Source of the DNA: a virus | Taxonomy: Duplodnaviria > Heunggongvirae > Uroviricota > Caudoviricetes | Length of the DNA: 64,000 nt | Reading direction: 5' to 3' (one strand) | Virus record (IMG/VR): IMGVR_UViG_3300044878_000136 | Span: 61,232-125,231 of that record | Part shown: piece after piece, positions 1 through 64,000 of the stretch | How the letters are laid out: every line of letters begins with the position of its first letter | Position numbering within the stretch: position 1 is the first letter of the stretch | Notes under the pieces: model-generated | Told to the model about the DNA's origin: nothing | Databases searched by the model: none | What the model saw: the letters and a program-made list of their open reading frames with translations, nothing else | Program-made: the position numbers and the translations under genes

Positions 1-1
1 C

Positions 2-1216
2 CCTGTCGGTGGCTGGATGACTGATCAGTGCGTGGCTGACATGATCACCTACCGTGAACGCGGTAACGGCATTATCGTCATCACCGACCACAGTGCTACC
101 AACTCCCAAGCAGCGGACGCGGCAGGGAATACCCGGCCAGGTTTCCACGGTACGGCTCAGAAGCTGGTGCGTAACTTCGGTTCGTACTTCACCGGCAACT
201 TTGACCGTACTCCGGTGAACGTAGGGTTCTTGCGGGCTACCTACGGCGACCATGCGCTGTATAACGGCATGACCAACGCGGAGTCTATCCACGCGGGTTA
301 TTCCGAATCCAAGGTGGTGGTGACCCAGTACCCCGAGTACACCAAGGCTACGGCGCCAGTGGTGAACCTGACGCAGGACGGCAAGTACGTCATCTCGATC
401 CTCGCGATCTTGAAGGACGGCACACCTGAAACTTATCGGTACGTGTTCAACATCGTACTCGGTGAGTTCCTCTGGTGGAAGTCCAGTGTCGATGGCAGTA
501 TCTTGTTGGATACCTACTCCACCAAGAAATCGGTCTCCGACTTCCTGCCTTATATCTCACCGCAGGACAACGGTACGCTATTCGGCAGCATCTTGCGCAA
601 CGGGAAGAAGATCGGCAGCTTCGTTCATGACGAATCAACAGGCACCGTTTATAAGTACCTGGCTGGCACGAACATCTACCCGGTGAACGACAAGGACACT
701 TTCACCATCGCGGTGGAAGAACCCTTCAGTTACAACAAGACGCTGACGGTGAAGCGTTACCAGCCGCCAGTGGCGCAGATCATCGATCACGCTCACACGC
801 TGAAGTTGATGGGTGTTGACGACTACGTGGGGATTCCTCCTCGCAAGCTGGTCAACAAGATCATCAAGGACATCGCTCAGTACTACCCGCAATACCCGCT
901 GCTACTTAACGGGGATGCGGCACGGGACGTGGCGATCATCCGTCGGTTCACCAGTGAGTTCGTAGGTGATGTCACCACAGCCTACATCTATGCAACCAGT
1001 GACGATGCCAAGGAAGCGCGTCGAATCCTCACCACCCAACCGAACTGCATCATCGATGCGGAGAAGAACCAGGTGTGGGAATACCAGTACCCTGAGTGGT
1101 TGCTCATCGATGGCTTGAAGGCTCAGGACTTCCTGGGTGCTCCACGCCGTGTGACGAGTATCTCCAACGGGGATAAGTTCCTGTTGCGAGCTGATGGCAC
1201 CATCGTCCAAATCTGA
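2..1216 (+). CDS. Virion structural / tail-associated protein, 5'-partial (frame open to window edge)
   Basis: Frame is open upstream of the ATG at 17 (cct gtc ggt ggc tgg atg). Phage-like codon usage; lies ahead of tail-fibre-type genes. Confidence 0.5.
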   Translation, partial: PVGGWMTDQCVADMITYRERGNGIIVITDHSATNSQAADAAGNTRPGFHGTAQKLVRNFGSYFTGNFDRTPVNVGFLRATYGDHALYNGMTNAESIHAGYSESKVVVTQYPEYTKATAPVVNLTQDGKYVISILAILKDGTPETYRYVFNIVLGEFLWWKSSVDGSILLDTYSTKKSVSDFLPYISPQDNGTLFGSILRNGKKIGSFVHDESTGTVYKYLAGTNIYPVNDKDTFTIAVEEPFSYNKTLTVKRYQPPVAQIIDHAHTLKLMGVDDYVGIPPRKLVNKIIKDIAQYYPQYPLLLNGDAARDVAIIRRFTSEFVGDVTTAYIYATSDDAKEARRILTTQPNCIIDAEKNQVWEYQYPEWLLIDGLKAQDFLGAPRRVTSISNGDKFLLRADGTIVQI

Positions 1217-1219
1217 ATG

Positions 1220-1250
1220 ATCGCGGCTTCGGCCGCGGTTTCACTCTTTT
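1220..1250 (+). terminator. Intrinsic terminator with C(UUCG)G tetraloop
   Basis: atcgcggc-ttcg-gccgcggt followed by ttcactctttt, 3 nt after the stop at 1216. Confidence 0.75.
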
Positions 1251-1264
1251 GCGAGTAAGTACTC

Positions 1265-1906
1265 ATGGCTGACACTATCTTTAAGTACCCGTTCGATCCA
1301 CTGGGTACCAGCATTACCAACCGGGTATCCGAAGAAGCGCACACGATCGGCGCATTGCGCGGTCGTATGTTTGCTGCGGACTACGGTCCGTTCTTCGGTT
1401 CCAGTGTTCTCGTCAAGGACGCGGTGACGGGCAAAGAGCTGAAGCCTGTCGAAGACTACGTGCTGGTGCACTACTACCGCGAAGCAGGCATGGCCACCGG
1501 TCAAGCCGTCTACGCTGCCGTGCGCATCATCAACCCTGACGTTAGCACCTCGATCCTCTTCACCGCTCAGATGGTCGGGGGTGAGTTCTCCTACTCCACC
1601 TTCGCTATCAAACAGGCGATCGAAGACCTGATCAACGACGACCGTCCTGTGTACTGGGGCGATCTGGTTGGTATTCCATCGCAGTTCGTTCCAGCCATGC
1701 ACTTGCACAGCGCTTACGATCTGTACGGTATGAAGTACCTGATCGAATCGAACTACGACATCGCTGCGGCTATCCGTGAAGGTGACGTGAATTCCCGGCA
1801 ACTGCTGCTGGATCAGGTCCGCCAGAAGTTCGGCGATTTGGACAACTTCATGTTGGCCTTGGCGACCAACTATCGCACCGCCGCCGCTGAACTGGCATTG
1901 ATTTAA
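1265..1906 (+). CDS. phiKZ-like virion structural protein (YPFDP-G...N...E-H N-terminus)
   Basis: 213-aa ORF; the N-terminal motif is recalled from jumbo-phage tail/baseplate proteins; context fits. Confidence 0.6.
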   Translation: MADTIFKYPFDPLGTSITNRVSEEAHTIGALRGRMFAADYGPFFGSSVLVKDAVTGKELKPVEDYVLVHYYREAGMATGQAVYAAVRIINPDVSTSILFTAQMVGGEFSYSTFAIKQAIEDLINDDRPVYWGDLVGIPSQFVPAMHLHSAYDLYGMKYLIESNYDIAAAIREGDVNSRQLLLDQVRQKFGDLDNFMLALATNYRTAAAELALI

Positions 1907-1922
1907 ACATGCGATCCTTGGA

Positions 1923-4865
1923 GTGACGAGAATGTCCCTGACGGAAGAGATGAAAGATCTTTTGGATGAGATGCAGGCAGTCAATGCTGAAATCATCGAA
2001 AAGACCGGGGGTCCAGCGGGTAGCGATACAATCGTTACGCACGCCCCCAATGCTGACAAGCTGGATGGGATGACGGCAGGCCGTGTCTCGGATCTACTCC
2101 GGGAGCGCATTCGAGCCCACATCGAGACACTGGGTCAGAACGCTCATGGTCTTCTGCCTAGTGATCTCAACACCTACAGCACCCTCGAGTTCAACAGCAA
2201 GCTCGATAGCTACCTCGACATCAACGGCAATGGTCCGCTGTCGTTCTACGGTGACCGGGAGTATCTCCCACCTACCGTGACCGGTTCGTTTGAATCTGGG
2301 GTGAACTGGGCACCATGGGGTTTCGTCGGCATGTTCCTTGAGGACAACGGCACCCTCATGATGCTCCGTACCGGTACGGACGGCGTGAAGGCAGGTGTGT
2401 ACTACTCGTACCTGCGTAACGCCTTGAACACCGGGCTGCTGTCTGACATCGTGATGACCAACGCCCGGTACAACCCGGCTTACTTCCCGAGCGGTTCGTT
2501 TGCTCGTGCGGTACTGTACGCCAACCAAGACCTAATCATCGGCATCTTGGCGGACAAGAACACCCAGGCCATCACGGGTTACTTCGTCTCCTTGACGAAC
2601 AACACCTACGACCAGTCCAAACACACTGGTATCGTGATCCCACCAGGTACCATCATCAACCCGTACATCACGGGCGAGTGCGTGCTGCGTGGTATTCCGA
2701 TCGGGTTCCTGAAAGACGGCGCGGTTTATCTGCTGGTCAACAAAGACACGGCGGACAACCAGTCGTCGGGCTGGAAGGTCTATTCGATCCCTAAGCAGAA
2801 CATGATCGAATCCAACTACGTTGCTCCTACACCGATCACCGGCTGGACGATCAACCGCGGTGTGGCAGGTGTGGTGTCTCGCACCGACTTGGATTGGGCG
2901 GACAATCAGTACGACCTGGTTACGCGCACCGATGCGCGGCAGACGGTGGCTGTGGCTGATCGGTATAACGCGCCGTATTACACCCAGACGTTGGACAACG
3001 GCCAGATGTGGATGTGTCATCCGCACTACATGTGGTTCCGTGACTCTGCCTTGCTGGTTCAAGATCTCCAGTGGGCAAGTCACTTTACGTTCCAGTTCGA
3101 TCCGGTGAGTAAGGTTGTTGATGTTTCCCAATACTTCAACGACAAGCCGACTGTGACGTTTGACTCGCCAACCGTGTGGTCACCTAAGGGTGGTGCGGCA
3201 AACGCCTGGTGGAACAACGCGAACAGCCACATCAACCAATACAGCGGCCAGCTCTCGGTACGTACGTTCATCACGCCTAACAACGTCGTGTTCTACTACC
3301 GGACGAGCGTTCTCTACACCAGCCGTTCGTTGGGCCGTGCTGAGTATTCGGCAGATCAGTCGTTCAAGGACATCCTCCGCGGCGCTGGGGTGAAGTCATC
3401 GAACCTCATCGCCAGCTTCGAGGGTCGTTACGCCAGTCCATGTTCGTTCCTGTTTGCCACGGTCTCCAACTTCGGGGATCTGGTACTCACCGGTCAGAAC
3501 ACCGGGTGGAACAAAGCCAACCAGGTTCAGCGGATGTTCTTCCGCGCTGGTACGGACAGTACGTTCACCTACCAGTACGGCAGTCTCCAGGGTTACAACT
3601 TCCTGGGTAACCCTCCGACGTCTGATCGGAGCTGGCTGGAAGACTATCCGGGGACCAACAAGACCGACCTGTATAACTGCGTGAACGAAACGGATGCGTC
3701 TGGTTGGTTGGTACACCAGGCTCGTTACGACAACTACGTAGAGCCAACCCGTCGTAGTGGATCGGCCAACATCAACACCGCCATGGTGGGGAGTGGTACG
3801 GTCAGTATCTCCCAAGCAGCGTTCGCTAGTTTGGAAGGTCCTCTACGTGCTGACTTGGCGGCTAACGTCGGTGGTGGTTACGGTAACGGGGTTGATCTCT
3901 GGTACGAGGTTATCGTCCCTCAGCGCTATTCTGACATGCCTGCATTTGTTTACGGACATTACGTAGGCGCTGATCGGAAGACACGGTTCTTCGTCTACTC
4001 GGTCAACGTCAACGCGCGCGCTGCTGTGACGTCGGCGACTCTGGTTCCGGGTAGTCGTCAGATCATCGAGTCACCGCACGGTAACGGTAACTCGCTGGGG
4101 ATTAGCTTCTCGGTACGTGACTCGGGTCAGGTTGCCATTCGTCGGGCCAACGGCGGGTTCTACGTGGGACTCACCACGCAGGGTCGCTACACGTTCATCG
4201 GTAACAGTGTGGCCAGTGCCATGTTGATGCAATGGACGCCAGGCGGTGGTTGGACGTTCCCATTGGGGTACGACTACGACCAGCAGACGATTTCGATCAC
4301 CGGTTTCCTCAACATGTCGCACGGTCTGTACGTGACGTTCACGACGGAGAACCACCGTGGGTCGATCGACTGTGGTACGAAGTTGCTGGGTCAGTTGATC
4401 AGTAACGGCGGTGCGCCGGAACTCCCGACGCTGAACCATTATCGTGCCCGGATGACGGATCCAAACACTACGCGGATCTTCCTGTCGCAACAAACCGTGA
4501 CAGCGTGGACGGTGTACTTCGCTGACCCGACGCCTGTGATGATCGAAGGTCTCTACTACGAGCTGGGTGTTTACGCACACTACCTCAACGCAGCGACCGA
4601 TGCGAACAAGACGTTCTATGCGTGGGCAGTTCGTTCGAATGGTGCGGTGTCCTACCACATCACCACTAACCCGGCGATCCCGACTGGGTTCGAGGCGCAA
4701 CTCTACCTCGGCTTCTTCTCTACCAACTCGGCAGGTCTTGCTGTGGTGGCGATTGAGAAGCGTGTGGCTGTGGGCGGTACGTTGATCTCGACCACCTCTC
4801 GCGGTAAATCCATCCCAGTGACTGCCGGTGTACCAAACACCCCAGGTCGCCTCAGCTGGAAATAA
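1923..4865 (+). CDS. Tail fibre-like protein (980 aa; ATG at 1932 is an alternative start)
   Basis: N-terminal AH...NAHG motif; G/S/T/N/W/Y-rich beta-type body; C-terminal module shared with the next two ORFs. Confidence 0.65.
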   Translation: MTRMSLTEEMKDLLDEMQAVNAEIIEKTGGPAGSDTIVTHAPNADKLDGMTAGRVSDLLRERIRAHIETLGQNAHGLLPSDLNTYSTLEFNSKLDSYLDINGNGPLSFYGDREYLPPTVTGSFESGVNWAPWGFVGMFLEDNGTLMMLRTGTDGVKAGVYYSYLRNALNTGLLSDIVMTNARYNPAYFPSGSFARAVLYANQDLIIGILADKNTQAITGYFVSLTNNTYDQSKHTGIVIPPGTIINPYITGECVLRGIPIGFLKDGAVYLLVNKDTADNQSSGWKVYSIPKQNMIESNYVAPTPITGWTINRGVAGVVSRTDLDWADNQYDLVTRTDARQTVAVADRYNAPYYTQTLDNGQMWMCHPHYMWFRDSALLVQDLQWASHFTFQFDPVSKVVDVSQYFNDKPTVTFDSPTVWSPKGGAANAWWNNANSHINQYSGQLSVRTFITPNNVVFYYRTSVLYTSRSLGRAEYSADQSFKDILRGAGVKSSNLIASFEGRYASPCSFLFATVSNFGDLVLTGQNTGWNKANQVQRMFFRAGTDSTFTYQYGSLQGYNFLGNPPTSDRSWLEDYPGTNKTDLYNCVNETDASGWLVHQARYDNYVEPTRRSGSANINTAMVGSGTVSISQAAFASLEGPLRADLAANVGGGYGNGVDLWYEVIVPQRYSDMPAFVYGHYVGADRKTRFFVYSVNVNARAAVTSATLVPGSRQIIESPHGNGNSLGISFSVRDSGQVAIRRANGGFYVGLTTQGRYTFIGNSVASAMLMQWTPGGGWTFPLGYDYDQQTISITGFLNMSHGLYVTFTTENHRGSIDCGTKLLGQLISNGGAPELPTLNHYRARMTDPNTTRIFLSQQTVTAWTVYFADPTPVMIEGLYYELGVYAHYLNAATDANKTFYAWAVRSNGAVSYHITTNPAIPTGFEAQLYLGFFSTNSAGLAVVAIEKRVAVGGTLISTTSRGKSIPVTAGVPNTPGRLSWK

Positions 4866-4867
4866 AC

Positions 4868-5545
4868 ATGTCTACTACACCAGAAATCGTCGCCGAGATT
4901 ACGGAAGAGTTCATCAAGTGGCGGGACGAAATCCTCCGTCTACTTGGTGCAGACAACGCACAGCCGGAAGTCATCACGGGTAGCGTCGGTGGTCTTACGT
5001 ACGCACAGATCGTGGCCATCATTGACCAGGAACTGCTTGCGCACATCAACACCCGAACGGCACACGGGTTGACCCTGGCTGGTTTGGGTGGGATGTCGAA
5101 GCCTACGTTCGATACGTTGATGAAGTCGTACTACCCGAAAGCGGGGATGCCATTCACCACAGTGAAGGGTGTTCCGTACTCGGTAGTGGGTACGGTGTTG
5201 AAGGTGGCGGATATCCCGTTCATGTGGATGGGTCGTACGCTGACAGCGACCGGTGGTACGTTCAATGCCACCACGACGCGTCAATACGTCAAGTTCAGGA
5301 TCTCAACTTCTGCCAGCGGTAATAAGCAGGTGGACGTGATCCTGTCCGCGGATGCGTTGGAAGACGTCAACAACATCATCGTTGGTCATGTACAGGTGGT
5401 GGCTGGTGTTGCCCAAGCTGTCTTCACGGATGTGGTGCGTATTGGTTACGCGGCTATCAGTCAGACTCGTCGCGGTTACGCGATCCCTGCAACGCCGGGC
5501 ACACCGACACAGCCACAATCCCTCCCAGCGAGCTGGTTCTCGTAA
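4868..5545 (+). CDS. Tail fibre-associated virion protein (paralogue of neighbours)
   Basis: LAHINTRTAHG motif and ISQTRRGYAIP C-terminal module. Confidence 0.6.
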   Translation: MSTTPEIVAEITEEFIKWRDEILRLLGADNAQPEVITGSVGGLTYAQIVAIIDQELLAHINTRTAHGLTLAGLGGMSKPTFDTLMKSYYPKAGMPFTTVKGVPYSVVGTVLKVADIPFMWMGRTLTATGGTFNATTTRQYVKFRISTSASGNKQVDVILSADALEDVNNIIVGHVQVVAGVAQAVFTDVVRIGYAAISQTRRGYAIPATPGTPTQPQSLPASWFS

Positions 5546-5557
5546 TCAGAGGTCATC

Positions 5558-6289
5558 ATGGCAGATACAGACGCCACAAAGCTCCTGAACTATTACTTTG
5601 CGCAGTATCAGGCTAATATCGTCCGACTGTTGAAACGTCCTAAGCGTGCACGCATCATCGCCGCGAATACCGACACACTCAACGGTCAGACGGTAGCGCA
5701 ACTCCTCGCGGGGGCAAGGGCTGACCTTGCTGCCCACGCGGCGTTAATGAACAACCCGCACCAGGAAACGATCCGGACCATTGGTTCGTTTGAAGATTCC
5801 TACGTGCGGGGTGAGGCGGTGAAGAAGATCCCGAGTGGTATTCTTCCCATCTCGACGTATGGTATTGGCGATGAGCTGACTGATGCACAAATGCAGGCAG
5901 CTTGGACCAGTTCGGGTTGGATCTTGACATGCAACCTCGCACTGAACGTGATCATCTCCGGTACGCCGTTCTTGATTCCGATCACCAGCATCGACATACG
6001 CACCATCGATGCAGCGCCAGCCAACAAAACCTTCCACGTCTTCGTCTACCTGCGCTACGGTGTGGTGTCGTATCGGATCAGTACCGATACACCGCCTGAG
6101 GGTAACTCGATTATGTACATCGGGACCATCACCACCAACGCGGCAGGGATCGTGACGCGGTCCTTCAAAACTGTACTGCGTATCGACACCTTCCGTCTGT
6201 CCCAGACGCCTATCGGCTCTGCGATCCCGGTACAAGGTGGTACGTACGACGCTCCGGTCGCATTCCCAACGACCTGGAACCCAGCTTAA
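5558..6289 (+). CDS. Tail fibre-associated virion protein (paralogue of neighbours)
   Basis: LAAHAALMNNPH motif and LSQTPIGSAIP C-terminal module; SD gaggt. Confidence 0.6.
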   Translation: MADTDATKLLNYYFAQYQANIVRLLKRPKRARIIAANTDTLNGQTVAQLLAGARADLAAHAALMNNPHQETIRTIGSFEDSYVRGEAVKKIPSGILPISTYGIGDELTDAQMQAAWTSSGWILTCNLALNVIISGTPFLIPITSIDIRTIDAAPANKTFHVFVYLRYGVVSYRISTDTPPEGNSIMYIGTITTNAAGIVTRSFKTVLRIDTFRLSQTPIGSAIPVQGGTYDAPVAFPTTWNPA

Positions 6290-6301
6290 TCGGAGAGCAG
6301 C

Positions 6302-6937
6302 ATGACTCAACCAGTACCGGAATACCCAACCAACGTACAGGCCTCCAACCCCTACGACGGTATCGACCGTGGTCTGTTCCTGATTCAGGGCCCGGTTCCT
6401 AAATTCGGCCGTGTGCACGCTGCTCGTTGGCAAGCACACGGTCCTAACGGCGGTATTGGTCGTCTGGAATACCAGATCATGGTTTTCAATGCTAGACCGA
6501 CCACCAACGCTCAGTACATGGGCGGTACGTTGGCCACTGCTCCAGATGGTAGCAAGTGGTTTGACTGCTTGGTGCGGGGTAGTCTGCTTCCTCCGATCAT
6601 GGTGGAATACTGGGCACGTACCAGTTATCTCGGTTATTACACCAACCACGAGATCACTGATGCGGTCCTTCTGTCTGATGTGGAGAAATCCACCGCAGTT
6701 GAACAAGCAGAGACCCTCACGGCGACCATGGGACGTTCTCTGGAGCTCGATACCATCGACTTCGTTGTGACGTACAACCAAACACTCGGAACCGCCTTGC
6801 TGCGCAGCTCAGCGGCGCTGAAGATCGGTTACGGCCCAACCACCAACAAGAAAGAAATCACCCTGACGTCGTTCAGTCAGGAGTTCTTTGATCCAGTGCA
6901 GTACGCATTGGCTCACCTTAAATCCTTGAGGGTGTAA
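6302..6937 (+). CDS. Hypothetical, probably virion protein
   Basis: 211-aa ORF with SD ggag, in the structural operon. Confidence 0.5.
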   Translation: MTQPVPEYPTNVQASNPYDGIDRGLFLIQGPVPKFGRVHAARWQAHGPNGGIGRLEYQIMVFNARPTTNAQYMGGTLATAPDGSKWFDCLVRGSLLPPIMVEYWARTSYLGYYTNHEITDAVLLSDVEKSTAVEQAETLTATMGRSLELDTIDFVVTYNQTLGTALLRSSAALKIGYGPTTNKKEITLTSFSQEFFDPVQYALAHLKSLRV

Positions 6938-6940
6938 AGC

Positions 6941-7615
6941 ATGGCCGCTATTGCTAACAAGACCATCACCGAGACTCAGACGTGGCTCAAGCAATTGGGT
7001 TACAATCCGGGTATCGTGGATGGTGTTTGGGGTAACAACTCCGAGAAAGCCTACCAGGCACTCATCGCGAACAACATCGTCAATGGCGATCTGGCGGTAA
7101 TCCCTTGGGGCGTGAAGTTCACTGACCAAGAAATCGCCAAACTGCGTCAAGTGGTGCGCAACCTCGGTTTACCACTGCATAACGTCCAGGACTTCATGGG
7201 CTGCATGGCATGGGAGACGGGTGAGACCTTCAGTCCATCGGTCAAGTCGCCTGTCTCGACTGCTACTGGTCTGATCCAGTTCATGCGCGACACAGCGATC
7301 GCTCTTGGTACGACTGTCGACGCCTTGGCGAAGATGACTGTGGTCGAGCAACTGGGTTACGTGGAGAAACACTTCCTGCCTTATCGCAAGAAGATCCAGA
7401 ACCTGGGCGACATCTACCTCGCCATCCTGTGGCCGGTAGGTGTGGGTAAAGACGACACCTACGTTCTGTGGAAAGAAGGCGACAGCCAGTACATCCCGAA
7501 CAAAGGTATCGACTTCAACGCTGACGGCGTGATCACCCGCTTGGAGTGCATACAGAAAGTGCGCAACAAGTTGGTGAAAGGTTTCCTGCCTGGCAACGTT
7601 CGCAAGGTTGCGTAA
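6941..7615 (+). CDS. Modular endolysin: N-terminal peptidoglycan-binding domain + lysozyme-like/lytic transglycosylase domain
   Basis: QTWLKQLGYNPGIVDGVWGNNSEKA (PG_binding_1-like); AWETG candidate catalytic Glu; ATGLIQFM; phiKZ gp144-like architecture. Confidence 0.85.
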   Translation: MAAIANKTITETQTWLKQLGYNPGIVDGVWGNNSEKAYQALIANNIVNGDLAVIPWGVKFTDQEIAKLRQVVRNLGLPLHNVQDFMGCMAWETGETFSPSVKSPVSTATGLIQFMRDTAIALGTTVDALAKMTVVEQLGYVEKHFLPYRKKIQNLGDIYLAILWPVGVGKDDTYVLWKEGDSQYIPNKGIDFNADGVITRLECIQKVRNKLVKGFLPGNVRKVA

Positions 7616-7668
7616 ACAAAAAAAAGAAAGCTAGAGACAGGAGCGCAAGCTCCTGTCTCTATGCTGTT
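7616..7668. terminator. Bidirectional terminator (U-tract on minus, TATGC on plus)
   Basis: 13-bp stem tagagacaggagc-gcaa-gctcctgtctcta between convergent genes; A-tract on the left. Confidence 0.85.
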
Positions 7669-7852
7669 AACGTATCGCTACGACCGCGCAGAGGCGACCA
7701 AGTTTACGGATGCGGTTCTTCGCACGCAGGGACTTGTTGTTCCAGATCTGTTGGGCTAGCTTGTGCATACTCTTCCGACGGTAGGTCGTAGGTTCGCGAG
7801 GCGGCATAACGAAGTTGAATGTATCGCCACAGAAGTCTGCGTTAGGCGTCAT
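7667..7852 (-). CDS. Small basic hypothetical protein (61 aa)
   Basis: SD ggaga about 6 nt upstream of the ATG; K/R-rich C-terminal half. Confidence 0.5.
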   Translation of the reverse strand: MTPNADFCGDTFNFVMPPREPTTYRRKSMHKLAQQIWNNKSLRAKNRIRKLGRLCAVVAIR

Positions 7853-7865
7853 GGTAATCTCCAGA

Positions 7866-7904
7866 TAAAAGAAAAGGTGTGAGTGGCGGGGATTGCTCCC
7901 CGCC
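7866..7904 (-). terminator. Intrinsic terminator
   Basis: 8-bp stem ggcgggga/tccccgcc with a GCAA loop on minus, followed by a U-rich tract on minus. Confidence 0.7.
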
Positions 7905-7910
7905 CTCCAT

Positions 7911-8270
7911 TTAGAACACGATCACATTGGTGATCTCGCCGATGCCTTGATAGGCTTGGCAGGCTGCGTACAGATCAGCGTGTTTCTTCGGCCAGATGAC
8001 TGCACCGACGCTGGAAGTTTCCAGTACCAGTTTACCTTCATCGTCCAACCCGATTGGATTGAGGCAGAAGTACTCGTACTGACTGAACAGCGGAACGACG
8101 TGAGTCACGCCATTGTTCTTGAACTCAGCAACACCAGTAACCTTCATGGTGTCTTTGCCACTGTTGTGGCCATCGCGCAGGACGCATTTGTCGTTGCGCA
8201 GTGCAGCTGCCACGGCGACGATGTCGCGGTGGTTCAAACGGGAGATTGCGTTCATGCTAATGTCCTCCAC
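7911..8270 (-). CDS. Hypothetical protein
   Basis: 119-aa ORF in a co-oriented early-type cluster. Confidence 0.6.
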   Translation of the reverse strand: MEDISMNAISRLNHRDIVAVAAALRNDKCVLRDGHNSGKDTMKVTGVAEFKNNGVTHVVPLFSQYEYFCLNPIGLDDEGKLVLETSSVGAVIWPKKHADLYAACQAYQGIGEITNVIVF

Positions 8271-8295
8271 GGACTAGGGTAAGATTGTGTTGCGA

Positions 8296-8553
8296 TTAAC
8301 CGATGTACTTGTTGCCTTCGTACTTCAGCTCGAAGCGTTGTTGCTCGACAGCGAACTCGGAGATGTACTCCAGCATGTGGACCATGCCATCGCGGAGTAC
8401 CAGCTCGTTGGGACGACTCCCACAGGTCGACACCCCAACTACCCAGAGACGATCGAGTTTGGAGATAACGATCTCGCCTTCGATGCCATCTTTGATCGCT
8501 GCGTTAACAACGTTCTCAACGTACGGTACTTCGTGAGTGAATGCTTGTGCCAT
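8296..8553 (-). CDS. Hypothetical protein (start corrected to MAQAF)
   Basis: AGGAGG SD upstream of the ATG at 8553. Confidence 0.6.
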   Translation of the reverse strand: MAQAFTHEVPYVENVVNAAIKDGIEGEIVISKLDRLWVVGVSTCGSRPNELVLRDGMVHMLEYISEFAVEQQRFELKYEGNKYIG

Positions 8554-8614
8554 GTTACTGACCTCCTCGGTCTCAGGATGGGAGAGGATAACCTCTCCCG
8601 GATTTACCACCGCA

Positions 8615-9001
8615 TTAAACGGCGAAGTATTTCACTTCATTAAGGATCTTGTTTACCAGGACGACTGGTACGATCAGGCCAGCCGGAGCTTCCTTCAGAT
8701 CGTCTGCCAGATCAACCATGATCGCATCGACGCGAGCTTGATCTTCAAGCGCCAGGTAACCGTCAACATACTCGGTACCGATCAGGCGATTGTAGAACAT
8801 CTTGGCGCGCTCCAAGGCGATCTCCATCTGTTCTTGATCCAGCTTGGACTCATCGTAACCGGTGACTTCTTTCACCTTGGCTACGATGTCGTTCATCTGT
8901 TTCAGAACTTCATCCGACAGACGCACCAGGATGGTACCGCTGTTGGTGATGGTGTTACGCAGGATGGCTTCAACGGATGCCAGAGTGATTGCGTTGTTCA
9001 T
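8615..9001 (-). CDS. Hypothetical protein
   Basis: 128-aa ORF with SD gaggagg, downstream of the TACAT promoter motif. Confidence 0.65.
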   Translation of the reverse strand: MNNAITLASVEAILRNTITNSGTILVRLSDEVLKQMNDIVAKVKEVTGYDESKLDQEQMEIALERAKMFYNRLIGTEYVDGYLALEDQARVDAIMVDLADDLKEAPAGLIVPVVLVNKILNEVKYFAV

Positions 9002-9060
9002 GTTGCTGTCCTCCTCGGACTTAGGTTTGATCCTTATGGATCAGTGGGATTGTTCACGCT

Positions 9061-9090
9061 GACTATGTATGACTGAAAGAATTTTAACTG
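9061..9090 (-). promoter_or_regulatory. Putative phage early promoter (TACAT motif)
   Basis: gactatgtatgactgaa is an identical 17-mer to 35824-35840; both lie upstream of minus-strand gene clusters. Confidence 0.65.
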
Positions 9091-9135
9091 CAAAAAAGAA
9101 CGGATACCAGTAGGCCGTGAAGCCTACTGGTATCC
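9091..9135 (-). terminator. Intrinsic terminator
   Basis: 14-bp stem ggataccagtaggc/gcctactggtatcc plus a U-tract on minus. Confidence 0.8.
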
Positions 9136-9141
9136 TATCCG

Positions 9142-9627
9142 TTATCGCGTCAGCTTATCAAGCAGATCCCACAGCCAGGTAACCATCCGCATACCGTCAT
9201 TCGTTTCACCCTCGGTAATGCGCAACGTGAGTGGGGAGTAGACTTTCCCACGAGTACGCACTTCGAAGTTGACGACATGGGCGTGGAAGTTAACCCAACC
9301 ATGCTCGCAAGTGACATGGGCGTTGGTATCCATGGTGACGATAACATCGCTACGGTGTTCGTCACCATCGAACAGCGTCCTCACGGACAAATCCAACTGC
9401 ACGCACCCCATTGGTCGTTTAGGACAATCGACTACTTCGCGTCGGAAGTGCTGGAACACCGCCGGTTCAGGATGACCGTTCGCGAAGTGTGCGGGAGCGA
9501 GCACCTCGTTGATTCGAATGATCAGATCCTGAATCTCTGCGTTGTAGTTTCTCCTTACAATGCCTTGCATCATCCACCCCATTGGCGAGGTAATAACCCC
9601 GGCCATTGATCTGTAATTGTTTGACAT
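9142..9627 (-). CDS. Hypothetical protein (start uncertain; overlaps 9467-9886)
   Basis: Long ORF ending at the terminator; codon usage looks coding at least from about 9545 downward. Confidence 0.5.
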   Translation of the reverse strand: MSNNYRSMAGVITSPMGWMMQGIVRRNYNAEIQDLIIRINEVLAPAHFANGHPEPAVFQHFRREVVDCPKRPMGCVQLDLSVRTLFDGDEHRSDVIVTMDTNAHVTCEHGWVNFHAHVVNFEVRTRGKVYSPLTLRITEGETNDGMRMVTWLWDLLDKLTR

Positions 9628-9886
9628 GTCCAGAGGCGATAGCATATTTCAGCACTTCATCGTCAACGGCAGCATAGACCATCTCCAGATAGCGAACATC
9701 CTCACCCTGTACATCCACCTTATCGATCAATGCTTCGATCATCCGGCGTTTGAACAGATACTCCAAGGATGCTGGAGGGTCAGGGTCATCCACCCCGAAC
9801 TTCAGAGCAGAGACCCGATCTATCGCTGCACGCAATGCAGGACAATGTCCTATAAAGGTTGCGCGTGTATCAATACCCCAAAACAC
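9467..9886 (-). CDS. Hypothetical protein (GTG start)
   Basis: SD ggag upstream of the GTG, 3 nt after the previous stop; 3' end overlaps the next ORF. Confidence 0.5.
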   Translation of the reverse strand: MFWGIDTRATFIGHCPALRAAIDRVSALKFGVDDPDPPASLEYLFKRRMIEALIDKVDVQGEDVRYLEMVYAAVDDEVLKYAIASGHVKQLQINGRGYYLANGVDDARHCKEKLQRRDSGSDHSNQRGARSRTLRERSS

Positions 9887-9889
9887 GGG

Positions 9890-10357
9890 TCACGGCACTT
9901 CTCCGACCTGCGCTTTGACGGTAATCAGTCCGTCGAGTCGATAGGCACGGATGTATAGTAGACGACCGGTGTTGCTGGTGTGCCAGGTCATCCTGAGATC
10001 GTCCGGTTTCTCTCCGAACTCTACCAGCATGATCAACGCATCAGCGAGGGTCTTGTCCAGATGGTCAATCGCTTCACCCAGGTTGGCCAGAGCTCTGACA
10101 ACGTCAGCGCCTTCAGCCTTGAAGCGGTTGCGGAAGTACACCGGGAACTGGTGCATGTGACTGCCCTTGTCCTGGTACTTGACGATCAGCAGCTCGTACT
10201 CATCCTCGGGCTCGATCTTGTAATCGAATTCCTTCGGACCATTCAGGCGAGAAGTCATCTCGTCGTAACGTCGTCGGTTGGCGAACTCGAAGCGATCGCG
10301 GTTCAGCGCGTACCACGCACAGAAGTGGTCGAACTTGGTTTCGTTAGATGTTTCCAT
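9890..10357 (-). CDS. Hypothetical protein, paralogue of 10365-10829
   Basis: TSN...F-A-[WF]-Y-x-x-NRD-x-x-x-F shared N-terminus. Confidence 0.65.
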   Translation of the reverse strand: METSNETKFDHFCAWYALNRDRFEFANRRRYDEMTSRLNGPKEFDYKIEPEDEYELLIVKYQDKGSHMHQFPVYFRNRFKAEGADVVRALANLGEAIDHLDKTLADALIMLVEFGEKPDDLRMTWHTSNTGRLLYIRAYRLDGLITVKAQVGEVP

Positions 10358-10364
10358 AGATCCC

Positions 10365-10829
10365 TCAGTATTCGATAATGATCATGTCGTTGAATGCCGA
10401 GGCGTACACGCCAGTGACCAGACCATCCTTCTCGGTGATGGAGAGGTAGAGCTCACCTGCCACGCCATCGTCCACGATACCCAGCAGTGCATTCACGCAC
10501 AATGGGAGCTTGCGGTCTGCCTCGTGGAACATCCCGTTGTCCAGATACTTCTCCATCATCTCCACGGCATCGTGTTGCCGCCAGTTACGATAGAGCTGAG
10601 TCTTGTAGATGTGGCAAGCCTTGCACATCAGGTCGTCGCCACGACCCCACTTCACGCTGAGCATGATCGCCCGATCTTCAGTGTCGATCAGCTTCCATTG
10701 GAAGTTGTCGTCATTCTGCTCCCGAAGTAACCGGTCGAAGATCTCTTTCTCTTTGAAGTCAATGAAGTCCCGGTTCGTTTGATAGAACGCCGCGAACTCA
10801 TTTAGATCATTGCTCGTCTTGACAGACAT
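10365..10829 (-). CDS. Hypothetical protein, paralogue of 9890-10357
   Basis: Shared N-terminal pattern; SD gagga. Confidence 0.65.
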   Translation of the reverse strand: MSVKTSNDLNEFAAFYQTNRDFIDFKEKEIFDRLLREQNDDNFQWKLIDTEDRAIMLSVKWGRGDDLMCKACHIYKTQLYRNWRQHDAVEMMEKYLDNGMFHEADRKLPLCVNALLGIVDDGVAGELYLSITEKDGLVTGVYASAFNDMIIIEY

Positions 10830-10873
10830 GGTTGAATCCTCTGGTTTTTATTTTGAGAACATCAACTACGGTG

Positions 10874-11245
10874 TTACCCCTTCTTTACTAACCCGGATGC
10901 GAACAGATCATCCAGTGGGACTGGCTCGCCCCAATCCGCTGGTGGTACAAACGGTGGAACGTCTACTACAGCCTGCGGGATGTATTCGTGGATGCAGACA
11001 CCGGGACGGATATCGCCGGAGACTACGGCTACGATAATGATCTTGCCGTTATGGCTGGCAATCACGTTAGCCTTCGTACGGTCAGTCGGGTGGAAGCGCA
11101 ACATGATCGCGCCCTGCACTGTCTTCATGAACGGACGCTGGAGGATTTCGTCGATGTGGTTCAGATCCCCACGATCTACGTCCTTCTCGCCGATTGGGCC
11201 ATTGGAGGTGTTGGTGTCTTGCATGTTCTGTACAAAGTGCAGCAT
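10874..11245 (-). CDS. Hypothetical protein
   Basis: SD gagggg upstream of the ATG at 11245. Confidence 0.55.
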   Translation of the reverse strand: MLHFVQNMQDTNTSNGPIGEKDVDRGDLNHIDEILQRPFMKTVQGAIMLRFHPTDRTKANVIASHNGKIIIVAVVSGDIRPGVCIHEYIPQAVVDVPPFVPPADWGEPVPLDDLFASGLVKKG

Positions 11246-11256
11246 GGTGAATCCCC

Positions 11257-11616
11257 TCAAATCTTGAAATCGAAACTCGGTAGGTAGACGGGTATCTTCG
11301 CCCTACGAGTTGCTTTGACCATATCGGTCGTTCCTTTATTGCCAGGAAAAGCAATAACCCCATTCACGCCCGGTATCGCTAACATGGCTCTGTTGCGTAT
11401 CGGACCCGCGGCTTTAGGGTAAGTATCCCAATCAGCCGGTTCAGTGTGGTAGGGGACTCCACGATCTATGGCCCAGTCACGACCAAAACGATCAACCCCT
11501 CTCGCACCACCCTCAATGAGTAGTGTGATACCACGTTGGCGATGGACATGATCCAGCACCATGAACACGAAACCACTGTCTTTGTAATCACGACCGCCGG
11601 AGATGATAATCTTCAT
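11257..11616 (-). CDS. SLOG-superfamily DUF2493/YspA-like protein
   Basis: IIISGGRDY, LIEGGARGVD, AAGPIRN, IAFPGNKGT motifs. Confidence 0.8.
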   Translation of the reverse strand: MKIIISGGRDYKDSGFVFMVLDHVHRQRGITLLIEGGARGVDRFGRDWAIDRGVPYHTEPADWDTYPKAAGPIRNRAMLAIPGVNGVIAFPGNKGTTDMVKATRRAKIPVYLPSFDFKI

Positions 11617-12163
11617 GGTCTTTCAGTACGACCTCTGCGGCGTAGGGATAACGTTTGCGCCAGCGTTCACGCTGTTGCTCGTCCATGACGTTGTACTGAC
11701 GCAGCATCACGCGAGCCCGCTCTTCAGCACGGCGTTTATCCGCCAGCCTGGCCAGTAGGTAGGTTTCGATGTGATACTTCTCGACATCGTTACCGGGATG
11801 AGTCCACCAGACGCGGATCTTGTCGAAATGTAGTTCGTGACAATACCGCTTCTCGAATATCAGTCCGATCTTGCCAGACTTGATCAGGTTGATACCTTGA
11901 TGCTTGCGGGTAGACTCCTGGACGTGCATCTCACCCGTAGCCCGATCTTCGATAATAAAGATGGTCTTGCGCAGTGGAGTGGGTGTCGGGATAACATACA
12001 GGTCTACTTGATTGAATGTCAGACCTAGGAAGCTGATCTGATCTTCATTCACCAGAAACTCCGGAGGCTTACCGAACACCCCATACAGCCCAGACTGCGT
12101 GATCTTACGATCTTCAAACGCTGGCGCTTGTTCACTTACAGCTTCAGTCAGCTTAGGATCCAT
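11588..12163 (-). CDS. Hypothetical protein, possibly a degenerate GIY-YIG-like fold
   Basis: TIFIIEDRATGEMHVQES and a later E-x-x-L-L pattern resemble GIY-YIG spacing only loosely. Confidence 0.4.
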   Translation of the reverse strand: MDPKLTEAVSEQAPAFEDRKITQSGLYGVFGKPPEFLVNEDQISFLGLTFNQVDLYVIPTPTPLRKTIFIIEDRATGEMHVQESTRKHQGINLIKSGKIGLIFEKRYCHELHFDKIRVWWTHPGNDVEKYHIETYLLARLADKRRAEERARVMLRQYNVMDEQQRERWRKRYPYAAEVVLKDHEDYHLRRS

Positions 12164-12220
12164 CTTCCATCCCCTATTACATTGAAACCCACACTCCCCA
12201 ACGAAGTGTGGGGTATTGCC

Positions 12221-13048
12221 TTACTTCTTGTCGTTGGCCTTGACGTAAGCCCTAGCCTTTTCCATGAAGTCCCGTTCTTCATCGTTCGGGATGAGGTCAG
12301 GTTGACGCACATTACGGACAGCCAGCGACTTCAGCCAATCCTGTTCAGTACCGTAGTTGGAACTGTGGGCATTGCGCGGTTCGCCCGTCAATAGGTGAAC
12401 GAGGTCTAGATCGAAATCGCCTGCACCCGGACGCACCACCCGAACTTCAAACATCGCTTCCAGACGATCGCGTTCTCCCAAGGCGTAGACGATGTCATCG
12501 ACATTGTGCTTACGTGCGATCTTCACCGGATGAATCGTCTTCCAGAAGTTGCGCAGCAGCTCCACGGTTTCACCGGCGGCCTTATGGTAGATCAGTCGGA
12601 GGATGTCGATCTCCACCTGACCCAAGTGGTCGCTTGCCCTGAGTCGACTACCCCGTGCGTTCTCGCGGTTACGGCTACGATCGCGCTCCTCGAACTGGCG
12701 TTCATTACGCCGGTCATTACGCGCCTCGCCTTCGCCGGTTGGCTCAACTGGATCTGGAGTCCAGGCGTTGATCATGGTCAGGCTGAGGTCATCGCTGAAG
12801 TACAGACGTGCGTTGTCCAGCTGACTCTTCTCAGGACGATAGAACGACAGTGCCAGATCACCTTCCTTGGAAACGATGAAATCTTCCACACGGAAGTTCA
12901 GACCATCGAAGTCCAACACGATCTCGGCACGACGTTCCTGAATCTCACGACCCATGCGCTGAGCGGTATGGATGAGGGCGATTGCGCGGACCATTTCAGT
13001 GCTGAACATATCGGAATGGATAAACTGATTGAAGACTTCTTGACGCAT
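12221..13048 (-). CDS. Hypothetical protein with a central R/E/N-rich linker
   Basis: 275-aa ORF with SD aaggag. Confidence 0.6.
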   Translation of the reverse strand: MRQEVFNQFIHSDMFSTEMVRAIALIHTAQRMGREIQERRAEIVLDFDGLNFRVEDFIVSKEGDLALSFYRPEKSQLDNARLYFSDDLSLTMINAWTPDPVEPTGEGEARNDRRNERQFEERDRSRNRENARGSRLRASDHLGQVEIDILRLIYHKAAGETVELLRNFWKTIHPVKIARKHNVDDIVYALGERDRLEAMFEVRVVRPGAGDFDLDLVHLLTGEPRNAHSSNYGTEQDWLKSLAVRNVRQPDLIPNDEERDFMEKARAYVKANDKK

Positions 13049-13058
13049 GTGAAACTCC

Positions 13059-13550
13059 TTATTTTTTACTTAGGTCCATGGCGAGAATTATCTCAACCAT
13101 GTGTTCGAGTTTGGCATCCTGTCCCGTCAACCAAGGCAATCTGGCTTTGGGGATCTCTTCGACCGTTAGGAACCAGTCGATTAAAGCTTCACCGGGTTTG
13201 TCTAGAGTGAAGAGTGTGTTGATAGCCTCCCAGTCATCGTAGGGTAGCCATCTGAAGGCGCAATAGGTTCCCAGCAGGTTGACTGCACGACTTTTCCGCT
13301 GATCGCCTTGGTGGAAATACTGAGCCAACATCCCCACGTTACCGGAGATCATAATCACCTTCGACATATAGCCGTCAGGCGATATCTGACTGGTGTAATA
13401 CTCCGGAGTGTTAGGGTCCTTACCCTCAGCCCTCCACTGCCAGCGCCTTCTGATATCAGCGATAGGTAGCCAGAGGTTGACGAAGAAGATGATAGTCCGA
13501 TCGGACATATACCTGATCCGATGCAGTACTCGCTGCCTGATAGTTGCCAT
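13059..13550 (-). CDS. Hypothetical protein
   Basis: 163-aa ORF with SD aggaga; first gene after a TACAT motif. Confidence 0.6.
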   Translation of the reverse strand: MATIRQRVLHRIRYMSDRTIIFFVNLWLPIADIRRRWQWRAEGKDPNTPEYYTSQISPDGYMSKVIMISGNVGMLAQYFHQGDQRKSRAVNLLGTYCAFRWLPYDDWEAINTLFTLDKPGEALIDWFLTVEEIPKARLPWLTGQDAKLEHMVEIILAMDLSKK

Positions 13551-13619
13551 GCGGCATATCTCCTAAGCTTAGTGTATTCACTTGAATAATGTATCATTCC
13601 GAGAAGTTTGCGTAATAAA

Positions 13620-13725
13620 AGCCTCCCCCTCCTGAACACAGTTAAGAGCACTAGAGACACTCACTTCGTTCGTTCGTCTAGACGTTCGTTCCGTTCGGCT
13701 ACGCCTCACTACACTCACTTAGACA
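13620..13725. repeat. Low-complexity GTTC/CACT micro-repeat tract with a central palindrome
   Basis: acactcactt x2 (13657, 13711); (gttc)n on both sides of cgtctagacg; cctccccctcct. Confidence 0.7.
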
Positions 13726-13753
13726 GAATTAAATTAGTTCATCTGATGACTAC

Positions 13754-13780
13754 GCGTTGTAATATTTTACGTTAACAAAA
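13754..13780 (-). promoter_or_regulatory. Putative middle-type promoter (AAATATTAC on minus)
   Basis: Matches the AAanntTAC motif reported for phiKZ; near-duplicate at 62864-62893. Confidence 0.5.
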
Positions 13781-13787
13781 TAGAGCA

Positions 13788-13810
13788 GGAGTGGGCCGAA
13801 ACCCACTCCT
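13788..13810 (-). terminator. Terminator downstream of portal
   Basis: ggagtggg-ccgaaa-cccactcc hairpin just after the portal stop. Confidence 0.6.
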
Positions 13811-13822
13811 CTCCAAAGGGAC

Positions 13823-16800
13823 TTATGACTTCGGTTTGGTAGGCTCACCGAGGTCGATCTTCAGATCGTCATCAGTAGCGTCCTTACCTTTACCTTTCTT
13901 GTCATCCTTCACCGCAGGTGCTTCACCGAGATCCAGCTTGAGATCATCTTCCGACAACTCAGGCTCTTTCTCACCTTTCGGCTGTTCAGGTTCGTCGAGG
14001 TCGATGTTCAAGTCATCCTCGCCTTCCTTAGCAGGTTCCTTACCTTCCTCACCCTCTGCTGGAGGTTCATCCAGATTGATGGTCAGGTCGGAGTCGGCAT
14101 CAGCGGGTTTATCACCCTCAGGCGCCGCAGCAGCGTCGTCAGCAGGCGCGGCCGGTTCAGCCGCATCAGCGGCAGGTGCGGCAGCATCTGTTGCGCTAGC
14201 GTCGTCTGGAGAGCCCAGGTCGATACTCAGGTCATCCGTCGCAGCGGCTGCATCAGCTGGTGCATCTGTATCCGCCGGAGCGTCAGTAGTAGCCGCAGCA
14301 TCGTCAGTAGTGGTGTTAGCATCAACACCAGACTCAGCATCGCCCAGATCCATGGAGAGATCATCGTTGCCAGTAGCGTTATCGCCACCCAGCTGATCAT
14401 CCTCACCGCCGAACTGATCGTCTTCGGTAGGCTCAGGCACGTTACCGTTAGCCAGCTCAGAACCACCACCGTAAGAGTCATCCATCGGCTCTTCAGGCTG
14501 TGCGCTGAGTTCTTCCAGCATCTTGGTAGCCTTCTCGATCTCATCCACGGTTTTAGCCGTGGACTTCTTACGCTTGACAGAGTCAATCGCAACACGCTTG
14601 GCAAACGCACCCACAGACTTCATGACCGATTCGACGTGGTTAGACATCTCGTCCGTCAGGTCCATCACAGGGCTACCATCCTCAGCAGAACTGAAGACGT
14701 CCAACTCACGCAGGATACCACGCTTACGCATCCATTGACGCAGGATGACACCTTTCCAAGCAGCAACCACAGTAGGCATTGCTTCCTTGATCTTGTCTGG
14801 CGCGTAGCCGTCGAAGAATTCCTCGGAGATATAAGCAGGTAGAGCCTTGTCCAGGGTTTCGCTGAAGTTGTTGAACAGTTCCATCTGCTTGGTCAGGTTG
14901 TCAGACTCAGGAGCCGGCAACTTAACAGTCAGGTTGTTCAGGAACTCTTCCAGGAAGCCTTCAGGATCAGACTTCCAATCATCAGGCAGGTACTTGGAGT
15001 TCTGCTCGATGATGTCCATCAGTTCAGCGATGAGGATACCCGAGTTGTACGTAAAGATACGCACGTAGTCGGTGATCATCGGGTTGGTCTTGCCCTGGAT
15101 AACCATGACGCGCTTTTGCAGCATGACGCTGTTCTGCACGACCGTGGTTGCGAAGTCAGGTTGGTTAACGCCATCCACCATGTCAGCCGTCAGACCGAAC
15201 ACACGGATCAGGTCATCACGCAGCTGTTGTTGCAGGTCGTTGTCGATCTGCGCAAAGCTGGACTCGCGAGGACTGATGCTGGTCTTCACTTCAGGGAACC
15301 GAGGGTTACCCGTTACGTTGACCGAGAAGGACGACATCTGGAGTTGCTCAGCCAGACCCACTGTCGAACTCAACGCCATCGGGAACTGGTGATAAGCCAG
15401 ACCCAACGCTTCGTTCGCCATGAAGGTAGCAGTGCCCAGTGGGTCACCGTCATCTTCTGGCAGTTCGATGTTGATGTCTTTACCAGGGATCGCGTTCTTG
15501 GTCGAACCAATTACGTTGGCCACGGTAACAGCAGCACGCATTGCTGCGAGCGACTTGGCATCTTCCAGGATCGACTTACCGATACCGAACTCGTTGTAGT
15601 CGTAAGCCATGTAGATCATGAGCTCAGCAGGCACGTAGAGCATGGTGGTCAGCTGGTTCTTCATGGAACGAGCAAACATCAGACGGTCGATGTGCTCAGT
15701 GTGAGTCAGTTCAAACTCACCGCCCATCATGCCAGTCCGGAAGCGAGCCACGATGTCAGCGTCAACCAGTTCAGCGTGCAGGTTAGCCAGTGCATCGATC
15801 TGACCGTCAGAAGCGTTAGCAATGCCGCCAACGATTGCTTCCTTCGACATCTGGATCAATTCACCCGACACACCGCCCGACGAACCAGCCTGATCACCAC
15901 CGCTGCTATTACGACGGATGTCATCGTAGTAGTTGAGGCGACGGGAATAACTGATCGGATAGCCGTTGGCATCGAGTAGGATAATGTACCCAACGTGGTT
16001 GGATTCATCGCCTGGCACGCAGACCGGCATTACCGCTTCGGTAGAGAGGTGATACTCGAGAGGGTGACCTGCGTTACCCCCACCGGCTTGTTTGCCGCTA
16101 GGCACTACTTGCAGGCGGCTACGACGCGTTTGCTGCGGCTGTTTGTAGAACTTGTTGTAGATCTCGGAGTTACCCGGAGCATCTTTCATGTTGTCAGCTT
16201 TACGCTGGCGACGACGCGCTTCGAGCGACGGAGTGCCATAGGCGTTTTCCATCACACGACTGCGTTTCATCTTCTGAACTGCTGGAGTACGCAGAACAGC
16301 CATGTTGTCTGTCACACGAATCGGCAGAGAGACCTTCTTCCCGCCATTAGTTGTCTTGATTGTATGATATTCAGCCATGGCGCCTTGGCGCAGTCGACCG
16401 CTGGCGGACTCCAACGAAACGTAGGCGTCGCCGTTAGCAGTCGGCAAGCTGAGGCCGAAAATACCCTTGGGTTTGTACCACCCATCAACAAACTCGCCAC
16501 CGTACGAGCTGATGGATTCCATCGATGCATCGTCGTCACCCAGGACCAACCGGTCCAGTGTGGCTTCGGGGATGATGAGGATCGGGTGAGCACCGGACCA
16601 GATAAGGGCGTCGTCTACCCATTCGGCCACCTTGGTGTCGGTCTTCTTCGTGTTAATGAAGAAGTTCTCAAGGTTCTGCACCAGAGGCGAGCTGAGGGCG
16701 GTATCACAGCCCTTCATCTCGTTGCCGAAGATCAGGGTGTTTTGCGCCAGATCACCTGGTGACATGATGGCACTGATGAGGATCTCACGCGGTAGGTGAA

Positions 16801-17017
16801 GGTCCGGCATCGTCTGGAAGATGTTGCGGATGTCAGTGGCATCGCGCAGCGTACGACGGAACACACTTGAGAGTGGCGACAAATCGAGACGATCGGTACC
16901 ACCACCCTTTCTGTTGGTGCGGTCGACCGTCAGACGTTTGATAACGTTCTTGTCAGTCTCCGACAAATCCCGGAACTGCTCGACGCGAGACTGACCTCGG
17001 TCTTCGTTAGTGTCCAT
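13823..17017 (-). CDS. Portal protein (phiKZ gp129-like) with a long acidic C-terminal tail
   Basis: MPDL..PREILISAIMSPGD, HVGYIILLDANGYP and GIGKSIL motifs; size; divergent from the gp128-like gene as in phiKZ-like phages. Confidence 0.8.
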   Translation of the reverse strand: MDTNEDRGQSRVEQFRDLSETDKNVIKRLTVDRTNRKGGGTDRLDLSPLSSVFRRTLRDATDIRNIFQTMPDLHLPREILISAIMSPGDLAQNTLIFGNEMKGCDTALSSPLVQNLENFFINTKKTDTKVAEWVDDALIWSGAHPILIIPEATLDRLVLGDDDASMESISSYGGEFVDGWYKPKGIFGLSLPTANGDAYVSLESASGRLRQGAMAEYHTIKTTNGGKKVSLPIRVTDNMAVLRTPAVQKMKRSRVMENAYGTPSLEARRRQRKADNMKDAPGNSEIYNKFYKQPQQTRRSRLQVVPSGKQAGGGNAGHPLEYHLSTEAVMPVCVPGDESNHVGYIILLDANGYPISYSRRLNYYDDIRRNSSGGDQAGSSGGVSGELIQMSKEAIVGGIANASDGQIDALANLHAELVDADIVARFRTGMMGGEFELTHTEHIDRLMFARSMKNQLTTMLYVPAELMIYMAYDYNEFGIGKSILEDAKSLAAMRAAVTVANVIGSTKNAIPGKDINIELPEDDGDPLGTATFMANEALGLAYHQFPMALSSTVGLAEQLQMSSFSVNVTGNPRFPEVKTSISPRESSFAQIDNDLQQQLRDDLIRVFGLTADMVDGVNQPDFATTVVQNSVMLQKRVMVIQGKTNPMITDYVRIFTYNSGILIAELMDIIEQNSKYLPDDWKSDPEGFLEEFLNNLTVKLPAPESDNLTKQMELFNNFSETLDKALPAYISEEFFDGYAPDKIKEAMPTVVAAWKGVILRQWMRKRGILRELDVFSSAEDGSPVMDLTDEMSNHVESVMKSVGAFAKRVAIDSVKRKKSTAKTVDEIEKATKMLEELSAQPEEPMDDSYGGGSELANGNVPEPTEDDQFGGEDDQLGGDNATGNDDLSMDLGDAESGVDANTTTDDAAATTDAPADTDAPADAAAATDDLSIDLGSPDDASATDAAAPAADAAEPAAPADDAAAAPEGDKPADADSDLTINLDEPPAEGEEGKEPAKEGEDDLNIDLDEPEQPKGEKEPELSEDDLKLDLGEAPAVKDDKKGKGKDATDDDLKIDLGEPTKPKS

Positions 17018-17052
17018 TACTCCTCTCCTAGTCAGATCGGGGTTATAAAGAA

Positions 17053-19284
17053 ATGAATGCCCATTACCGGCTCTATATCAAGAGCACATTGAAATTGGCG
17101 GCTACGCTCTTAATAAAGAGTGCGAGTACGGCCGATACGCTCAACGCCAAAGTAGTCGCTCAAGGCTACAAGGTGGATCGAGACAATCCGTACACTTGGA
17201 AGTACTACCTGAACATGTCGGGTATGTACCACGAGTCGGATACCGAGATGAAGGTCATCTCCCTGGATACTCAGGAAGAGATCTCCTTTGACGTCGATAC
17301 CCTTGCGGAACACCGTGGCACCAAGCGTGAATATGCCTACGGTTCGATCTACTACAAGGAATTGGTGGCTGCGTATCCTGACCAGCAAGCGCTGATCAAC
17401 GGCATCCTGAATCCCATCGACATCGAGACCGCGGTTACGTCAGAAGACCATAAGATCTTGTGGCACGACAGCAAAGAGGTCGAGGAAGGTGAAGAGTACC
17501 TGATCCCACGGGTTCAGCGTTACATCGACATGTACTTCTTGCAGCGCGATAACCGCGACTACGGGTTGTTCGAACCTTTCTACTATTCGGGTCTGATGGG
17601 TGTCCTGTACACCAAGTTGCCGCTCTGGATCATCACGCTCCGCAAAGAGATGTGCAAGACTGACCAAGTGCACACGTTCTACGTGCGCCAGTACCTGACC
17701 TCGTTCAGTGCGGTCGGTAAAGAGTTCGACTACATGACGCGCAAGTTGCGTCTGTGGCTGTACCGCAACATTCGTTACCTCAACCGGAACCTCGGTCGTG
17801 AAGAGATCCTCAAGCTCACCACCCAAAAGGTGTTGACGGATCGTGGATTCAACCTGTCCGGCTTTAAGCTGAGTCATGTGTATGAAAACACCACCACGAC
17901 GCTGAGGCCTGAAGTGGAACTCCAGCAGGAGACCCTCAACGGGATCGAACCTGCGAACGGTGCCACTGACAAGTCGGTCGGTGAGATGTTGGACATGGAG
18001 CTGACTCAGGCCAGGGGTAACCCTCTGTACCGCGAGGATGCGGAACCAGACGTGACCAAGCGTAGTGTGCACGCCAAGACCAGCACCCACATTACCAAGG
18101 TCTTGGAGTCCAACGTACTGGACCGGGCAGACGCTGATCCGTTCACCTTGACTGATGTCTTGTTGAACCATTGGCTGTACCTCGCTCACTTCGGTCGCTA
18201 CAACACGGTGTTGCAGATCACCAACCCAAGTAACGGCGATGTGTTCAAGCTGTCGGCGAAGAACGCCTTCATCTTCTACCTCTATGCGTACAACAAGGCG
18301 ATCGGGATCACTCTCGAGAAAGTGCCTGTGGTTTCGGCCAACCGTGTTCGTCGTATGCCGTTGCCCACATTCACGGAACTGCGCAAACTCGCAGAACCTA
18401 AACGTGTGCCTGACTACGCCCTCCATCACTTGCTGACGGACCAAGTAGCGATCACGCGGTATGTGTCGGTTGATGCCTTTAAGGAAGTCTGCGTCGACAT
18501 TCATCGTCGTATGCTCGATCATCGCAAGTTCCGGTGCTACTACCAGGACTATAAAGCCGAAGGTCAGCTACACACCGTGGTGGATCGGTTCTACCAGGAT
18601 ATCCGCATCGACCTCGCCAAGCAGCAGTCGTATAGCTCTTGGTTGGCTGATGTAGGTATCGATACCTCGGCCATGGGGCGCGTTGAATATCAGCTGATGT
18701 TTAGCACGATCTTCAACCAGATCACCGGGGCAGACCTGAGCAATGCCAACAGCGTGCGCGAGATCCATCGCTCGATGCTGCGGATCATGCGTGCTCTGTC
18801 GTCCTACTCGGTGCAGTTCATCCAAACGATCAACGACTCTCCAGTCAAGGTTGTGGATGGCAAGTTCCCTAAGCAGACGATTCCGAAGCTGGATGAAACT
18901 GAACACGCCCTGATCGATATCGACCCACCCACGATTCTGGATGTCGATTCGTATGAGCGCCGGTACGACAAGATCCTCGCTCGCGTCGGTGTGGACTACC
19001 ACTCCAACGTAGTGAAGACCACTGCCAAGATCCCGGTCAACGTCAACATCAAGTTGTTAGGTCGGGGACGTCTTGTCTCCCGCATGGACTTCAACCTTCC
19101 GACCCTGAAGCTGATTCCCGAAGCCGTCACGGACATCTCGGGGGATCGCACACTCACGCTTGACTACCTCGAGCCTGAGCGGATGGATTACGCGGACCTG
19201 TTCATTGGGTCTGGGTTCCCCGTCATGTCGGGCGGTTATGACAGCCTTACTGACAATCGTCGGAAGATGTTCCTCGGACTTTAA
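17053..19284 (+). CDS. Baseplate wedge-like virion protein (phiKZ gp128-like)
   Basis: TWKYYLNMSGMYH..D..M.V.SLDT.EEI.F motif; synteny with the portal. Confidence 0.7.
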   Translation: MNAHYRLYIKSTLKLAATLLIKSASTADTLNAKVVAQGYKVDRDNPYTWKYYLNMSGMYHESDTEMKVISLDTQEEISFDVDTLAEHRGTKREYAYGSIYYKELVAAYPDQQALINGILNPIDIETAVTSEDHKILWHDSKEVEEGEEYLIPRVQRYIDMYFLQRDNRDYGLFEPFYYSGLMGVLYTKLPLWIITLRKEMCKTDQVHTFYVRQYLTSFSAVGKEFDYMTRKLRLWLYRNIRYLNRNLGREEILKLTTQKVLTDRGFNLSGFKLSHVYENTTTTLRPEVELQQETLNGIEPANGATDKSVGEMLDMELTQARGNPLYREDAEPDVTKRSVHAKTSTHITKVLESNVLDRADADPFTLTDVLLNHWLYLAHFGRYNTVLQITNPSNGDVFKLSAKNAFIFYLYAYNKAIGITLEKVPVVSANRVRRMPLPTFTELRKLAEPKRVPDYALHHLLTDQVAITRYVSVDAFKEVCVDIHRRMLDHRKFRCYYQDYKAEGQLHTVVDRFYQDIRIDLAKQQSYSSWLADVGIDTSAMGRVEYQLMFSTIFNQITGADLSNANSVREIHRSMLRIMRALSSYSVQFIQTINDSPVKVVDGKFPKQTIPKLDETEHALIDIDPPTILDVDSYERRYDKILARVGVDYHSNVVKTTAKIPVNVNIKLLGRGRLVSRMDFNLPTLKLIPEAVTDISGDRTLTLDYLEPERMDYADLFIGSGFPVMSGGYDSLTDNRRKMFLGL

Positions 19285-19307
19285 CAGTCTTCTACTTGAG
19301 GCGAATA

Positions 19308-21386
19308 ATGAGTACGCCAGAATCCCTTCTCAAGATGGATTCTTTGGATGCGGTTAAGCAGGTCCTATTGGACAACCTGCCAGCCTGGGTAAAGAAAGAA
19401 TGGCTCGTTGTTGAGGGCATTCGACCTAAGGGTGCACCGTTCCCCAAAGACGCTCTGGCGGAGATGACGTTCAGTAGCTTCTACGCGCCACCTGCAATCA
19501 GTGCCAAGTTCAAGGATCCCTTGACCTTTCAGTTCCGTCGATTGGATCTTTCCGAGTTTCTAGCGGGAGTCGACAAGACTGTAAAGTTCAAGGGGTTGGT
19601 GAGCTCGGTCGACATCCTCAGTCGATTGTTAGCGAAGCACGATATCCCGGTTAGCCAAGCAGACGTGGATTTTTTCATGACTGAAGCTGCCGGGGAGTAC
19701 GTCATCACTGCCCCGTCTACCTCACCACGTTGGGTGGGGTCGATTGCTTTACAGCTGGTTCGCGAAGCATACCTCCTCAAAGAGTTCTTCTCGAATGCTG
19801 CTATCTATATCCCATTCTCGCCGAGTTTCCGCTCAGACGACTTCTTAAAGGTCTTGCTGAAAGCGATAGAGAACCACAACTCGTCGTACGAAGAACCCTA
19901 CAAGCTTAGGCCTGAGGATTTCCGCATTACCGCAGGCCCAACTGTTATCGAACCTGATGACACGGGTCTGAACACCAAGATTACATTGACAGGCATCGGT
20001 GGTGATTTCACCGGGTCGATGGACTTCATCTACCAGCGTAAATCGTACACCCCAACCTACCGCCATGCTGTTAAGGTGGCTACGGGCGGGACACCGACGC
20101 GCGAGAAGGTACTGGATGCCATCAACTTCAAGTACGACACTGGTCTGGTTGAAAGCGACATTGCCAACTGGGATTCCCTCCCAGCCAGCATAGTTGAGAA
20201 GGGGACTTATCGCCTGATCACTGTACCTGATTCCTTGACGACGGTCGGCGACATCTATGTCGAACTGATCATCTACGACGAATCGAACCAGATCGACTTG
20301 CAGACAGAGATCTTCGACGAAGTGCTGGATGGCTTCATCCTGACTCACACCTGCAAGATGTCGCTTGAATTGCTTGCACCGAACAAAGAACTGGACGGCT
20401 TTATTCCTCCGTACGCCAAACCTGATGTCTCGGTCTGCACCACTGTGCCGTACCTGGATGGGTTCACCAGTACGAAGAAACGTCCGATCGCTGAATACAC
20501 GAAGGTTCCGTTCCTTGACGGCTTTGATAGCGTGAAGGGCAGGGTCATCAGTGAAGTCACACCGTTGCCGTTCCTTGACGGGTTCAGCAGCGATAAGAAA
20601 CGTTCACTCCCAGAACGCATCCGCGAACGTGAGTTGGACGGCTTCGATGGCTACAAGCTCAAACTCCTCAATGAGGTGTATACTGAGCCTTCGCTGGATG
20701 GCTTCGATTCCCTCAAACGTAAACCGCTGTCTGAAGTGCTCTACATCCGTAAGCTGGATGGTTGGGACGCTGACACACGTCTACCGCTCACGGAAGTCTT
20801 GGTCACCACCAAGCTTAACGGGTTCGAGTCGGATAAGAAGCACTCGATCGCTAACGAGTTGGAAACCACTAAACAGGATGGCTTTGACAGCGATAAGCTG
20901 AAACTGCTGACTGAAGTGGTAGTCACCCCTGGCCTCGATGGTTTCGAATCGGATAAACGTCACCTGTTGTCCGAGCAGATCCCAGTCCCTGCGCTTGACG
21001 GTTACGATAGCGACAAGCTGAAGCTGCTGACCGAAGTCCTGGAACCTGATCAGGATGGATTCGAGTCCGATAAGCTGTATCTGCTTTCTGAGCAGGTACC
21101 GACTCCGGCACTTGATGGTTATGACAGCGACAAGCTGAAGCTATTGTCTGAAGTGGTGGAATCGCTTGACGGCTTCGAGGGTAAAACCAAGCACCGTCTG
21201 AGCCAAGCTCTTGCTATCCGTAAACTGCCAGGCTTCGAGTCTGATAAGCTGAAGAAACTCTCGGAAGTGTTTGTACCGAAAGTCGACGGCTTTGAAGGTA
21301 AGGGTCCTGACGGCATGGACCTGAGCAAGATCATCACGAAGACTAAGGTTGAGGGTCTGAACTACCCAACACCGCCTACCCCGTAA
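19308..21386 (+). CDS. Virion protein: N-terminal stalk-type domains + 18 tandem ~20-aa LDGF repeats
   Basis: FQFRRLDL and FIYQRK stalk-family motifs; repeats visible in the translation; ATG at 19308 follows SD gagg. Confidence 0.7.
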   Translation: MSTPESLLKMDSLDAVKQVLLDNLPAWVKKEWLVVEGIRPKGAPFPKDALAEMTFSSFYAPPAISAKFKDPLTFQFRRLDLSEFLAGVDKTVKFKGLVSSVDILSRLLAKHDIPVSQADVDFFMTEAAGEYVITAPSTSPRWVGSIALQLVREAYLLKEFFSNAAIYIPFSPSFRSDDFLKVLLKAIENHNSSYEEPYKLRPEDFRITAGPTVIEPDDTGLNTKITLTGIGGDFTGSMDFIYQRKSYTPTYRHAVKVATGGTPTREKVLDAINFKYDTGLVESDIANWDSLPASIVEKGTYRLITVPDSLTTVGDIYVELIIYDESNQIDLQTEIFDEVLDGFILTHTCKMSLELLAPNKELDGFIPPYAKPDVSVCTTVPYLDGFTSTKKRPIAEYTKVPFLDGFDSVKGRVISEVTPLPFLDGFSSDKKRSLPERIRERELDGFDGYKLKLLNEVYTEPSLDGFDSLKRKPLSEVLYIRKLDGWDADTRLPLTEVLVTTKLNGFESDKKHSIANELETTKQDGFDSDKLKLLTEVVVTPGLDGFESDKRHLLSEQIPVPALDGYDSDKLKLLTEVLEPDQDGFESDKLYLLSEQVPTPALDGYDSDKLKLLSEVVESLDGFEGKTKHRLSQALAIRKLPGFESDKLKKLSEVFVPKVDGFEGKGPDGMDLSKIITKTKVEGLNYPTPPTP
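20296..21386 (+). repeat. In-frame tandem repeat, ~60-nt period (L-x-E-V-x5-LDGF-x-SDK)
   Basis: 18 degenerate copies counted by eye, e.g. ...gacagcgataagctgaaactgctg... and ...gatagcgacaagctgaagctgctg... Confidence 0.85.
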
Positions 21387-21400
21387 CAGGACGATGAACG

Positions 21401-21856
21401 ATGGACACGATCAGTGAAGTGCCCTTCCATCGTATCGAACGCTATGTCAAGTACCCTCCGGTGGAGGGTTTCTTGATCATGGTGAATGACGCCTTTAACC
21501 TGCGTCTAAGACCGGAGTTTGCAAAAGCTACGGTCATCGAATCCGATGGTGTGAATGCCGTCGCCTTGATCGAAACGTTCGACTCCATCAGTGAAGCAGT
21601 GCCCCGTGTTCACACGGGGTCTCTCACGGTGCGGTACAAGCGTCTCGATATGAGTGAATGGTTTACTGCCACCAAACTCAAGGTAAAGGCCCCAACCAAC
21701 ACGTCAGTCATCCTGAACCTCCTCCGTACCAACGACAGCTACTATTTGACTGCCAACGACATCGTTGCGGATAACTCGCTTGAGCAAGTGTCCACGATCG
21801 AGGCAGCCGAGCAGTCGTTGTTCTGGTGGGGTTCATTCCTGGTTGAGCTGTCGTAA
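21401..21856 (+). CDS. Stalk-family (Y-x-R-L-D) virion protein
   Basis: VRYKRLDM; C-terminal AAEQSLFWWGSF pattern shared with the array. Confidence 0.65.
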   Translation: MDTISEVPFHRIERYVKYPPVEGFLIMVNDAFNLRLRPEFAKATVIESDGVNAVALIETFDSISEAVPRVHTGSLTVRYKRLDMSEWFTATKLKVKAPTNTSVILNLLRTNDSYYLTANDIVADNSLEQVSTIEAAEQSLFWWGSFLVELS

Positions 21857-21872
21857 TTCAGAGATCAGATAG

Positions 21873-22919
21873 ATGAGTAACTGCGATTACCCTCTGAATC
21901 GTTTCAATAAGCCCAGCAAGCAATTGCTGGTTGAGATGATCAACGCGTTTAACGGGGCCAGTCTGAAAGCCGATCAGCTGATCTTCGGTACTCCTGTACC
22001 GGTACAGGATGATGGCAAGACCAACATCACGGTCAAGTTCCAGACCAACACCGGCTGGTCGCTGGATTCACGGATCATCACTTACTACCGCATCGAGGCT
22101 ACCCGCCACGAGCAGTTGAGTCGTCTGGTGCTCCACGCTGAATCCCTACCTGATACTCCGGCCTTGCTGGACGCCATCTTTCAACAGACCGGCGTTCTGC
22201 TGGAACCTGAACTCATTGAAGTGCAGGAGATCTTCGGTGGACTGGATGCTGATCAGTCGGACATCACCAACCGTGTGAAGCAGCCGTTCCTTCAAGGCTT
22301 TGATGAAGTGCCTGCGGTGCCGTTCGTGCATGATCCTGACCTGGACCGTAACTTCAAGATCAGCTTCAAACCTGACCACTTGATCTTCTTCGGCAGCATC
22401 GTCGTGATCGTGCGCCCTGCAATCAACTTGCTGGGTAACAACATCGCACGTCGCATGGACTTCCGTGACTTCTATAAGGACGGCGTCTTCGGACGACCTC
22501 CGGTTGACCTGTATATCCCTCAGGGTGTCTTGTTGGTCGGCCCGCAGCATTCGACGGTCATTGGGGATAGCAAGCAGACGCAAGCCTATCTCTATGAACA
22601 GAAGGCTGGTCCTATCGTCGCGATCGATAGCCAACTCCACGATATCCTGGATCGGCTGACCAGCGACCTTTGGCGTTACGTCCCTGACGCCACAGTGGAT
22701 TTCAATATTTACAACAGTACCATCCTCTATAACGGGTTGGTCTCACCAGAATACAGCGCAGACGATCCACGCTACAGCTACGTCATGGTCATCCAGTTGG
22801 GTGATAAGTGCCGTAACCTGAGCGGGGTGTTGCGGATTGGCTACCGGTACTCTTCCCCTGCCGTGCCGGCAAACCACCAAATCAACGCAGCGTCCGCTAC
22901 GCCACTTTTCCAACATTGA
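21873..22919 (+). CDS. Stalk-family two-domain virion protein
   Basis: KQLLVEMINAFNG, ITYYRIE, FLQGFD; C-terminal ILYNG...YSYVMVIQL domain. Confidence 0.7.
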   Translation: MSNCDYPLNRFNKPSKQLLVEMINAFNGASLKADQLIFGTPVPVQDDGKTNITVKFQTNTGWSLDSRIITYYRIEATRHEQLSRLVLHAESLPDTPALLDAIFQQTGVLLEPELIEVQEIFGGLDADQSDITNRVKQPFLQGFDEVPAVPFVHDPDLDRNFKISFKPDHLIFFGSIVVIVRPAINLLGNNIARRMDFRDFYKDGVFGRPPVDLYIPQGVLLVGPQHSTVIGDSKQTQAYLYEQKAGPIVAIDSQLHDILDRLTSDLWRYVPDATVDFNIYNSTILYNGLVSPEYSADDPRYSYVMVIQLGDKCRNLSGVLRIGYRYSSPAVPANHQINAASATPLFQH

Positions 22920-22928
22920 GGTTGATCC

Positions 22929-23804
22929 GTGAACACTATTCAATCCACCCTGTATGGTGCCAAGACTCTGGTCCACCTCCTCCTGGGTCACACGCCGGTC
23001 ATCCCGTCGCGTACTACCTTTAACGAGCGTCTGGGTATCCAAGACGCCGCTGTCCCGCAGAACAACGAGAAAGTTTATCTCGGTGTAATGACCGTGGGCA
23101 ACAAAGGTCACCGCGCTGTCGTGGGCGATGGTGGTATCGCGCTGACTTCGGTCATCGACCACCTGGCGAACCACGCGTCGACTTACAACCCGGTGCCATT
23201 CGCACTGCGTCGTATCGACGATGACCTGCCAAAGGCCTTGCGTGATCGCCTGTGCCTGCGTAAGGAGATGATGGTCAGTGGCGTGAACTACTACGGCTAC
23301 TTCGGCTACCGGATGGATATCGATCCGGCTGACGTGACTGTGGTGATGAAGAAGATCACCGTAGAGAACGGTCAGACCACCGAAGAAGTCTTCACCCCGA
23401 CTACTGCTGACCTCTACCCTGAACCGGTTGAGCTGCCAGTCAAGGGCGCGGTGTCTACCACTGACGTCAGCCTGTCGGTTAGCTGCGTGATCCGCGTACG
23501 CCTGGATGAGATCATGATCCAGGAGTTCATCAACGCTGCCAAGATCATGCACAACGGCGATGAGCGCTACGCCATCATGTCGGAGTTCGCACTCTGCACA
23601 GCCGCTGACCGCACCATCTCCGTTCCGAGTACTTCCGGCCAGGTTAACTTCCTCGAAGCGATCGGCGTTACCGCCTACAGCTACTCGATGGACCACAAGG
23701 CACTGTACTACAACAGCCAAGAGCTGACGTTGGACTTTGACTTGGGTAACCAGCTGCCGCTGTTGGGCACTGCGTCGATCCCGACGCTGGAAGTCATTCC
23801 TTAG
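22929..23804 (+). CDS. Virion/baseplate structural protein (phiKZ gp127-like), GTG start
   Basis: T-x-NE, GNKGH, PF-x-x-R-x-x-x-x-DL, Y-x-x-Y-x-x motifs; synteny. Confidence 0.6.
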   Translation: MNTIQSTLYGAKTLVHLLLGHTPVIPSRTTFNERLGIQDAAVPQNNEKVYLGVMTVGNKGHRAVVGDGGIALTSVIDHLANHASTYNPVPFALRRIDDDLPKALRDRLCLRKEMMVSGVNYYGYFGYRMDIDPADVTVVMKKITVENGQTTEEVFTPTTADLYPEPVELPVKGAVSTTDVSLSVSCVIRVRLDEIMIQEFINAAKIMHNGDERYAIMSEFALCTAADRTISVPSTSGQVNFLEAIGVTAYSYSMDHKALYYNSQELTLDFDLGNQLPLLGTASIPTLEVIP

Positions 23805-23809
23805 TTTGC

Positions 23810-23844
23810 GCATAGGAGGCCACTGGGGCTAACACCCCAGTGGC
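23810..23844. terminator. Hairpin terminator with TATGC on minus
   Basis: gccactgggg-ctaaca-ccccagtggc preceded by gcata. Confidence 0.65.
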
Positions 23845-23851
23845 ATTGTGT

Positions 23852-24502
23852 ATGTTCATAAATTTCGATGCTGATGATTCATGGAAGTTCCGAGTTCTGG
23901 GTATCGACAACGGCACGAATACTGTCGGCATCGTTATCCTTGAGCATGACATCCGTACGGGTGTCAGTCTTGTTACACGCGCTGAGACGTTCAAGGCGGA
24001 CCGCACGTCGGGTTACTTGTACCCTGACATGAATTTTTACGAAGATACGCTTGTAGCGCGCCTCAAGACGATTCAGCGGTATATGCGCACGGTGCTCGAG
24101 GACGAAGATCCCGACTCTGTGGCCATTGAGACACCATTTGCCCGTCGCGCATTCGTGAGTAGTTACAAAGCGTTATCCATGTCGCTTGATTATATCCAGA
24201 CAGCTGTGTATGATTATCGACCTGGCTTAGAGTTCGTCGGGATTTCTCCTTATACAGCCAAGGCCGCTGTAATTCCAAAAGGGAGCAATTTCAAAACGGA
24301 GAAGGATTACATCCGTGACTGTATTCTTGCAGACCCCACGATTGTTGCAGTGGACGGTATCAACCTGAGGACTCTGGACGAGCACTCGATTGACGCCATC
24401 GCTGTAGCTAGGGCCGTGGCTTTGCGAGAGAACCTGGGTCCACGTTTGTTGTGGTACGGTTCGAAATACCCCGACGGCATAGATCTGATGAGGGCGGACT
24501 AA
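23852..24502 (+). CDS. ruvC: RuvC-like Holliday junction resolvase
   Basis: VLGIDNGT, VAIETPF, SPYTAKAAV and DEHSIDAIAVA acidic catalytic motifs. The ORF-track GTG at 23840 lies inside a hairpin. Confidence 0.85.
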   Translation: MFINFDADDSWKFRVLGIDNGTNTVGIVILEHDIRTGVSLVTRAETFKADRTSGYLYPDMNFYEDTLVARLKTIQRYMRTVLEDEDPDSVAIETPFARRAFVSSYKALSMSLDYIQTAVYDYRPGLEFVGISPYTAKAAVIPKGSNFKTEKDYIRDCILADPTIVAVDGINLRTLDEHSIDAIAVARAVALRENLGPRLLWYGSKYPDGIDLMRAD

Positions 24503-24530
24503 CGCTCTCACGCAATAAGGGGTTTCCTGG

Positions 24531-24965
24531 ATGAAAATCGAAGATGCTTTAAATTTGATGGGCAGGAACCCGGCGGTGGACTTCCCTTGGGAAGAAGCGT
24601 TGATTGGATTGGTCAACAGCTTCCTGAATGCGGATGCTCAGTTGGACCCCCGCACCGCAACGGCGATGGAAATTAAGTCGGCCCTGTCGACTTTAGATGC
24701 CGTGACGCAACAGATGGTTTTGGTAACATCTGTGGGAGGACAAGTATCCTTGCAGTCTGATACGCCGGTTAGTGATGCCGGTGGCAAGACCGACAAAACG
24801 CGTCGACACTTCGCAGCATTTATGGGCTTTGGAGCAACCGTCTGCATTGTTGCCCTTATCCTCGCCAGTGGCGTAGGGAATGGGACAAACACGGAAGCGG
24901 TGGTTGAGATCACCAAGTTGATCGTTGAGATCATGAAGTTGTTGTCACCCGTTCCTACGACGTAG
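24531..24965 (+). CDS. Small membrane-associated virion-type protein (phiKZ gp126-like by size and synteny)
   Basis: 144 aa; C-terminal hydrophobic helix FAAFMGFGATVCIVALILASG. Confidence 0.55.
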   Translation: MKIEDALNLMGRNPAVDFPWEEALIGLVNSFLNADAQLDPRTATAMEIKSALSTLDAVTQQMVLVTSVGGQVSLQSDTPVSDAGGKTDKTRRHFAAFMGFGATVCIVALILASGVGNGTNTEAVVEITKLIVEIMKLLSPVPTT

Positions 24966-24971
24966 GAGCAC

Positions 24972-25012
24972 AGACACCTACTGGGCGCAAACCCAGTAGG
25001 TGTCTTTATGCT
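24972..25012 (+). terminator. Hairpin + TATGC terminator between convergent genes
   Basis: 14-bp stem agacacctactggg/cccagtaggtgtct, then ttatgctgt. Confidence 0.8.
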
Positions 25013-25014
25013 GT

Positions 25015-25674
25015 TTAGATCAACTCGTTGTCCGAGCGGAAGTATTTGGCGTACAGCTTGCCAATACGATCGCGCAGTTCTGGATCGGCCTTCTTACCTT
25101 CCGGGGTGACGATGATGATCTCTTCGCACTCGAATGGAATGTCCTCGGGGAGGATACGAGTCCCCGGCTGGACTTCGGCATCGATCTTGGTCCATGGCAC
25201 CAGCTCATTAGCCTTGTTACGGAACACGTCCACTTGGTAGACGATATCAGTGGCAATGGATTCCAGATGATGAGGAACGTTGTAGCGGATCTTCTTGAGA
25301 CCCTGATCGGCCGCTTGGCGGAACTGATCGAACTGATCACGACAGGAGTCGTGTTCGACTTCCTTACGACCCAGTTCACCAGCATCCGTCTTGGAGCAGA
25401 ACACGTAACCCGGCTCCTCGTTCACCAGCTGCGTCATACGGACGCGAATGCCCATACTGGCGGCATTCTTATCGGTCTTGGGAATCCAGCAGCCCCACTG
25501 CTCTTGTAGCTCGTGAGAGGAGGCTTTCTGCACTACCTCATCTGGGTTCTTGAGCCGAACGTAGATTTCGATCTCGTATTCATTACCGGTGGCCTCTGTG
25601 GACACTTCGGATTGGTCGAAGCGATGAAAGGCCAACTGCTCAATCAAACATTCCTTCATACTGACTCCATACAC
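25015..25674 (-). CDS. CYTH-superfamily (triphosphate tunnel) protein
   Basis: EYEIE (ExE), IRVR, CSKT, KEVE, KKIRY, QVDVF and IDAEV motifs in CYTH order. Confidence 0.7.
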   Translation of the reverse strand: MYGVSMKECLIEQLAFHRFDQSEVSTEATGNEYEIEIYVRLKNPDEVVQKASSHELQEQWGCWIPKTDKNAASMGIRVRMTQLVNEEPGYVFCSKTDAGELGRKEVEHDSCRDQFDQFRQAADQGLKKIRYNVPHHLESIATDIVYQVDVFRNKANELVPWTKIDAEVQPGTRILPEDIPFECEEIIIVTPEGKKADPELRDRIGKLYAKYFRSDNELI

Positions 25675-25807
25675 AAAAAAAGAAGGTACCAGCGAGGCTC
25701 CCGTAGGAGCCTCTGTGGATTCGACTAACGTTTGTGTAAGCTGTTAGGGGTTGGTGGGATCAATGACTCGATCGACACTTCGCAGGGTAGAAGATCGAGT
25801 CACCAGG

Positions 25808-27724
25808 TTACTTGGCCGCAACCAAGATGAAGTTTTCTTTACGAGCTGCGAAAGGAATCAGTTCCAGCACAGCACCGTCGTTGGTGTTGATGAAGACGCG
25901 GCAAGCACCGGTGCTCGGCGCTTTCTCGTCCAGTTTGTTGTACAGACCGCGGACGACAGTAGACAGGCTAGCGTCGGTGGTTTGGGTGATGCTTGCACCG
26001 GTTTCCATTTCCAGCAGCTGACGGCCAACGCCCAGCAGATCCAGAGTGGAGTCCAGGCCGATAACGGCGGTGTAATCCAGGAACACAACAGCAGGCAGAT
26101 CGGCGTCAGGTTGCTCGGTGAAGGCAGAGATGTCTTCACGGGCAGCAATAGCGCAGGCCATTGGGATGATGTACGAAGTGCGCTGAGCAAAGTCGGAAGC
26201 AAAGCCTTCGCCTTTGGTGGTTTCCAGGTGAGCGATCAGTTTCTCCCAGTCGTTGGCGAACGACATGGCTTTCACCGAGTTGTGCTGGAACTGGAAGCGA
26301 ACGGCACGCAGGACCAGGTCCGAGAAGCGCTTGTTCAGTTCATTCCACAGGGCGACGTCGAAGTCAGCCTTCAGATCACGCAGGGCTTGCGCAGCAGCCG
26401 ACAGGTTGTTGCTGTCGTAGATACGCTTGACCAGATCTTCCTGAGCCCAGGAGCTGACCATCTGAGCGGTGTGACGGTAGCAGATGTTCAGACGCTGAGC
26501 GTCTTTACCTGGGTACATCTTCATGCGGGTGTTGAACACCAGGCCGTTGATGGTTTCGCCCAGCGGCGCACCGTTTTCACCGATGTTGAACTGATCAGTC
26601 GGCAGACGGCCCAGCGATTCGCCCAAGTTGGTGACCTGAGGTTTCGCGTCGACTTCATTCAGATCGTCACCGGCGTCAGTAACTTTCGGCCCAGAGAGGG
26701 AGACCGCCGGAGTGTTGCGACGGTTTTCGGACTGGTAGCGCTCAGGCTGCATTTGTCCTTCGTGGGCCAGGTAGCGATTATCTTGAGTCACTTTAACGAT
26801 CTCCTCACGGACTTTGCCGTCTGCATTCTTTACGTGGTACTTAATGTGGGTACGAACATCGTACAGTTTCGGCACGCTGGCCAGTGGGTTGTTGTAGTCG
26901 AACGGAATCTTCCAGCCCGACTTGGAAGCTACCTTCCAGTGTTCACCATCCTGCAAGAACTCGTCGTGAGGACGCGCCTTGGTGTAGTCAGGACCTTCCA
27001 GCAATGGACGGGTCTCAACCGGTGGATGGATTGGCGAGTCAGCCACAATAGGCTTGGCAGCCGCAGGACGACGGGATTCTTCACGAACCACTTCTTCCGT
27101 CTCACGCGCTTCAGCCGCATCGCGAGCTTGTTCTGCCCAATGATCACCAGCAGCGACCTTCGTGCGTGCTGCACGTTGGTTGCGCCAGCCGCCACCGCTG
27201 CCAGAGCTGGTACGACCCAGGTTCTCGGTACGGCCACGATCACCACGATCGCTACGGCCACCACGACTGTAACCAGTACCACCACGGTTATCACGGTCAT
27301 CGCGACCACCACGGCCACGATCACGTCCGCCGCGGCTACGACCGCCCAACAGGTCCTTGTACAGCTTGACCATGTCTTCCATTTCACGGAAGGTGCGGTT
27401 GTCCAGATCGTCGGCGGTACGACGGTTGCCCAACACACTGTTGGCGAAGTGGCCGTCAACGATGTCAGCGATAGCTTTCGGCAGGAAGTCTGCCAGACGG
27501 TCGTTGGAACGGGCGTATTCTTCTTCAATAGCGCCGAAGTTGTCGAACACCGAATCGATCAGCGATTCGAAGTCGCGGTTAGCAAAGTTGTTCTTGCCAA
27601 TGACGTCGGCATAGCGGATTCGCAGATCACTGGCGTCACGCTCATCAGCGCGTTCGTCAATGTACTTCACTGCTTCGTCAGCAATACCGTCCCAAAGGGC
27701 TTGTTCATCGCGGGTCATAGACAT
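25808..27724 (-). CDS. Conserved jumbo-phage hypothetical protein with an RGG/RD-rich disordered segment
   Basis: 638 aa; directly follows the nvRNAP beta gene as in phiKZ-like phages. Confidence 0.65.
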   Translation of the reverse strand: MSMTRDEQALWDGIADEAVKYIDERADERDASDLRIRYADVIGKNNFANRDFESLIDSVFDNFGAIEEEYARSNDRLADFLPKAIADIVDGHFANSVLGNRRTADDLDNRTFREMEDMVKLYKDLLGGRSRGGRDRGRGGRDDRDNRGGTGYSRGGRSDRGDRGRTENLGRTSSGSGGGWRNQRAARTKVAAGDHWAEQARDAAEARETEEVVREESRRPAAAKPIVADSPIHPPVETRPLLEGPDYTKARPHDEFLQDGEHWKVASKSGWKIPFDYNNPLASVPKLYDVRTHIKYHVKNADGKVREEIVKVTQDNRYLAHEGQMQPERYQSENRRNTPAVSLSGPKVTDAGDDLNEVDAKPQVTNLGESLGRLPTDQFNIGENGAPLGETINGLVFNTRMKMYPGKDAQRLNICYRHTAQMVSSWAQEDLVKRIYDSNNLSAAAQALRDLKADFDVALWNELNKRFSDLVLRAVRFQFQHNSVKAMSFANDWEKLIAHLETTKGEGFASDFAQRTSYIIPMACAIAAREDISAFTEQPDADLPAVVFLDYTAVIGLDSTLDLLGVGRQLLEMETGASITQTTDASLSTVVRGLYNKLDEKAPSTGACRVFINTNDGAVLELIPFAARKENFILVAAK

Positions 27725-27751
27725 GTTAGTTGCGCTCCAGATTAAATTCGA

Positions 27752-29395
27752 TTAGTTGCGGTGAATGCGTTCGCCGATGTACGCGACAACCCCACGCATG
27801 TGAGGTTTACGCAGAAGAGTCATCTTCGCGTCGAGCCATGCGGTAGGGTTGATGGTATTCCGAGCCAATGGACTGTTGCGGGGCAGTACCAGGCTGTTGC
27901 CGCATTCTGCTGTGGATTCGTGCAGGTGCGACATCGGATCGTGTACGTTCACATTCTGACTCTTGCCACTGGTGCCTGTGTGAGCCTGCATAACCAGGCG
28001 CGAGGTCACCTTGAAGAACATGTTGTCGCTCGGTGAGGAGACCGAGGAGACGTATGCCTTCGTAGCGGTGTTACGTAATTCGTGGATCTTTTCAGGAATG
28101 AAATACTTACCGAGGAGTTTGTTGTAATCCTCCTTGGTCAGCTTACGCTTCCGGTTCTTGGTGATCTCGAACACACAGCGGAAGATCTGTTCAAAGATAT
28201 CCCGCAGTACGTAGTTGGCTGTCATCAGCCGCTTGCCGTACATGCTCGCGATGTCAGTACCTTTACGCGCAATGATGTCATCCATGTTCTCTTGGATGTG
28301 AGAGCACAGTTGATAGATGTCATCGAATTCCAGTTCCTCTTCATCCAGGAGCGTACGACGAACTTCAACGTCCACGTAATCGTCCAGGCTGTTCAGGTGG
28401 GAATCAACGTTCTCAACCAACTTACCGTAGCCAAGCTGATCCCCGAAGAGGACATAAGCCAGCCACAGCTTCCAGGTGAACGGGTCAGCCAGTTCCTTGC
28501 GTTCAGTAACCTCAGGGAAATGGTCGACCATGTAGAAGAAGCCTGCTGCCAGACCTTCCACCAAGTGAGTCACCTTGGACTTCTCGAATACCAGCACCAC
28601 AGGGGATGCGTTCATCGAGTAGTTCAGGGACTTCTTCAATGTTGCTGGTGCTACTTTCCGACTGCGGATGAACGTGTACTTCTCCGGGTCCATCGGGTTT
28701 TCTGCCAGCTCTGCTTCGGTCGTGATGTGGACGTCACAGTGACCGAACTTGCGGAAGGTTTCTTCTGGCCCAAACTTACAGAACAGGTAATGAGGGATGG
28801 TGGTGATTACCCGCCCTACGTGGATCACATCGCTGCCGTGTTTGCGGTCGCGGTTACCTGCTCTGTGGTGCAGCTTGGAGTGAACGACATACTTGGAAAT
28901 CTTCTCCCCGTTGATGTCGATCGTGTAGATGATCCGCTTGAAGTTGACCGGTGCACGGTTCATCCGGATGAAGACGTAATCCTCACCCACCGAGAAACCT
29001 GGATCCGCAAGTACAGGGCTGATAGCAAACTGCTTGCCTGCAATCTTGATGAACCCACCCTTCCGAACATAAGGAAGGAAGAAGTACCGATCCTTCAGCG
29101 GTAACCCTTCAAACGCAAACTCATACTTGCACAAGACAACATCGCTTGGTGCAAGATCAACCGACGACTCCCCACGCCGTTTGATAGAAGCCATAACCAG
29201 GTAGGCTTCCTGAGGTGAACAGATAGATGACCCAATGTACTCGAAGTCTTGGGGAAAGCTACGACGCGCGCACCCAATCAGACGATCGACTTCGCCCTTA
29301 GCGTCTTGTAACCCGCTATACGCCATGCCGTCCAGAATTCTCTGGTCAAAGACTGGTTTCCCCTCTTGCATTTCATCGAAAAGTTCAATGTCCAT
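27752..29395 (-). CDS. Non-virion RNA polymerase beta subunit, N-terminal part (phiKZ gp123-like)
   Basis: 547 aa; LPYVRKGG.I.IAG.QF.ISPVLAD and YGKRL motifs; located two genes downstream of the capsid gene. Confidence 0.8.
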   Translation of the reverse strand: MDIELFDEMQEGKPVFDQRILDGMAYSGLQDAKGEVDRLIGCARRSFPQDFEYIGSSICSPQEAYLVMASIKRRGESSVDLAPSDVVLCKYEFAFEGLPLKDRYFFLPYVRKGGFIKIAGKQFAISPVLADPGFSVGEDYVFIRMNRAPVNFKRIIYTIDINGEKISKYVVHSKLHHRAGNRDRKHGSDVIHVGRVITTIPHYLFCKFGPEETFRKFGHCDVHITTEAELAENPMDPEKYTFIRSRKVAPATLKKSLNYSMNASPVVLVFEKSKVTHLVEGLAAGFFYMVDHFPEVTERKELADPFTWKLWLAYVLFGDQLGYGKLVENVDSHLNSLDDYVDVEVRRTLLDEEELEFDDIYQLCSHIQENMDDIIARKGTDIASMYGKRLMTANYVLRDIFEQIFRCVFEITKNRKRKLTKEDYNKLLGKYFIPEKIHELRNTATKAYVSSVSSPSDNMFFKVTSRLVMQAHTGTSGKSQNVNVHDPMSHLHESTAECGNSLVLPRNSPLARNTINPTAWLDAKMTLLRKPHMRGVVAYIGERIHRN

Positions 29396-29416
29396 CCGCG
29401 AGATCCCGCATTATTC

Positions 29417-30637
29417 CTAAGCCAATTTAAGTCGACTCAACCCTAAAAACGTACCGAGGATTGCTAAGCCCCCAGTGAGGACCTTGATCCATTCATACGT
29501 GTTCTTGATCTCGTCCCTAGCTACATCTTGTAGTGCCTTGTCACGCTCTCGCTCGTACTTCTCCCTTGCGAGTGCAGCATCCTGGTCTAACTTCTCACGC
29601 TCCCTTCGCCATTTCTCTCTTTGGAATGCGAACTCTTCATCATTCTTCTCTCGCTCCCGGTTGTACTTGGTATCGTTAGCTTCACGATCCCGGTCTATGT
29701 TGGCAGTTTCTATATCGCGCTTTAGCAGCGTGTTCTGGGCATCAGTTTCTTTGATGCGCATTTGGAGTTCAGCGATCCTCGCCTCCGACTGGAGTTTCAG
29801 ATCACCCATGGCCCTGGCTTCATCCACGGTATCGGCTACACCGAATTTCTTCGCTGCGTCCGAAAAGGACATAAGTTCACGGATATACCGCTTGTCAGGT
29901 TCAATGTTATTGTTGATTTCATCGGCGGACCGATTGCGGGTTATAATGAAGCCACATTCCGGAGAACCCGGTTTGTGTTTGACCGGCACATGGTAGACTT
30001 GGTCGCCAATGTACAGGTATTTGTCTTTGTAGCGTGGGTGGATGGAGTTGTCGACAGCCTCAATGGCATAAATCAGCGCTTCCGCGCCGCAGTTGTTGAT
30101 GAGTTTGACGGATTGGTCATTACCGCGTTCGTAGCGGTTCAGTGGGCTGTCGGGATGTTCGGTTTCAAGTCGTGTTGCATACATCAGCAGGATGTCAAGA
30201 TCCGGCTGGTAGATAGCGTCGTTGCGTTTACGCAGCAACTCTTCCTCTATAAAGATACGCATAGATGGTGAAGAATTACTGGGATTGCGAAGGTACAGGT
30301 AAAGCGCCTCTGCCGCATTACGACAGAACTCGTTGACGGCGCCATAGCGCTCGTACTGGTTCATTAAGGTCCGGATTTGTTCCTGCCCAGCATTCCAGAC
30401 CACCTCAATACAAATTACACCTTCTGACCGACCCCGCCCCTGCTTGATTTCTACCAGAGACCCAAGACGGTCTTTGACATATACTGACCGTCCCGTGAGA
30501 TTGGTGATGGTGTATGTCATCCCGTAATTGAGATACTGGTTGGTGATCTTGATTGGACCAGCGTTTTCGTTGTTACGAAAGATTACGCCGGACGAACCAT
30601 TGCCAGGGGCCTGTCGCTTGGAGAGTCCCATATCCAT
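29417..30637 (-). CDS. Conserved protein (phiKZ gp122-like) with a charged coiled coil and C-terminal hydrophobic helix
   Basis: R/E-rich coiled coil followed by WIKVLTGGLAILGTFLG; lies between capsid and RNAP genes. Confidence 0.6.
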   Translation of the reverse strand: MDMGLSKRQAPGNGSSGVIFRNNENAGPIKITNQYLNYGMTYTITNLTGRSVYVKDRLGSLVEIKQGRGRSEGVICIEVVWNAGQEQIRTLMNQYERYGAVNEFCRNAAEALYLYLRNPSNSSPSMRIFIEEELLRKRNDAIYQPDLDILLMYATRLETEHPDSPLNRYERGNDQSVKLINNCGAEALIYAIEAVDNSIHPRYKDKYLYIGDQVYHVPVKHKPGSPECGFIITRNRSADEINNNIEPDKRYIRELMSFSDAAKKFGVADTVDEARAMGDLKLQSEARIAELQMRIKETDAQNTLLKRDIETANIDRDREANDTKYNREREKNDEEFAFQREKWRREREKLDQDAALAREKYERERDKALQDVARDEIKNTYEWIKVLTGGLAILGTFLGLSRLKLA

Positions 30638-30723
30638 AGTTAGTTGCCTACCTTAAAGAATTACATCGAGTTCATTGAATCTACCCTGCTTTACGATAAT
30701 GTATTGCTATAAAAGCATAGACA

Positions 30724-30761
30724 GCATAAAGCCCCTGGGAGTGACCCCAGGGGCTTTATGC
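30724..30761 (-). terminator. Major capsid terminator
   Basis: Perfect 16-bp stem gcataaagcccctggg/cccaggggctttatgc. Confidence 0.85.
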
Positions 30762-30830
30762 ATTTGACACCTACGTCATGCTGCTAAAGGCAGCGGTACC
30801 GTTCCAAGGTTCTGGATCGGCGCCACGTTC

Positions 30831-32984
30831 TTAAGCAATAACTTCAGTGTTTTCCACACGAAAAGGCAGGGACTCTTCCAGCAGCTCGTCCACGCCCTCG
30901 ACTTCGATTTTCACGATGATCGGGAGCAGGTTGTAGTGTTGGAAGCGTGGCTGAACCACGGCCTCTTGACGTGGAGCGTTGTCGCGGGTTACCGACAGAG
31001 TCGACACGAGGGTCGGAGTCAGCAGCATCACGCCGGAGCTCAGTGGGTCGATGCCGTCGCCTTCGCGGACCAGAGTCATGTAGATGACTTTGTCCAGACG
31101 GGCGTCGACGTCGGATTCCAGCTGGAATGGCAGACCAGCACCCAGGGTGCGGCTGTCGCCCGACACGGTCATGAAGCGTTCGATCTTCTTGCTGGTGACC
31201 AGGGCAACTTTCCACGCCTTGGAGATTTCACCGCCATCTACGTAACGGCAGGCGTTCTCGTAGTTGGTGCGCTGTTGGATATCGAACGATACCGAACGGA
31301 TAACGTTCAGCAGAACTTCCTGGCCGTTCTTGATGTTGTCGACGGTGCTGGTGCTCTGAGCATTGCCACGCACGTTGACCTTCAAGGTCTGGACGTACGG
31401 GTTGATCAGGTAGCGACCGATACCTTCGATCGGCATGGCGTTTTCTTCGAAGTCACCGATGGTGAGCTCGCCGCGCAGGCCGCCGGTCAGACGCATCAGA
31501 CGTTCGTGGTAGCCGATCATCGAACCAACAGCTTCGTTGTTGATGTACGCGCCTACGGCGAAGGTCAGCCAGTCCATTACGGTCTGGTCGCGATCTTCCG
31601 ACACTGGGTACGGAACGAAGAACGGGGAACGAACGCGAGTCATCAGACGTTCTTTCACCGAACGGACGTTCAGCAGCAGACCCAGGTGACGATGGTTGGA
31701 GTTGGTCAGACGAGCGTCTGGCCACCAGCCTTCGGTCTTCAGGCCAGCCAGGCCGGAGACGATTGCAGCACCAGCAGTACCGGTCAGCGAGATTTGCTCG
31801 CCAGCGGCGTTGGTGATCGACATCACTTCCAGACCAGCTGGGTTGATGTTGATGGTGCCACGTTCAACGTCGGCGCTACCGTTCAGGGTAGTACGCAGAC
31901 GAACGCTGTAGTCGCCAGCTGCGATCAGGCCGAACACGGTGTCGGTCAGAGCGTCGCCGTTGTAGTCGACGGTATCCTTGTTGATCACCAGGGTGGTCAG
32001 CGGGAAGTCGAGCTTCAGGGCGCGGTTGCCTTGCTCTGGGCCTTTGTAGAAGCGGCTGAATGGCAGGCCACGGGTATCCCAGCGAATGGTGTCGCCGCCC
32101 AGGGTCACGAACACGGATTCGATACCGATGTTGCGATCCAGTGCTTCGGTGTAGTCAGCCTGACCAACACGGCTTACTGCGTCGGTTTGACCCACGCCGA
32201 ACAGGTTGATGGTCTTGCCCACTTGCAGAGCCGAAGTCAGAACGGTACGACGACCGGACTTGTATTCGAACGGAGTAACGACCGAAGTCGGAACGAACAT
32301 TGCAGCGGTCTGGGCGTTGTGGCCAGGAACCAGCTGAGTGCAGTTGTCGTTCAGAACCTGGTAGTCGATGTGCGAGTCGATCACGCGGCGCAGGCCGAAG
32401 TCGGATTCGCTACCGTCGTTGGCGTGGCGCAGAGTGTTCTGCACGTACAGGTTTGGAACTTCGACTTCTACGGTACCTTGCTCTGGGGTCAGAGGGATGG
32501 TGCGGTAGATCATTTCCATCGCCGGACCTTGGCGGGAAATTTTGTAGTTCAGACCGATCGAGATCGACAGGTGGTCGGTCAGGTTCTGGTTGTCGAACGA
32601 CTCAGTCGAGTAGACGCTGTCGTATTCCAGGCCGTAAGCCTGAGCGGAAGGCATGCCATCACCGACGGCGGCGCTTTCGGTGGAAACCATGCGCAGGTAG
32701 TCCGGAGCAGCACGGCCCAGGGATGCGATCATGGAAGCTACGGCCATGCCGTTGGCATTGCGGTAGTCGCCAGCTGCTTGACCTGGCTCGAGAGCGGCTT
32801 GCAGACCGTCGGCCACTTGGCTCAGGTCGAAGCTTTCGAAGCTGCCGTCTTTCAGGGCTTTAGCAACATCCATCGACTCGGTGCTGTACATCGAGGTCGA
32901 AGCTTGTGCCGCTTTCAGGTCGGCAATGTTTACACCGGTCGCGCCAGCGAAGCGGTTCTTACGTTTCAGCGAGAGAACACTCAT
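30831..32984 (-). CDS. Major capsid protein (phiKZ gp120-like)
   Basis: 717 aa; STESFD...SI..N propeptide junction; strong codon bias; position beside the helicase. Confidence 0.85.
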   Translation of the reverse strand: MSVLSLKRKNRFAGATGVNIADLKAAQASTSMYSTESMDVAKALKDGSFESFDLSQVADGLQAALEPGQAAGDYRNANGMAVASMIASLGRAAPDYLRMVSTESAAVGDGMPSAQAYGLEYDSVYSTESFDNQNLTDHLSISIGLNYKISRQGPAMEMIYRTIPLTPEQGTVEVEVPNLYVQNTLRHANDGSESDFGLRRVIDSHIDYQVLNDNCTQLVPGHNAQTAAMFVPTSVVTPFEYKSGRRTVLTSALQVGKTINLFGVGQTDAVSRVGQADYTEALDRNIGIESVFVTLGGDTIRWDTRGLPFSRFYKGPEQGNRALKLDFPLTTLVINKDTVDYNGDALTDTVFGLIAAGDYSVRLRTTLNGSADVERGTININPAGLEVMSITNAAGEQISLTGTAGAAIVSGLAGLKTEGWWPDARLTNSNHRHLGLLLNVRSVKERLMTRVRSPFFVPYPVSEDRDQTVMDWLTFAVGAYINNEAVGSMIGYHERLMRLTGGLRGELTIGDFEENAMPIEGIGRYLINPYVQTLKVNVRGNAQSTSTVDNIKNGQEVLLNVIRSVSFDIQQRTNYENACRYVDGGEISKAWKVALVTSKKIERFMTVSGDSRTLGAGLPFQLESDVDARLDKVIYMTLVREGDGIDPLSSGVMLLTPTLVSTLSVTRDNAPRQEAVVQPRFQHYNLLPIIVKIEVEGVDELLEESLPFRVENTEVIA

Positions 32985-33167
32985 GGAAAAACTCCAAACG
33001 TTTGATTTATAGCCTAGGCTTTTGTGGATCGACGCCGTCTAATCCCAGTCGACTGGAAGAAGCGATCCTTGTCCCGCGTGGCGTAAGTCTTGTAACTCGG
33101 TTTTGGAAACACGCCCGTTGAAGGGCGATATATTTCCTACATAAGAATACGGAGTACCCCGATGTAT

Positions 33168-33632
33168 TTAAATTTTCACAGAGGCCAGATATCGTCTGAA
33201 CGAATCTGACCCATGCGCTACCTTTCTTCCACAGTATTGGGAAAGGGCGCACAGCAATTCTTTCACAACATTACCTTCGTCACCGTCGGTCAGCTCAACC
33301 AGGTAGATTTCACCTTCAGCTTTGCCAGCGCGAATTGCGAAGCGAGTGAGGGCGAAATCCGGAATGGTCTTGCCGACGTGATTCTGGCCATACAATGCGA
33401 ACAGTGCATCGTCAGCGCTGTAGACCTCGCCATCCATCACATCAGGGAACACGAAATCTTTATGAATCCCCATTTGCTGCAACTTGGTCCGTAGCATTGT
33501 GTTCGCAAGACTGTACAACACAAGATCATGCTTAGATACTATGCATTCCAATTTGTCGATATCTGTCTTGTAGTAATCAGCCACGGCCGTTAGCCAAGCT
33601 GGGACGTACCGGACACTAAGTTTATCGTACAT
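33168..33632 (-). CDS. Conserved hypothetical protein between capsid and helicase
   Basis: 154-aa ORF; synteny. Confidence 0.6.
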   Translation of the reverse strand: MYDKLSVRYVPAWLTAVADYYKTDIDKLECIVSKHDLVLYSLANTMLRTKLQQMGIHKDFVFPDVMDGEVYSADDALFALYGQNHVGKTIPDFALTRFAIRAGKAEGEIYLVELTDGDEGNVVKELLCALSQYCGRKVAHGSDSFRRYLASVKI

Positions 33633-33699
33633 TTATACACTCCGCATTTGACAGTTGCCACACTCGGCCAGTGAGTGTAGGGCAAGCGAGCTAATAGCC

Positions 33700-35241
33700 A
33701 TGGAAATCAAATTATTACTACTGAAGGCTATCGGAGCCTCGTACTACTCGAGTCACGCCGAACGACCTGACGCAGATCCAATTCAGCAACTCCATGAGAA
33801 AGTCATGGAACATCTGAAGCTTCCTGAGGATCCTCTCGAGACATCTCGTGAGAAGTCAGGTCTCGTGAAACTGCGTAATGTCCTGATGTGGATGCACTTC
33901 AAGGGTCACAACGCCAAGTTGGATCTCGAAGACCTCCTCTCCAGGATACGCGTCGCATGCGGCGATAACGATCGCATGTACGACCTATTCCCCAGATCAT
34001 TACTACCGGTAACTGATCCGGCAGAGGCTGGGGCGAAGCTTGACGAGTTGATGGCCGACCTTTATGAGTTCGTAGCCGTCGAACAATTCGTGGCGATGAT
34101 GCGTTCGGTATCCCGGACCTTGGGCTTTGATCGTGAGAAGATCAAGGACATCAAGACCTACCGTGATGAGCTGATGACTAAGCTGCAAGAGCTACCACTG
34201 GGCGGGAAGAAGCGAGCGGCCCACGTAGCACGCATCATTGACATCAGTGACATGCAATCGGTAGAAGACGTCTACCACATGGCACAGACGGCGATCGACC
34301 CTCGGGCTATCCTGAGGTACGGGTTCAAGGCGATGAACCGTATGACGGGCGATCAGGGCGGTGCACGCCGTGGTGAGTGGTCGAACGTCTCGGCCTTACC
34401 AGGGCAGAACAAGTCGGGTAACCTGCTTGACACCTTTATCTCCATGTGTCTGTTCAACACGCCGGTGCTGTTCGACGAGACGAAGAAGCCATTGCACGTC
34501 TATACCACCATCGAGGACAAACTCGAACTGGTGTTCCAGAAGCTATACGTCATCCTGATGCAAGAGGAACACGGTCTCCCCGTAAAGATCCGTGGTCTGA
34601 AACCATCCGAGATGGCCGAGTACGTGAAGAAGCGTCTCGAAGCCAATGGCTGGAACGTGCGGTTCGTGGAGTTCCCGAACGGTGGCGATTCCGAAATCTA
34701 CCTCGATATCCTCAAAGGGTTCGAGCAAGAAGGTTTCGAAATTGTGTCGGCGGGTTGCGACTACGTGAACCTGATCGGTAAGCAAGGTATCCCGGCCATG
34801 ACGGCGGGTGATGAAGTGCAAGGTCTGCACCGGAAACTCCGTGGCTTCACCTCCCCGCACAACATCTTCCACTATACCGCTCACCAACTTTCGACGGATG
34901 CCAAGACTCTTGCGCGTCAGTTCCCTGATGACTACGTCCGTAAGCTCCCAGGGAAAGGCTACTACGAAGGTTGTAAGAAACTGGATACAGAGTTCGACTA
35001 CGAGTACATCGTTGCTAAGACGGTGTCTGGTGGCGCTACATGGCAGGAGTTCCAATGGTCGAAGCATCGGAAGATGGGCGCAACCGATGAATCCGCTAAA
35101 TACTTCTGCTTGAAGTTCCTTGAACTGCCGATGATTGGGTTCAAGTACGACGTGGATCTGGATATCGACACCTCCTACCGCAAAGTGGGTGCTCGTACTG
35201 CTGGACCAGATGCCGGTGCTGAATGGTCTGACTTCGAATAA
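33700..35241 (+). CDS. dnaB: DnaB-like replicative helicase (phiKZ gp118-like)
   Basis: Walker A ALPGQNKS; TIEDK; DYVNL; AHQLS; WSKHR motifs; no intein. ATG at 33700 preferred over the TTG at 33655. Confidence 0.85.
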   Translation: MEIKLLLLKAIGASYYSSHAERPDADPIQQLHEKVMEHLKLPEDPLETSREKSGLVKLRNVLMWMHFKGHNAKLDLEDLLSRIRVACGDNDRMYDLFPRSLLPVTDPAEAGAKLDELMADLYEFVAVEQFVAMMRSVSRTLGFDREKIKDIKTYRDELMTKLQELPLGGKKRAAHVARIIDISDMQSVEDVYHMAQTAIDPRAILRYGFKAMNRMTGDQGGARRGEWSNVSALPGQNKSGNLLDTFISMCLFNTPVLFDETKKPLHVYTTIEDKLELVFQKLYVILMQEEHGLPVKIRGLKPSEMAEYVKKRLEANGWNVRFVEFPNGGDSEIYLDILKGFEQEGFEIVSAGCDYVNLIGKQGIPAMTAGDEVQGLHRKLRGFTSPHNIFHYTAHQLSTDAKTLARQFPDDYVRKLPGKGYYEGCKKLDTEFDYEYIVAKTVSGGATWQEFQWSKHRKMGATDESAKYFCLKFLELPMIGFKYDVDLDIDTSYRKVGARTAGPDAGAEWSDFE

Positions 35242-35244
35242 ACG

Positions 35245-35297
35245 CAAAAAAAAGAAAGGCACATTTGGAGGAGCTTGCGCTCCTCCATTTATGCTGC
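35245..35297. terminator. Bidirectional terminator
   Basis: tggaggagc-ttgc-gctcctcca; TATGC on plus, U-tract on minus. Confidence 0.8.
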
Positions 35298-35302
35298 GAC
35301 TG

Positions 35303-35452
35303 TTAAGCAGCCGCTGGTTCCTTTCCTGTTCCCTTGCAGCGGGAGCAGAGTGCAGCTTCTTGTTCTTTCCGATTAGCTGCGGCTTCCATGCGTGCTTTGC
35401 AGTACATGAAACCGATGCCGATGCCGATGCCCAACAGTGCGATCTCTTTCAT
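35303..35452 (-). CDS. 49-aa membrane peptide with CxxCxGxG (not in ORF track)
   Basis: MKEIALLGIGIGIGFMYC...CSRCKGTG; ATGA overlap with the upstream stop. Confidence 0.6.
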   Translation of the reverse strand: MKEIALLGIGIGIGFMYCKARMEAAANRKEQEAALCSRCKGTGKEPAAA

Positions 35453-35586
35453 TTTGCTTCTCCTACCTTCTTGGCTTTCATTGCTTCGATTTCTTTACGA
35501 CCAATGTAACCACCGACGCATTCGCCGATCTTACCCGAGACGTAACCCAGGGCGATGATACCTGCAACAATTTTCAAAGCGTTCAT
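35449..35586 (-). CDS. 45-aa membrane peptide (not in ORF track)
   Basis: MNALKIVAGIIALGYVSGKIG...; ATGA overlap with the upstream stop. Confidence 0.6.
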   Translation of the reverse strand: MNALKIVAGIIALGYVSGKIGECVGGYIGRKEIEAMKAKKVGEAK

Positions 35587-35783
35587 ACGTAGCTCTCCAC
35601 CAGTGCATTGATTTGTTCGTCATTCATGAATGCCATCTCGATGCGATGGTGGCCATGGGCTTCCAGGATCTTGAACTTCTCATCCTGATTAGCCAGCGCT
35701 TTGCCGAACTTATAGGAACCAATAGCTACCTTGGTGGCAACCACGGCAATCAACCCAACCTTAACTGCGTTAAAGATACTCAT
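35583..35783 (-). CDS. 66-aa peptide with a hydrophobic N-terminus
   Basis: First gene after the TACAT promoter at 35824. Confidence 0.6.
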   Translation of the reverse strand: MSIFNAVKVGLIAVVATKVAIGSYKFGKALANQDEKFKILEAHGHHRIEMAFMNDEQINALVESYV

Positions 35784-35823
35784 ATGTCATACCCCGTAAT
35801 GGTTTAGTGTTGCTATTCACCTC

Positions 35824-35853
35824 GACTATGTATGACTGAAGAAAAGTTGAATA
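35824..35853 (-). promoter_or_regulatory. Putative phage early promoter (TACAT motif)
   Basis: 23/25 identical to 39751-39775; 17-mer identical to 9061-9077. Confidence 0.65.
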
Positions 35854-35895
35854 CGATTTATATGAGTTAACTCACCCCGTATAAAGGATTGCGTC

Positions 35896-37092
35896 ATGAA
35901 CGATCTGTTGCAGCAACACATCACTCAGCACTTCAACCCAGAGGTTTCTCTGGAGGGTTACGACTTCGCTGACCTGGTTTCCTTCGAAGCAGGCATGCGC
36001 GAAGACATCGCTCAGCTGGGCCGCTCCGTAGCCATGGCTACTGCGATCGAACAGCTGGACGTGGAAACCCTGTCCAACGAATCCTACCAGGTAGCGATCG
36101 AGTCGATCTTTACCACCGCAGAAGTCGAGATCCCGGTTTCGATGGTGGTCCCTTCTTTCGAATCCAGCCAAGCGCTGGTCGTGGCTACCGGCACTGAAGC
36201 CGAAGCCAAGGTCTCGAAGAAGAAAGGCATCCTCAAGCGCATCTGGGGCTTCATCAAAGGCCTGTGGGCTAAGCTGAAGGCCAAGTTCGCCAGCTGGTTC
36301 GGCAAGAAGAAGCAACACGTTCAAGTGCTGCAACTTCAACAGCAGAAGATGGAACACGCCGCCCAAGCCATCGGTTACACCTTCGGCGACAAAACCCCGA
36401 AAGCAGCAGGTGACGATCGGCAAGCACCAGGTGGTCATGCCGCACAGGGCGCCATCGGTTACGACGAAGGTAAGGTCCTGCGTATCGGCGTTCTGGGTAA
36501 GAACCCAGCCGACGTGGCCAAAGGTGCCGACCAAGTCGCCGGCGCCTCCCTGAAGCTGACTCACGCTGCTGAGCAAGCTTTCGAGAAACTGCTGCGCTTG
36601 GACTTCACCAAGTTCGATAAAGATTCCGCCTCCACCGTCGCCAAGTCGGTCGGTGACCACAAGGACAACGTCACTCTGCCATCCGGCGGACACGCGACCT
36701 TCTTCATCGGCCGGTCCGGTGCTCAAGTGGTCGTTGCCGGTGGTGGTCACGAATCCTACGCCGTCAAGAACGCGAGCCAGATCCCTGTGCGTGAACTGCT
36801 GCACGCTCGTGCTGCAATGGTCAACGCGCTGGACGTCAACTGCAAGACCATGGAAAAGCGTCAGGTTGAGCTGAAACTGCTCGAGCAGATCGCTGATGAA
36901 GAAGAGAAGAAGATCGACAAGTACACGCCTGATCAGGCTGCTGAACTGGCCGCTTCTTCGAAGAAGGCTAACGCCCTGCAAGTGGGTATCGGTATCGCTA
37001 CCCGTCTGCTGGCTTGCCCAGTAGAGCGCATCCTGGATCCAGGTATCCATGAAGTGGACGTTTGCCTGGGCGCACGTAACGCTGTCGCCTAA
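35896..37092 (+). CDS. Internal head/ejection protein (phiKZ gp93-like paralogue family)
   Basis: Acidic propeptide with SLE/SFE/SNE sites, then the amphipathic KKGILKRIWGFIKGLWAKLKAKF helix. Confidence 0.7.
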   Translation: MNDLLQQHITQHFNPEVSLEGYDFADLVSFEAGMREDIAQLGRSVAMATAIEQLDVETLSNESYQVAIESIFTTAEVEIPVSMVVPSFESSQALVVATGTEAEAKVSKKKGILKRIWGFIKGLWAKLKAKFASWFGKKKQHVQVLQLQQQKMEHAAQAIGYTFGDKTPKAAGDDRQAPGGHAAQGAIGYDEGKVLRIGVLGKNPADVAKGADQVAGASLKLTHAAEQAFEKLLRLDFTKFDKDSASTVAKSVGDHKDNVTLPSGGHATFFIGRSGAQVVVAGGGHESYAVKNASQIPVRELLHARAAMVNALDVNCKTMEKRQVELKLLEQIADEEEKKIDKYTPDQAAELAASSKKANALQVGIGIATRLLACPVERILDPGIHEVDVCLGARNAVA

Positions 37093-37145
37093 GCAAAAAA
37101 AGAAAGGGCATAGAGCCGGGGCGTAGTGCCCCGGCTCTATGCTGT
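37093..37145. terminator. Bidirectional terminator
   Basis: 15-bp stem gcatagagccggggc/gccccggctctatgc; A-tract on the left. Confidence 0.85.
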
Positions 37146-37826
37146 CTATGCGTAGTTCTTGATGAACGTGTTGAGATCGTTGACCATCATCTCGGCGTAG
37201 TTGTAAATCCGCTCGAGGCGGTGGATGGTTTTCCCACCACCCTGCTGCATGATGTCGTGAATCTCGTTACGACCATGGGCTGCTTCGTCCCGCACTTCCC
37301 GTAGGTATTCGAAGAACGGACCAGGCTCACCTCGCATGATTCCAGTGAGCCACTCACGTTTCAGAACCGTGCTTGCATCTGGGATCACGTAAGGCTTGAT
37401 CATGATCTGCTCTTCGATTGGAGGCTGAGGACATTCGGATGTCCTGTTGCGCACCATCTCCCATTTGCGATGCTGAGGGAGTCCCTCTTCACCCCGGATG
37501 AACGGAGGGTAGGCATCGAGCAACCACTTCAGCGCATCCTCGATCTTCTTGTTACGGAAGTGGATGTAACCTTCGATGAACTCTTTGGCTTCTTCGAAGG
37601 TGCAGTTGTTCCGCATCTTCTCGGCATAGGTCAACACTGGCGCGTAATACTTGATCGCGTGCCAGTAGGTGAGTTTGATCACCCCCTCGACCAAGTGCCA
37701 TGCAGGGATCATGGGACGGAACCCAGGCTGCATGCCGTGCTGGAGTTGCTCACGAGTGTAAAGCAGACCTTCCGGGATTGGAAGATCCGGGTTACCACAC
37801 GGTGCCGCATTGTTGCGCTTAGCCAT
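37146..37826 (-). CDS. Hypothetical protein
   Basis: SD ggagg upstream of the ATG at 37826. Confidence 0.6.
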   Translation of the reverse strand: MAKRNNAAPCGNPDLPIPEGLLYTREQLQHGMQPGFRPMIPAWHLVEGVIKLTYWHAIKYYAPVLTYAEKMRNNCTFEEAKEFIEGYIHFRNKKIEDALKWLLDAYPPFIRGEEGLPQHRKWEMVRNRTSECPQPPIEEQIMIKPYVIPDASTVLKREWLTGIMRGEPGPFFEYLREVRDEAAHGRNEIHDIMQQGGGKTIHRLERIYNYAEMMVNDLNTFIKNYA

Positions 37827-37850
37827 TTCGACCTCCACGGTCTTAGTGAA

Positions 37851-38228
37851 TCAGTGTCTGGTTTGTTTCATGTAGTTCAGCAGCAGATCGAGCTCACCCC
37901 GCCCGCCATTATAACGCACCATGTCGCCAGCCAAGAACGGATATTCTTCAGCAGGCAATGCCACGACGATACCTGAGATGAAGTGACCGACATCGGCCCG
38001 CTCAGCTTCGGTGAAGTCGCCCAATAGGGCTAGGTGGACAAAGTCACTGGTGTTGACCGGATCATTCATCTGGAAGATCTTGCCGAAGCAGGTACCTACC
38101 TTGATCTCATGACCCTCGATAGTGCCCGAGAGCTGCATACCCTCGAACGCTTTGACCCCATCGTACAACGCTTGCGCATCGCCGATGTGGATCTTCTTTC
38201 TTTTACTCAGAGCAATAATGTACAGCAT
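37851..38228 (-). CDS. Hypothetical protein
   Basis: SD gaggag upstream of the ATG at 38228. Confidence 0.6.
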   Translation of the reverse strand: MLYIIALSKRKKIHIGDAQALYDGVKAFEGMQLSGTIEGHEIKVGTCFGKIFQMNDPVNTSDFVHLALLGDFTEAERADVGHFISGIVVALPAEEYPFLAGDMVRYNGGRGELDLLLNYMKQTRH

Positions 38229-38280
38229 TTTCGACTCCTCAGTCATAAGGCTGGTGGGAGTAACCCCACCAGCGAGCTTA

Positions 38281-38493
38281 CTATCCGCAAGTATGACCCG
38301 ATGATGCTGGGTCAGGGTAACTCATCACACCAGCATCGAGCGCTTGCTCGTAGCTGATACAACTTGGTTCCTGGGTATGGTCCTCGTAGATCACGCTGAC
38401 AAGAATGCCAACGCTGAGAACAGCACCTAGGACCCAGAGAAGAGCATTGCTCTCCGCCACCACGACATCCTGCTCGCGAGTACGCTGCTTCAT
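38281..38493 (-). CDS. Small single-TM protein (70 aa)
   Basis: LLWVLGAVLSVGILVSVI; TAATG overlap with the upstream gene. Confidence 0.55.
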   Translation of the reverse strand: MKQRTREQDVVVAESNALLWVLGAVLSVGILVSVIYEDHTQEPSCISYEQALDAGVMSYPDPASSGHTCG

Positions 38494-38678
38494 TAGAACA
38501 TCCTCGTCACAACCAGGTACCCGAGGGTGCACATAGTGGAGACGAAGATAACCATTGGGCAGATCTTCTTGGCCAGTTGTTCACGACGGTACGCACGACG
38601 ACGGCGATTCAGTTTGCCGTAGATGTAGGTGGTGTCGATGTCGAGGTGAGGCATTTGCATTTGATGAATGTTGCGCAT
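38493..38678 (-). CDS. Small basic protein with a C-terminal TM helix
   Basis: RRRRAYRR followed by a hydrophobic C-terminus; SD aaggaag. Confidence 0.55.
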   Translation of the reverse strand: MRNIHQMQMPHLDIDTTYIYGKLNRRRRAYRREQLAKKICPMVIFVSTMCTLGYLVVTRMF

Positions 38679-38716
38679 CTAGTTCTTCCTTAGTAAGTTG
38701 GCGTGCTGATTTAGGC

Positions 38717-39274
38717 TTAGTGTTGAATGCCCATTTCTTGTGCCGCATTACGGAATTGGCGAGTGAACGAATCCACTGTGCTTCCTTTGCTACGTTTGCT
38801 ACCCACAGTGTAGTCGATCTTGATCATGGAGAATTTGTCGAACTTGTATTCCAGCTTCCACTCTTCAGTGACAGCGGTGTTGAAGGTCTTCGCATCGTCC
38901 ATGTTGTCGAACTTGTGGTAGTTCTTGCGCAGCGGATCACGCACCACGTAGAAGCCACCAACCTCACGGATCACGTTACTGTGATCTGGTACCTTGCGCA
39001 TCAGGTGACGAATGCGCGGCAGCATACGGCGATTGAGTAGGAAGGTCAGGGATTCTTCCCGCGCCTCTACCGCCAGCTCAAAGGCCTCGATGCAACCGTA
39101 CTTGGCAGTGCTGAACGATTTGCTCGACCAGTTATCCTGATCGTTAATCACCCATGCGTTCCAACGTTCGGTGACTTCCGAGTAACTCACACCGCAGGGC
39201 GCTGTCAGTACTTTGGAAACGCCACCTTCGGATACAACTACTTTACGGTTGTCGAGCTTGAATACTACTGCCAT
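38717..39274 (-). CDS. AP2-like DNA-binding domain protein, no HNH seen
   Basis: WNAWV....SSKSFSTAKYGCIEAFELAVEAREE matches the AP2 pattern; SD ggagg. Confidence 0.55.
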   Translation of the reverse strand: MAVVFKLDNRKVVVSEGGVSKVLTAPCGVSYSEVTERWNAWVINDQDNWSSKSFSTAKYGCIEAFELAVEAREESLTFLLNRRMLPRIRHLMRKVPDHSNVIREVGGFYVVRDPLRKNYHKFDNMDDAKTFNTAVTEEWKLEYKFDKFSMIKIDYTVGSKRSKGSTVDSFTRQFRNAAQEMGIQH

Positions 39275-39324
39275 GATTTTGTCCTCCACGGACGAACTTT
39301 TCAGTTGATTGGTTGTGTTGCGAG

Positions 39325-39666
39325 TTACAGCTGACCAGCGGTTACCTGTGTTCCGTGGCAGCGCCAGCCCTTACTGATCATGAACTCAGAAGGGTTGAAG
39401 CGACGCACGTCTTCCAGTTCTTTACCGGGGAAGAGTTCGTTGATGAGTTCCTGATCACCGCAGAGGATGCGCAGGTCCTTCTCAAAGTTGACGCGTTCCG
39501 GACGAGTCCAGATGTCGTCGATTTTCCCGTAGACGCGGACGTAATCACGGGAGCCATCCTTAAAGCGGATGGTGCAACTCCCTATGCGTCTATTCAGTTT
39601 GGTGGTCTCGTTCGCCGGTTCCAGCGTGAGCTTCACCCCATTCAATTCCCGTGTTACGGAAGTCAT
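39325..39666 (-). CDS. Hypothetical protein
   Basis: SD gagga upstream of the ATG at 39666. Confidence 0.55.
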   Translation of the reverse strand: MTSVTRELNGVKLTLEPANETTKLNRRIGSCTIRFKDGSRDYVRVYGKIDDIWTRPERVNFEKDLRILCGDQELINELFPGKELEDVRRFNPSEFMISKGWRCHGTQVTAGQL

Positions 39667-39747
39667 AGTCGATTCCTCAGATAGTGAAAGGCTATACACA
39701 CATTACATCAGTACGCTGTGTATATTTTTAATGCCATTGTCAAGTGT

Positions 39748-39777
39748 AGAATGTACGACTCAAGAAAAGTTGAATCG
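39748..39777 (-). promoter_or_regulatory. Putative phage early promoter (TACAT motif)
   Basis: atgtacgactcaagaaaagttgaat, 23/25 identical to 35828-35852. Confidence 0.65.
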
Positions 39778-39807
39778 AAAACATCCTATGACTCAGGTTA
39801 ACTCCAC

Positions 39808-40335
39808 ATGGACACACATATGGACGGCAAACAGCAACTAATCGACATGATTGTGTCGACGAATAGGGAGGTAATCGAAGGCTTCGATGTCGTGCTTGAT
39901 GCAAGTTCGCTGGTGCTGTCCCTTCCAAGGGCGGATGACATCGATGGCATGAACACAGTGGTGATGGCAACCGCTGTGCACGAAAAGGTTGAAAACAACC
40001 AAGTCTTCTATTACAACCGTTTGACGCAAGAGATCTTTGAGGCGAAGCTGGGCAATCCGACCATTTTCATTCCCAAAGAGATCAAGACCCCTGGGCAACT
40101 CACCGCTTATTTTGCCGGCACTTATAATGTCGACATCGATCTCGCCCAAACGCAATCCGTAGTTCGCAATCGTTTTGGGTGGGTGGTTAAGTTTTTTACT
40201 TGGTCTTATATCTGGGCAGGGACGTTTATCTTCGATGCTGAGGATGACCCACTTGATCCAGTCATTACACCTCTGGAAGACATCATCACCAAAACGCGTC
40301 TGGACGGTCTTTACTACCCAGACCCTCCATTGTAG
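39808..40335 (+). CDS. Stalk-family virion protein (single domain + LDGLYYP tail)
   Basis: FYYNRL; ends PLEDIITKTRLDGLYYPDPPL. Confidence 0.7.
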   Translation: MDTHMDGKQQLIDMIVSTNREVIEGFDVVLDASSLVLSLPRADDIDGMNTVVMATAVHEKVENNQVFYYNRLTQEIFEAKLGNPTIFIPKEIKTPGQLTAYFAGTYNVDIDLAQTQSVVRNRFGWVVKFFTWSYIWAGTFIFDAEDDPLDPVITPLEDIITKTRLDGLYYPDPPL

Positions 40336-40345
40336 GTGAGTGCCC

Positions 40346-40831
40346 GTGGACACGACGTACGACTACACCAAACCCGAACTCAGTCTTATGCTGGATCTGC
40401 TCCGGCGTTCGAATGGGAACTTCCCTATCGCTCCTGATGAGCTGTCGTGGAGCGCACCAACCGTAGTGAACCCTCTGGACCATGACGGACGTGAGACGCA
40501 GATTACGGCGACCATCGTCAACAGTGACCGTTATAGAGGAAATGCGACCTACTTCTATCAGCGTGTACCGCTGCGGCAGTTGATCCCACAATGCGGTATG
40601 ATTCCACGAGTCATGATCGGGAAGCGTCCGAGTCTCTTTGAGAATCTGACGTACCTCAACAGTGCCTTGGGTATCAATCTCGAGCAAGTGTCGGTAGAAG
40701 ATGCCAACCTCAACCTCGAGTCGGTAAACGCAACAACTTGGACCCTGGTTCGGATCTATGCAAAGGCTACCTCTCGGGTCTATTCAGAGTCTGTGCGACT
40801 CTATCTTAAACGGGACAATAACCTCGTTTAA
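40346..40831 (+). CDS. Stalk-family virion protein (GTG start)
   Basis: YRGNATYFYQRVPL; SD aggtgag. Confidence 0.7.
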   Translation: MDTTYDYTKPELSLMLDLLRRSNGNFPIAPDELSWSAPTVVNPLDHDGRETQITATIVNSDRYRGNATYFYQRVPLRQLIPQCGMIPRVMIGKRPSLFENLTYLNSALGINLEQVSVEDANLNLESVNATTWTLVRIYAKATSRVYSESVRLYLKRDNNLV

Positions 40832-40872
40832 GCTCGATCCTATGTAGAACACCCTCACTACTGAAGGAAGGA

Positions 40873-41433
40873 ATGATGGCTAAGCACATCAGTGATTTCA
40901 GCAAGTTGCCGCAGGAGATCGTTTTCGATCTCATCAACGAGCAGAACGGCACGGCATTCAACAACACCCTGGTGGAGCTGGGCCTGCCGACAGTAACCAC
41001 CACCGCCGGTGCCACTTACAACACCGACATGACCGTCACCGCGATCGAAGGATCCGGTTACAGCGGTCAGGTCATCCTCGGCTATAACCGTCTGGACGTT
41101 CAGGGTTTCCTGTTCGGCGAGACTCTCGTGTTGCCAATCGGTAACGCTGAGAACTTCTCCGACCTGATGGCCGAGATCAACCTCAAGCTGCGGACCAACA
41201 TCACCGCTGACGACTACATCGATGGCAACATCGTAGCGACGTCTGGCGAGTGGGAAGGTCTGCCGAACGAAACCAAGCTGATCACCATCCAGATGAACCC
41301 GGACAGCCCGGTCTTCATCGGTTCGTTGACGCTTACCCTGCACGCTGAGGACATCCCTCTGGGTCAGGTCATCACTCTGCCAGTGATGGACGGTCTGAAC
41401 TACCCACCACCTCCGGCGCCACCAGCGCCGTAA
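40873..41433 (+). CDS. Stalk-family virion protein (single domain + MDGLNYP tail)
   Basis: DLINEQNG, GYNRLDV, PVFIGSLT. Confidence 0.75.
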   Translation: MMAKHISDFSKLPQEIVFDLINEQNGTAFNNTLVELGLPTVTTTAGATYNTDMTVTAIEGSGYSGQVILGYNRLDVQGFLFGETLVLPIGNAENFSDLMAEINLKLRTNITADDYIDGNIVATSGEWEGLPNETKLITIQMNPDSPVFIGSLTLTLHAEDIPLGQVITLPVMDGLNYPPPPAPPAP

Positions 41434-41451
41434 GTGCAAGACGACGGACTG

Positions 41452-41512
41452 GACGCATAGCGACCGAGACTAACCCTCTCTTCGCTATGCGTCATCGTGG
41501 TTTATTTTTTTG
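41452..41512 (+). terminator. Terminator inside the array
   Basis: 12-bp stem gacgcatagcga/tcgctatgcgtc, then ggtttatttttt. Confidence 0.7.
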
Positions 41513-41532
41513 TTCATGTAAGGAGCGATCCC

Positions 41533-42423
41533 ATGATCCTGGTCCCAGGTCCTGGCAGAGATATCCTCGCTCAAGCGATTTCGGCGTCTCCCCAGTTGCC
41601 GGTACCACTTGAGCCAGCGCACATTAAGCTCACACCTCCAGTTTTTGTAGGTATGGCCAGCCCCACCCACACACGCGTGAAGGCCGTTCCTAGTCCCCTC
41701 TCCCCTTATCAAGGCGCCGTGACTGTCAACTATGACCGTCTGGACCTCAACAAGGCGTTTGGGACCGTTGTACCGCATTACGAGGGCGTCAGTACCGGTA
41801 CGCTCTATTCGATCCTCCCAGCGCTCTCTCAGCACCTCGGGATGATGCTCAGCACTGACGACTTCCTCGACGCTGACTACAGCTGGCTCGACCTCGACGA
41901 ATCCACCAACCTCAAGCTGGAAGCCAAGCCTACCAGTATTGCCTACCGTGGATTCTTCATCGTCAGCTTTACCCGTCGTCGCATCATGCTGGAAAACGTG
42001 GTCAAGAAGCAGAACCTGTACGCTCTGCTCGATGTCGGTCGCACCTACCGCGCGCCACCGAAGCCAGGTCCAGGCGTTCCTCCATTCACCGTGAAAGATT
42101 CGGTGAACATGGCGACCTACGGCACTGACTTTACGCCGTACCGTGAGATCATCCGTGTACATCCGTACTACTCGATGCTATTCAATGACTCGGGTCGTGT
42201 GGCGCAGCTGATGCAGGAGCTGTTCGGCTTCCCGAACTGGTGGGGCGGTTGGAACCACACGGTCACGCAATACAAGACGTCAGATCGTCCAGAAGCCCGT
42301 CAGGACTTCGACTTCGTGATCATCCAACAGGTGACCGATCCGTACTACCCGTACTACCGTCAGCAAGAAGGTACTGCGTACTTCCACTTTAACGAAACCG
42401 AAATCATCGTTGATAAGGTTTGA
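41533..42423 (+). CDS. Stalk-family two-domain virion protein
   Basis: VNYDRLDL; ends YFHFN; ATG at 41533 follows aggag. Confidence 0.7.
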   Translation: MILVPGPGRDILAQAISASPQLPVPLEPAHIKLTPPVFVGMASPTHTRVKAVPSPLSPYQGAVTVNYDRLDLNKAFGTVVPHYEGVSTGTLYSILPALSQHLGMMLSTDDFLDADYSWLDLDESTNLKLEAKPTSIAYRGFFIVSFTRRRIMLENVVKKQNLYALLDVGRTYRAPPKPGPGVPPFTVKDSVNMATYGTDFTPYREIIRVHPYYSMLFNDSGRVAQLMQELFGFPNWWGGWNHTVTQYKTSDRPEARQDFDFVIIQQVTDPYYPYYRQQEGTAYFHFNETEIIVDKV

Positions 42424-42431
42424 GGTAGATC

Positions 42432-43316
42432 ATGGCTATCTATAAGGAACCGCTTCCCCAGATCGTCGAGTCCATTAACCGACTCAACGGTCTGAACATC
42501 GTCGTTGATCAATACATCTTCGGTGTGCCGGAAGCTATCGATCCACTGGCACTCCCAGAAGACTTGTCTCTTGCCCAGTTGGCGATTGACGAGAAAGTCA
42601 ACACGTCGATGCTGATCTCGGCCAAGGACCAGTACTCGCTGTACCAGGGCGAAGTTACCGTCTACTACCACCGGATGGACTTGTCCGAGCTGGCTCGTCA
42701 GACGCCTCTGCTGGCAGACGTGATCGAAGTGAACACCACGATGGACGTGGTAGCAGCCCTGAACAAGAAGTACGGGTTGATCCTCACCTCCGATGACATC
42801 CAGCCTCGTGACCTGACTACCGAGGAGAAAGACCTCGACAACCCAATCAATGTTCTGCTCGAAGCGATGCCGAACAGTGTGGGTTGGGTTGGTAGTGTAT
42901 CGGTCGGCATGCGTCGTGGTGGCTACAAGCTTGGCGATTTCCTGACCGACATCACTGTCAGTGCGTTCAACTACCCGGCTACTTATTCCAGCAAGCCATT
43001 CGCTGCTGTGTATTCGTACTGGCGTGACTTCTCTACCCAGTACAGTCAGCTGATCACCGTGCAACCGGGTGTGGATCAGATTGAAGCCGTGCGTCAGGCG
43101 CTGTCAGCGATTACAGGCAACGCATGGACTATGACGCCTAACCAGCGTTACTCGATGGCTGGAGCTACTGTGATAGCTGTAGGCGAGTGCGCAGACCACC
43201 CGGATGATTACAACATCCAGTACGATCGCTTCGTTCGTGTGACGCTCGACCCAGTGAAGTGCTTGGGTTACATCGGCGATCTGTACTTCCACTTCAACGC
43301 ACCGTTGGAGCCGTAA
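42432..43316 (+). CDS. Stalk-family two-domain virion protein
   Basis: VYYHRMDL; ends LYFHFN. Confidence 0.75.
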   Translation: MAIYKEPLPQIVESINRLNGLNIVVDQYIFGVPEAIDPLALPEDLSLAQLAIDEKVNTSMLISAKDQYSLYQGEVTVYYHRMDLSELARQTPLLADVIEVNTTMDVVAALNKKYGLILTSDDIQPRDLTTEEKDLDNPINVLLEAMPNSVGWVGSVSVGMRRGGYKLGDFLTDITVSAFNYPATYSSKPFAAVYSYWRDFSTQYSQLITVQPGVDQIEAVRQALSAITGNAWTMTPNQRYSMAGATVIAVGECADHPDDYNIQYDRFVRVTLDPVKCLGYIGDLYFHFNAPLEP

Positions 43317-43319
43317 GCC

Positions 43320-44117
43320 ATGACAGATCCAGTAGTCAAGGAGTTCCTCAAAGGGGGGACTGACCTACTCCACCAAGTGTTGAACGAGAACTGGCTTCCG
43401 CCAAAGACGTTCAGCAACGTAACCCTACGGTACTTCGATCTCGAAGCGGTGGACGAGTTCGACCGTAACACCAAGGTCACCGTGGAAGGTATCCCGAGTA
43501 AGGGCTACTGGGGTGACGTGGTTCAGTACTACAACCGTCTGGATATCGGCACCATGTATCCGACGTTGGAATGGCAGACGCCTCTCCCGATTAACCGTGA
43601 GAACGTCCATCCGTACTTGGTGGCGTCAACGGGTCTCAACCTTACGATTGAAGACCTGGCGGAGTTCGATGAACTGCCTCTTGATGACGGGGCTGAAATC
43701 ACCATCAACATCGAGATGGCTGCGACCTCCCTCCAGTGGATCGGGCAGGTTCTGGTCACCATTCGTCAAGGTCCATCGTGGCTCGACCTGATGTTCCGCA
43801 AGAAAGAGCTGGACGTCTTGCGCCATCCGTCCGAGAAGTACGATAAACCGTACGGGCGTATGGTGACGTGGGGTTACGACTTCGCGTTCCACTACGACGA
43901 CCTCAAGCCTGGTAAGACCGGGTACATGACCAGTTACAACAACCTGGTGAAGACCACGAACCAGTTGGGCTTCCCGCCGTTTGCCAACGGTCGTGTTCAG
44001 GATATTCCGACAGCGCAGTTGGTTGATGCCAACCCGGCGTTCGAACGCTGCTTCGTGATGTTCCTGCCGGGTGGTGAATACACCGGTCCGCTCTACTTCC
44101 ACTACAACCCATTCTAG
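43320..44117 (+). CDS. Stalk-family two-domain virion protein
   Basis: QYYNRLDI; ends LYFHYN. Confidence 0.75.
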   Translation: MTDPVVKEFLKGGTDLLHQVLNENWLPPKTFSNVTLRYFDLEAVDEFDRNTKVTVEGIPSKGYWGDVVQYYNRLDIGTMYPTLEWQTPLPINRENVHPYLVASTGLNLTIEDLAEFDELPLDDGAEITINIEMAATSLQWIGQVLVTIRQGPSWLDLMFRKKELDVLRHPSEKYDKPYGRMVTWGYDFAFHYDDLKPGKTGYMTSYNNLVKTTNQLGFPPFANGRVQDIPTAQLVDANPAFERCFVMFLPGGEYTGPLYFHYNPF

Positions 44118-44127
44118 GTGAAGATCA

Positions 44128-45069
44128 ATGCCTCTGTACGTTGGTAAAGATATTGACCTGCTTATCGCAGCGATCAACAGCGACAACCCGCAGATGACGT
44201 GGAAGCTTAACGCGACCGACTTCATTTACAGTAAACCGGCGAAGTACCTCATCGCCAACCCATTGGACCACAACACCCAAGTTCGGGTCACGGCCAAAGA
44301 GTCCAGTCCTTACCGAGGTAGCGTGATCCTGACCTACCGCCGTATCGACTTGGCGGTACTGTTCCGTAGCCAGAAACTCGAGCTCAAGAAGTTCGTGCGT
44401 AACGGCGTCTGGATGTACAAGGAAACCTACGTCCCTCTGCTCAACCAGAAGTACGGCTTGAACCTGGATCCTGCCGACGTCTCTGGTGCCGGCGTCTACG
44501 GCGGCTGGACAGCCAGTAACCCTGTCCTGACCATGGGCGACCAGAGCTATCAGTACGTTGGCGCTATCACTCTCTTCTGGTCTCAGGACCTGGAAGAACT
44601 CGGTCTCGACGTCATGACCACTGGCGAGCTGGCGGGTGCGGTATGGCCTAACAACGTAGCGGTGTTCGACCCAGAAGGGACGTACAGCCTACGTAACGAG
44701 TTCCTGCCTCTGTACCGCGACTATACCGAAGAGTCGATCGCTACTGCGTGGCCTACCACCACTACGCAATCGGCGTTTACGTGGAGTGCGGCCATCCCGA
44801 GCTGGGGCTTCAAGACGCTACTGCAAGAGATCAATGACAAGTACGATCTCGGCATGCTCTTCAGCGACTACAACGCCACCACGAACCCGAAAGGCATCTA
44901 CGGCACCTCGATGGGTTACCGCTTCATGCCTATCACACCGGCGAACAAGGTCACGTACCCGTTCATCAACCGTGAGGGTGCGACGCACGTACTCCTGCTC
45001 TGGTTCCCTAGCCATCCGGTGTTCGGCCAGCCTGTCATGGGTTACTTGCCTTTCTACTACAACGTGTAG
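44128..45069 (+). CDS. Stalk-family two-domain virion protein
   Basis: LTYRRIDL; ends FYYN. Confidence 0.75.
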   Translation: MPLYVGKDIDLLIAAINSDNPQMTWKLNATDFIYSKPAKYLIANPLDHNTQVRVTAKESSPYRGSVILTYRRIDLAVLFRSQKLELKKFVRNGVWMYKETYVPLLNQKYGLNLDPADVSGAGVYGGWTASNPVLTMGDQSYQYVGAITLFWSQDLEELGLDVMTTGELAGAVWPNNVAVFDPEGTYSLRNEFLPLYRDYTEESIATAWPTTTTQSAFTWSAAIPSWGFKTLLQEINDKYDLGMLFSDYNATTNPKGIYGTSMGYRFMPITPANKVTYPFINREGATHVLLLWFPSHPVFGQPVMGYLPFYYNV

Positions 45070-45077
45070 AGGTCCCC

Positions 45078-45962
45078 ATGTCTGTATTCATCAACTCCAA
45101 ACAGGCGGTGCTTGATTACATCAACGCCGCTAACTCCGAGACTCGGTTTAACCTGGACAACGTGGCGGTGTCAAGACCGTACGAGGTGGCGAGTAGTCGG
45201 TACACGGCCAAGACTCAGAAGAACACTTGGGCGATCGTGATTCCGGGTGCTACGCCACTGTTCAAGGGTCGGAAGGTTATCTTCTATAACCGTCTGAATC
45301 TGGTGGACTTCGCTCGGTTCCGTCCAGTACGTCAAGTGAAGGCTCCCAAACCTACCACCACCCATGGTCTGTTGGCTGCGATCAAGCATTACTTCGCGAT
45401 CAACCTGTCCGTGGACGACGTGGAAGATGATCCACTGAACCTCGACATCAATGGTGTCGGGACAGTGACGGTGCGGGCTAAGGAAACCTCTCCCTTGTGG
45501 ATTGGTGAACTGACGTTCGACGTGATTCCGGGTGGCTTGCCGCTGGAAGAATATCTGACAGTCATTGCGCCTGATCAGATCAAGTATCCGATCGACAACT
45601 TCAAGACCGGTACGTCGGCTGCGGTAGTGACTTACCCGATCAACGCCACCACTTACCGTGACAGCCTCCTGACTATTGAAGAAGGGACACTGCACGGCGA
45701 TGGGTTGAACACTGTTCTGGCACTGCTGCTGGCTCTGGATACCTCCAGTGACGGTAAGGCGTTGTGGAACGGTAGCGAATCCTCGTTGACATGGTCGCTG
45801 CAAGGCGCTACAGTCTTCTACAACGGACTCAACGAAGCAGCCCTACCAACGAACCCGTCTTTCAAGTACGTCATCGGTATCGAGCTCAGAGGCGATGTCA
45901 CCATCCCGTCTGGTCGCTTCTATATTCACTACACCGACCCCGAAGACACCTCGGCTGCTTAA
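45078..45962 (+). CDS. Stalk-family two-domain virion protein
   Basis: IFYNRLNL; ends GRFYIHYTDPED. Confidence 0.75.
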   Translation: MSVFINSKQAVLDYINAANSETRFNLDNVAVSRPYEVASSRYTAKTQKNTWAIVIPGATPLFKGRKVIFYNRLNLVDFARFRPVRQVKAPKPTTTHGLLAAIKHYFAINLSVDDVEDDPLNLDINGVGTVTVRAKETSPLWIGELTFDVIPGGLPLEEYLTVIAPDQIKYPIDNFKTGTSAAVVTYPINATTYRDSLLTIEEGTLHGDGLNTVLALLLALDTSSDGKALWNGSESSLTWSLQGATVFYNGLNEAALPTNPSFKYVIGIELRGDVTIPSGRFYIHYTDPEDTSAA

Positions 45963-45976
45963 CACAGGACATTGAG

Positions 45977-46909
45977 ATGCCTATCTTTCAAGGTACCGCA
46001 ATTAAGAATGTCTTCGATCTTATCAATCGAGACAACCCTGGCCTCCCGATGGAGGTCAGTGCCAACACGTTCATCGTGGGTGTTCCGGTAGCAATCGCAC
46101 CGGACGCTCAGAAGCGTGACACCCAAGTCCGGCTGGTGCCAAAGAACTCCAGTCTGTATCGGGGTGGTATTACAGTGACGTATCGTCGGATCGATTTGTC
46201 GAAGCTGTTCCGTGAAGTCAAGCCGAGTGTCGAACGTTTCTTGGCTGCCCGTTGGATGGGTATGGCGGAAATGCTCCCGCTACTCAACGCCGTCACTGGG
46301 ATGAACTTCACCCTGACGGACATCGTTGACACCAACACCGTCACACACGGCAACTACGCCCCTAGCCATGACTTCACCATCACCGCCAAGACAGAATCCC
46401 TGATGTATACGGGTACGGCGACGATGAACTGGCGTCAAGGTAAGGAAGAGCTCGGTCTGGACATCATGATGACCAGCACGCTCGGTGGTGAGCTCTGGCC
46501 ATCCTCCTTCGGTAACGACTTCACGGCGTGGGATGATCGACGCGCTTACGGTACGTGGCTGTTCTGGGATCGACACTTCACCGAAGAGGCGCTCGCGGCA
46601 AACCCTGCGCTGAGTCCGGTCTGGACTACCATCTGGACAAACGATCTTGTCAGCTATGGCGGCTTCGCTAAGTTGTACGCCGACGCATTCGTTGCCCAGA
46701 ACCTGGAGATCAACTTCAACGCCTACGATGTCAACACGAATCCGAAGGGCGTTGGTCCGAAACAGTTGTACCTCCGCATCGTCGCACTGCCGGACCCACT
46801 CTACCCGGATGTCAACCGTCTCGGGTTCAGCTTCGCGGCGATGCTCTATCCAACCGACGCTAACCTGTACAACAAGTACGGTCGCGCCATCATGTACTTC
46901 AACAAGTAA
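45977..46909 (+). CDS. Stalk-family two-domain virion protein (paralogue of 44128)
   Basis: VTYRRIDL; start corrected to MPIFQG. Confidence 0.75.
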   Translation: MPIFQGTAIKNVFDLINRDNPGLPMEVSANTFIVGVPVAIAPDAQKRDTQVRLVPKNSSLYRGGITVTYRRIDLSKLFREVKPSVERFLAARWMGMAEMLPLLNAVTGMNFTLTDIVDTNTVTHGNYAPSHDFTITAKTESLMYTGTATMNWRQGKEELGLDIMMTSTLGGELWPSSFGNDFTAWDDRRAYGTWLFWDRHFTEEALAANPALSPVWTTIWTNDLVSYGGFAKLYADAFVAQNLEINFNAYDVNTNPKGVGPKQLYLRIVALPDPLYPDVNRLGFSFAAMLYPTDANLYNKYGRAIMYFNK

Positions 46910-46921
46910 CCGGGAGAAGAC

Positions 46922-47812
46922 ATGAGTATCTTCATCACTCCGAAGCAGAGCATCATGGACTACATCAACGCCGCTAACGGCGTGACGCGGTTCACGACTC
47001 TCAACACCGTCCTCTCCACCCCGCAGCCGGTTGCCGGTACGTGGCGCGAAGGCACTACCACCAAGAACACCTTTGTCAAGGCGACGGCTGCTCCTGGCGC
47101 CGACTTCAAAGGTAAGACGTACCTGGTGTACGATCGTCTACAGCTCGGCGATTTCCGCCACTTCCGTCCGACCCGCACGCTGCCGTGCTATCAGGTGACC
47201 TCGGTCCACCAGATCCTGTCGAACATTCTCTACTACTACGCCATTCGTTTGGGTGTGGATGATGTAGAGGATGATCCGATTGTGCTGGACGGTCAGGGTA
47301 AAGCGACCATCACGGTGCGTGCTAAACCCGGCAGTCTGGTCTGGCTGGGCAGCGTGACGTTCGACATCGTCCCCGGTGGTGCGTTGATCGACACGTACAT
47401 GTCGGCGACCAACCTGAACGGTCTGAACTACCCGGTAGATGACTTCACCACACAGACCTCGGCGTTGATCTACACCTACGGTTACGACTTCAGTCTGTAC
47501 CGCGACCAGTTCCTGCTGATCGATGACGGCGGCGTAATTACTCAGCCACAGGCTCAGTTGATCGCCGATGCGTTGAAAGCATTGGACAAAGGTATCGGTG
47601 CTGCGCTGTGGGTCGGTGTGAACGCCACGGCAACGCTATGGAACCTGTTCGGTGCTACCTGCGTCTACAACGGTCTGAATACCATCGAGTACTCCTCGAA
47701 TCCAGCGTACAAGTACATCATGGTGCTTGAGCTGGCGGGTACGGTCACCAAGCCGAGTGGTCGATTCATCCTCCACTACAACGACCCAGAAGATCCGAAC
47801 GCCATCACTTGA
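46922..47812 (+). CDS. Stalk-family two-domain virion protein (paralogue of 45078)
   Basis: DYINAANG; ends GRFILHYNDPED. Confidence 0.75.
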   Translation: MSIFITPKQSIMDYINAANGVTRFTTLNTVLSTPQPVAGTWREGTTTKNTFVKATAAPGADFKGKTYLVYDRLQLGDFRHFRPTRTLPCYQVTSVHQILSNILYYYAIRLGVDDVEDDPIVLDGQGKATITVRAKPGSLVWLGSVTFDIVPGGALIDTYMSATNLNGLNYPVDDFTTQTSALIYTYGYDFSLYRDQFLLIDDGGVITQPQAQLIADALKALDKGIGAALWVGVNATATLWNLFGATCVYNGLNTIEYSSNPAYKYIMVLELAGTVTKPSGRFILHYNDPEDPNAIT

Positions 47813-47814
47813 CG

Positions 47815-47847
47815 GCATAGATGGAGCTGGATCACACCAGCTCCATC
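47815..47847. terminator. Hairpin (TATGC on minus) inside the array
   Basis: gatggagctgg-atcaca-ccagctccatc; the ORF-track start at 47821 lies inside it. Confidence 0.6.
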
Positions 47848-47865
47848 CTCAACGAGAGACTGATC

Positions 47866-48744
47866 ATGTTTCTAGATTACAGAAAGCCATCCAATGAATT
47901 GGTGGTGGACCTGATCAACCGCGATAACCCGCAGCTCCCGTTCCCCATCAAAGCGAACGAGTGTTTCTTCGGCGTTCCAACGGCGTGGTCTGCTGCCGGC
48001 AACTTCCGTAACACCGAGGTCAGCGTTACCCCACGACCTAACAGTCCGTACATCGGGGCGTTCAAGGTTCGCTACCGCCGCTTGGATATCGCATCATTGA
48101 TTCCAGGCGGGGCGTTGATTCACGATGACTGGTACATCAACAACGGCAGTACGCCGATCGCTGAGTTCCTGACGGCGTTCAACAAACGTACCGGCATGGC
48201 GTTGGCTCCTGCTGACGTCACCCAGACGGCGATTGCGGTTTATCCACAGAACCCGTCACTCAACTCGTACCTGACGATCAAGAGCAGCAGCTTGTCGTTC
48301 ATGGGCCAGGTTGGGAACAAGTTCACCCCATGCTACCCGACCTCGCTCCACGTCCCGGCGGTAACCACGCCGCTATTCCATTGGGATCTCGTACCGCGTA
48401 GCGAAGCTGACCCCCTGCGGCGCTACACCACGTACGGTCACAACTTCTCGGCGTTCTCCGATTACCTAGAAACGTGGAGTACCAGTGTCGCCAAGACGTT
48501 AGCGGCAACCGACTTGGATCTACTCAACCTTCTGGATTACATCACCACCATCACAGGTCAGACGTTTGACTTGGGCGCTGACACCACGCCAGGTGGATTG
48601 GGTGGCGCTTTCGGGCTTCGCTACGTATTGCCTGAAGCGTCGGGATACTTCAACAGCGATGACTATAACCGTTGCGTTATTCTCTACCGCTCCACGAAAC
48701 TGACTAACATGCCGGACGTTCTGCACCTGCATTATAAAGTCTGA
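47866..48744 (+). CDS. Stalk-family two-domain virion protein
   Basis: DLINRDNP, VRYRRLDI; ends LHLHYK. Confidence 0.75.
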   Translation: MFLDYRKPSNELVVDLINRDNPQLPFPIKANECFFGVPTAWSAAGNFRNTEVSVTPRPNSPYIGAFKVRYRRLDIASLIPGGALIHDDWYINNGSTPIAEFLTAFNKRTGMALAPADVTQTAIAVYPQNPSLNSYLTIKSSSLSFMGQVGNKFTPCYPTSLHVPAVTTPLFHWDLVPRSEADPLRRYTTYGHNFSAFSDYLETWSTSVAKTLAATDLDLLNLLDYITTITGQTFDLGADTTPGGLGGAFGLRYVLPEASGYFNSDDYNRCVILYRSTKLTNMPDVLHLHYKV

Positions 48745-48753
48745 GGATGACTC

Positions 48754-49257
48754 ATGGACTTCAGAAAAGGTTCAAAGGGTACGGTCCTCCTCCAGCTCCA
48801 GAAGTACGCATCGCTGACGATCACCGATCCGACGATGTGGAACTTCTCGCCGGTGGTGATCGACAACCCAGCCGATCAGTCGGCAGCGCGTGTCAAGTTG
48901 TCTCCGTCTGCCAAGAACACCACCTATAAAGGAAGTCGTACGTTCAGCTTTAAACGGTTGGACTTGCAGACGGTGGGCATCTCTTGTAAGGTCATCCGTT
49001 TCAACGTGACTCCTGGCGATAAGGCTCACGACCACTTCCCGCGCCTTCAGGCACAGCTCGGCATTCAGTTCGATGCGACCGATATCGAGAACACCGATCT
49101 GGTGGCCACTGCAACGCCTAACGTCTACACCTTGACCCTCGCGGCTAAGCCTGGGTCTCTGGCGTGGTACGGTACCACCACCATCCGCGTAGAGCCTTTC
49201 CAACACATCTCGCTCTATGTGAACGTCGATTCATTCACCTGGAACCAAACGACATGA
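48754..49257 (+). CDS. Stalk-family protein, N-domain only
   Basis: FSFKRLDL; AKPGSLAWYG. Confidence 0.7.
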   Translation: MDFRKGSKGTVLLQLQKYASLTITDPTMWNFSPVVIDNPADQSAARVKLSPSAKNTTYKGSRTFSFKRLDLQTVGISCKVIRFNVTPGDKAHDHFPRLQAQLGIQFDATDIENTDLVATATPNVYTLTLAAKPGSLAWYGTTTIRVEPFQHISLYVNVDSFTWNQTT

Positions 49258-49577
49258 CTATTCGTACTGCTACTCGTCCTAACTTCTTCCGCGTGGACTT
49301 CACCGCCGAAGCTGAGTTCCTGTCTGGCTTGACTCTCGGTGAGTTGAGTCAAGAAGACGGCATTCATCTGGCCACGATCATGTCCGATCGCGATCCTAAG
49401 GCTGCTGGCATGTGGGTCAACGATTGTGATGACACTCGTGAGACCAACGTCTGCAATGCGGAAGTCTTCCTCAACGGTCCGAACCACAACGACCTCCCAA
49501 CCAACCCACTGTTCAACAGCGTGGTCGGTGTAAACCTGGGGGATGCGACGCGGGTCTACCTCCACTTCAATCAGTGA
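49254..49577 (+). CDS. Stand-alone C-terminal (HYN-type) domain of the stalk family
   Basis: VFLNGPN..LPTNPLFN.V...VYLHFN; ATGA overlap with 48754. Confidence 0.65.
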   Translation: MTIRTATRPNFFRVDFTAEAEFLSGLTLGELSQEDGIHLATIMSDRDPKAAGMWVNDCDDTRETNVCNAEVFLNGPNHNDLPTNPLFNSVVGVNLGDATRVYLHFNQ

Positions 49578-49585
49578 GGTGATGT

Positions 49586-50569
49586 ATGGAAATTCTGGCC
49601 CTATTGGGGATGCCGAAGGTCGTGGCGGACGACCAATCTGAAGAACGTCATTCAAGACTGTTCTATGTGAGTTCGGTCACCAACACCATCAACGCCGATG
49701 TCAACCAGCCCGGTGCGCATTTCAACGCCCAGGCGACCATGGACAGCACCGGACGGTTTCAGTACGCCTTCGGGGTGACCATACCTGCTGGCGCATTCAC
49801 GCTGAATGGTGGAACGTACGATCGGTCGGTATTGGGTTTCCGTGTCGTGACGAAGGGTGGGTATAGAGGCGAACTCACAACGAATCCGTTCATGTACATC
49901 TACGCCACCGTCAAGCCAGGAACGGGTAACAACCAAATCGGTGGACCGGTTCCATACGCTCCACATCTGTCGGGCGATGAGGGTCAGTACTTCGAGATCG
50001 TTACCGACTGGAAGACCGGCACCTTCTGGATTTACATCGATGGTGCGTTTGTCACGAAGTGGGCGTTTGCCGCACCAACGGGTATCGACAACGCTTACCC
50101 GATACTGATTCGCCTCTACGCAGACCAAAACAACATCCCTTATGCGCAAGGGAATATCGTGGGTCATGTCCGCGATTTGTACATGGGTAGTTTGGGCGTG
50201 GGTGAGGTGTTCGAGCCGCTGGGCGATCTGAAGGTTGACCAACTCCTAACTACCGCCCACACCCTGTTCTCCAACAACACGCTGACCACCCTGAACAACT
50301 GGGGCGCTGCCTTCAGTACGACTCTCGATCAGGCGGGGACGAAGCTCTACACCCAGAACTACGCAGACCCAACGCCGCTGAAGACCGCGGACTACGTTTA
50401 CGGGCAGTGTGCGCAAGTGACGGGCCTCGGCTATATCGAAGTTTCTTCTAATGGCGCGAAGATCGCAGGGGATACCAAGCCTACACTCCTGCCAACCACA
50501 CGGGTCCTGAAGATCAATCCTGCCGACGTCGGTAACGATCTGACCGTCTCGTTCAAAATCGATCCGTAA
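49586..50569 (+). CDS. ConA/LamG-like putative lectin virion protein
   Basis: EIVTDWKTGTFWIYIDG...VRDLYMG...LG motif shared with paralogues. Confidence 0.55.
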   Translation: MEILALLGMPKVVADDQSEERHSRLFYVSSVTNTINADVNQPGAHFNAQATMDSTGRFQYAFGVTIPAGAFTLNGGTYDRSVLGFRVVTKGGYRGELTTNPFMYIYATVKPGTGNNQIGGPVPYAPHLSGDEGQYFEIVTDWKTGTFWIYIDGAFVTKWAFAAPTGIDNAYPILIRLYADQNNIPYAQGNIVGHVRDLYMGSLGVGEVFEPLGDLKVDQLLTTAHTLFSNNTLTTLNNWGAAFSTTLDQAGTKLYTQNYADPTPLKTADYVYGQCAQVTGLGYIEVSSNGAKIAGDTKPTLLPTTRVLKINPADVGNDLTVSFKIDP

Positions 50570-50582
50570 GTAGGAACCGCAC

Positions 50583-51737
50583 ATGAAAATTCTTGATCTG
50601 GTCGATACGTCCAGAGCTGGCACGGCTCACATGCGGGATGTGGGTGAGTTAGTGGTGCCGCCGCTGACCGGCACAATCCCGATGATGCGGGCACTGGCGT
50701 TTGAGAAGGCCGGCATCGGTAACTCGGCGCCAGCCAACTACATCTCGTACCCTGATTCTGGTGGCATCCGTATCCGTCGTTACGTCGTCTGCCGCAGCAG
50801 TGAGGTGGTCGAGAGTGGCTTTGCGTACTTACTGGACCATCTGGAACCGGGGTTGTCGGATCGACTGACCCAACTCAACCTGTCCTTCACCCACACCTAC
50901 CTACAGCTCGCGCAGAACTGGTTGTCGCAAGTGGCCGACGTGGCGATGATTCTCCAGAGTGATGCTGGCGCGTACACGATCCTGAAGATGGGTGCGATGA
51001 ACACCATCATCGGCGTACCGGTAGGTATGCGTGTGAAGCGTGAGATCGTGGTGGATCGTAAACGTCGGTCAGTGACGTGGTTCGCCAAGAACCCAGTGAC
51101 TGGACAGGCGACGAAAATGGTCACCACCTACTCCAACTACCCGACGTTGAAGTTCGCAGGGCTGTTGGTTGGGTTGATTGGTCAGATGGACGCTCCGGCA
51201 GGTTCGACGTATGGTTACAACTACACTAACGACAACCTGTATGAAGACATCCTCTTCACCGAGAACGACCTACCTACAGACCCGCCGCGTCACGGTAACT
51301 TCTCAATCGCCACCTTATCCGATGTAGTGAACAGCGCACACCCGAATGCGACCGTGCTGAACGCCCCACGTAAGCTGACGAAAGTGGTGACCGATCGTTA
51401 CACGGCCAGTTCGCCTATCCCGATCACGCTGGCTGCGCCAGTGGCGTTCAACCTGCGCAGTACGCTCTTGAATGATGCGGTTGCTCAAGGGAAGGGTAAA
51501 TGCGTGGCAGTGGTGGTGACTGCTGACCTGAAGAACGTCACTGGCAGACAGACGTGCAAGGCTGCGCTGCAAGATGGTCGCACCTCGGTCTTCAGAACGC
51601 CCAGGGCGCATCCGTTCCAACAATCCCAAGGTATGCCGGGTATTGGCGCTACCGTTGCTCAGATCGACGTCAGGCTGCCTAACGGCGACATCGACGCGTC
51701 CTCTCTCACGAAGACGATCACGCTGAGCGTCAACTAA
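50583..51737 (+). CDS. Divergent ConA/LamG-like virion protein
   Basis: EIVVDRKRRSVTWF...EDILF...HGNFSI pattern parallels the paralogues. Confidence 0.45.
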   Translation: MKILDLVDTSRAGTAHMRDVGELVVPPLTGTIPMMRALAFEKAGIGNSAPANYISYPDSGGIRIRRYVVCRSSEVVESGFAYLLDHLEPGLSDRLTQLNLSFTHTYLQLAQNWLSQVADVAMILQSDAGAYTILKMGAMNTIIGVPVGMRVKREIVVDRKRRSVTWFAKNPVTGQATKMVTTYSNYPTLKFAGLLVGLIGQMDAPAGSTYGYNYTNDNLYEDILFTENDLPTDPPRHGNFSIATLSDVVNSAHPNATVLNAPRKLTKVVTDRYTASSPIPITLAAPVAFNLRSTLLNDAVAQGKGKCVAVVVTADLKNVTGRQTCKAALQDGRTSVFRTPRAHPFQQSQGMPGIGATVAQIDVRLPNGDIDASSLTKTITLSVN

Positions 51738-51751
51738 GGAAACTCTGAGTT

Positions 51752-52870
51752 ATGGCCACGTCCTCCATTACTGGTGGCGTTTCCCTCTTCTACGGCAACA
51801 AGGCGGTCCAACAGACCGCCCTGTACTCGGTAGGGGCGAAAGCGCTATTCACCAAGACCCCTTACGGTCAACCGAACTTCACGCTCGCGCCTATCGATGA
51901 CATCTATCAGTCGATCGCAGCAAGAATCGGTCGCCCTTTCACCAAGAAGAACTTCAACGTCGGTCCTCCTGTCGCCATTGGCGGTGAGTCGATCGAGGGT
52001 GAGTACAACACCACGGTCAACATCAGTGCGGTGACCACTCAGCTGTACTCTGGCAACATCGACTTGGCCTATCCTCGGTATCCGGCAGACATCCTTACAC
52101 TGGATGTCAACCTGGACTTGCTGCGGTACAGTCCGGCGCGTACCACCATCTCGCAGGTGATCACTGAGTTCAACCGTGTGTTCGGTACTCAGCTGCCATT
52201 GGCTGACTTCGAAGACGGACCGATTGAGCAGACTGGCGAAACCTTCCTGACCGCTAAGGCTTCCTCGTACTGGTTCATCCCAGGTACCAAGGTTTCCATC
52301 GGTGTGGTGGCTCTGTCTGACCGGGACTTGGAGATCGCAGGTCTTAACTGGCCGGCTACCAAGTCGCTCGCAGCGCATAAAGCGTACTTCGTCAAGGATA
52401 CATTCCGCGTCGAGTACAACAAGCTGTTTGGTGACACCTGGACGGCCCTACAGTCCACGATCCCAGACGTGTCGAGCGTATCCACAGGCTTCGGTACAAA
52501 ACGTGACCGTCAAGTCACCATGACCTTTAACAAGGGTCAGGGCGATGTCCTCAAGACGATCTACTTCTACCGTTTGGACTTGAGTCAGCTGACGGCTCAG
52601 TTCATGACCACGTCGACGTACGATCTGTTCGCGGGTAAGATCCTCGACACAGCGAACGTAGCACGACTGACCGCCATGGCGGGTATCCCGTTCGATGCCA
52701 ACGAGTTGATCAATACCGACATCGTGGAGACCAACGAACGTGGTTCGATCTTCATCGACATCACGGCGGCGGAGAACTCCAAGTTCTTCAAGGGTACGAC
52801 TCGGGTAGAGATCACTCGCGCTCCCCACATCGCCGACACGATCGCCCCCAACACCGAATTTCTTTTCTAG
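51752..52870 (+). CDS. Stalk-family protein with two tandem domains (paralogue of 53882)
   Basis: AYFVKDTFR.E[YF]NKLFGDT shared with 53882. Confidence 0.7.
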   Translation: MATSSITGGVSLFYGNKAVQQTALYSVGAKALFTKTPYGQPNFTLAPIDDIYQSIAARIGRPFTKKNFNVGPPVAIGGESIEGEYNTTVNISAVTTQLYSGNIDLAYPRYPADILTLDVNLDLLRYSPARTTISQVITEFNRVFGTQLPLADFEDGPIEQTGETFLTAKASSYWFIPGTKVSIGVVALSDRDLEIAGLNWPATKSLAAHKAYFVKDTFRVEYNKLFGDTWTALQSTIPDVSSVSTGFGTKRDRQVTMTFNKGQGDVLKTIYFYRLDLSQLTAQFMTTSTYDLFAGKILDTANVARLTAMAGIPFDANELINTDIVETNERGSIFIDITAAENSKFFKGTTRVEITRAPHIADTIAPNTEFLF

Positions 52871-52879
52871 GTGATATAG

Positions 52880-53869
52880 ATGAAACTATATTCTGCTGTC
52901 GGGATTGAGGATTTCTCGAACCCACTTACCGTGCAAGGCGTTGGTGATGCGACCATTCGCCGACTCGGCTTACTCGATTGGTTCAACATGTCTGCACACG
53001 GGTCCTACATTCCGATCCCCACACCGGGTAAAGGTCTGAACCTGTCGGCGTACGCCAACCAGACTGGATTCCCACTCAAGGACATCATCGCCGAATACCC
53101 AACCGGCGACTGCTGGATCGCGTTTGGGGTAATGATCGATCCGATCACCATCATCCAGCAGGGCGGTTCGTTCTTCTCGGTCAGTACGTCCAACACTACC
53201 GTATATGTTCCCATGTCCGCCCTGAGTCGATACGACATCCTCCAGACATGGGGGCAGGGTAAGCGCTGCTGTGTGGAATTGGTCTGGAAGCCATTGACCG
53301 GTGTGTACAAGGTCTTCGTTAACGGTATCCAGCGTGCGTCTGGGACAGCATCGGCGTGGAACACCGGCGCCTACCCGATGAGTACCCACATCGTTAACTT
53401 CAACGCTTACGCAGTGAACGACTCGACAACGCGGATGTATGTCACCGATGCCTACATCGGGGTGGTAGACAGTATCGACGATCGACTCGGTAACTTCAAG
53501 ATCCAGAAACTGGCGCAGAAGACCTCTACCCTGAATGCTGACGGCATGACTCCAGGCGGTCCAGTACAGTTGGCCACTGGCGACCATACCGTCGAGTTCG
53601 ACACCGCGCCATTGGCAGGCTCCATAGTGTGCGGGGTGGCCGAGACTGTCCGTGCGTTGAGTCAGGGTCCTACGGCGTCAGTTACTACGAAGCGTACCAT
53701 CAACGGCAGTGAGACAGCTGCACGCAAGGCTGGCCCTATTCCAGTCACGCCCCCGGCAATTGTAATCGATGAGTTCGCCGCCCCACGAGTCATGGCCCCG
53801 CCGACACCTTACGTCCTCGGTACGCCGTTGACCGAGTGCAAACTCACCCTCTCCATCGTGAACAACTAA
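52880..53869 (+). CDS. ConA/LamG-like putative lectin virion protein
   Basis: ELVWKPLTGVYKVFVNG...VTDAYIG...RLGNFKI. Confidence 0.55.
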   Translation: MKLYSAVGIEDFSNPLTVQGVGDATIRRLGLLDWFNMSAHGSYIPIPTPGKGLNLSAYANQTGFPLKDIIAEYPTGDCWIAFGVMIDPITIIQQGGSFFSVSTSNTTVYVPMSALSRYDILQTWGQGKRCCVELVWKPLTGVYKVFVNGIQRASGTASAWNTGAYPMSTHIVNFNAYAVNDSTTRMYVTDAYIGVVDSIDDRLGNFKIQKLAQKTSTLNADGMTPGGPVQLATGDHTVEFDTAPLAGSIVCGVAETVRALSQGPTASVTTKRTINGSETAARKAGPIPVTPPAIVIDEFAAPRVMAPPTPYVLGTPLTECKLTLSIVNN

Positions 53870-53881
53870 GAGAGCTCCTTC

Positions 53882-54988
53882 ATGGCTGAGATGAATTTTG
53901 ACGGCGTAGTAATGAACGCCGTCGTCTCGGTGCCAGCGAACATGAACTTTGATGGAGTCACGGTTAACGCCGTGACTCGTCTCGCAGGCCCCACGCAATT
54001 TAAACGCACTCCCCGTGTCGAGCTGCTCGAAGCCCTCACCGCCACCACCGGCGTGGCGTTGGATCCGACCAAGTACGACATCGGCGAGGTGGTCAACGAC
54101 ACGCCAGTCACTGCCCGAGCAACCATCGATCTGATCGCACTGGAAGCCTCTGGTAAGCGACGCACCACTCCAGTGGTCTACCGTCGTCGCAACATCTACG
54201 AGTTGATCAACACCCTCGACTTGGACTTGTTGAAACCGACGACCGCGTTCCCGATCACTAACCTGACTCAGTTGGTGGATGCGTTCAACCGCACCTACGG
54301 ACTGACGTTGGCGAACAAGGACTTCAAACCCCTGATCATCAATCAGGGTGGTCCAACCACGATCATGACGGCGTTGGCCTCGTGGTATTTCGAGCCTAAC
54401 ACTCAGGTGGCTATCGGCCGTCTCGATGGTACGGATCGTGAGTTCGAACTACTGCTCAAAGGTTTGACCTGGCCAACCAAGACACTGCCTGCCCAACAGG
54501 CGTATTTCGTCAAGGATACGTTCCGGGCAGAGTTCAACAAACTCTTTGGCGATACGTTCACCGCACCGCAGACTCAGATCCCCGATGTCTCTGCGCCGAG
54601 CACTGGTCCAACGACCAACCGTGAACGTGAGGTCGCGCTGGTCTTCACCGTCGGTCAGACAGTCACCAATAAAAAGGTGTACTTCTTCCGTCTGTCGTTG
54701 ACTGACCTACCTGGTCAACTGATCGCTTCTTCTGTATGGGATCTGCAAGCTGGGAAGTTCCTGGATGCGGGTAACGTGACGGAACTGGCGACCATGGCTG
54801 GCCTGCCGCTGGACGCGTTAGAGTTCGTCAACACTGACTTGGTCGAGACAACCCCTCAAGGTCCCATCAACGTCACCTTCAAGGCTACTGATAACAGTAA
54901 GTTCTTTAAAGGTGAGGTGACCATCTCTGTCCCACGAGCGCCTTGGGTGACTACCATCGTCCCTAACGGCACTACCTTCTCTCTGTAG
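53882..54988 (+). CDS. Stalk-family protein with two tandem domains and 2 N-terminal repeats
   Basis: MNFDGV..NAV x2; VYRRRNI; YFFRLSL. Confidence 0.7.
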   Translation: MAEMNFDGVVMNAVVSVPANMNFDGVTVNAVTRLAGPTQFKRTPRVELLEALTATTGVALDPTKYDIGEVVNDTPVTARATIDLIALEASGKRRTTPVVYRRRNIYELINTLDLDLLKPTTAFPITNLTQLVDAFNRTYGLTLANKDFKPLIINQGGPTTIMTALASWYFEPNTQVAIGRLDGTDREFELLLKGLTWPTKTLPAQQAYFVKDTFRAEFNKLFGDTFTAPQTQIPDVSAPSTGPTTNREREVALVFTVGQTVTNKKVYFFRLSLTDLPGQLIASSVWDLQAGKFLDAGNVTELATMAGLPLDALEFVNTDLVETTPQGPINVTFKATDNSKFFKGEVTISVPRAPWVTTIVPNGTTFSL

Positions 54989-54995
54989 GTGATCC

Positions 54996-55940
54996 ATGAG
55001 ACTGATTTACGCGGTCACTGCGAGTGATCTTCAAAACAGCGGACATCCTTACGGCAGCATCTGGCAGGCCTGGAGACGGATCGGCAAACTGCCGCTTTTC
55101 ATCTACCTGTCTAACAACGGGACTGGAACCGGCAGTGCTGGCGGCCTTGACATCTACGGCTACTACACCTACATATCGCTCCCAGTCGGTCGGGCGATGG
55201 CGTACATGAAGCCGGAAGAGGTCATCACGGGCGGGTATTATCTGGTTGGTCAGAACGGCGGTGCCCTCGCTAACAATGCGAACTCCGCCCTTCGACTAGC
55301 CTCGTCCGTCGGTGAGGAAAGCCTCTTCACGCACGCCGACATCTATGCGTTTACAGGTGGCGGATCGGCGTTTATCGAGTACGCCGTATCGTACGACCTG
55401 AAAACGGCCACGCTGTACGTCAACGGCCGATTCGTTAAGACTGTCCAGACGACGCTGAACCACGACCGGAACTCGCTGGTCCTTTATATCTGGACCGCGC
55501 CCAGTGTCGCGACATGGTACACCTTGAGGGATATCTACGCCGCCTTCTACGATCCGTCTAAAGAGAAGCCGTACTTGGGTCGCTGGGCGTGCGAGGCACT
55601 CTCGGTTACCGCGAGCGACTTCCCGAACAGCTTGGTCGAGGACACGACGACGGACACCGTTGGTCTTACGCCGAAGACGATCGAGTTCACCTACAGCGGA
55701 ACCCGCACACTCAACAGCGTGGCCGTGACGAGTAACTGCGTATCGTCGTTTAGTGAGGCCCTAGACACTACCTTCAACAGCGGCGTTAATAGCGGCACCA
55801 TCACCATCACCCCCTCGACACCGGCGGAGGCCACCGAATCGTGGATCACCAAAGGTGCGGGTCCAGCCACCTCGTTGGGAAGCGTCAATTTTGACAACGT
55901 CTCGAAGAAAGTGACCGCTTCGCTCAAACTGAAGCCATAG
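54996..55940 (+). CDS. ConA/LamG-like putative lectin virion protein
   Basis: EYAVSYDLKTATLYVNG...LRDIYAA...YLGRW.C. Confidence 0.55.
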   Translation: MRLIYAVTASDLQNSGHPYGSIWQAWRRIGKLPLFIYLSNNGTGTGSAGGLDIYGYYTYISLPVGRAMAYMKPEEVITGGYYLVGQNGGALANNANSALRLASSVGEESLFTHADIYAFTGGGSAFIEYAVSYDLKTATLYVNGRFVKTVQTTLNHDRNSLVLYIWTAPSVATWYTLRDIYAAFYDPSKEKPYLGRWACEALSVTASDFPNSLVEDTTTDTVGLTPKTIEFTYSGTRTLNSVAVTSNCVSSFSEALDTTFNSGVNSGTITITPSTPAEATESWITKGAGPATSLGSVNFDNVSKKVTASLKLKP

Positions 55941-55947
55941 GTAGATC

Positions 55948-56901
55948 ATGAGATTACTATTCGCTTATACCGGTAAGGGGTTGATCAACTCCGCGTCCGG
56001 CATCCCCAACGGCGTCATCAACGTTTGGCAACAGGCTGGTAATACTCCCTTCGTCTATCATCAGTCGACCAGTTATGCGATCCAGCAGGCAGCCGGTGAT
56101 GAACTCAGCGCCGCCATCGGCTACAGCCACATCTTCGCTCGCAGCTTCGACCTTCTCGGTCGTCTGTCGGCGGATGAGGTACTGACGTGGGGGTTCCGCT
56201 ACCGTGGTACGTATGACACGGTCAACGCCTCCCCACTCGCCGGCTTGCTGGTCAATGATCCGCGGCAAGGCATCTACCCGGTACTGTGGTCTGATGGTGG
56301 GCAGAACGGCGCCGCGATCTTGGACCTGTTCATTGAGGTGACGGCCGATCCGGTCGCTCGCACTGTCACTGGGTACATCAACGGCCGGAAGACCCGCACC
56401 CTGCCGATCCCCGATACCGTGCTGTGGAACGAGGTCAACCTCGGTTACCTGCTGTACCATCCAAGCTCATCCGCTACCAAAACGTTCAACCATTTCTACT
56501 CGGCTGTCTTCAAGAAATCCGAAGGGGTGACTCACCTGTCGGCGTGGGAATGTGAAGAATGCGTGGAACTCAGCAACGAGATGCGGGATGGTGGTGGGGC
56601 ACTGACCAACAATACCGTCAACGAAGCCTGGAAGTCGGTGGTGTATAAAGCACCTACCGTACCGCTCGATGAGGTCGCTGCCGATCTCACTGGGATTAAC
56701 CCACAGCTGTACTCCACTCTGATGACTGAGTTGTCTGACGGCACTACGACCAAGGCCTATTCGCCAACATCGATTGGCGCTTTGATCAACAACACCGAGT
56801 TCTCTAACAACACCTCCGGTAAGCCGCTGGCTTGGCTGAGTCCCTCCAAACTCGCCACTCAGTACACACTGAAGCTCAAGGCATTGCCGCCTCAGGAGTA
56901 A
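55948..56901 (+). CDS. ConA/LamG-like putative lectin virion protein
   Basis: IEVTADPVARTVTGYING...HFYSA...HLSAWEC. Confidence 0.55.
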   Translation: MRLLFAYTGKGLINSASGIPNGVINVWQQAGNTPFVYHQSTSYAIQQAAGDELSAAIGYSHIFARSFDLLGRLSADEVLTWGFRYRGTYDTVNASPLAGLLVNDPRQGIYPVLWSDGGQNGAAILDLFIEVTADPVARTVTGYINGRKTRTLPIPDTVLWNEVNLGYLLYHPSSSATKTFNHFYSAVFKKSEGVTHLSAWECEECVELSNEMRDGGGALTNNTVNEAWKSVVYKAPTVPLDEVAADLTGINPQLYSTLMTELSDGTTTKAYSPTSIGALINNTEFSNNTSGKPLAWLSPSKLATQYTLKLKALPPQE

Positions 56902-56904
56902 CCC

Positions 56905-57936
56905 ATGGCTGAAGTAAAGATTGACGAGCTACTCGTCACGGCCGTCCAATATTTGGACCCAGAAGTTAAGGTCGATGAGCTGCTCGTCTCTGCCGTTCAG
57001 TACGTCGACCCTACACTGGCTGTCGACACCCTCTACGCTCGCGGTATCGCCAAACTGCCAGCGAGCGTGGTGGTGAGTGGTACCCACGTCGGCGGTCTAC
57101 GGCGTAAGATGTCCTCTACCCGATTCAAACTCGGTTATAAGGAAGAGGTTCTGGCTGCGCTGGCGGATGGTCTCGGGATTTCTCTACCCGTGGCTAACTA
57201 CGACCTCACATTGGGCGCTGGCGTGTCCGGTCAGCCGGAATACGTGAACCTGCGTCTGACTGCCAAGAAACCTTCTGGGTATCGTCGCTACAGCGATGTG
57301 ACGTATCGTCGTGTGAAAGCTAACGATCTCTTGGCGGCTATCAGTCTCGAGACACTCAAGCCTAACGAACTCTACCCGCTCAATACCACGGCGCAGATCG
57401 TCGCGCGGATGAACACCCTGTTCGGCACGAAGTTCACCGACATTGACTTTGTCGAGGAAGCCACTCCGACAGGCGCTGATCGCATCCTGACAGCCAAGCC
57501 TGAATCGTTCTACTTCCAGGCAGGGTCCACGGTCAACGTGGGGCGACTCGACATGAACGAGCGGACCACCGAGATCGCCGGTTTGGCGTGGGGTGAGGTA
57601 GAATGGCAGGCGTTTGCGAGTCATGCTACCGACTATACCCAGTTCGGTTCTGCGGCGCTGGCGGCCATCACCGGTAGCGTCTTGTCGTCAGCACACGTCA
57701 CGGCGCTGATACCTGTCCTGAACCAATACATACCCAACCACGGCTACGCTAACAGCGTATACACCACCGCCGGTGTCCGTGGACTTCAGGGTGCTCCGTT
57801 CCAACAGCTGACGCTCCCAGCGGCTACCAACCTACCGGTGGACAACTCGGGCTACTATAACCGCGCGCTTGTCATCGACCTTGCTCTAGCTCCGGTTTCG
57901 CTGTTCCGCTACTTGGTCCTCCATTACAACGTCTGA
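56905..57936 (+). CDS. Stalk-family two-domain protein with 3 N-terminal repeats
   Basis: EVK[IV]DELLV[TS]AVQY[LV]DP x2 plus a degenerate third; VTYRRV; ends LVLHYN. Confidence 0.7.
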   Translation: MAEVKIDELLVTAVQYLDPEVKVDELLVSAVQYVDPTLAVDTLYARGIAKLPASVVVSGTHVGGLRRKMSSTRFKLGYKEEVLAALADGLGISLPVANYDLTLGAGVSGQPEYVNLRLTAKKPSGYRRYSDVTYRRVKANDLLAAISLETLKPNELYPLNTTAQIVARMNTLFGTKFTDIDFVEEATPTGADRILTAKPESFYFQAGSTVNVGRLDMNERTTEIAGLAWGEVEWQAFASHATDYTQFGSAALAAITGSVLSSAHVTALIPVLNQYIPNHGYANSVYTTAGVRGLQGAPFQQLTLPAATNLPVDNSGYYNRALVIDLALAPVSLFRYLVLHYNV

Positions 57937-57944
57937 GGTGTATC

Positions 57945-58859
57945 TTGGAACTCATTCACGCTTATTCGCTAGAACGCATCGCGCAGATGTCGGAAGCTAA
58001 AGTAGCACCGGCCTCTCGCGTGATCAAGGGTACTGCGCTCCGTTGCGATGCCCTCACCCTGTTGGCCCTCAGTTGCGACGCCGGTGGCATGCACTGCTCG
58101 GCTAACGCCAACACCGTGTACGTGGACTTCAGCAACGCGGTGGACGCTAGTCGTGTCGATCCGTACTGGATCACAGTGGGTTGGCTCATCGTACCGGATA
58201 CCGTAGCTTCAGGTACATGGACCTCCGGCATCTTCGGTATGGGCTCTGTGGGCGTCGTCGCTCCGTCGAGTGTCTTCCCCGTCACCAACGGACAGCAAGC
58301 TTATCTCGAGTTTGCCCTGAATCCGATCACAGGTGTGTTGAAGGTTTACGTTAACGGTACCGTCATCTTCACCACGACCTACAACACGGCTGAGCGGTTG
58401 GTTCGCATCATGTACGGTCCTGGGTTTGGCTACCTCTACACCATCAAGGACATCTACGTGGCCCGCTTCGAGAATACCGAAGAACCACGTCTACGTCGTT
58501 GGAAGTCGGTCACCCTGCCAGCCGTCACCAACAACATCGGTTCTAACGCGGCCTTGCAGACGGTGGACGGTACACAGGTGTCGATCGGCGCGTCCGAGGT
58601 TCAGGCCACGTTCACCATCCCTCCCAAAACGCTTGGTATCTGCGCACAGTCGAGCATGCTGGCACCAGATAACGCCAGTGACCTAGTTACCACGTTGACG
58701 GATGGCACGATCAACAAGTCGCTGCGCACCTCCGACATGAACAACCAGTTGGTCGTAGACCTGCCGCGGAAAGGCCATTCGGTCCACGCCGGTAACATCA
58801 TCCCAGCTGCCAACGCCACGACCCTGACCCTAGGTGTCAAAGCGGTTACTCGTTCATAA
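57945..58859 (+). CDS. ConA/LamG-like putative lectin virion protein (TTG start)
   Basis: LEFALNPITGVLKVYVNG...IKDIYVA...RLRRW; SD gaggtg. Confidence 0.55.
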   Translation: MELIHAYSLERIAQMSEAKVAPASRVIKGTALRCDALTLLALSCDAGGMHCSANANTVYVDFSNAVDASRVDPYWITVGWLIVPDTVASGTWTSGIFGMGSVGVVAPSSVFPVTNGQQAYLEFALNPITGVLKVYVNGTVIFTTTYNTAERLVRIMYGPGFGYLYTIKDIYVARFENTEEPRLRRWKSVTLPAVTNNIGSNAALQTVDGTQVSIGASEVQATFTIPPKTLGICAQSSMLAPDNASDLVTTLTDGTINKSLRTSDMNNQLVVDLPRKGHSVHAGNIIPAANATTLTLGVKAVTRS

Positions 58860-58869
58860 GGAGTGACCG

Positions 58870-59367
58870 ATGTCTAAGCAGAACTTTTTCACCGATGGTA
58901 CCCTCATCGATAAGTTGGGTGTGCTCCTCGAACGGACGCTGGTACAGACCGACTGCGTAGTAGCGGCAACCACTACGTCCAACGTTGGCACGGCGTCTAA
59001 CCGCGATGTGGCGTTGAACATCACCATCCCTAAGGTGGGTGGTGGTACTGAGGTCAAGGCGGCTCGCTACTACCAATTGGATCTGGCGGGGATTGCTAAC
59101 CTCCAGTTGCCCAAGCGATTGTGTAATGAAGACACGACCATTTACGACCTCCTTCCGACCATCAAGCGCATCACCGGCATTCCGTTCACCACGGATGACT
59201 TGGTAGATGCTCCAGTGGTCGTCACAGGCGCCGTGACGGAGTTTACGCTGCCGTTGGTAGCCAAGGTAGGGTCTAAGTGGTTCAAGGGCCGCTACGACCT
59301 CCCAGTGCTGCGTAAGCCGTTGTTGTCCACGGCGACACCGTACGGTCTGCACATGGGTCCTATCTAA
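58870..59367 (+). CDS. Stalk-family single-domain protein
   Basis: RYYQLDL; AKVGSKWFKG. Confidence 0.7.
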   Translation: MSKQNFFTDGTLIDKLGVLLERTLVQTDCVVAATTTSNVGTASNRDVALNITIPKVGGGTEVKAARYYQLDLAGIANLQLPKRLCNEDTTIYDLLPTIKRITGIPFTTDDLVDAPVVVTGAVTEFTLPLVAKVGSKWFKGRYDLPVLRKPLLSTATPYGLHMGPI

Positions 59368-59375
59368 CCAACGAG

Positions 59376-59405
59376 TATACTGGGGGACTGAGTCCCCCAC
59401 GTATT
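59376..59405 (+). terminator. Hairpin terminator
   Basis: tgggggac-tga-gtccccca followed by cgtattta. Confidence 0.55.
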
Positions 59406-59456
59406 TACGTATAAGGTGGGAGATCTTATGACGACTACAAACCTAGAGATTCTTTT

Positions 59457-60071
59457 ATGGCAGATCCAAGCACCAATCCATCTGCATCACTAAGTTCTGT
59501 TCGGGTCCAGGTGATCCAACAACTTGCTGGCGATGTCAACATCGTCAAGAACAAAACGGGTAAACAGCTGTTCGATACGCTGCGGGCGGTCTATCTCCCG
59601 ATCAGTACTCTTGAGTTGTCGCGTGCGACGGTATCTGGTCCAATCCAGGTGACGGGCAACTTGACGAAGGTCACGGTTACGCCGGGTCAACACAGTTCCT
59701 ACCGCCTGCCGATCGATCTGACCTACGTGCGGTACTCCATCAACGAACTGGACAACATGACAGTTCCTGGTGGTGGGTTCGCGTCGGTAGCAGCGTTCCT
59801 GACCTACGTGCGTGGGTTGAGCCTCCAGATCCTCGACGAGGACATCGACCTCGTTAAGAGCGTCCGTCGCAGTGATGGTACTGTCAGTATCTATCCATCG
59901 AAGGTCAGTTGGTTGTTCTCGCCAGATGGATCGTACGACAGCTCGACTGTGCCACGAATCGAGACCGTTCTTCCTAACCTGGTTACTACTGACTTTGACC
60001 ATACGCCACAGCTCCACTTGGCGCTGGTTAACGGTAACCTGACTGGCTTCGATCCTGAAGGAGGTAGCTGA
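59457..60071 (+). CDS. Stalk-family protein ending in two LxGF-like repeats
   Basis: LTYVRYSI; ...LVTTDFD...NLTGFDPEG. Confidence 0.7.
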   Translation: MADPSTNPSASLSSVRVQVIQQLAGDVNIVKNKTGKQLFDTLRAVYLPISTLELSRATVSGPIQVTGNLTKVTVTPGQHSSYRLPIDLTYVRYSINELDNMTVPGGGFASVAAFLTYVRGLSLQILDEDIDLVKSVRRSDGTVSIYPSKVSWLFSPDGSYDSSTVPRIETVLPNLVTTDFDHTPQLHLALVNGNLTGFDPEGGS

Positions 60072-61123
60072 TGTCGATCGTATTCGCTGAAGGTCTTGAC
60101 CGTCAGGCAGACGGTAGGACGATCTCCAACAACGCAGGACTGACGGGTAAGGCCGTAGACATCGTCTGCGTTAACCTCAGTAACCAGCCGCCGGTGAAGG
60201 TTGTGGCGTTCAACAACCGTAATTGGCTGACGGGGATTTCAACCACCGCCAGTAACCAAGTTTCCAGTGTCTCCAACAGCTACTTAGATCTAAAGCGCTT
60301 GATCACGGCGATCGACGATACACGGCGATCAGCACCCGGCCTGCCAGAATCTCCACTCGCTAAGATCAGCGTGTCGTGGAAACTCGGGTGGGCATCGCAG
60401 AACATCGACTCCACCAACGGTCAGTACCCGGCCTCCATCGGTACGGTCAACATGACGTGGGTGGCTCCGGCCAGCGGTCCGGTAAGGACACGAGGTTACG
60501 TCAATTGCATGATGGTGTATGATCGTGCCACTGGGGGTACCGAGTTCTTTGTTGACGGCGTATTGACCAACAGCCAATACACCGGCCGATTTGAGTCCAT
60601 GCGGATCAACCTACTCGGGATGCGGTTGACAGGACTCACCGCGGCGACCAGCTACGTTACCGATATCGTGGTGGTCTATGACGATGGCATCCATCCAGCC
60701 AAGGTTCCGATTGAAGTAGTGGTGCGGGATTTAGCACTGGACAAGGTAACGCCAGCTCATCCTGATGCGGTTATCGTCGGCGGTATTGACGTCACCACAG
60801 CTGAGGTATTGTCTGGTGTGGTTGGGACTACCTTGGTCGGTGATGGCTGCAACGAAGCGTACAAGCCGAAGGCTGCTCAAGCAAAACTAGGTACTGGTGT
60901 CATCATCGGTGTAGCGGTTGATGGGCGACGCAATCCTGGGACTCCAATCCCAGCTGACGTCGAAACCAAGATCACCACACCAGGCGGCGCTACTACCTTG
61001 CTGGAGCGTCCGACGACGAACGCCATCTCACTACAACAGACTATCCGCAGTCTACCCAAGCCGGCTACGGTGAAGGTGATTACTGATGGTGCCGTTGTAA
61101 AGCTCACGGCAAAATCACGTTAA
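60071..61123 (+). CDS. ConA/LamG-like putative lectin virion protein
   Basis: MMVYDRATGGTEFFVDG...VTDIVVVYDDG; TGATG overlap. Confidence 0.55.
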   Translation: MSIVFAEGLDRQADGRTISNNAGLTGKAVDIVCVNLSNQPPVKVVAFNNRNWLTGISTTASNQVSSVSNSYLDLKRLITAIDDTRRSAPGLPESPLAKISVSWKLGWASQNIDSTNGQYPASIGTVNMTWVAPASGPVRTRGYVNCMMVYDRATGGTEFFVDGVLTNSQYTGRFESMRINLLGMRLTGLTAATSYVTDIVVVYDDGIHPAKVPIEVVVRDLALDKVTPAHPDAVIVGGIDVTTAEVLSGVVGTTLVGDGCNEAYKPKAAQAKLGTGVIIGVAVDGRRNPGTPIPADVETKITTPGGATTLLERPTTNAISLQQTIRSLPKPATVKVITDGAVVKLTAKSR

Positions 61124-61124
61124 C

Positions 61125-61171
61125 GGCATAAATGACACTGCGGGTTTCCCCGCAGTGTCATCGCTTATGCC
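61125..61171. terminator. Bidirectional terminator with TATGC on both strands
   Basis: 13-bp stem atgacactgcggg/cccgcagtgtcat flanked by ggcataa...ttatgcc. Confidence 0.8.
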
Positions 61172-61608
61172 ACAGTGATGGTGATAAAGACACCACCGCC
61201 CTGGTACAGCATGCTGGTGGGTTTTGGTGACACACCGATACTGCCTGGGGTACCCGCATCAATAGGTGGAGTCCATTCACTGAACACCAACTGATCGAGT
61301 CGAAGACCCATAGCAGCAGCGACTTTGACCTCAACAGCAGCCTGGTCATCGGTAACGAGTACTTCCACACTGGTCACGTCCGGTCCAACGCCGTCGTTGA
61401 TCCCCATGCGGTCGTAAAAGATCACATCGTCACCGCTAAAGCCATGACCTTCAATAGCCGTCAAGGTTATCTGGGTGTTCCTTACACCGCCGGATACAGC
61501 CAAACCGCTGGCAGTAACTTGGTCAGCGCTCAGAGTGAGCCCAGGGTTGTCCTCAATAACCTGGAGAACGATATTCTCCAGGGGCGTTTTGGTGATGTCG
61601 ATATGCAT
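61165..61608 (-). CDS. Stalk-family single-domain protein (paralogue of 61653)
   Basis: MHIDITKTPLENIVLQVIEDN; IFYDRMGI. Confidence 0.7.
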   Translation of the reverse strand: MHIDITKTPLENIVLQVIEDNPGLTLSADQVTASGLAVSGGVRNTQITLTAIEGHGFSGDDVIFYDRMGINDGVGPDVTSVEVLVTDDQAAVEVKVAAAMGLRLDQLVFSEWTPPIDAGTPGSIGVSPKPTSMLYQGGGVFITITVA

Positions 61609-61652
61609 ACCACTTACCCTTAGGGAAGCCGCCATCCTTGGCAGCCTAGCGG

Positions 61653-62159
61653 TTAAGCTTCAGGATCGAAGCCGCTCAGCTCGTCGATCACGATTTCGTC
61701 ACCGAGATCAGGAGCAACTGGCAGGGTCAGTTCCAGCACTTTGGCTGCGCCGACGTACAGCAGGCTACCAGCCACCGGAGTGATGGTGATGGTACCTGGA
61801 ACGCCTGCGGCAGCGGCAGTGTAAGCCGAGAAGGTCAGTTCGGAAGTAACCAGACCCAGGGCGGTAACGACCTTGGCCTGAACGGCAGCTTGGTTGTCAG
61901 CTTCCAGAACTTCCAGAGTGGTAACTGGAGTGACTTTGCCACTGTCCAGGCCCAGACGGACGTACTTGACCAGCTTGGAACCGGTGAAGCCCTGACCTTC
62001 AACGGCGGTCAGGGTCACTTGGGTGTTCTGAGGGCTGCCGCCGTATACGGACGGTGCACCAGCAGTAACCTGGGAAGCGGTCAGAGCCAGACCGCTGTTG
62101 TCTTCGATGATCTGGAGAACCAAGTTCTCCAGAGGCGTTTTTGCTACGTTAATCTTCAT
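61653..62159 (-). CDS. Stalk-family protein + LSGFDPEA tail
   Basis: MKINVAKTPLENLVLQIIEDN; VKYVRLGL. Confidence 0.75.
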   Translation of the reverse strand: MKINVAKTPLENLVLQIIEDNSGLALTASQVTAGAPSVYGGSPQNTQVTLTAVEGQGFTGSKLVKYVRLGLDSGKVTPVTTLEVLEADNQAAVQAKVVTALGLVTSELTFSAYTAAAAGVPGTITITPVAGSLLYVGAAKVLELTLPVAPDLGDEIVIDELSGFDPEA

Positions 62160-62223
62160 GGCGCATCTCCAGGATGTAATACAGAGTTTGGACCAAACTC
62201 CATACTATCATTCCAGACGATGA

Positions 62224-62664
62224 TTAGAACACCAGCTTGAAGCTGTAGTCGCCATGGTAGATCAACGAATCAGGTTTGGCAGACACAATCAACAGGCCGG
62301 GACGAACACCGACTACCGGCATCTGTGCGGCCACGAAACGCCATTCAGCAGCTTGTAGCGGGAACACAGCCATCGCAGCGTCGAAGATCTGTTGGTCAGT
62401 CATGCCTGCGGTGACAGTGACTTGGATAGACTCGCTACTACCCAACTGGTTCACTGCGGAGCTGCGGTTGTAGTACAGGTAGTCAGAGCCACTGAATACC
62501 GGAGTCGCACCTGGGGTGAGTTGTACGCGGGCATTGGTCGGTTGTTCGATCAACTCTTCCACCGTGCCGAAGGTCACGTTAACCGCTGTCAGGTTAGTCC
62601 CGTTCAGGGAGTTCAGCAGGTCGAGGATGTTCTGTTGAGCGGTCTTTGCGTTATTAAGATTCAT
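62224..62664 (-). CDS. Stalk-family single-domain protein
   Basis: DLLNSLNG, LYYNRSS, AKPDSLIYHG; SD aggaga. Confidence 0.7.
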   Translation of the reverse strand: MNLNNAKTAQQNILDLLNSLNGTNLTAVNVTFGTVEELIEQPTNARVQLTPGATPVFSGSDYLYYNRSSAVNQLGSSESIQVTVTAGMTDQQIFDAAMAVFPLQAAEWRFVAAQMPVVGVRPGLLIVSAKPDSLIYHGDYSFKLVF

Positions 62665-62704
62665 AGTTCTCTCCTAAATGGAATCATACTATTTAAACGG
62701 TTGC

Positions 62705-62852
62705 AGCATAAAGAAGAGAAAAATGATCACCAACGGCGGGAGTGGGGATGGGCGCCGTTGGTGATCGAGTGCAGTGCTAAGAGGCGATCAGGACCTTGAA
62801 GGGGAGGAGTCCTGACCGCCAATGAGCCAAGGTTGATGGGAGACCTTGATTC
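62705..62852 (-). ncRNA. Candidate ~145-nt three-hairpin sRNA with C-rich loops
   Basis: Stems 62827-49, 62783-820 and 62725-66; promoter-like motif about 24 nt upstream; U-tract plus TATGC end. Confidence 0.6.
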
Positions 62853-62863
62853 AAATGATAGCG

Positions 62864-62893
62864 GCGTTCTGTAAAATTTTACGCTAACAGAAA
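62864..62893 (-). promoter_or_regulatory. Putative middle-type promoter (AAATTTTAC, palindromic core)
   Basis: gcgttctgtaaaattttacgctaacagaaa vs gcgttgtaatattttacgttaacaaaa at 13754. Confidence 0.5.
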
Positions 62894-62898
62894 AGTTG

Positions 62899-63343
62899 CA
62901 GCATAAACACGCCGAGTTTGACCAACCCGTTTACCAGGCCAGTCAGTGACTCGACGTGTCTAATGATCCAAGGCCTACTCAGAAGTCATTGAATGCCTCG
63001 CCGGAGTACCGGGTCTGGGTCGCTGAAGTCAAAAGTATTTATGGCAGAGGATTAATCGCGTAACCCGCCGGTGCCAACTATAACGGTGCCTGGCAAGAGG
63101 CCCACAGGGAGTCGGAGTTCAAGTTGTGTGGACGCGTACGTCCTGATTGTACATATAATGTCAATCCCCAGAAGCTATCCGTGTCCTCACGCTAGATAGG
63201 TTCTGAGGCTTAGCACTATTGGCTACAGCTACACCAGCCACCCGCATGGGCTGATGTCAGTGCTAGGGAGGACATCCCAGCGTTGGTACCCCGGTCGACG
63301 GAGCGAGTGCCGACCATTGGGGTAGAAACTGCACTGTTGTTAC
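62899..63343 (-). ncRNA. Candidate ~445-nt structured non-coding RNA
   Basis: No ORF of 60 aa or more; at least 7 hairpins; G-U wobbles favour the minus strand; TATG at 63346-43; terminal hairpin + TATGC. Confidence 0.55.
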
Positions 63344-63400
63344 ATACTATACTACCAGCTGCAAACGATATGAATGAAGTACCTTATTTGGGAGGTCTTA

Positions 63401-64000
63401 ATGGCCAATATCGACATCCGGCTTTTACAGCTTATTAACAAGAAGGCGTTGAATCGTATCGATGAACAATACATCGAAATCTCTCCGCCGGAAGATATCC
63501 CGCCACGTACCGAAGTGAATGGACTGGTATCCAATACTCGGGTCACCATCACTGCACGACCTGAGGGGAAGTACAAGAACTCCAAGACGGTACGGTATCG
63601 TCGTAACAGCATCCAGGATGAGTTCGATGGTTACGACATCGAGTCTCCTGCGGCATCCAGACCAGTGTGGAATCACATCATCTTCAGTGAGATGATTGGG
63701 TTGGTGACTGATGTACTGCAACTGTTCTGCATCGATCCAAACGATGTCGACATGGAATCATTTGGCCACATGTTCCCGGCGGACAGTCGGGGTAGACGTG
63801 AACTGAATCCTTCCTACTTGGTTGATGGTTCACTCACCGTTACATTGCGACCTACTCAAAACAACTACTATTACAACGGTCCAGCGACTCTCACGTTCGG
63901 CGCTCACACAACTGTCGATCGTAGGCTACGACTGGAAGAAGACTTGGCTGTGCGTTATGAAGAAGATGGGGGCACACGTCTCCAAGATGGAGTGTTCAAG
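63401..64000 (+). CDS. Stalk-family virion protein, 3'-partial (not in ORF track)
   Basis: SD GGAGGT; MANIDIRLLQLINKK...NTRVTITARPEGKYKNSKTVRYRR; open to the window end. Confidence 0.7.
   Translation, partial: MANIDIRLLQLINKKALNRIDEQYIEISPPEDIPPRTEVNGLVSNTRVTITARPEGKYKNSKTVRYRRNSIQDEFDGYDIESPAASRPVWNHIIFSEMIGLVTDVLQLFCIDPNDVDMESFGHMFPADSRGRRELNPSYLVDGSLTVTLRPTQNNYYYNGPATLTFGAHTTVDRRLRLEEDLAVRYEEDGGTRLQDGVFK

Follow-up and report, generated by a model that had tools for sequence, protein, structure and literature searches.

A probable multi-site anchor for DUF7941 fibres encoded in the baseplate operon of an uncultured phiKZ-like giant phage

The window, a 64,000-nucleotide stretch of DNA analysed here as a whole, comes from an uncultured phiKZ-like giant phage of the Chimalliviridae. 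One gene in it encodes a protein, hereafter the hub, whose C-terminal half carries 18 tandem copies of a peptide that its paralogues carry singly. Judged by sequence, the hub belongs to the Chimalliviridae DUF7941 family and is baseplate-associated, and its repeat is that family's post-domain docking motif. We propose, at a probability of roughly 55%, that the hub multiplies the attachment sites for DUF7941 fibres on the baseplate, with each copy docking the N-domain of another protein. It is thus probably a multi-site fibre anchor, a role new to description.

A proposal of 2026 sees in DUF7941 filaments a major organ by which nucleus-forming jumbo phages find their hosts, each Goslar virion carrying thousands of subunits (Basu et al. 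2026, bioRxiv 10.64898/2026.04.21.720040). In the AlphaFold 3 model of that preprint, the DUF7941 linker docks head-to-tail on the next N-domain; purified Goslar gp22 forms filaments, and a gp127-gp126 dimer was fitted into phiKZ density. The same work assumes six anchoring sites, does not mention tandem motifs and leaves the outer baseplate unresolved. A string of docking peptides would be a concrete answer to how filaments are attached: it predicts both sites and valency, and suggests a way to tune the latter.

The hub reading frame is open from 19296 to 21386 on the + strand. We place the true start at the ATG at 19308, in agreement with the original prediction, because all homologues begin with MSTPESLL. 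The gene and its parts are as follows.

19308..21386, + strand: hub gene (692 aa), encoding two DUF7941-type N-domains ahead of 17+1 tandem units of the docking motif
19506..19796, + strand: first, weaker DUF7941-like N-domain (phrog_2935 at residues 71-157; PF25613 positions 61-164)
19851..20342, + strand: second DUF7941 N-domain (PF25613 at residues 186-349, profile positions 11-172)
20292..21302, + strand: 17 tandem units of ~20 aa, consensus L-x-E-x-[LIV]-x4-L-D-G-F-[DE]-S-D-K
21315..21383, + strand: terminal unit of another flavour (…E-G-L-N-Y-P…), resembling the tails of 39808-40335 and 40873-41433

The PF25613 match of the hub scores 73.3 bits (Pfam cut-off 27), both N-domains were recovered with this profile in a genome-wide domain search, and phrog_1037 and phrog_2935 also match. 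The protein is without a DUF7941-family C-domain, and its first motif unit directly adjoins the second N-domain. Fourteen hub homologues carry 13-21 motif units each. The whole protein found no match by tblastn in 50,697 phage records, nor did the repeat half alone among cultured phages, where no hub was found; a PDB sequence search with the whole hub returned a single match at chance level.

Seventeen units of the array are marked by a [DNP]-G-[FWY] core, at residues 345, 367, 388, 408, 428, 448, 468, 488, 508, 528, 548, 568, 587, 607, 625, 645 and 664 (numbering from 19296). The E-G-L-N-Y-P unit at residue 686 in the same numbering brings the total to 18, confirming the original prediction of 18 tandem ~20-aa repeats after stalk-type domains. 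The units are spaced 18-22 aa apart, and residues 331-692 contain 20 instances of the broader core [DNPE]-G-[FWYL], against a mean of 1.5 and a maximum of 7 in 5000 shuffles. Tandem Repeats Finder detects no repeats in the DNA, so the array is visible in the protein only, and the units average just 43% identity to each other in DNA and 34% in protein; because of this, the hub repeats are old, and not a product of slippage or an assembly artefact. A consensus of 217 units has G (100%) at position 0, F/W/Y (100%) at +1 and D/E at +2; before the glycine, L occupies -11 and -2, E -9, an aliphatic residue -7 and D -1. In the terminal unit, L676, G687, L688 and P691 are unchanged across 14 homologues. 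A calcium-binding reading of D-G-F-D-S-D (dockerin or EF-hand-like) was dropped, as the acidic residues are out of loop register.

Phage fibre shafts are often built from regular repeats, and the regular 18-22 aa period, conserved hydrophobic positions and conserved glycine turn of the hub, with a 40-aa super-repeat in the distal part of its array, could be those of a shaft or solenoid into which the repeats self-fold or homotrimerise, their likeness to single tails being a trace of origin. We consider this rather improbable. AlphaFold2, run on the single chain, predicts no self-contained solenoid, the outcome that the original prediction had set against itself, and gives pLDDT <50 over all repeats of the hub. 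The repeats of an independent hub fragment also fall below 50, with its N-domain above 90; the repeat values of 25-38 in these two unrelated hubs come from alignments of 14-27 rows and are weak evidence for disorder. Prolines are frequent in the variable spacer of the units and its length varies, no repeat family in Pfam or the PDB matches the array, and other proteins have arrays as short as 2-4 units. Moreover, the array conserves the very positions that are conserved in the single-copy tails, which cannot form a shaft.

These tails belong to DUF7941 paralogues elsewhere in the genome, which has ~29 DUF7941 domain matches. Those in the window that bear on the anchor reading are listed here.

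39808..40335, + strand: N-domain with a G-L-Y-Y-P tail (phrog_1037)
40873..41433, + strand: N-domain with a G-L-N-Y-P tail (phrog_1037, 5e-31)
59457..60071, + strand: N-domain with a T-G-F-D-P-E tail (by sequence)
61653..62159, - strand: DUF7941 N-domain with a tail (…E-L-S-G-F-D-P-E-A), 168 aa; best candidate client class
61165..61635, - strand: tail-less paralogue of the 61653 class, 49% identical to the 61653 protein; the sequence ends with the domain
62224..62664, - strand: tail-less DUF7941 paralogue (Pfam, sequence)

Single motif copies end the four tailed reading frames, and others link one domain to the next, as in 46922-47812, 51752-52870 and 53882-54988; the motif follows nearly every array N-domain. 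Tails and linkers are thus as originally described, and only the positions attached to them need correction, being gene ends or starts and not those of the peptide. The hub unit shares its register with 61653-family tails, whose G-F is invariant in 24 homologues, and with those of Goslar gp23 and gp22 and FLC9 gp325/gp326. This alignment identifies the hub repeat with the docking motif, and the predicted function of the peptide as an inter-subunit docking element fits the head-to-tail model for Goslar.

Two flavours of the motif can be told apart. The first, D-G-F-[DE]-S/P, makes up the 17 internal hub units and is also the flavour of the 61653 and 59457 tails; the second, G-L-x-[YFW]-P, is that of the terminal hub unit and of most array linkers. 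One flavour in all 17 internal units points to one N-domain class as the client. The original prediction was broader, and took the 18 copies for equivalent donor strands that complete incomplete folds and seed up to 18 fibres combinatorially from all ~22 paralogues. A motif after nearly every array N-domain, the large number of DUF7941 matches and the hetero-interaction network predicted for Goslar (bioRxiv 10.64898/2026.04.21.720040) would all suit such a scheme, but we judge it unlikely. The N-domain of the candidate client class is predicted to fold completely (alpha/beta, pLDDT >90) without the peptide, and its only fold match is 9xqd, the phiKZ gp127 N-domain (150-aa chain, E 2e-4, TM 0.55), not a pilin or an incomplete Ig fold, which argues against the donor-strand analogy. 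Against all paralogues as clients, the internal flavour recurs only on the 61653 and 59457 tails, most array members having G-L-x-[YW]-P, and independent hubs adjoin one N-domain class only: in P0166 and P0168, all N-domains of the neighbouring genes are closest to the 61653 class. Of the original multivalent seeding, comparative evidence and one weak complex prediction favour the multivalent role, and the detail of 22 paralogues is unsupported.

The place of the gene in a baseplate operon, also part of the original prediction, is borne out by its neighbours.

17053..19284, + strand: baseplate wedge protein, homologue of phiKZ gp128 and Goslar gp35 (phrog_3222; PDB matches)
21401..21856, + strand: 151-aa N-domain-only DUF7941 protein in the phiKZ gp126 slot (Pfam); candidate client
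21873..22919, + strand: DUF7941 N-domain, linker (…L-Q-G-F-D-E…) and C-domain (Pfam, sequence); orthologues in DT01 and L020
22929..23804, + strand: spoke protein (DUF7208), homologue of phiKZ gp139 and Goslar gp32 (Pfam PF23838, 5.8e-73)

The wedge protein matches 9xqs_C (PHIKZ128, 3e-107), 11lx_Bh and 36za_sR in the PDB by sequence, has homologues in 290 jumbo-phage records and carries about two weak motif copies on its tail; the spoke protein matches 9xpg_A (PHIKZ139) and 11lx_Aa. Between them, the hub occupies the phiKZ gp127 slot, after the wedge and before the gp126-like gene. Gene order around it is shared with Goslar, the phiKZ relative OMKO1, RAY and DT01, and at 21401..21856 it is as in the phiKZ-like OMKO1, DT01 and L020. 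The phiKZ structure has gp127 at the end of the gp139 band (PMC13250141). A BLAST search of phiKZ-type gp127 against the reading frames of the window did not match the hub, whose N-domains show no specific similarity to gp127.

Homology suggests that the hub protein is incorporated into the virion. Since its place there is argued from homology, the hub might instead be non-structural, either an assembly factor that holds N-domains back from premature polymerisation or a mere flexible spacer, and a string of competing docking peptides could indeed buffer free N-domains. Both versions are highly improbable. The hub gene lies within the structural baseplate operon in every relative, other lineages fuse the same arrays to the wedge, a solved virion component, and a mere spacer would not keep its glycine and aromatic core positions at 100% over 217 units.

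To examine docking, we predicted the complex of two copies of the 61653-family N-domain with hub residues 532-577. The prediction scored 0.39 (0.39, 0.06 and 0.42 in the three runs, one of which failed), against 0.15 for the best of three controls; the runs share at least 52% of contacts, with partner pLDDT of at least 43. Of 80 solved complexes, 58 pass the mark used, as do 2 of 110 mismatched pairs; passes at scores of 0.60 or below comprise only 7 of the 80 solved complexes and both of the mismatches. A pass in that range is more likely to be false than true, save for a guess already probable on other grounds. In a natural fusion of six units with a client-class N-domain, AlphaFold2 gives no confident docking in cis, and only the first unit rises, to pLDDT ~51. 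The hub's own N-domains are modelled at low confidence (pLDDT 25-80).

In the anchor model that we favour, the two N-terminal DUF7941 domains would probably fix the hub to the outer baseplate, and the C-terminal half, modelled as unfolded, would present a string of 17+1 docking motifs, each most likely binding the N-domain of another DUF7941 protein. In this way the hub would raise the number of sites at which the DUF7941 fibre "cloud" can attach. With six copies per virion, if as for phiKZ gp127, there could be up to ~108 sites, subject to a steric caveat on simultaneous occupancy, given near-contiguous units (~2 aa of spacer) and 150-aa N-domains. As clients, the gp23-like class (61653-62159 and paralogues) and the neighbour in the gp126 slot, 21401-21856, are the best candidates. 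A client bearing its own tail could extend filaments, and the 61653-62159 protein is probably self-polymerising like Goslar gp23; tail-less clients would end them, and the proteins of 61165..61635 and 62224..62664 are possible chain ends. Were the docking reading wrong, the repeats would still be a conserved, unexplained feature of a structural protein.

A different use of the same contacts would have tail-less N-domain proteins (the 151-aa neighbour, 61165 and 62224) cap the units like beads on a thread, giving one unbranched fibre with its length set by repeat number. Consistent with this, the hub genes of P0001, P0167, P0166 and P0168 are directly followed by a gene for a 139-153-aa N-domain-only protein, and phiKZ gp127 is predicted to bind the N-domain-only gp126. 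We nevertheless give it little weight: the orthologues of 21401-21856 in L028-L030 have 2-3 motifs of their own on this gp126-slot protein, and hence are not obligate chain ends, and no tail matches the hub unit better than that of the probably self-polymerising 61653 class.

Arrays of the docking motif also occur in other lineages. Wedge tails carry them in Goslar (3-5 copies), RAY gp7 (4), G003 (3) and G004/P0151 (12-13), so that the cultured phages Goslar and RAY have 3-5 such motifs in this position. Unrelated one-domain hubs bear ~19 (P0166), ~17+3 (P0168) and ~9 (P0175) units; among cultured phages, FLC9, RP12 and other relatives of the P0166 hub N-domain carry just one tail each. P0169, found in the representative search, was set aside as an unrelated repeat protein. 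Motif units and DUF7941 matches compare as follows in five genomes.

G000: 29 DUF7941 matches; 18 motif units
G001: 29 DUF7941 matches; about 18 motif units
G002: 25 DUF7941 matches; about 16 motif units
G003: 13 DUF7941 matches; no hub, 3 units on the wedge tail
G004: 15 DUF7941 matches; no hub, 13 units on the wedge tail

Repeat number against array size leaves G004 out of line, and five genomes of such close relationship are too small a sample for the comparison. As a tentative generalisation, somewhat doubtful as yet, tandem DUF7941-motif arrays may be a general, unrecognised baseplate fastener of the fibre cloud, the array moving between wedge-tail, gp127-slot and gp126-slot proteins and its copy number (1 to ~21) setting the filaments per baseplate sixth. 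If so, virions of the hub's clade would bear a brush of ~100 filament origins each.

The closest known systems are those of related phages. Goslar gp22 and gp23 share with the hub the Pfam family, the post-domain motif, the proposed head-to-tail docking and baseplate anchoring, and the gp23 tail (…A-D-G-F-V-K-P…) aligns with the hub unit; each has one motif, whereas the hub has 18 in tandem and no C-domain. Like phiKZ gp127 (PDB 9xqd; PMC13250141), the hub is encoded right after the gp128 wedge gene and before an N-domain-only protein. The two have no specific sequence similarity beyond the family, and gp127 (290 aa) consists of one N-domain, one linker and a C-domain, unlike the two N-domains and repeat array of the hub. 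The wedge tails of the Goslar gp35, RAY gp7 and phiKZ gp128 family carry 3-13 tandem L-x-G-[LF]-[WDE]-x-x-P copies in the same operon; there the array is fused to the wedge body, whereas here a large array sits on the product of the next gene.

More distant parallels are functional. In the cellulosome scaffoldin, tandem cohesins bind dockerin-tagged enzymes, so that, as proposed for the hub, one scaffold with many equivalent sites gathers modular clients. In the hub, by contrast, the scaffold carries the peptides and the clients the folded domain, and there is no relation in sequence or fold and no calcium-binding dockerin loop. Chaperone-usher pili chain their subunits by donor-strand complementation of an incomplete Ig-like subunit; here too a short peptide of one subunit is proposed to bind the next, but the N-domain is predicted complete and not pilin-like, the peptide is C-terminal, and no chaperone or usher takes part. 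Finally, CBA120, G7C, phiK64-1 and phiKp24 have branched receptor-binding-protein systems with folded adaptor domains (T4 gp10-like and others) and few defined branches. They resemble the proposed anchor in serving many receptor-binding proteins from few baseplate sites, and differ from it in that the hub would do so with a string of linear motifs in place of folded adaptors.

The protein encoded at 19308-21386 carries two N-terminal domains of the DUF7941 type followed by a tandem array, and is here called the hub. Its gene belongs to a 263,994-bp uncultured virus record with 54% G+C, in which the + strand is open from 19296 to 21386. Because all hub homologues begin with MSTPESLL, we placed the start at the ATG at 19308, which gives 692 residues. 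DUF7941 (PF25613) covers residues 186-349 in Pfam (73.3 bits; cut-off 27), with a second, weaker copy upstream. From residue ~333 (counted from 19296), 17 units of 18-22 residues each follow one another around a [DNP]-G-[FWY] core, and a final unit with E-G-L-N-Y-P forms the C terminus. The slightly broader pattern [DNPE]-G-[FWYL] occurs 20 times in hub residues 331-692; shuffling the same residues 5000 times gives 1.5 occurrences on average and never more than 7. Mean DNA identity among the units is only 43%, and Tandem Repeats Finder detects nothing in the DNA at the repeats, which argues that the array is old and maintained rather than a product of recent slippage or an assembly artefact.

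The repeat unit is the tail and linker motif of the DUF7941 family. The 14 hub homologues together supply 217 units, whose consensus runs from L at -11 (59%), E at -9 and L/I/V at -7 (77%) into a core of L at -2 (82%), D at -1 (73%), G at 0 (100%) and F/W/Y at +1 (100%), followed by D/E at +2 (72%), S at +3 and K at +5. In residues and spacing, a hub unit is matched by the tail of the protein at 61653-62159 (-) (168 aa); the G-F of this tail does not vary among 24 homologues. The same pattern closes Goslar gp23, FLC9 gp325 and FLC9 gp326, lies inside the linker of Goslar gp22, and appears once after the N-domain in each of Goslar gp31, gp33 and gp34. Within the window the motif comes in two flavours: D-G-F-[DE]-[SP] in the 17 internal hub units and in the tail of each of the proteins at 61653 and 59457, and G-L-x-[YFW]-P in the terminal hub unit and most two-domain members of the DUF7941 gene array. 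Every single-copy occurrence listed in the original prediction is real.

The hub sits among baseplate genes.

Genes flanking the hub in the window
17053-19284, directly upstream of the hub: wedge protein gene, matching PHIKZ128 (9xqs_C, 3e-107) and Goslar gp35 (11lx_Bh)
21401-21856: gp126-slot protein, 151 aa, an N-domain alone
22929-23804, three genes downstream of the hub: spoke gene, matching PHIKZ139; Pfam DUF7208

The solved chains of PHIKZ128 and Goslar gp35 are the baseplate wedge protein, and PHIKZ139 is the spoke protein joining inner to outer baseplate. The order of wedge, one or more DUF7941 genes and spoke is common to Goslar, the phiKZ relative OMKO1, RAY, SPN3US and DT01. In phiKZ itself PHIKZ127 comes next after the wedge gene, followed by the 147-aa gp126, and in the phiKZ atlas every gp139 band carries a single gp127 at its outer end (PMC13250141). 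This kept gene order assigns the hub to the gp127 slot and 21401-21856 to the gp126 slot. Sequence similarity between hub and gp127 is undetectable beyond the family level, and the relation is one of positional correspondence, with orthology not proven. Directly after the spoke gene lies a RuvC-like gene (23840-24502; weak Pfam E of 7e-4, below cut-off), placed likewise in DT01 and at another phage locus, L029.

Comparison across phages carries most of the weight for a putative multivalent dock. Thirteen further hub homologues from metagenomes hold 13-21 units among the same gene neighbours, and P0167, a syntenic orthologue at greater distance, has ~11 units plus a terminal G-L-N-Y-P. Independent hubs (P0166, P0168 and P0175) join one different N-domain to ~19, ~17+3 and ~9 L-D-G-F-D units, respectively. 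P0166 and P0168 are each encoded by the first gene of a small DUF7941 cluster in which all neighbours have N-domains nearest to the class of 61653-62159 (-) and its paralogues (the 61653 class); some carry C-domains that are SPRY- or ConA-like by eye.

Arrays also recur on other proteins of the baseplate operon. The wedge C terminus bears L-x-G-L-W-x-x-P units (3-5 in Goslar, 4 in RAY gp7, 3 in genome G003 and 12-13 in G004/P0151), and the gp126-slot protein has 2-3 tandem units after its N-domain at three loci (L029 7716-8360 (+); L028 7704-8300; L030 7760-8350). Where the array lies elsewhere, the gp127 slot is filled by a tail-less double N-domain protein of 318-327 aa, as it also is in DT01; in the hub clade the wedge tail is down to about two weak copies and the array is on the next protein. 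Since the motif, conserved as one tail on the subunits, is multiplied on different baseplate proteins, it is most simply read as a binding site whose number is selected. Two kinds of natural fusion were also observed. A 959-aa wedge homologue (L016 3756-6635 (-), equal to G004:C1:50255-53134; P0151 is a second example) is an array-wedge fusion with ~13 tandem G-F-[DE]-Y-[PS] units in its last 250 residues. A 624-aa protein (L018 10228-12102 (+)) combines a hub-type N-domain, six L-D-G-F units, a 61653-class N-domain and a C-domain that is SPRY- or ConA-like by eye; its neighbours at 12118-13179 and 13228-14241 have the same kind of N-domain and a similar C-domain.

The repeats could instead fold on themselves as a monomeric solenoid. 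In AlphaFold2 models of the full hub, pLDDT stays below 50 over residues 328-696 with a shallow alignment of 14 homologues. For a natural fusion from another phage, in which six units precede a 61653-class N-domain (27 rows, again shallow), the N-domain exceeds 90 and the units fall below 50, except the first at ~51. The hub repeats match no Pfam repeat family or PDB sequence, and prolines and small length changes cluster in the variable spacer. Low pLDDT, absent family match and variable spacers together speak against a monomeric solenoid, as far as such shallow alignments allow.

Binding of a unit to an N-domain was modelled in a single complex prediction. It paired a two-unit stretch of the hub (residues 532-577; 14 rows) with the 61653-family N-domain (residues 1-147; 23 rows), supplied in two copies. 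The class was picked from the motif alone, and is the one found beside the P0166 and P0168 hubs. The complex scored 0.39 (runs of 0.39, 0.06 and 0.42) against 0.15 for the best of three controls, graded as weak support; runs share at least 52% of contacts, with partner pLDDT of at least 43. Among solved complexes 58 of 80 pass the score mark, against 2 of 110 mismatched pairs. Passes no higher than 0.60 comprise only 7 of the 80 solved complexes and both of the mismatches, and the tool cautions that, for a guess with little prior likelihood, a pass at such a score is wrong more often than right. The prediction adds only a small increment to the case for binding.

We propose that the hub N-domains anchor the protein to the outer baseplate, like gp127, while its C-terminal half would form a flexible string with one DUF7941 N-domain bound per unit. 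Internal units would prefer the gp23-like 61653 class, which, with its own matching tail, could lengthen filaments; termination could fall to the tail-less paralogues 61165 and 62224, and the terminal G-L-N-Y-P unit may accept a client of another class. Alternatively, the 151-aa neighbour (21401-21856) may be the client, yielding a beads-on-a-thread fibre. The docking peptide and multivalent hub of the original prediction are reasonable ideas that have gained outside support, with unit-N-domain binding itself something we infer. Its analogy to donor-strand complementation is not supported: the N-domain is predicted to be complete without the peptide, and the sole fold match found for it is the N-domain of phiKZ gp127. 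Eighteen fibres drawn from all 22 paralogues are less likely than a class-specific dock.

Several features of the wider array were noted. Four DUF7941 proteins are N-domains with neither tail nor linker (61165-61635 (-), 62224-62664 (-), 40340-40831 and 21401-21856), and in a head-to-tail system could only terminate chains. Seven genes that lack an N-domain (49586-50569, 50583-51737, 52880-53869, 54996-55940, 55948-56901, 57945-58859 and 60071-61123) are interleaved with the DUF7941 array, and because each comes after a DUF7941 gene, the arrangement suggests adaptor-plus-binder pairs; a Pfam scan of five of the seven gave no match. An N-domain frame at 48754-49257 is overlapped in another frame by 49164-49577, which ends in the C-domain signature Y-L-H-F-N. 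The two look like one two-domain gene broken by a frameshift, whether pseudogene, sequencing error or programmed. The listed start of 45791-46909 overlaps the preceding gene by ~170 bases; the real start is probably near 45975, where a family-type N terminus (M-P-I-F-Q-G) begins.

The DUF7941 family and its head-to-tail model have already been described in a preprint on Goslar (bioRxiv 10.64898/2026.04.21.720040), the one paper treating DUF7941 among those searched. There, AlphaFold 3 places each protomer's linker on the N-domain of its successor, and gp22 is reported to form filaments once purified. Copies per virion are given as ~580 for gp22 and ~2140 for gp23, and the authors put forward a baseplate-anchored "fibre cloud", assuming six anchoring sites. 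Tandem motifs and the wedge tail go unmentioned in that preprint, and our literature search found no description of tandem docking arrays, whether on wedge tails or as a hub protein of their own. The finding makes an open structural question directly accessible to experiment.

Follow-up and report, generated by a model that had tools for sequence, protein, structure and literature searches.

The sX13 RNA of Xanthomonas forms three stem-loops, and their C-rich loops are directed at G-rich motifs close to start codons. Comparable designs are known from other bacteria: the cuckoo RNAs (Rfam ar14, RF02344; NfeR1/SmelC397 and CcsR1-4) of the Alphaproteobacteria (Rhizobiales and Rhodobacterales) consist of two to four hairpins side by side, each 24-50 nt long with a loop of 9-27 nt that carries CCUCCUCCC, and the staphylococcal RNAIII and RsaE carry UCCC in several hairpin loops, which pair with G-rich ribosome-binding sites (PMC4615179). 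Among jumbo phages, ONT-cappable-seq has revealed intergenic ncRNAs as well as short 5' UTR-derived RNAs that arise by premature termination, 17 of the latter in phiKZ and 8 in 201phi2-1; these RNAs run from a phage promoter to an early terminator, often lie upstream of structural genes, are conserved within the genus and have no known function (PMC10914365, PMC11512511).

Here we describe a three-hairpin element which, as judged from sequence comparison, is a real, clade-restricted non-coding RNA gene of a phiKZ-like jumbo phage and, by analogy, a functional analogue of the UCCC/C-rich-loop sRNAs that stands outside the known families. A preliminary description of this DNA had suggested that such an RNA was new to jumbo phages, and indeed our literature search found no paper on a C-rich-loop sRNA in a jumbo phage; the multivalent C-rich-loop design has not been reported for the phiKZ and 201phi2-1 RNAs either.

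The phage is known from an IMG/VR virus record (G000; 263,994 bp, 54% G+C), and the stretch analyzed here (“the window,” 64,000 nt) comprises bases 61232-125231 of that record. Its major head protein is of the phiKZ type (phrog_3231), with Pseudomonas phage pPa_SNUABM_DT01 as the closest isolate at only 36% identity, and the cultured phages closest to it infect Pseudomonas and Xanthomonas. Since it also encodes homologues of two virion RNA polymerase subunits of phiKZ, gp178 (34% identity across 1454 aa) and gp180 (39%), we regard it as a divergent member of the phiKZ-like jumbo phages, one expected to rely on polymerases of its own for transcription. The element (Table 1) sits in the largest intergenic region of the 264-kb genome (62665-63373, 709 nt), between two divergent paralogous virion structural genes (phrog_1037/2935). 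Four nearby genes, at 61165-62664 on the minus strand and 63401-64000 on the plus strand, are paralogues from one virion structural family (phrog_1037/2935/3589) and stand divergently around this RNA-coding gap. We compared four sequence variants of the element: that of the window, those of the IMG/VR phages L002 and L003 (found via the neighboring plus-strand gene) and a metagenome type, L021 = L022, found via the three-loop pattern in metagenomes.

Table 1. Features of the three-hairpin locus, in window coordinates.
Feature	Position	Strand	Details
First copy of UUUAUGCUGCAAC	62895..62907	minus	closes the last hairpin of the large structured RNA that lies upstream
Promoter motif GTAAAATTTTACA	62870..62882	minus	GTAAATTTTACA-type; phiKZ “middle”-type AAanTTAC element
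Start-site box TATCATTTGAA	62850..62860	minus	predicted +1 = G62852; invariant in 4 variants
Hairpin 1 (H1)	62849-62827	minus	7-bp stem including one U.G; loop CUCCCAUCA; conserved core UCCCAUC
Hairpin 2 (H2)	62820-62783	minus	12 bp (13 as folded); loop UCCUCCCCUUCAAG; conserved core UCCCCUUCA
Hairpin 3 (H3)	62766-62725	minus	14 perfect bp; loop CCCAUCCCCACUCC; conserved core CCCCACUCC
U-rich tail AUUUUUCUCUUC	62713..62724	minus	predicted 3' end region; read from sequence
Second copy of UUUAUGCUGCAAC	62700..62712	minus	exact 13-mer, behind the tail AUUUUUCUCUUC
Late-promoter-like TATG box ATAGTATG	62685..62692	minus	TA[GC]TATG; for the downstream structural gene
Downstream gene, encoding a paralogous virion structural protein of 146 aa	62224..62664	minus	phrog_1037, E = 5.5e-10

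The preliminary description had drawn three minus-strand hairpins with stems of 7, 12 and 14 bp and C-rich loops, followed by a U-rich tail, and this layout was confirmed from the sequence. The hairpins measure 23, 38 and 42 nt, their loops (9, 14 and 14 nt) are all G-poor and C-rich, and the predicted 139-nt RNA has an MFE of -58 kcal/mol vs. -30.2 +/- 3.5 in shuffles (z = -8.05; 0/200 shuffles). A strict hairpin scan of the whole genome (stem of at least 7 bp, at most one G.U pair, G-free C-rich loop of 8-16 nt) returned only four hairpins in 264 kb, H1 and H3 among them, with H2 missed by the G.U limit alone; a cluster of three such hairpins side by side is not a matter of chance.

Both the wobble pairs and the hairpin stability favor the minus strand. 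Stem mismatches on the plus strand become G.U pairs on the minus strand, as had been pointed out: eight minus-strand G.U cells would be A.C on the plus strand, with one case of the opposite kind, and 10 of the 12 hairpins (three in each of four variants) are more stable on the minus strand, which is also the only one with a U-rich tail behind the last hairpin. These observations bear directly on the alternative that the product is a plus-strand RNA with GGA loops, serving as a CsrA/RsmA sponge. GGA does occur in every plus-strand loop (GGAGUGGGGAUGGG, CUUGAAGGGGAGGA and UGAUGGGAG) and the palindromic core of the promoter motif matches on the plus strand as well, with one mismatch, but such a transcript would turn the eight wobble cells into A.C mismatches, fold more weakly in 10 of 12 hairpins and end in a hairpin with no U-tract behind it, and the TATCATTTGAA start box is found on the minus strand only; we consider a sponge most improbable.

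The promoter-like AAATTTTAC (62879-62871) noted earlier lies inside GTAAAATTTTACA, 21 nt ahead of H1, and proved to be part of a real phage motif: GTAAAAnnTTACA, allowing at most one mismatch, has 28 copies in the genome vs. 1-4 in shuffles (~2 expected), and 16 of the 28 are intergenic in a genome of which intergenic DNA makes up 6.5%. The motif is kept in all relatives and resembles the phiKZ middle promoter, AAanTTACc centered at -24 (PMC4666361). Its core is palindromic, so the motif alone does not fix direction. A G is found at position 31 or 32, counted from the motif start, in 11 of the 13 gene-oriented copies (gene within 250 nt), mostly as T-G-A-A-C, and boxes similar to TATCATTTGAA, namely TATCAGTTGAAC and TATCTGTTGAAC, lie behind other copies; in one copy the G in question belongs to TAGTATG, the late start motif of phiKZ, whose late promoter is TATG with its G as +1 (PMC4666361). 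By this rule the start is predicted at G62852, inside TATCATTTGAA, so that the RNA would open directly with H1. At the other end, H3 probably acts as a terminator hairpin as well, and the composition of AUUUUUCUCUUC is similar to that of the CUUUCUUUUU tails of other terminators in the phage. The predicted transcript, from G62852 to ~62716-62722, is thus ~137 nt long, close to the ~145 nt first expected, and would form a self-contained minus-strand unit.

The promoter core at 62871-62882 is a perfect 12-nt palindrome, GTAAAATTTTAC; two central changes in L002 give GTAAATATTTAC, once more a perfect palindrome, and its retention could reflect a dimeric DNA-binding factor or bidirectional use. 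Copies of the GTAAAAnnTTACA motif inside the window include those at 13770 and 62882 (minus), the more distant relative G003 has fewer (8 copies), and the boxes behind the motif are of two kinds, TACATTAT... and N9-TATC(A/T)GTTGAAC. A 31-aa ORF within the element (62822-62727) was rejected as coding: it has no SD, and both its frame and its length are lost in L002.

The sRNA region is 83% identical to the related phage G001, which equals the genome median; over the whole genome, the L002 phage is 81% identical. All three stems are retained in the four variants, with 96.4% of cells paired and five pairs altered on both sides, a covariation score reached by 0/500 shuffles; slid-partner controls were only 16-57% paired. 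In the H1 stem one pair is altered on both sides (A-U to C-G) alongside several G.U pairs, while the sequence of the H2 stem is largely rebuilt in the relatives with a 9-11-bp stem still there (columns 48/73 are G-C, A-U and U-A in three variants), and H3 has two pairs altered on both sides and 100% of its cells paired. Covariation among relatives, proposed earlier as a check, is thus seen in the stems (five two-sided changes), but with only four close variants its power is low and it is supportive rather than conclusive.

Though the stems vary, UCCC recurs in every loop, 12 of 12 (three loops in four variants), and what is conserved in the loops is UCCC throughout plus ACUCC in loop 3. The preliminary description had named loop conservation as a point on which its reading could fail, and here the outcome is divided: UCCC holds, but the specific elements it had singled out, CUCC (anti-GGAG) and CAU (anti-AUG), are mostly variable, loop 3 having its CAU, and loops 1 and 2 their CUCC, in this phage only among the four variants. 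Loop 3 had been read as the complement of GGAG-N5-AUG, which is exact in this phage (GGAG-UGGGG-AUG-GG) but private to it, the relatives having UCCCUCCCCACUCCU or UCCUCCCCCACUCCU. Loop 1 had been read as both anti-AUG and anti-GGAG; both do appear in its complement, UGAUGGGAG, but there the AUG precedes the GGAG, the wrong order for a start region, and the CUCC is again not shared.

The loops also speak to a simpler account, in which the hairpins are plain terminators or insulators, or palindromes acting at the DNA level, that separate a highly expressed RNA gene from a late gene and whose loops have no function. H3 with its U-tract is terminator-like and the phage uses many hairpin terminators, but the ordinary ones have loops of 4-7 nt and a conserved GCAUAGAG/CUCUAUGC stem base, whereas the loops here are 9-15 nt long and keep their sequence while the stems change; further, these hairpins come after a promoter motif of their own. 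We therefore hold this account to be very unlikely.

How closely, then, does the element match the described systems? The sole Rfam match was ar14, which aligns full-length to the window element (36.8 bits, E = 1.3e-4) at less than its gathering score of 58.8; in L002, L003 and L021, ar14 gave no match at E <= 10. As in ar14, there are adjacent hairpins with C-rich, anti-SD-like loops, a terminal terminator and compensatory stem changes, with hairpin and loop sizes within the family range; unlike ar14, the element is phage-borne, has a phage promoter and is missing CCUCCUCCC. This 9-mer is in no loop of the four variants, although loop 2 of the window has CUCCUCCC, 8/9 of it, which the relatives have lost. 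Since the 9-mer is missing and the relatives give no ar14 match, we suggest that the element would work like the cuckoo family without being a member of it.

The likeness to RNAIII and RsaE lies in the UCCC of the hairpin loops (12/12), and the differences in the lack of sequence or structural homology (Rfam), the Gram-negative-type phage, and the other size and context. With sX13 the element shares a length of ~115-140 nt, a fold of three stem-loops and C-rich motifs in the loops, but there is no Rfam match to it at E <= 10 and sX13 is a chromosomal gene of the host. A promoter motif and a hairpin/U-tract end lie upstream of a structural gene, a layout that may parallel that of the phiKZ and 201phi2-1 ncRNAs (own start site, a terminator within 250 nt, then a gene); the element has no homologue in phiKZ by its covariance model (R1), and the phiKZ gp221 leader, when folded, lacks C-rich loops. 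The phiKZ “gp182 sRNA” was set aside as a counterpart: the gap there is only 55 nt and not comparable.

By model R1 the element is single-copy in its own genome, and it is present only in a close clade (MCP at least 95% identical). The model found nothing in pPa_SNUABM_DT01, LucasX or phiKZ, nor in five relatives at 66-67% MCP identity, one of them a complete 254-kb genome; blastn of the whole gap against those five gave just a common terminator word, and a blastn search of 50,697 phage records with the region gave no match. An exact-pattern scan of IMG/VR returned L002 and L003 again and nothing else, and the corresponding scan of metagenomes returned 16 stretches, of which L021 and L022 are real (and identical in the element) and the other 14 are chance C-rich matches. 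Two matches from an exact-pattern scan of GTDB species genomes were discarded, L082 as chance (z = 0.73 when folded) and L083 as a poor fit (141-nt span vs. the 102-nt element), as were C-rich-loop clusters in G003, which lie inside genes and are attributed to chance. The 146-aa downstream protein, used as a query, led to no relatives; its sole cultured homologue is in LucasX, with an upstream gap of just 86 nt.

The element lies directly upstream of a late structural gene, on the same strand, and might therefore be a cis-acting 5' leader or attenuator of that virion gene: most transcripts would stop at H3, read-through would set timing or level, and the short RNA would be a by-product. This would fit the 5' UTR-derived short RNAs that phiKZ (17) and 201phi2-1 (8) make by premature termination, and TATG-type boxes do flank the element on both sides. 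The downstream gene, however, owns a ATAGTATG box past the terminator (TA[GC]TATG has 13 copies in the genome, 8 of them intergenic), and L002 keeps the element up to the 13-mer in front of another downstream gene; moreover, attenuation does not need conserved loops on covarying stems, and no notable pairing is seen between the loops and the SD of the downstream gene. A leader is unlikely in our estimation, albeit one of the main rival explanations.

The 13-mer, UUUAUGCUGCAAC, occurs exactly twice, and the second copy may be either a late promoter of the TATG type or a motif associated with terminators. TATG is part of it, and at three or four sites the motif stands upstream of genes with no hairpin; on the other side, TATGCTG is found behind ~30 terminator hairpins genome-wide, mostly at convergent gene ends, where it supplies the 3' side of the conserved stem base GCAUAGAG...CUCUAUGC, followed by UG. 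In a more distant relative TATGCTG stands ahead of a terminator hairpin. Between L002 (2669-3296) and the window (62224-62700), homology stops exactly at the second 13-mer, which for this reason may be the boundary of a recombination event or of a module; downstream of the L002 sRNA are a different gene and ~35 extra bases with a further TTTATG box.

The first copy of the 13-mer ends another RNA. Directly upstream of the sRNA, an ORF-free stretch of ~450 nt (62895-63350, minus) is 92% identical among the four variants, which is the 90th percentile of the genome and above the flanking genes, and shows 145 consensus pairs, 13 of them altered on both sides, and ~45 G.U cells, on the minus strand only. 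It runs from a ATAGTATG box (63350-63343) to a long hairpin plus UUUAUGCUGCAAC. Rfam returned nothing for it, the relatives at 66% MCP identity lack it, and in the four variants it is inherited together with the sRNA as a block.

This neighbor raises the alternative of a protein-binding or RNP module, in which the C-rich loops would bind a phage or host RNA-binding protein, possibly together with the ~450-nt RNA or, by read-through, as its 3' domain. Such a module would account for a very conserved structured RNA immediately upstream on the same strand, for the 13-mer with which both RNAs finish and for their joint absence from the next relatives, and three similar loops do suggest multivalent binding. 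Yet the sRNA has its own promoter motif, the large RNA closes with a long hairpin of the phage's terminator type, no conserved pairing was found between the sRNA loops and the large RNA, and no candidate protein binding C-rich loops was identified. We rate an RNP module as quite unlikely.

The reading that we prefer, tentatively and at a little under an even chance, is that of a trans-acting sRNA with multivalent UCCC loops directed at G-rich ribosome-binding sites. Transcription would start near G62852 from the middle-type promoter GTAAAATTTTACA and the TATCATTTG start box, and would stop at H3 and the U-rich tail to give the short RNA; its three G-poor UCCC loops would then pair antisense with GGGA- or GGAGUGGG-type G-rich stretches in the ribosome-binding regions of host or phage messages and so block translation initiation, as do the bacterial UCCC/C-rich-loop sRNAs. 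The preliminary description had likewise proposed an RNA that blocks ribosome-binding sites, there for host shut-off or phage timing. In the phage's own genes no preference for start sites was seen: loop duplexes with 296 phage start regions were no stronger than those with coding interiors (means of -8.2 vs. -8.5, -9.9 vs. -9.3, and -10.5 vs. -10.3 kcal/mol), and exact loop complements across the genome occurred at chance frequency, with no enrichment. Two phage genes outside the window (G000 181684 and 238683, minus; 306 and 519 aa) do carry AAGGAGUGGG as their SD, which is complementary over 9 nt to the conserved portion of loop 3 and is kept in the related phage G001; at a rough, uncorrected P of ~0.04, these are a lead only.

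Taken further, the 709-nt gap might hold a two-part, clade-specific RNA system of nucleus-forming-type jumbo phages, with the ~450-nt RNA and a UCCC-loop sRNA of a different promoter class reprogramming translation during infection, e.g., by masking G-rich ribosome-binding sites on host messages or early phage messages. We offer this as speculation with a rather low probability; if true, it would amount to RNA-only translational control encoded by a phage, so far undescribed for virulent jumbo phages. These phages make many short ncRNAs, and we know of none with an assigned mechanism. The design of the present element is readable (three UCCC loops, covarying stems, its own promoter and a terminator), which makes multivalent masking of G-rich ribosome-binding sites a directly testable hypothesis. 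PhiKZ-like phages keep transcription apart from translation, and confirmation would mean that they also steer cytoplasmic translation by base-pairing RNAs.

Together, the promoter and terminator motifs amount to a first map of transcription in this clade of uncultured phages. Members of the ~30-hairpin terminator family in the window include those at 7660, 25007, 30728, 35290 and 37138; an A-tract flanks them on one side, a CUUUCUUUUU tail on the opposite side, and the stop codon of the opposing gene often abuts the motif.

Follow-up and report, generated by a model that had tools for sequence, protein, structure and literature searches.

What occupies the 735-nt gap from which two genes of an uncultured jumbo phage diverge, and where a sequence-only reading had described an ORF-free, densely structured RNA on the minus strand, upstream of a small RNA (sRNA)? 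The gap lies in a window of 64,000 nucleotides, the whole stretch of DNA that was analysed, which corresponds to bases 61232-125231 of a 263,994-bp IMG/VR virus record (54% G+C). Its source is a nucleus-forming (chimallin-encoding) jumbo phage of 264 kb: the chimallin gene matches PF25677 above its cut-off and phrog_4795 at 1e-40, and the major capsid protein is of the phiKZ type (phrog_3231), with Pseudomonas phage pPa_SNUABM_DT01 as the closest named relative by this protein at 36% identity. The two diverging genes both encode DUF7941 proteins:

62664..62224, minus strand: gene for a 146-aa protein with a DUF7941 domain
starting at 63401, plus strand: gene for a 200-aa protein with a DUF7941 domain

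DUF7941 has been described in a preprint as a Chimalliviridae-specific subunit of long baseplate filaments (bioRxiv 10.64898/2026.04.21.720040), and the 146-aa protein is encoded, together with proteins of 168 and 156 aa, by a minus-strand DUF7941 fibre-subunit operon downstream of the gap. The ORFs of the gap itself are all short, 51 aa at most, and none of them is conserved. One 33-aa ORF was considered as a small coding gene and rejected, its ATG being missing in two homologous loci (L015 and L016). The sequence that would encode the RNA is single-copy in its genome, with no repeat elsewhere there.

Conservation of the region was assessed through its relatives. Among 50,697 phage records, neither blastn of the region nor tblastn of the flanking 200-aa protein gave a match. 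The same protein has 13 relatives in a large protein collection, and the contigs of these, together with two IMG/VR genomes and two metagenome contigs, provided 20 loci. The two metagenome contigs were located by an invariant DNA pattern; an exact-pattern scan of IMG/VR returned two already-known relatives alone, and a broader protein-profile scan of IMG/VR yielded no further loci. Protein-relative contigs, DNA patterns and a covariance model of the 5' domain of the RNA (CM R1) together place the RNA in 20 uncultured-phage contigs, and in all of them the same RNA sits in the same gap separating diverging DUF7941 genes. Homologues covering 62900-63343 were found in 15 loci by nhmmer and blastn, and CM R1 recovered all 20 at 144-234 bits. 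The 5' domains are 74-97% identical to that of the window, compared with 63-84% nucleotide and 54-88% protein identity for the flanking gene; the RNA is conserved well above its neighbouring protein genes. The family is small, known from metagenomes only, and shallow, with at least 12 sequences over 89% identical overall.

Beyond these loci the trail ends quickly. CM R1 found no match in pPa_SNUABM_DT01, Xoo-sp14, LucasX, FLC9 or phiKZ, and a comparable gap is absent from the DUF7941 loci of phiKZ, FLC9 and SPN3US. An invariant 18-mer of the RNA matched 31 times across 185,579 species genomes (one per bacterial or archaeal species), approximately the chance expectation, and none of these matches extended past about 35 nt in nhmmer. 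Our literature search found no paper describing such an RNA. The most secure of our conclusions is that this is a new large structured RNA family, confined to a single clade of uncultured Chimalliviridae-type phages.

The structure of the RNA is specific to one strand. For the minus strand, the folding energy is -172.8 kcal/mol and z = -4.2 (about -4.0 to -4.2), a value that none of 100 shuffles equalled, compared with z = -1.15 for the plus strand. RNAalifold on 14 sequences gave 111 pairs, 39 of them with compensatory changes, and a helix-by-helix table showed pairing kept at 95-100% in all helices; a single-pair covariation scan was too noisy to be usable. These data confirm that the minus strand, and not the plus strand, encodes a structured RNA of about 440 nt from 63343 to 62900, the predicted product of a non-coding gene. 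The earlier proposal of a novel structured RNA, for which compensatory changes in homologues were the natural check, is well supported. The modelled fold shows two multi-helix domains with a variable insert between them and a terminal 25-bp hairpin:

62900..63343, minus strand: whole structured RNA, about 440 nt, delimited by homologues in 15 loci, RNAalifold and the fold z-score
63156..63343, minus strand: 5' domain with helices P1, P2/P2a, P3, P4 and P6/P6a/P6b, the most conserved part
63116..63155, minus strand: variable insert separating the two domains, missing or replaced in L013-L016
63143-63130, minus strand: GGACG-UACG-CGUCC hairpin within the variable insert
62966..63115, minus strand: 3' domain with helices P7/P7a, P8 and P9-P9d, 95-100% paired
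62904..62962, minus strand: terminal hairpin P10/P10a/P10b, 14+11 = 25 pairs, six of them G-U

In the 5' domain, P1 (CAGUGC/GCACUG) encloses the hairpins P2/P2a and P3; P4 follows, and a long three-part arm, P6/P6a/P6b, closes the domain. Its 57 modelled pairs are paired in 98.4% of alignment cells, versus no more than 49% in controls with slid partners, and ten pairs have changed on both sides, versus 3.6 +/- 1.3 in shuffles (0/500). The compensatory changes include series from G-C through G-U to A-U. The 3' domain helices have one to four compensatory pairs each, apart from P8 and P9, which have none; P9 was assigned as 63052-63049 paired with 62969-62966. A helix closing the 5' end onto a 3' TATGCTG (CAGU/GCUG) was rejected in favour of P1, being broken in L013 and involving a box that is generic.

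The individual hairpins of the sequence-only reading fared unevenly against this alignment. Two were recovered with covariation, namely uacccc/ggucggc paired with gucgacc/ggggua, and ccucagaa with uucugggg, in which 5 of 8 pairs are compensatory. Of the bipartite helix uagcacu[acaucagcc/ggcuggugu]agugcua, the inner acaucagcc/ggcuggugu stands and the outer uagcacu/agugcua gives way to the better-supported P1. Likewise, the gauug/caauc hairpin competes with the better-supported P6 and is impossible in L013 and L014. The ggacg-UACG-cgucc hairpin is real in 12 close sequences, where two pairs are compensatory, and absent from the four divergent ones. Finally, the inner cgug-AGGA-cacg stem competes with a long-range contact, PK1, which emerged from a search for non-nested helices. 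The arms of this contact and of a second candidate lie in hairpin loops of the 5' domain:

63268..63274, minus strand: 5' arm of kissing loop PK1, UGUCCUC, in the P3 loop, containing a CUCC
63182..63188, minus strand: 3' arm of PK1, GAGGACA, in the P6b loop
63303..63308, minus strand: arm of candidate PK2, ACUCGC, in the P2a loop
63240..63245, minus strand: arm of candidate PK2, GCGGGU, in the P4 loop

The 7 bp of PK1 are paired in 100% of cells, and in L016 two pairs have changed on both sides (ACCCUC with GAGGGU), so that the covariation of PK1 derives from one lineage. Its local competitor, the CGUG/CACG stem, is broken in L013, L069 and L016, and PK1 is retained. The alignment thereby shows at least one covarying 7-bp kissing loop in the predicted structure. 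The second contact, PK2 (ACUCGC/GCGGGU), is paired in 99% of cells; since its changes are wobble (one-sided) only, we regard it as a suggestive candidate for a second loop-loop contact, short of proven.

How might this RNA be transcribed? Two promoter-like boxes lie back to back near its 5' end:

63340..63351, minus strand: start box TATAGTATGTAA, which holds a phiKZ-type TATG, with a putative +1 at the G at 63343
63369..63372, plus strand: TATG CGATATGAA, back-to-back with the former, likely start box of the DUF7941 gene at 63401

The minus-strand TATG that had been noticed near 63343 occupies 63346-63343 and is invariant in 16 of 16 aligned homologues, as is the extended TATA[G/C]TATGTAA, and the 10 nt upstream vary. 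In phiKZ, late transcripts of the non-virion RNA polymerase (nvRNAP) begin with the G of TATG, and the middle promoters of that phage add AAanTTACc at about -24 (PMC4666361). Here, the -20 to -31 region of the RNA reads TTCATATCGTTT, not the middle-type AAAATTAC, and the locus thus has, at the sequence level, the TATG without a -24 middle element that marks a phiKZ-type late unit, by a promoter rule taken from a distant relative that shares at most 36% major capsid protein identity with this phage. We infer that the RNA would start at 63343 from a late-type promoter, and the label 'late' is plausible. Its timing is nevertheless uncertain because the extended box also occurs in a middle-type promoter: the 12-mer start box has two genome copies, one at the RNA locus and one upstream of the chimallin gene, the latter with AAAAATTAC at -24, and the same two sites are found in a 267-kb relative (G001). 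The likeness to phiKZ late units therefore lies in an invariant TATG at the 5' edge of conservation, with no AAAATTAC at -24, among virion genes; unlike those units, the product is an RNA rather than an mRNA, and the extended TATA[G/C]TATGTAA is shared only with the middle-type promoter upstream of chimallin.

Upstream of the box of the RNA lies a conserved block, TTCATATCG, followed by a 28-nt leader with GGGAGG and the ATG at 63401. This block is probably best read as the plus-strand TATG of the 200-aa gene. A sigma-70-type promoter (TTCATA-17-TATAGT) matches its consensus there and was rejected, as such matches are no commoner than in shuffles and the plus-strand TATG explains TTCATATCG better.

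At the other end, the terminal hairpin was present as described, six G-U pairs included, with its stems measuring 14+11 bp (62962-62904) instead of 13+11. It folds at -36.9 kcal/mol on the minus strand versus -19.6 on the plus strand, and 6 of the 7 pairs of P10b are compensatory. This hairpin would be a terminator or a 3' stabiliser, and after it comes a short motif:

62895..62907, minus strand: 13-mer TTTATGCTGCAAC, part of a hairpin + TATGCTG punctuation

Within the 264-kb genome the 13-mer has exactly two copies, at 62907 and 62712, and it had been taken as a signature shared by the large RNA and the neighbouring sRNA. The two copies are real. The signature is not, since TATGCTG is preceded by a strong hairpin at 30 of its 42 genome sites, versus 9.6% of random positions. 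Hairpin plus TATGCTG looks like a general punctuation, which could be a terminator-associated motif, a late promoter for the unit that follows, or both; sequence-conserved terminators are also found in 201phi2-1 and phiKZ (PMC11512511).

These signals bear on the alternative that has to be taken most seriously, namely that the RNA serves the DUF7941 fibre-subunit operon as a long structured 5' leader, made by read-through from 63343, which would stabilise the late mRNA or tune its translation in cis. The RNA and the operon are co-oriented, most loci have no intervening ORF, and the position beside DUF7941 genes is constant in all loci. Read-through into the operon is possible because the U run after the terminal hairpin is short. 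There is also a precedent, as phiKZ and 201phi2-1 carry 5'-UTR-derived sRNAs upstream of tail genes (PMC11512511). What separates the RNA from the 146-aa gene, however, is two TATGCTG boxes and a middle-type AAAATTTTAC box, with AAAATTTTAC serving as the sRNA's own box. In L013, the large RNA is followed by an equivalent box and then by a Shine-Dalgarno sequence and a 106-aa ORF, all located between the large RNA and the sRNA, and L010 has the same 106-aa ORF inserted there, again with its own Shine-Dalgarno. The RNA is thus independent of any single downstream gene. The locus resembles a series of distinct units, which favours an RNA gene in its own right over a mere leader. So does the RNA itself: at 440 nt, with a covarying kissing loop and above-coding conservation, its fold far exceeds what known leaders need. 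We consider a leader unlikely, and the RNA is likely to be its own transcription unit, judging from these sequence signals.

The RNA can also be compared with the phiKZ-like sRNAs. Like 201phi2-1 sRNA005 and the phiKZ sRNA upstream of gp182, the present RNA is non-coding, comes from a nucleus-forming jumbo phage, lies upstream of genes for virion or tail proteins, and is bounded by promoter and terminator signals of phage type. Those sRNAs are shorter than 250 nt and form simple hairpins (PMC11512511), in contrast to the approximately 440 nt with tertiary contacts predicted here. The 5'-UTR-derived type arises by premature termination within a tail-gene leader. The phiKZ sRNA upstream of gp182 was rejected as a homologue: the gp181-gp182 gap of phiKZ is only 55 nt, and CM R1 finds no match in phiKZ. 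Among the phages with such 5'-UTR sRNAs (phiKZ, 201phi2-1, EL and PA3), the homologue search covered phiKZ.

A second alternative, put forward in the sequence-only reading, is that the large RNA and the sRNA form a two-RNA module, in which CUCC loops resembling an anti-Shine-Dalgarno sequence bind ribosome-binding sites and repress translation late in infection. CUCC occurs nine times in the 640 nt of both RNAs, as had been counted, versus 4.1 expected (P ~0.015); the enrichment is thus milder than the previously assumed expectation of two to three implied. Its placement mostly in loops holds less well. The large RNA has five CUCC: one falls within PK1, one borders candidate PK2, and others are in stems, so the loops are mainly used within the fold itself. 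An invariant CUCCCU of the large RNA is partly unpaired and could still pair with GGGAG ribosome-binding sites, so that an anti-Shine-Dalgarno role keeps a small probability. As for a partnership, wherever a locus is long enough to include both RNAs they are syntenic, and this synteny is the sole support for the module: no complementary 7-mer between them is kept in all 11 loci compared, a test that was used since unrestricted duplex folding of both RNAs gave meaningless output, and the 13-mer common to both is the generic punctuation described above.

The sRNA also resembles, weakly, the ar14 or 'cuckoo' sRNAs of Alphaproteobacteria (RF02344), which are roughly 120 nt long with three hairpins and CCUCCUCCC loops. 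The likeness consists of C- and U-rich CUCC-type motifs on hairpins, and the match scores 36.8 bits (E 4e-5), below the gathering score of 58.8 bits. It was not reproduced in six relatives, and the large RNA itself has no ar14 match; unlike in ar14, at least one of its CUCC loops pairs within the large RNA. Finally, the near-total invariance of the 5' domain is atypical of regulators that act through a seed. A simple antisense or anti-Shine-Dalgarno regulator is disfavoured because the C-rich loops are largely spent on the RNA's own fold, and we think the two-RNA module less credible than a leader.

Could the RNA instead belong to a known class? The 4227 models of Rfam 15 gave no match at gathering thresholds in the whole window, none for the large RNA at E up to 10 in 62600-63450 (the opposite strand returned noise only), and none at E up to 0.1 in six relatives. 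The absence of tRNA, tmRNA and RNase P hallmarks that the sequence-only reading reported is in line with the searches: ARAGORN reported no tRNA for either the window or the complete 264-kb genome, no tmRNA was found in the genome, and there was no Rfam family match. Among known families, the 'ornate' phage and prophage RNAs GOLLD and ROOL come closest in character, being phage-borne, longer than 400 nt, rich in helices with long-range loop contacts, highly conserved, and non-coding with no known function. Their models are in the Rfam library and gave no match at gathering or E-value thresholds. GOLLD and ROOL often adjoin tRNA genes in phages or prophages; unlike them, the present RNA has no tRNA-gene neighbours, its genome having none, and is confined to one small Chimalliviridae-type clade.

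A third alternative draws on this ribozyme-like size and multi-helix, pseudoknotted architecture, and sees in the RNA a remnant or free-standing mobile or catalytic element, such as a degenerate group I-like intron or a self-cleaving ribozyme, that has settled in an intergenic site. An ORF has been inserted directly beside the RNA in two lineages, and the RNA is lineage-restricted, being absent from the five named relatives and the three DUF7941 loci mentioned above. Against this, its location is not within a gene, the Rfam intron and ribozyme models give no match even with E relaxed to 10, no Pfam endonuclease domain is present in the inserted ORFs, the sequence is single-copy, and the genome has no reverse transcriptase (PF00078 was absent, and the controls responded). 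A group I or group II intron was rejected on the position between the 5' ends of diverging genes, the missing Rfam match and the missing reverse transcriptase; a retron msr/msd or DGR template RNA was rejected on the absence of PF00078 and the single-copy sequence. We give a mobile or catalytic remnant only a small chance. Least probable of all is a DNA-level element (a replication origin, packaging site or recombination hotspot), which a large gene-free stretch with diverging genes at both sides and numerous inverted repeats might suggest, and which is very unlikely because the folding is strand-asymmetric, with G-U pairs that are A-C mismatches on the opposite strand, and because the covariation depends on G-U, running from G-C through G-U to A-U and extending to a loop-loop contact, in alignments that have no iterons or tandem repeats.

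We therefore favour, as the probable though not certain explanation, a stand-alone gene for a new large structured non-coding RNA family found in one clade of chimallin-encoding jumbo phages. In this proposal, the RNA would have a TATG start box of its own, used by the phage nvRNAP with the +1 at 63343, and would end at the terminal hairpin, where we place its 3' end because separate promoter-like boxes follow. The folded product might then act in trans as a compact RNA in the middle to late phase, either as the core of a phage ribonucleoprotein or in a ribozyme-like manner. This is a guess, to which we allot a large minority share of our expectations about function. The near-invariance of a 190-nt domain and its tertiary loops resemble ribozymes and ribonucleoprotein RNAs more closely than antisense regulators, and a compact trans-acting, protein-binding or catalytic RNA is favoured for that reason.

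Large, highly conserved RNAs with tertiary contacts are, to our knowledge, rare, and those that are understood are ribozymes, ribonucleoprotein cores or self-assembling particles. Nucleus-forming jumbo phages carry out transcription apart from translation and have their own RNA polymerases, and we know of hardly any non-coding RNA biology in these phages. It is conceivable, although we hold it to be doubtful, that the RNA represents a new class of large tertiary-folded RNAs of nucleus-forming jumbo phages that serves as a ribozyme or ribonucleoprotein core in the middle-to-late phase. Possible roles would include the handling of mRNA in transit between phage nucleus and ribosomes, or the building of the DUF7941 fibre cloud.

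The interest of the locus would be modest if the RNA proved to be a mere leader element. Nonetheless, it illustrates that loops of phage RNAs that look like an anti-Shine-Dalgarno sequence can be purely structural. Moreover, an RNA of about 440 nt that is conserved above the adjacent virion genes and holds a covarying kissing loop offers a concrete subject for structural work and for a search for its partners.

The large RNA is neighboured by a smaller RNA (sRNA) with its own promoter-like box, and in two lineages an ORF lies exactly between the terminal hairpin of the large RNA and the sRNA:

Window 62722-62859, minus strand: sRNA of about 140 nt, with a sub-threshold Rfam match to ar14
Window 62882-62871: sequence motif, promoter-like box GTAAAATTTTAC of the sRNA
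Contig L010, 664-984, minus strand: inserted 106-aa ORF
Contig L013, 2200-2520, minus strand: inserted 106-aa ORF

Against the Rfam model of ar14 (the 'cuckoo' sRNA), the sRNA scored 36.8 bits, below the gathering score of 58.8, and the match was not recovered in an Rfam search of six relatives. The middle-promoter motif of the distant relative phiKZ is similar to the AAAATTTTAC box of the sRNA. The inserted ORF carries its own Shine-Dalgarno sequence in both lineages, and a Pfam search returned no match for it. ARAGORN predicted zero tRNA or tmRNA genes over the whole 264-kb genome.

The fibre genes of this region form a DUF7941/lectin-type array, in which a long tandem series of about 18 paralogous genes, each encoding roughly 300 aa (window 41497-61123, plus strand), gives way to short DUF7941 paralogues that lie on the other strand. 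Just past the window's end, directly 3' of the 200-aa DUF7941 gene, lies a gene for a collagen-like Gly-X-Y repeat protein (locus L001, 2855-3736, plus strand), and Pfam Collagen matches occupy the equivalent position in relatives L007 and L009. In one relative, a helicase gene 3' of the fibre genes (L009, 5395-6606, plus strand) matches LAGLIDADG_3 alongside Helicase_C, which suggests an intein or homing-endonuclease insertion.

The start box TATAGTATGTAA has a sole further copy in the genome, upstream of the chimallin gene:

G000:C1:249836, minus strand (L018, the chimallin region, about 3326-3337): second TATAGTATGTAA copy
L018, 3032..1053, minus strand: chimallin gene

This copy has AAAAATTAC at -24 and is followed by a hairpin-rich leader of ~85 nt. 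Another promoter-like box (GTAAAAATTCAC...TACATTAT) comes next, and a 5' UTR of roughly 170 nt then leads to chimallin. The upstream layout is identical in arrangement in the 267-kb relative (L063).

Two further elements recur across the source genome. The motif (T/C)TATGCTG(T/C) occurs ~30 times directly 3' of a GC-rich hairpin, in places bidirectionally, and a distinct ATACATTA box is found at 12 sites, 40-60 nt 5' of gene starts and often with GTAAAA..TTAC on its 5' side. Example sites are:

Window 30729, 25006, 35289 and 7660: hairpin with (T/C)TATGCTG(T/C) / ATACATTA

These elements jointly look like the terminator and promoter vocabulary of the phage.
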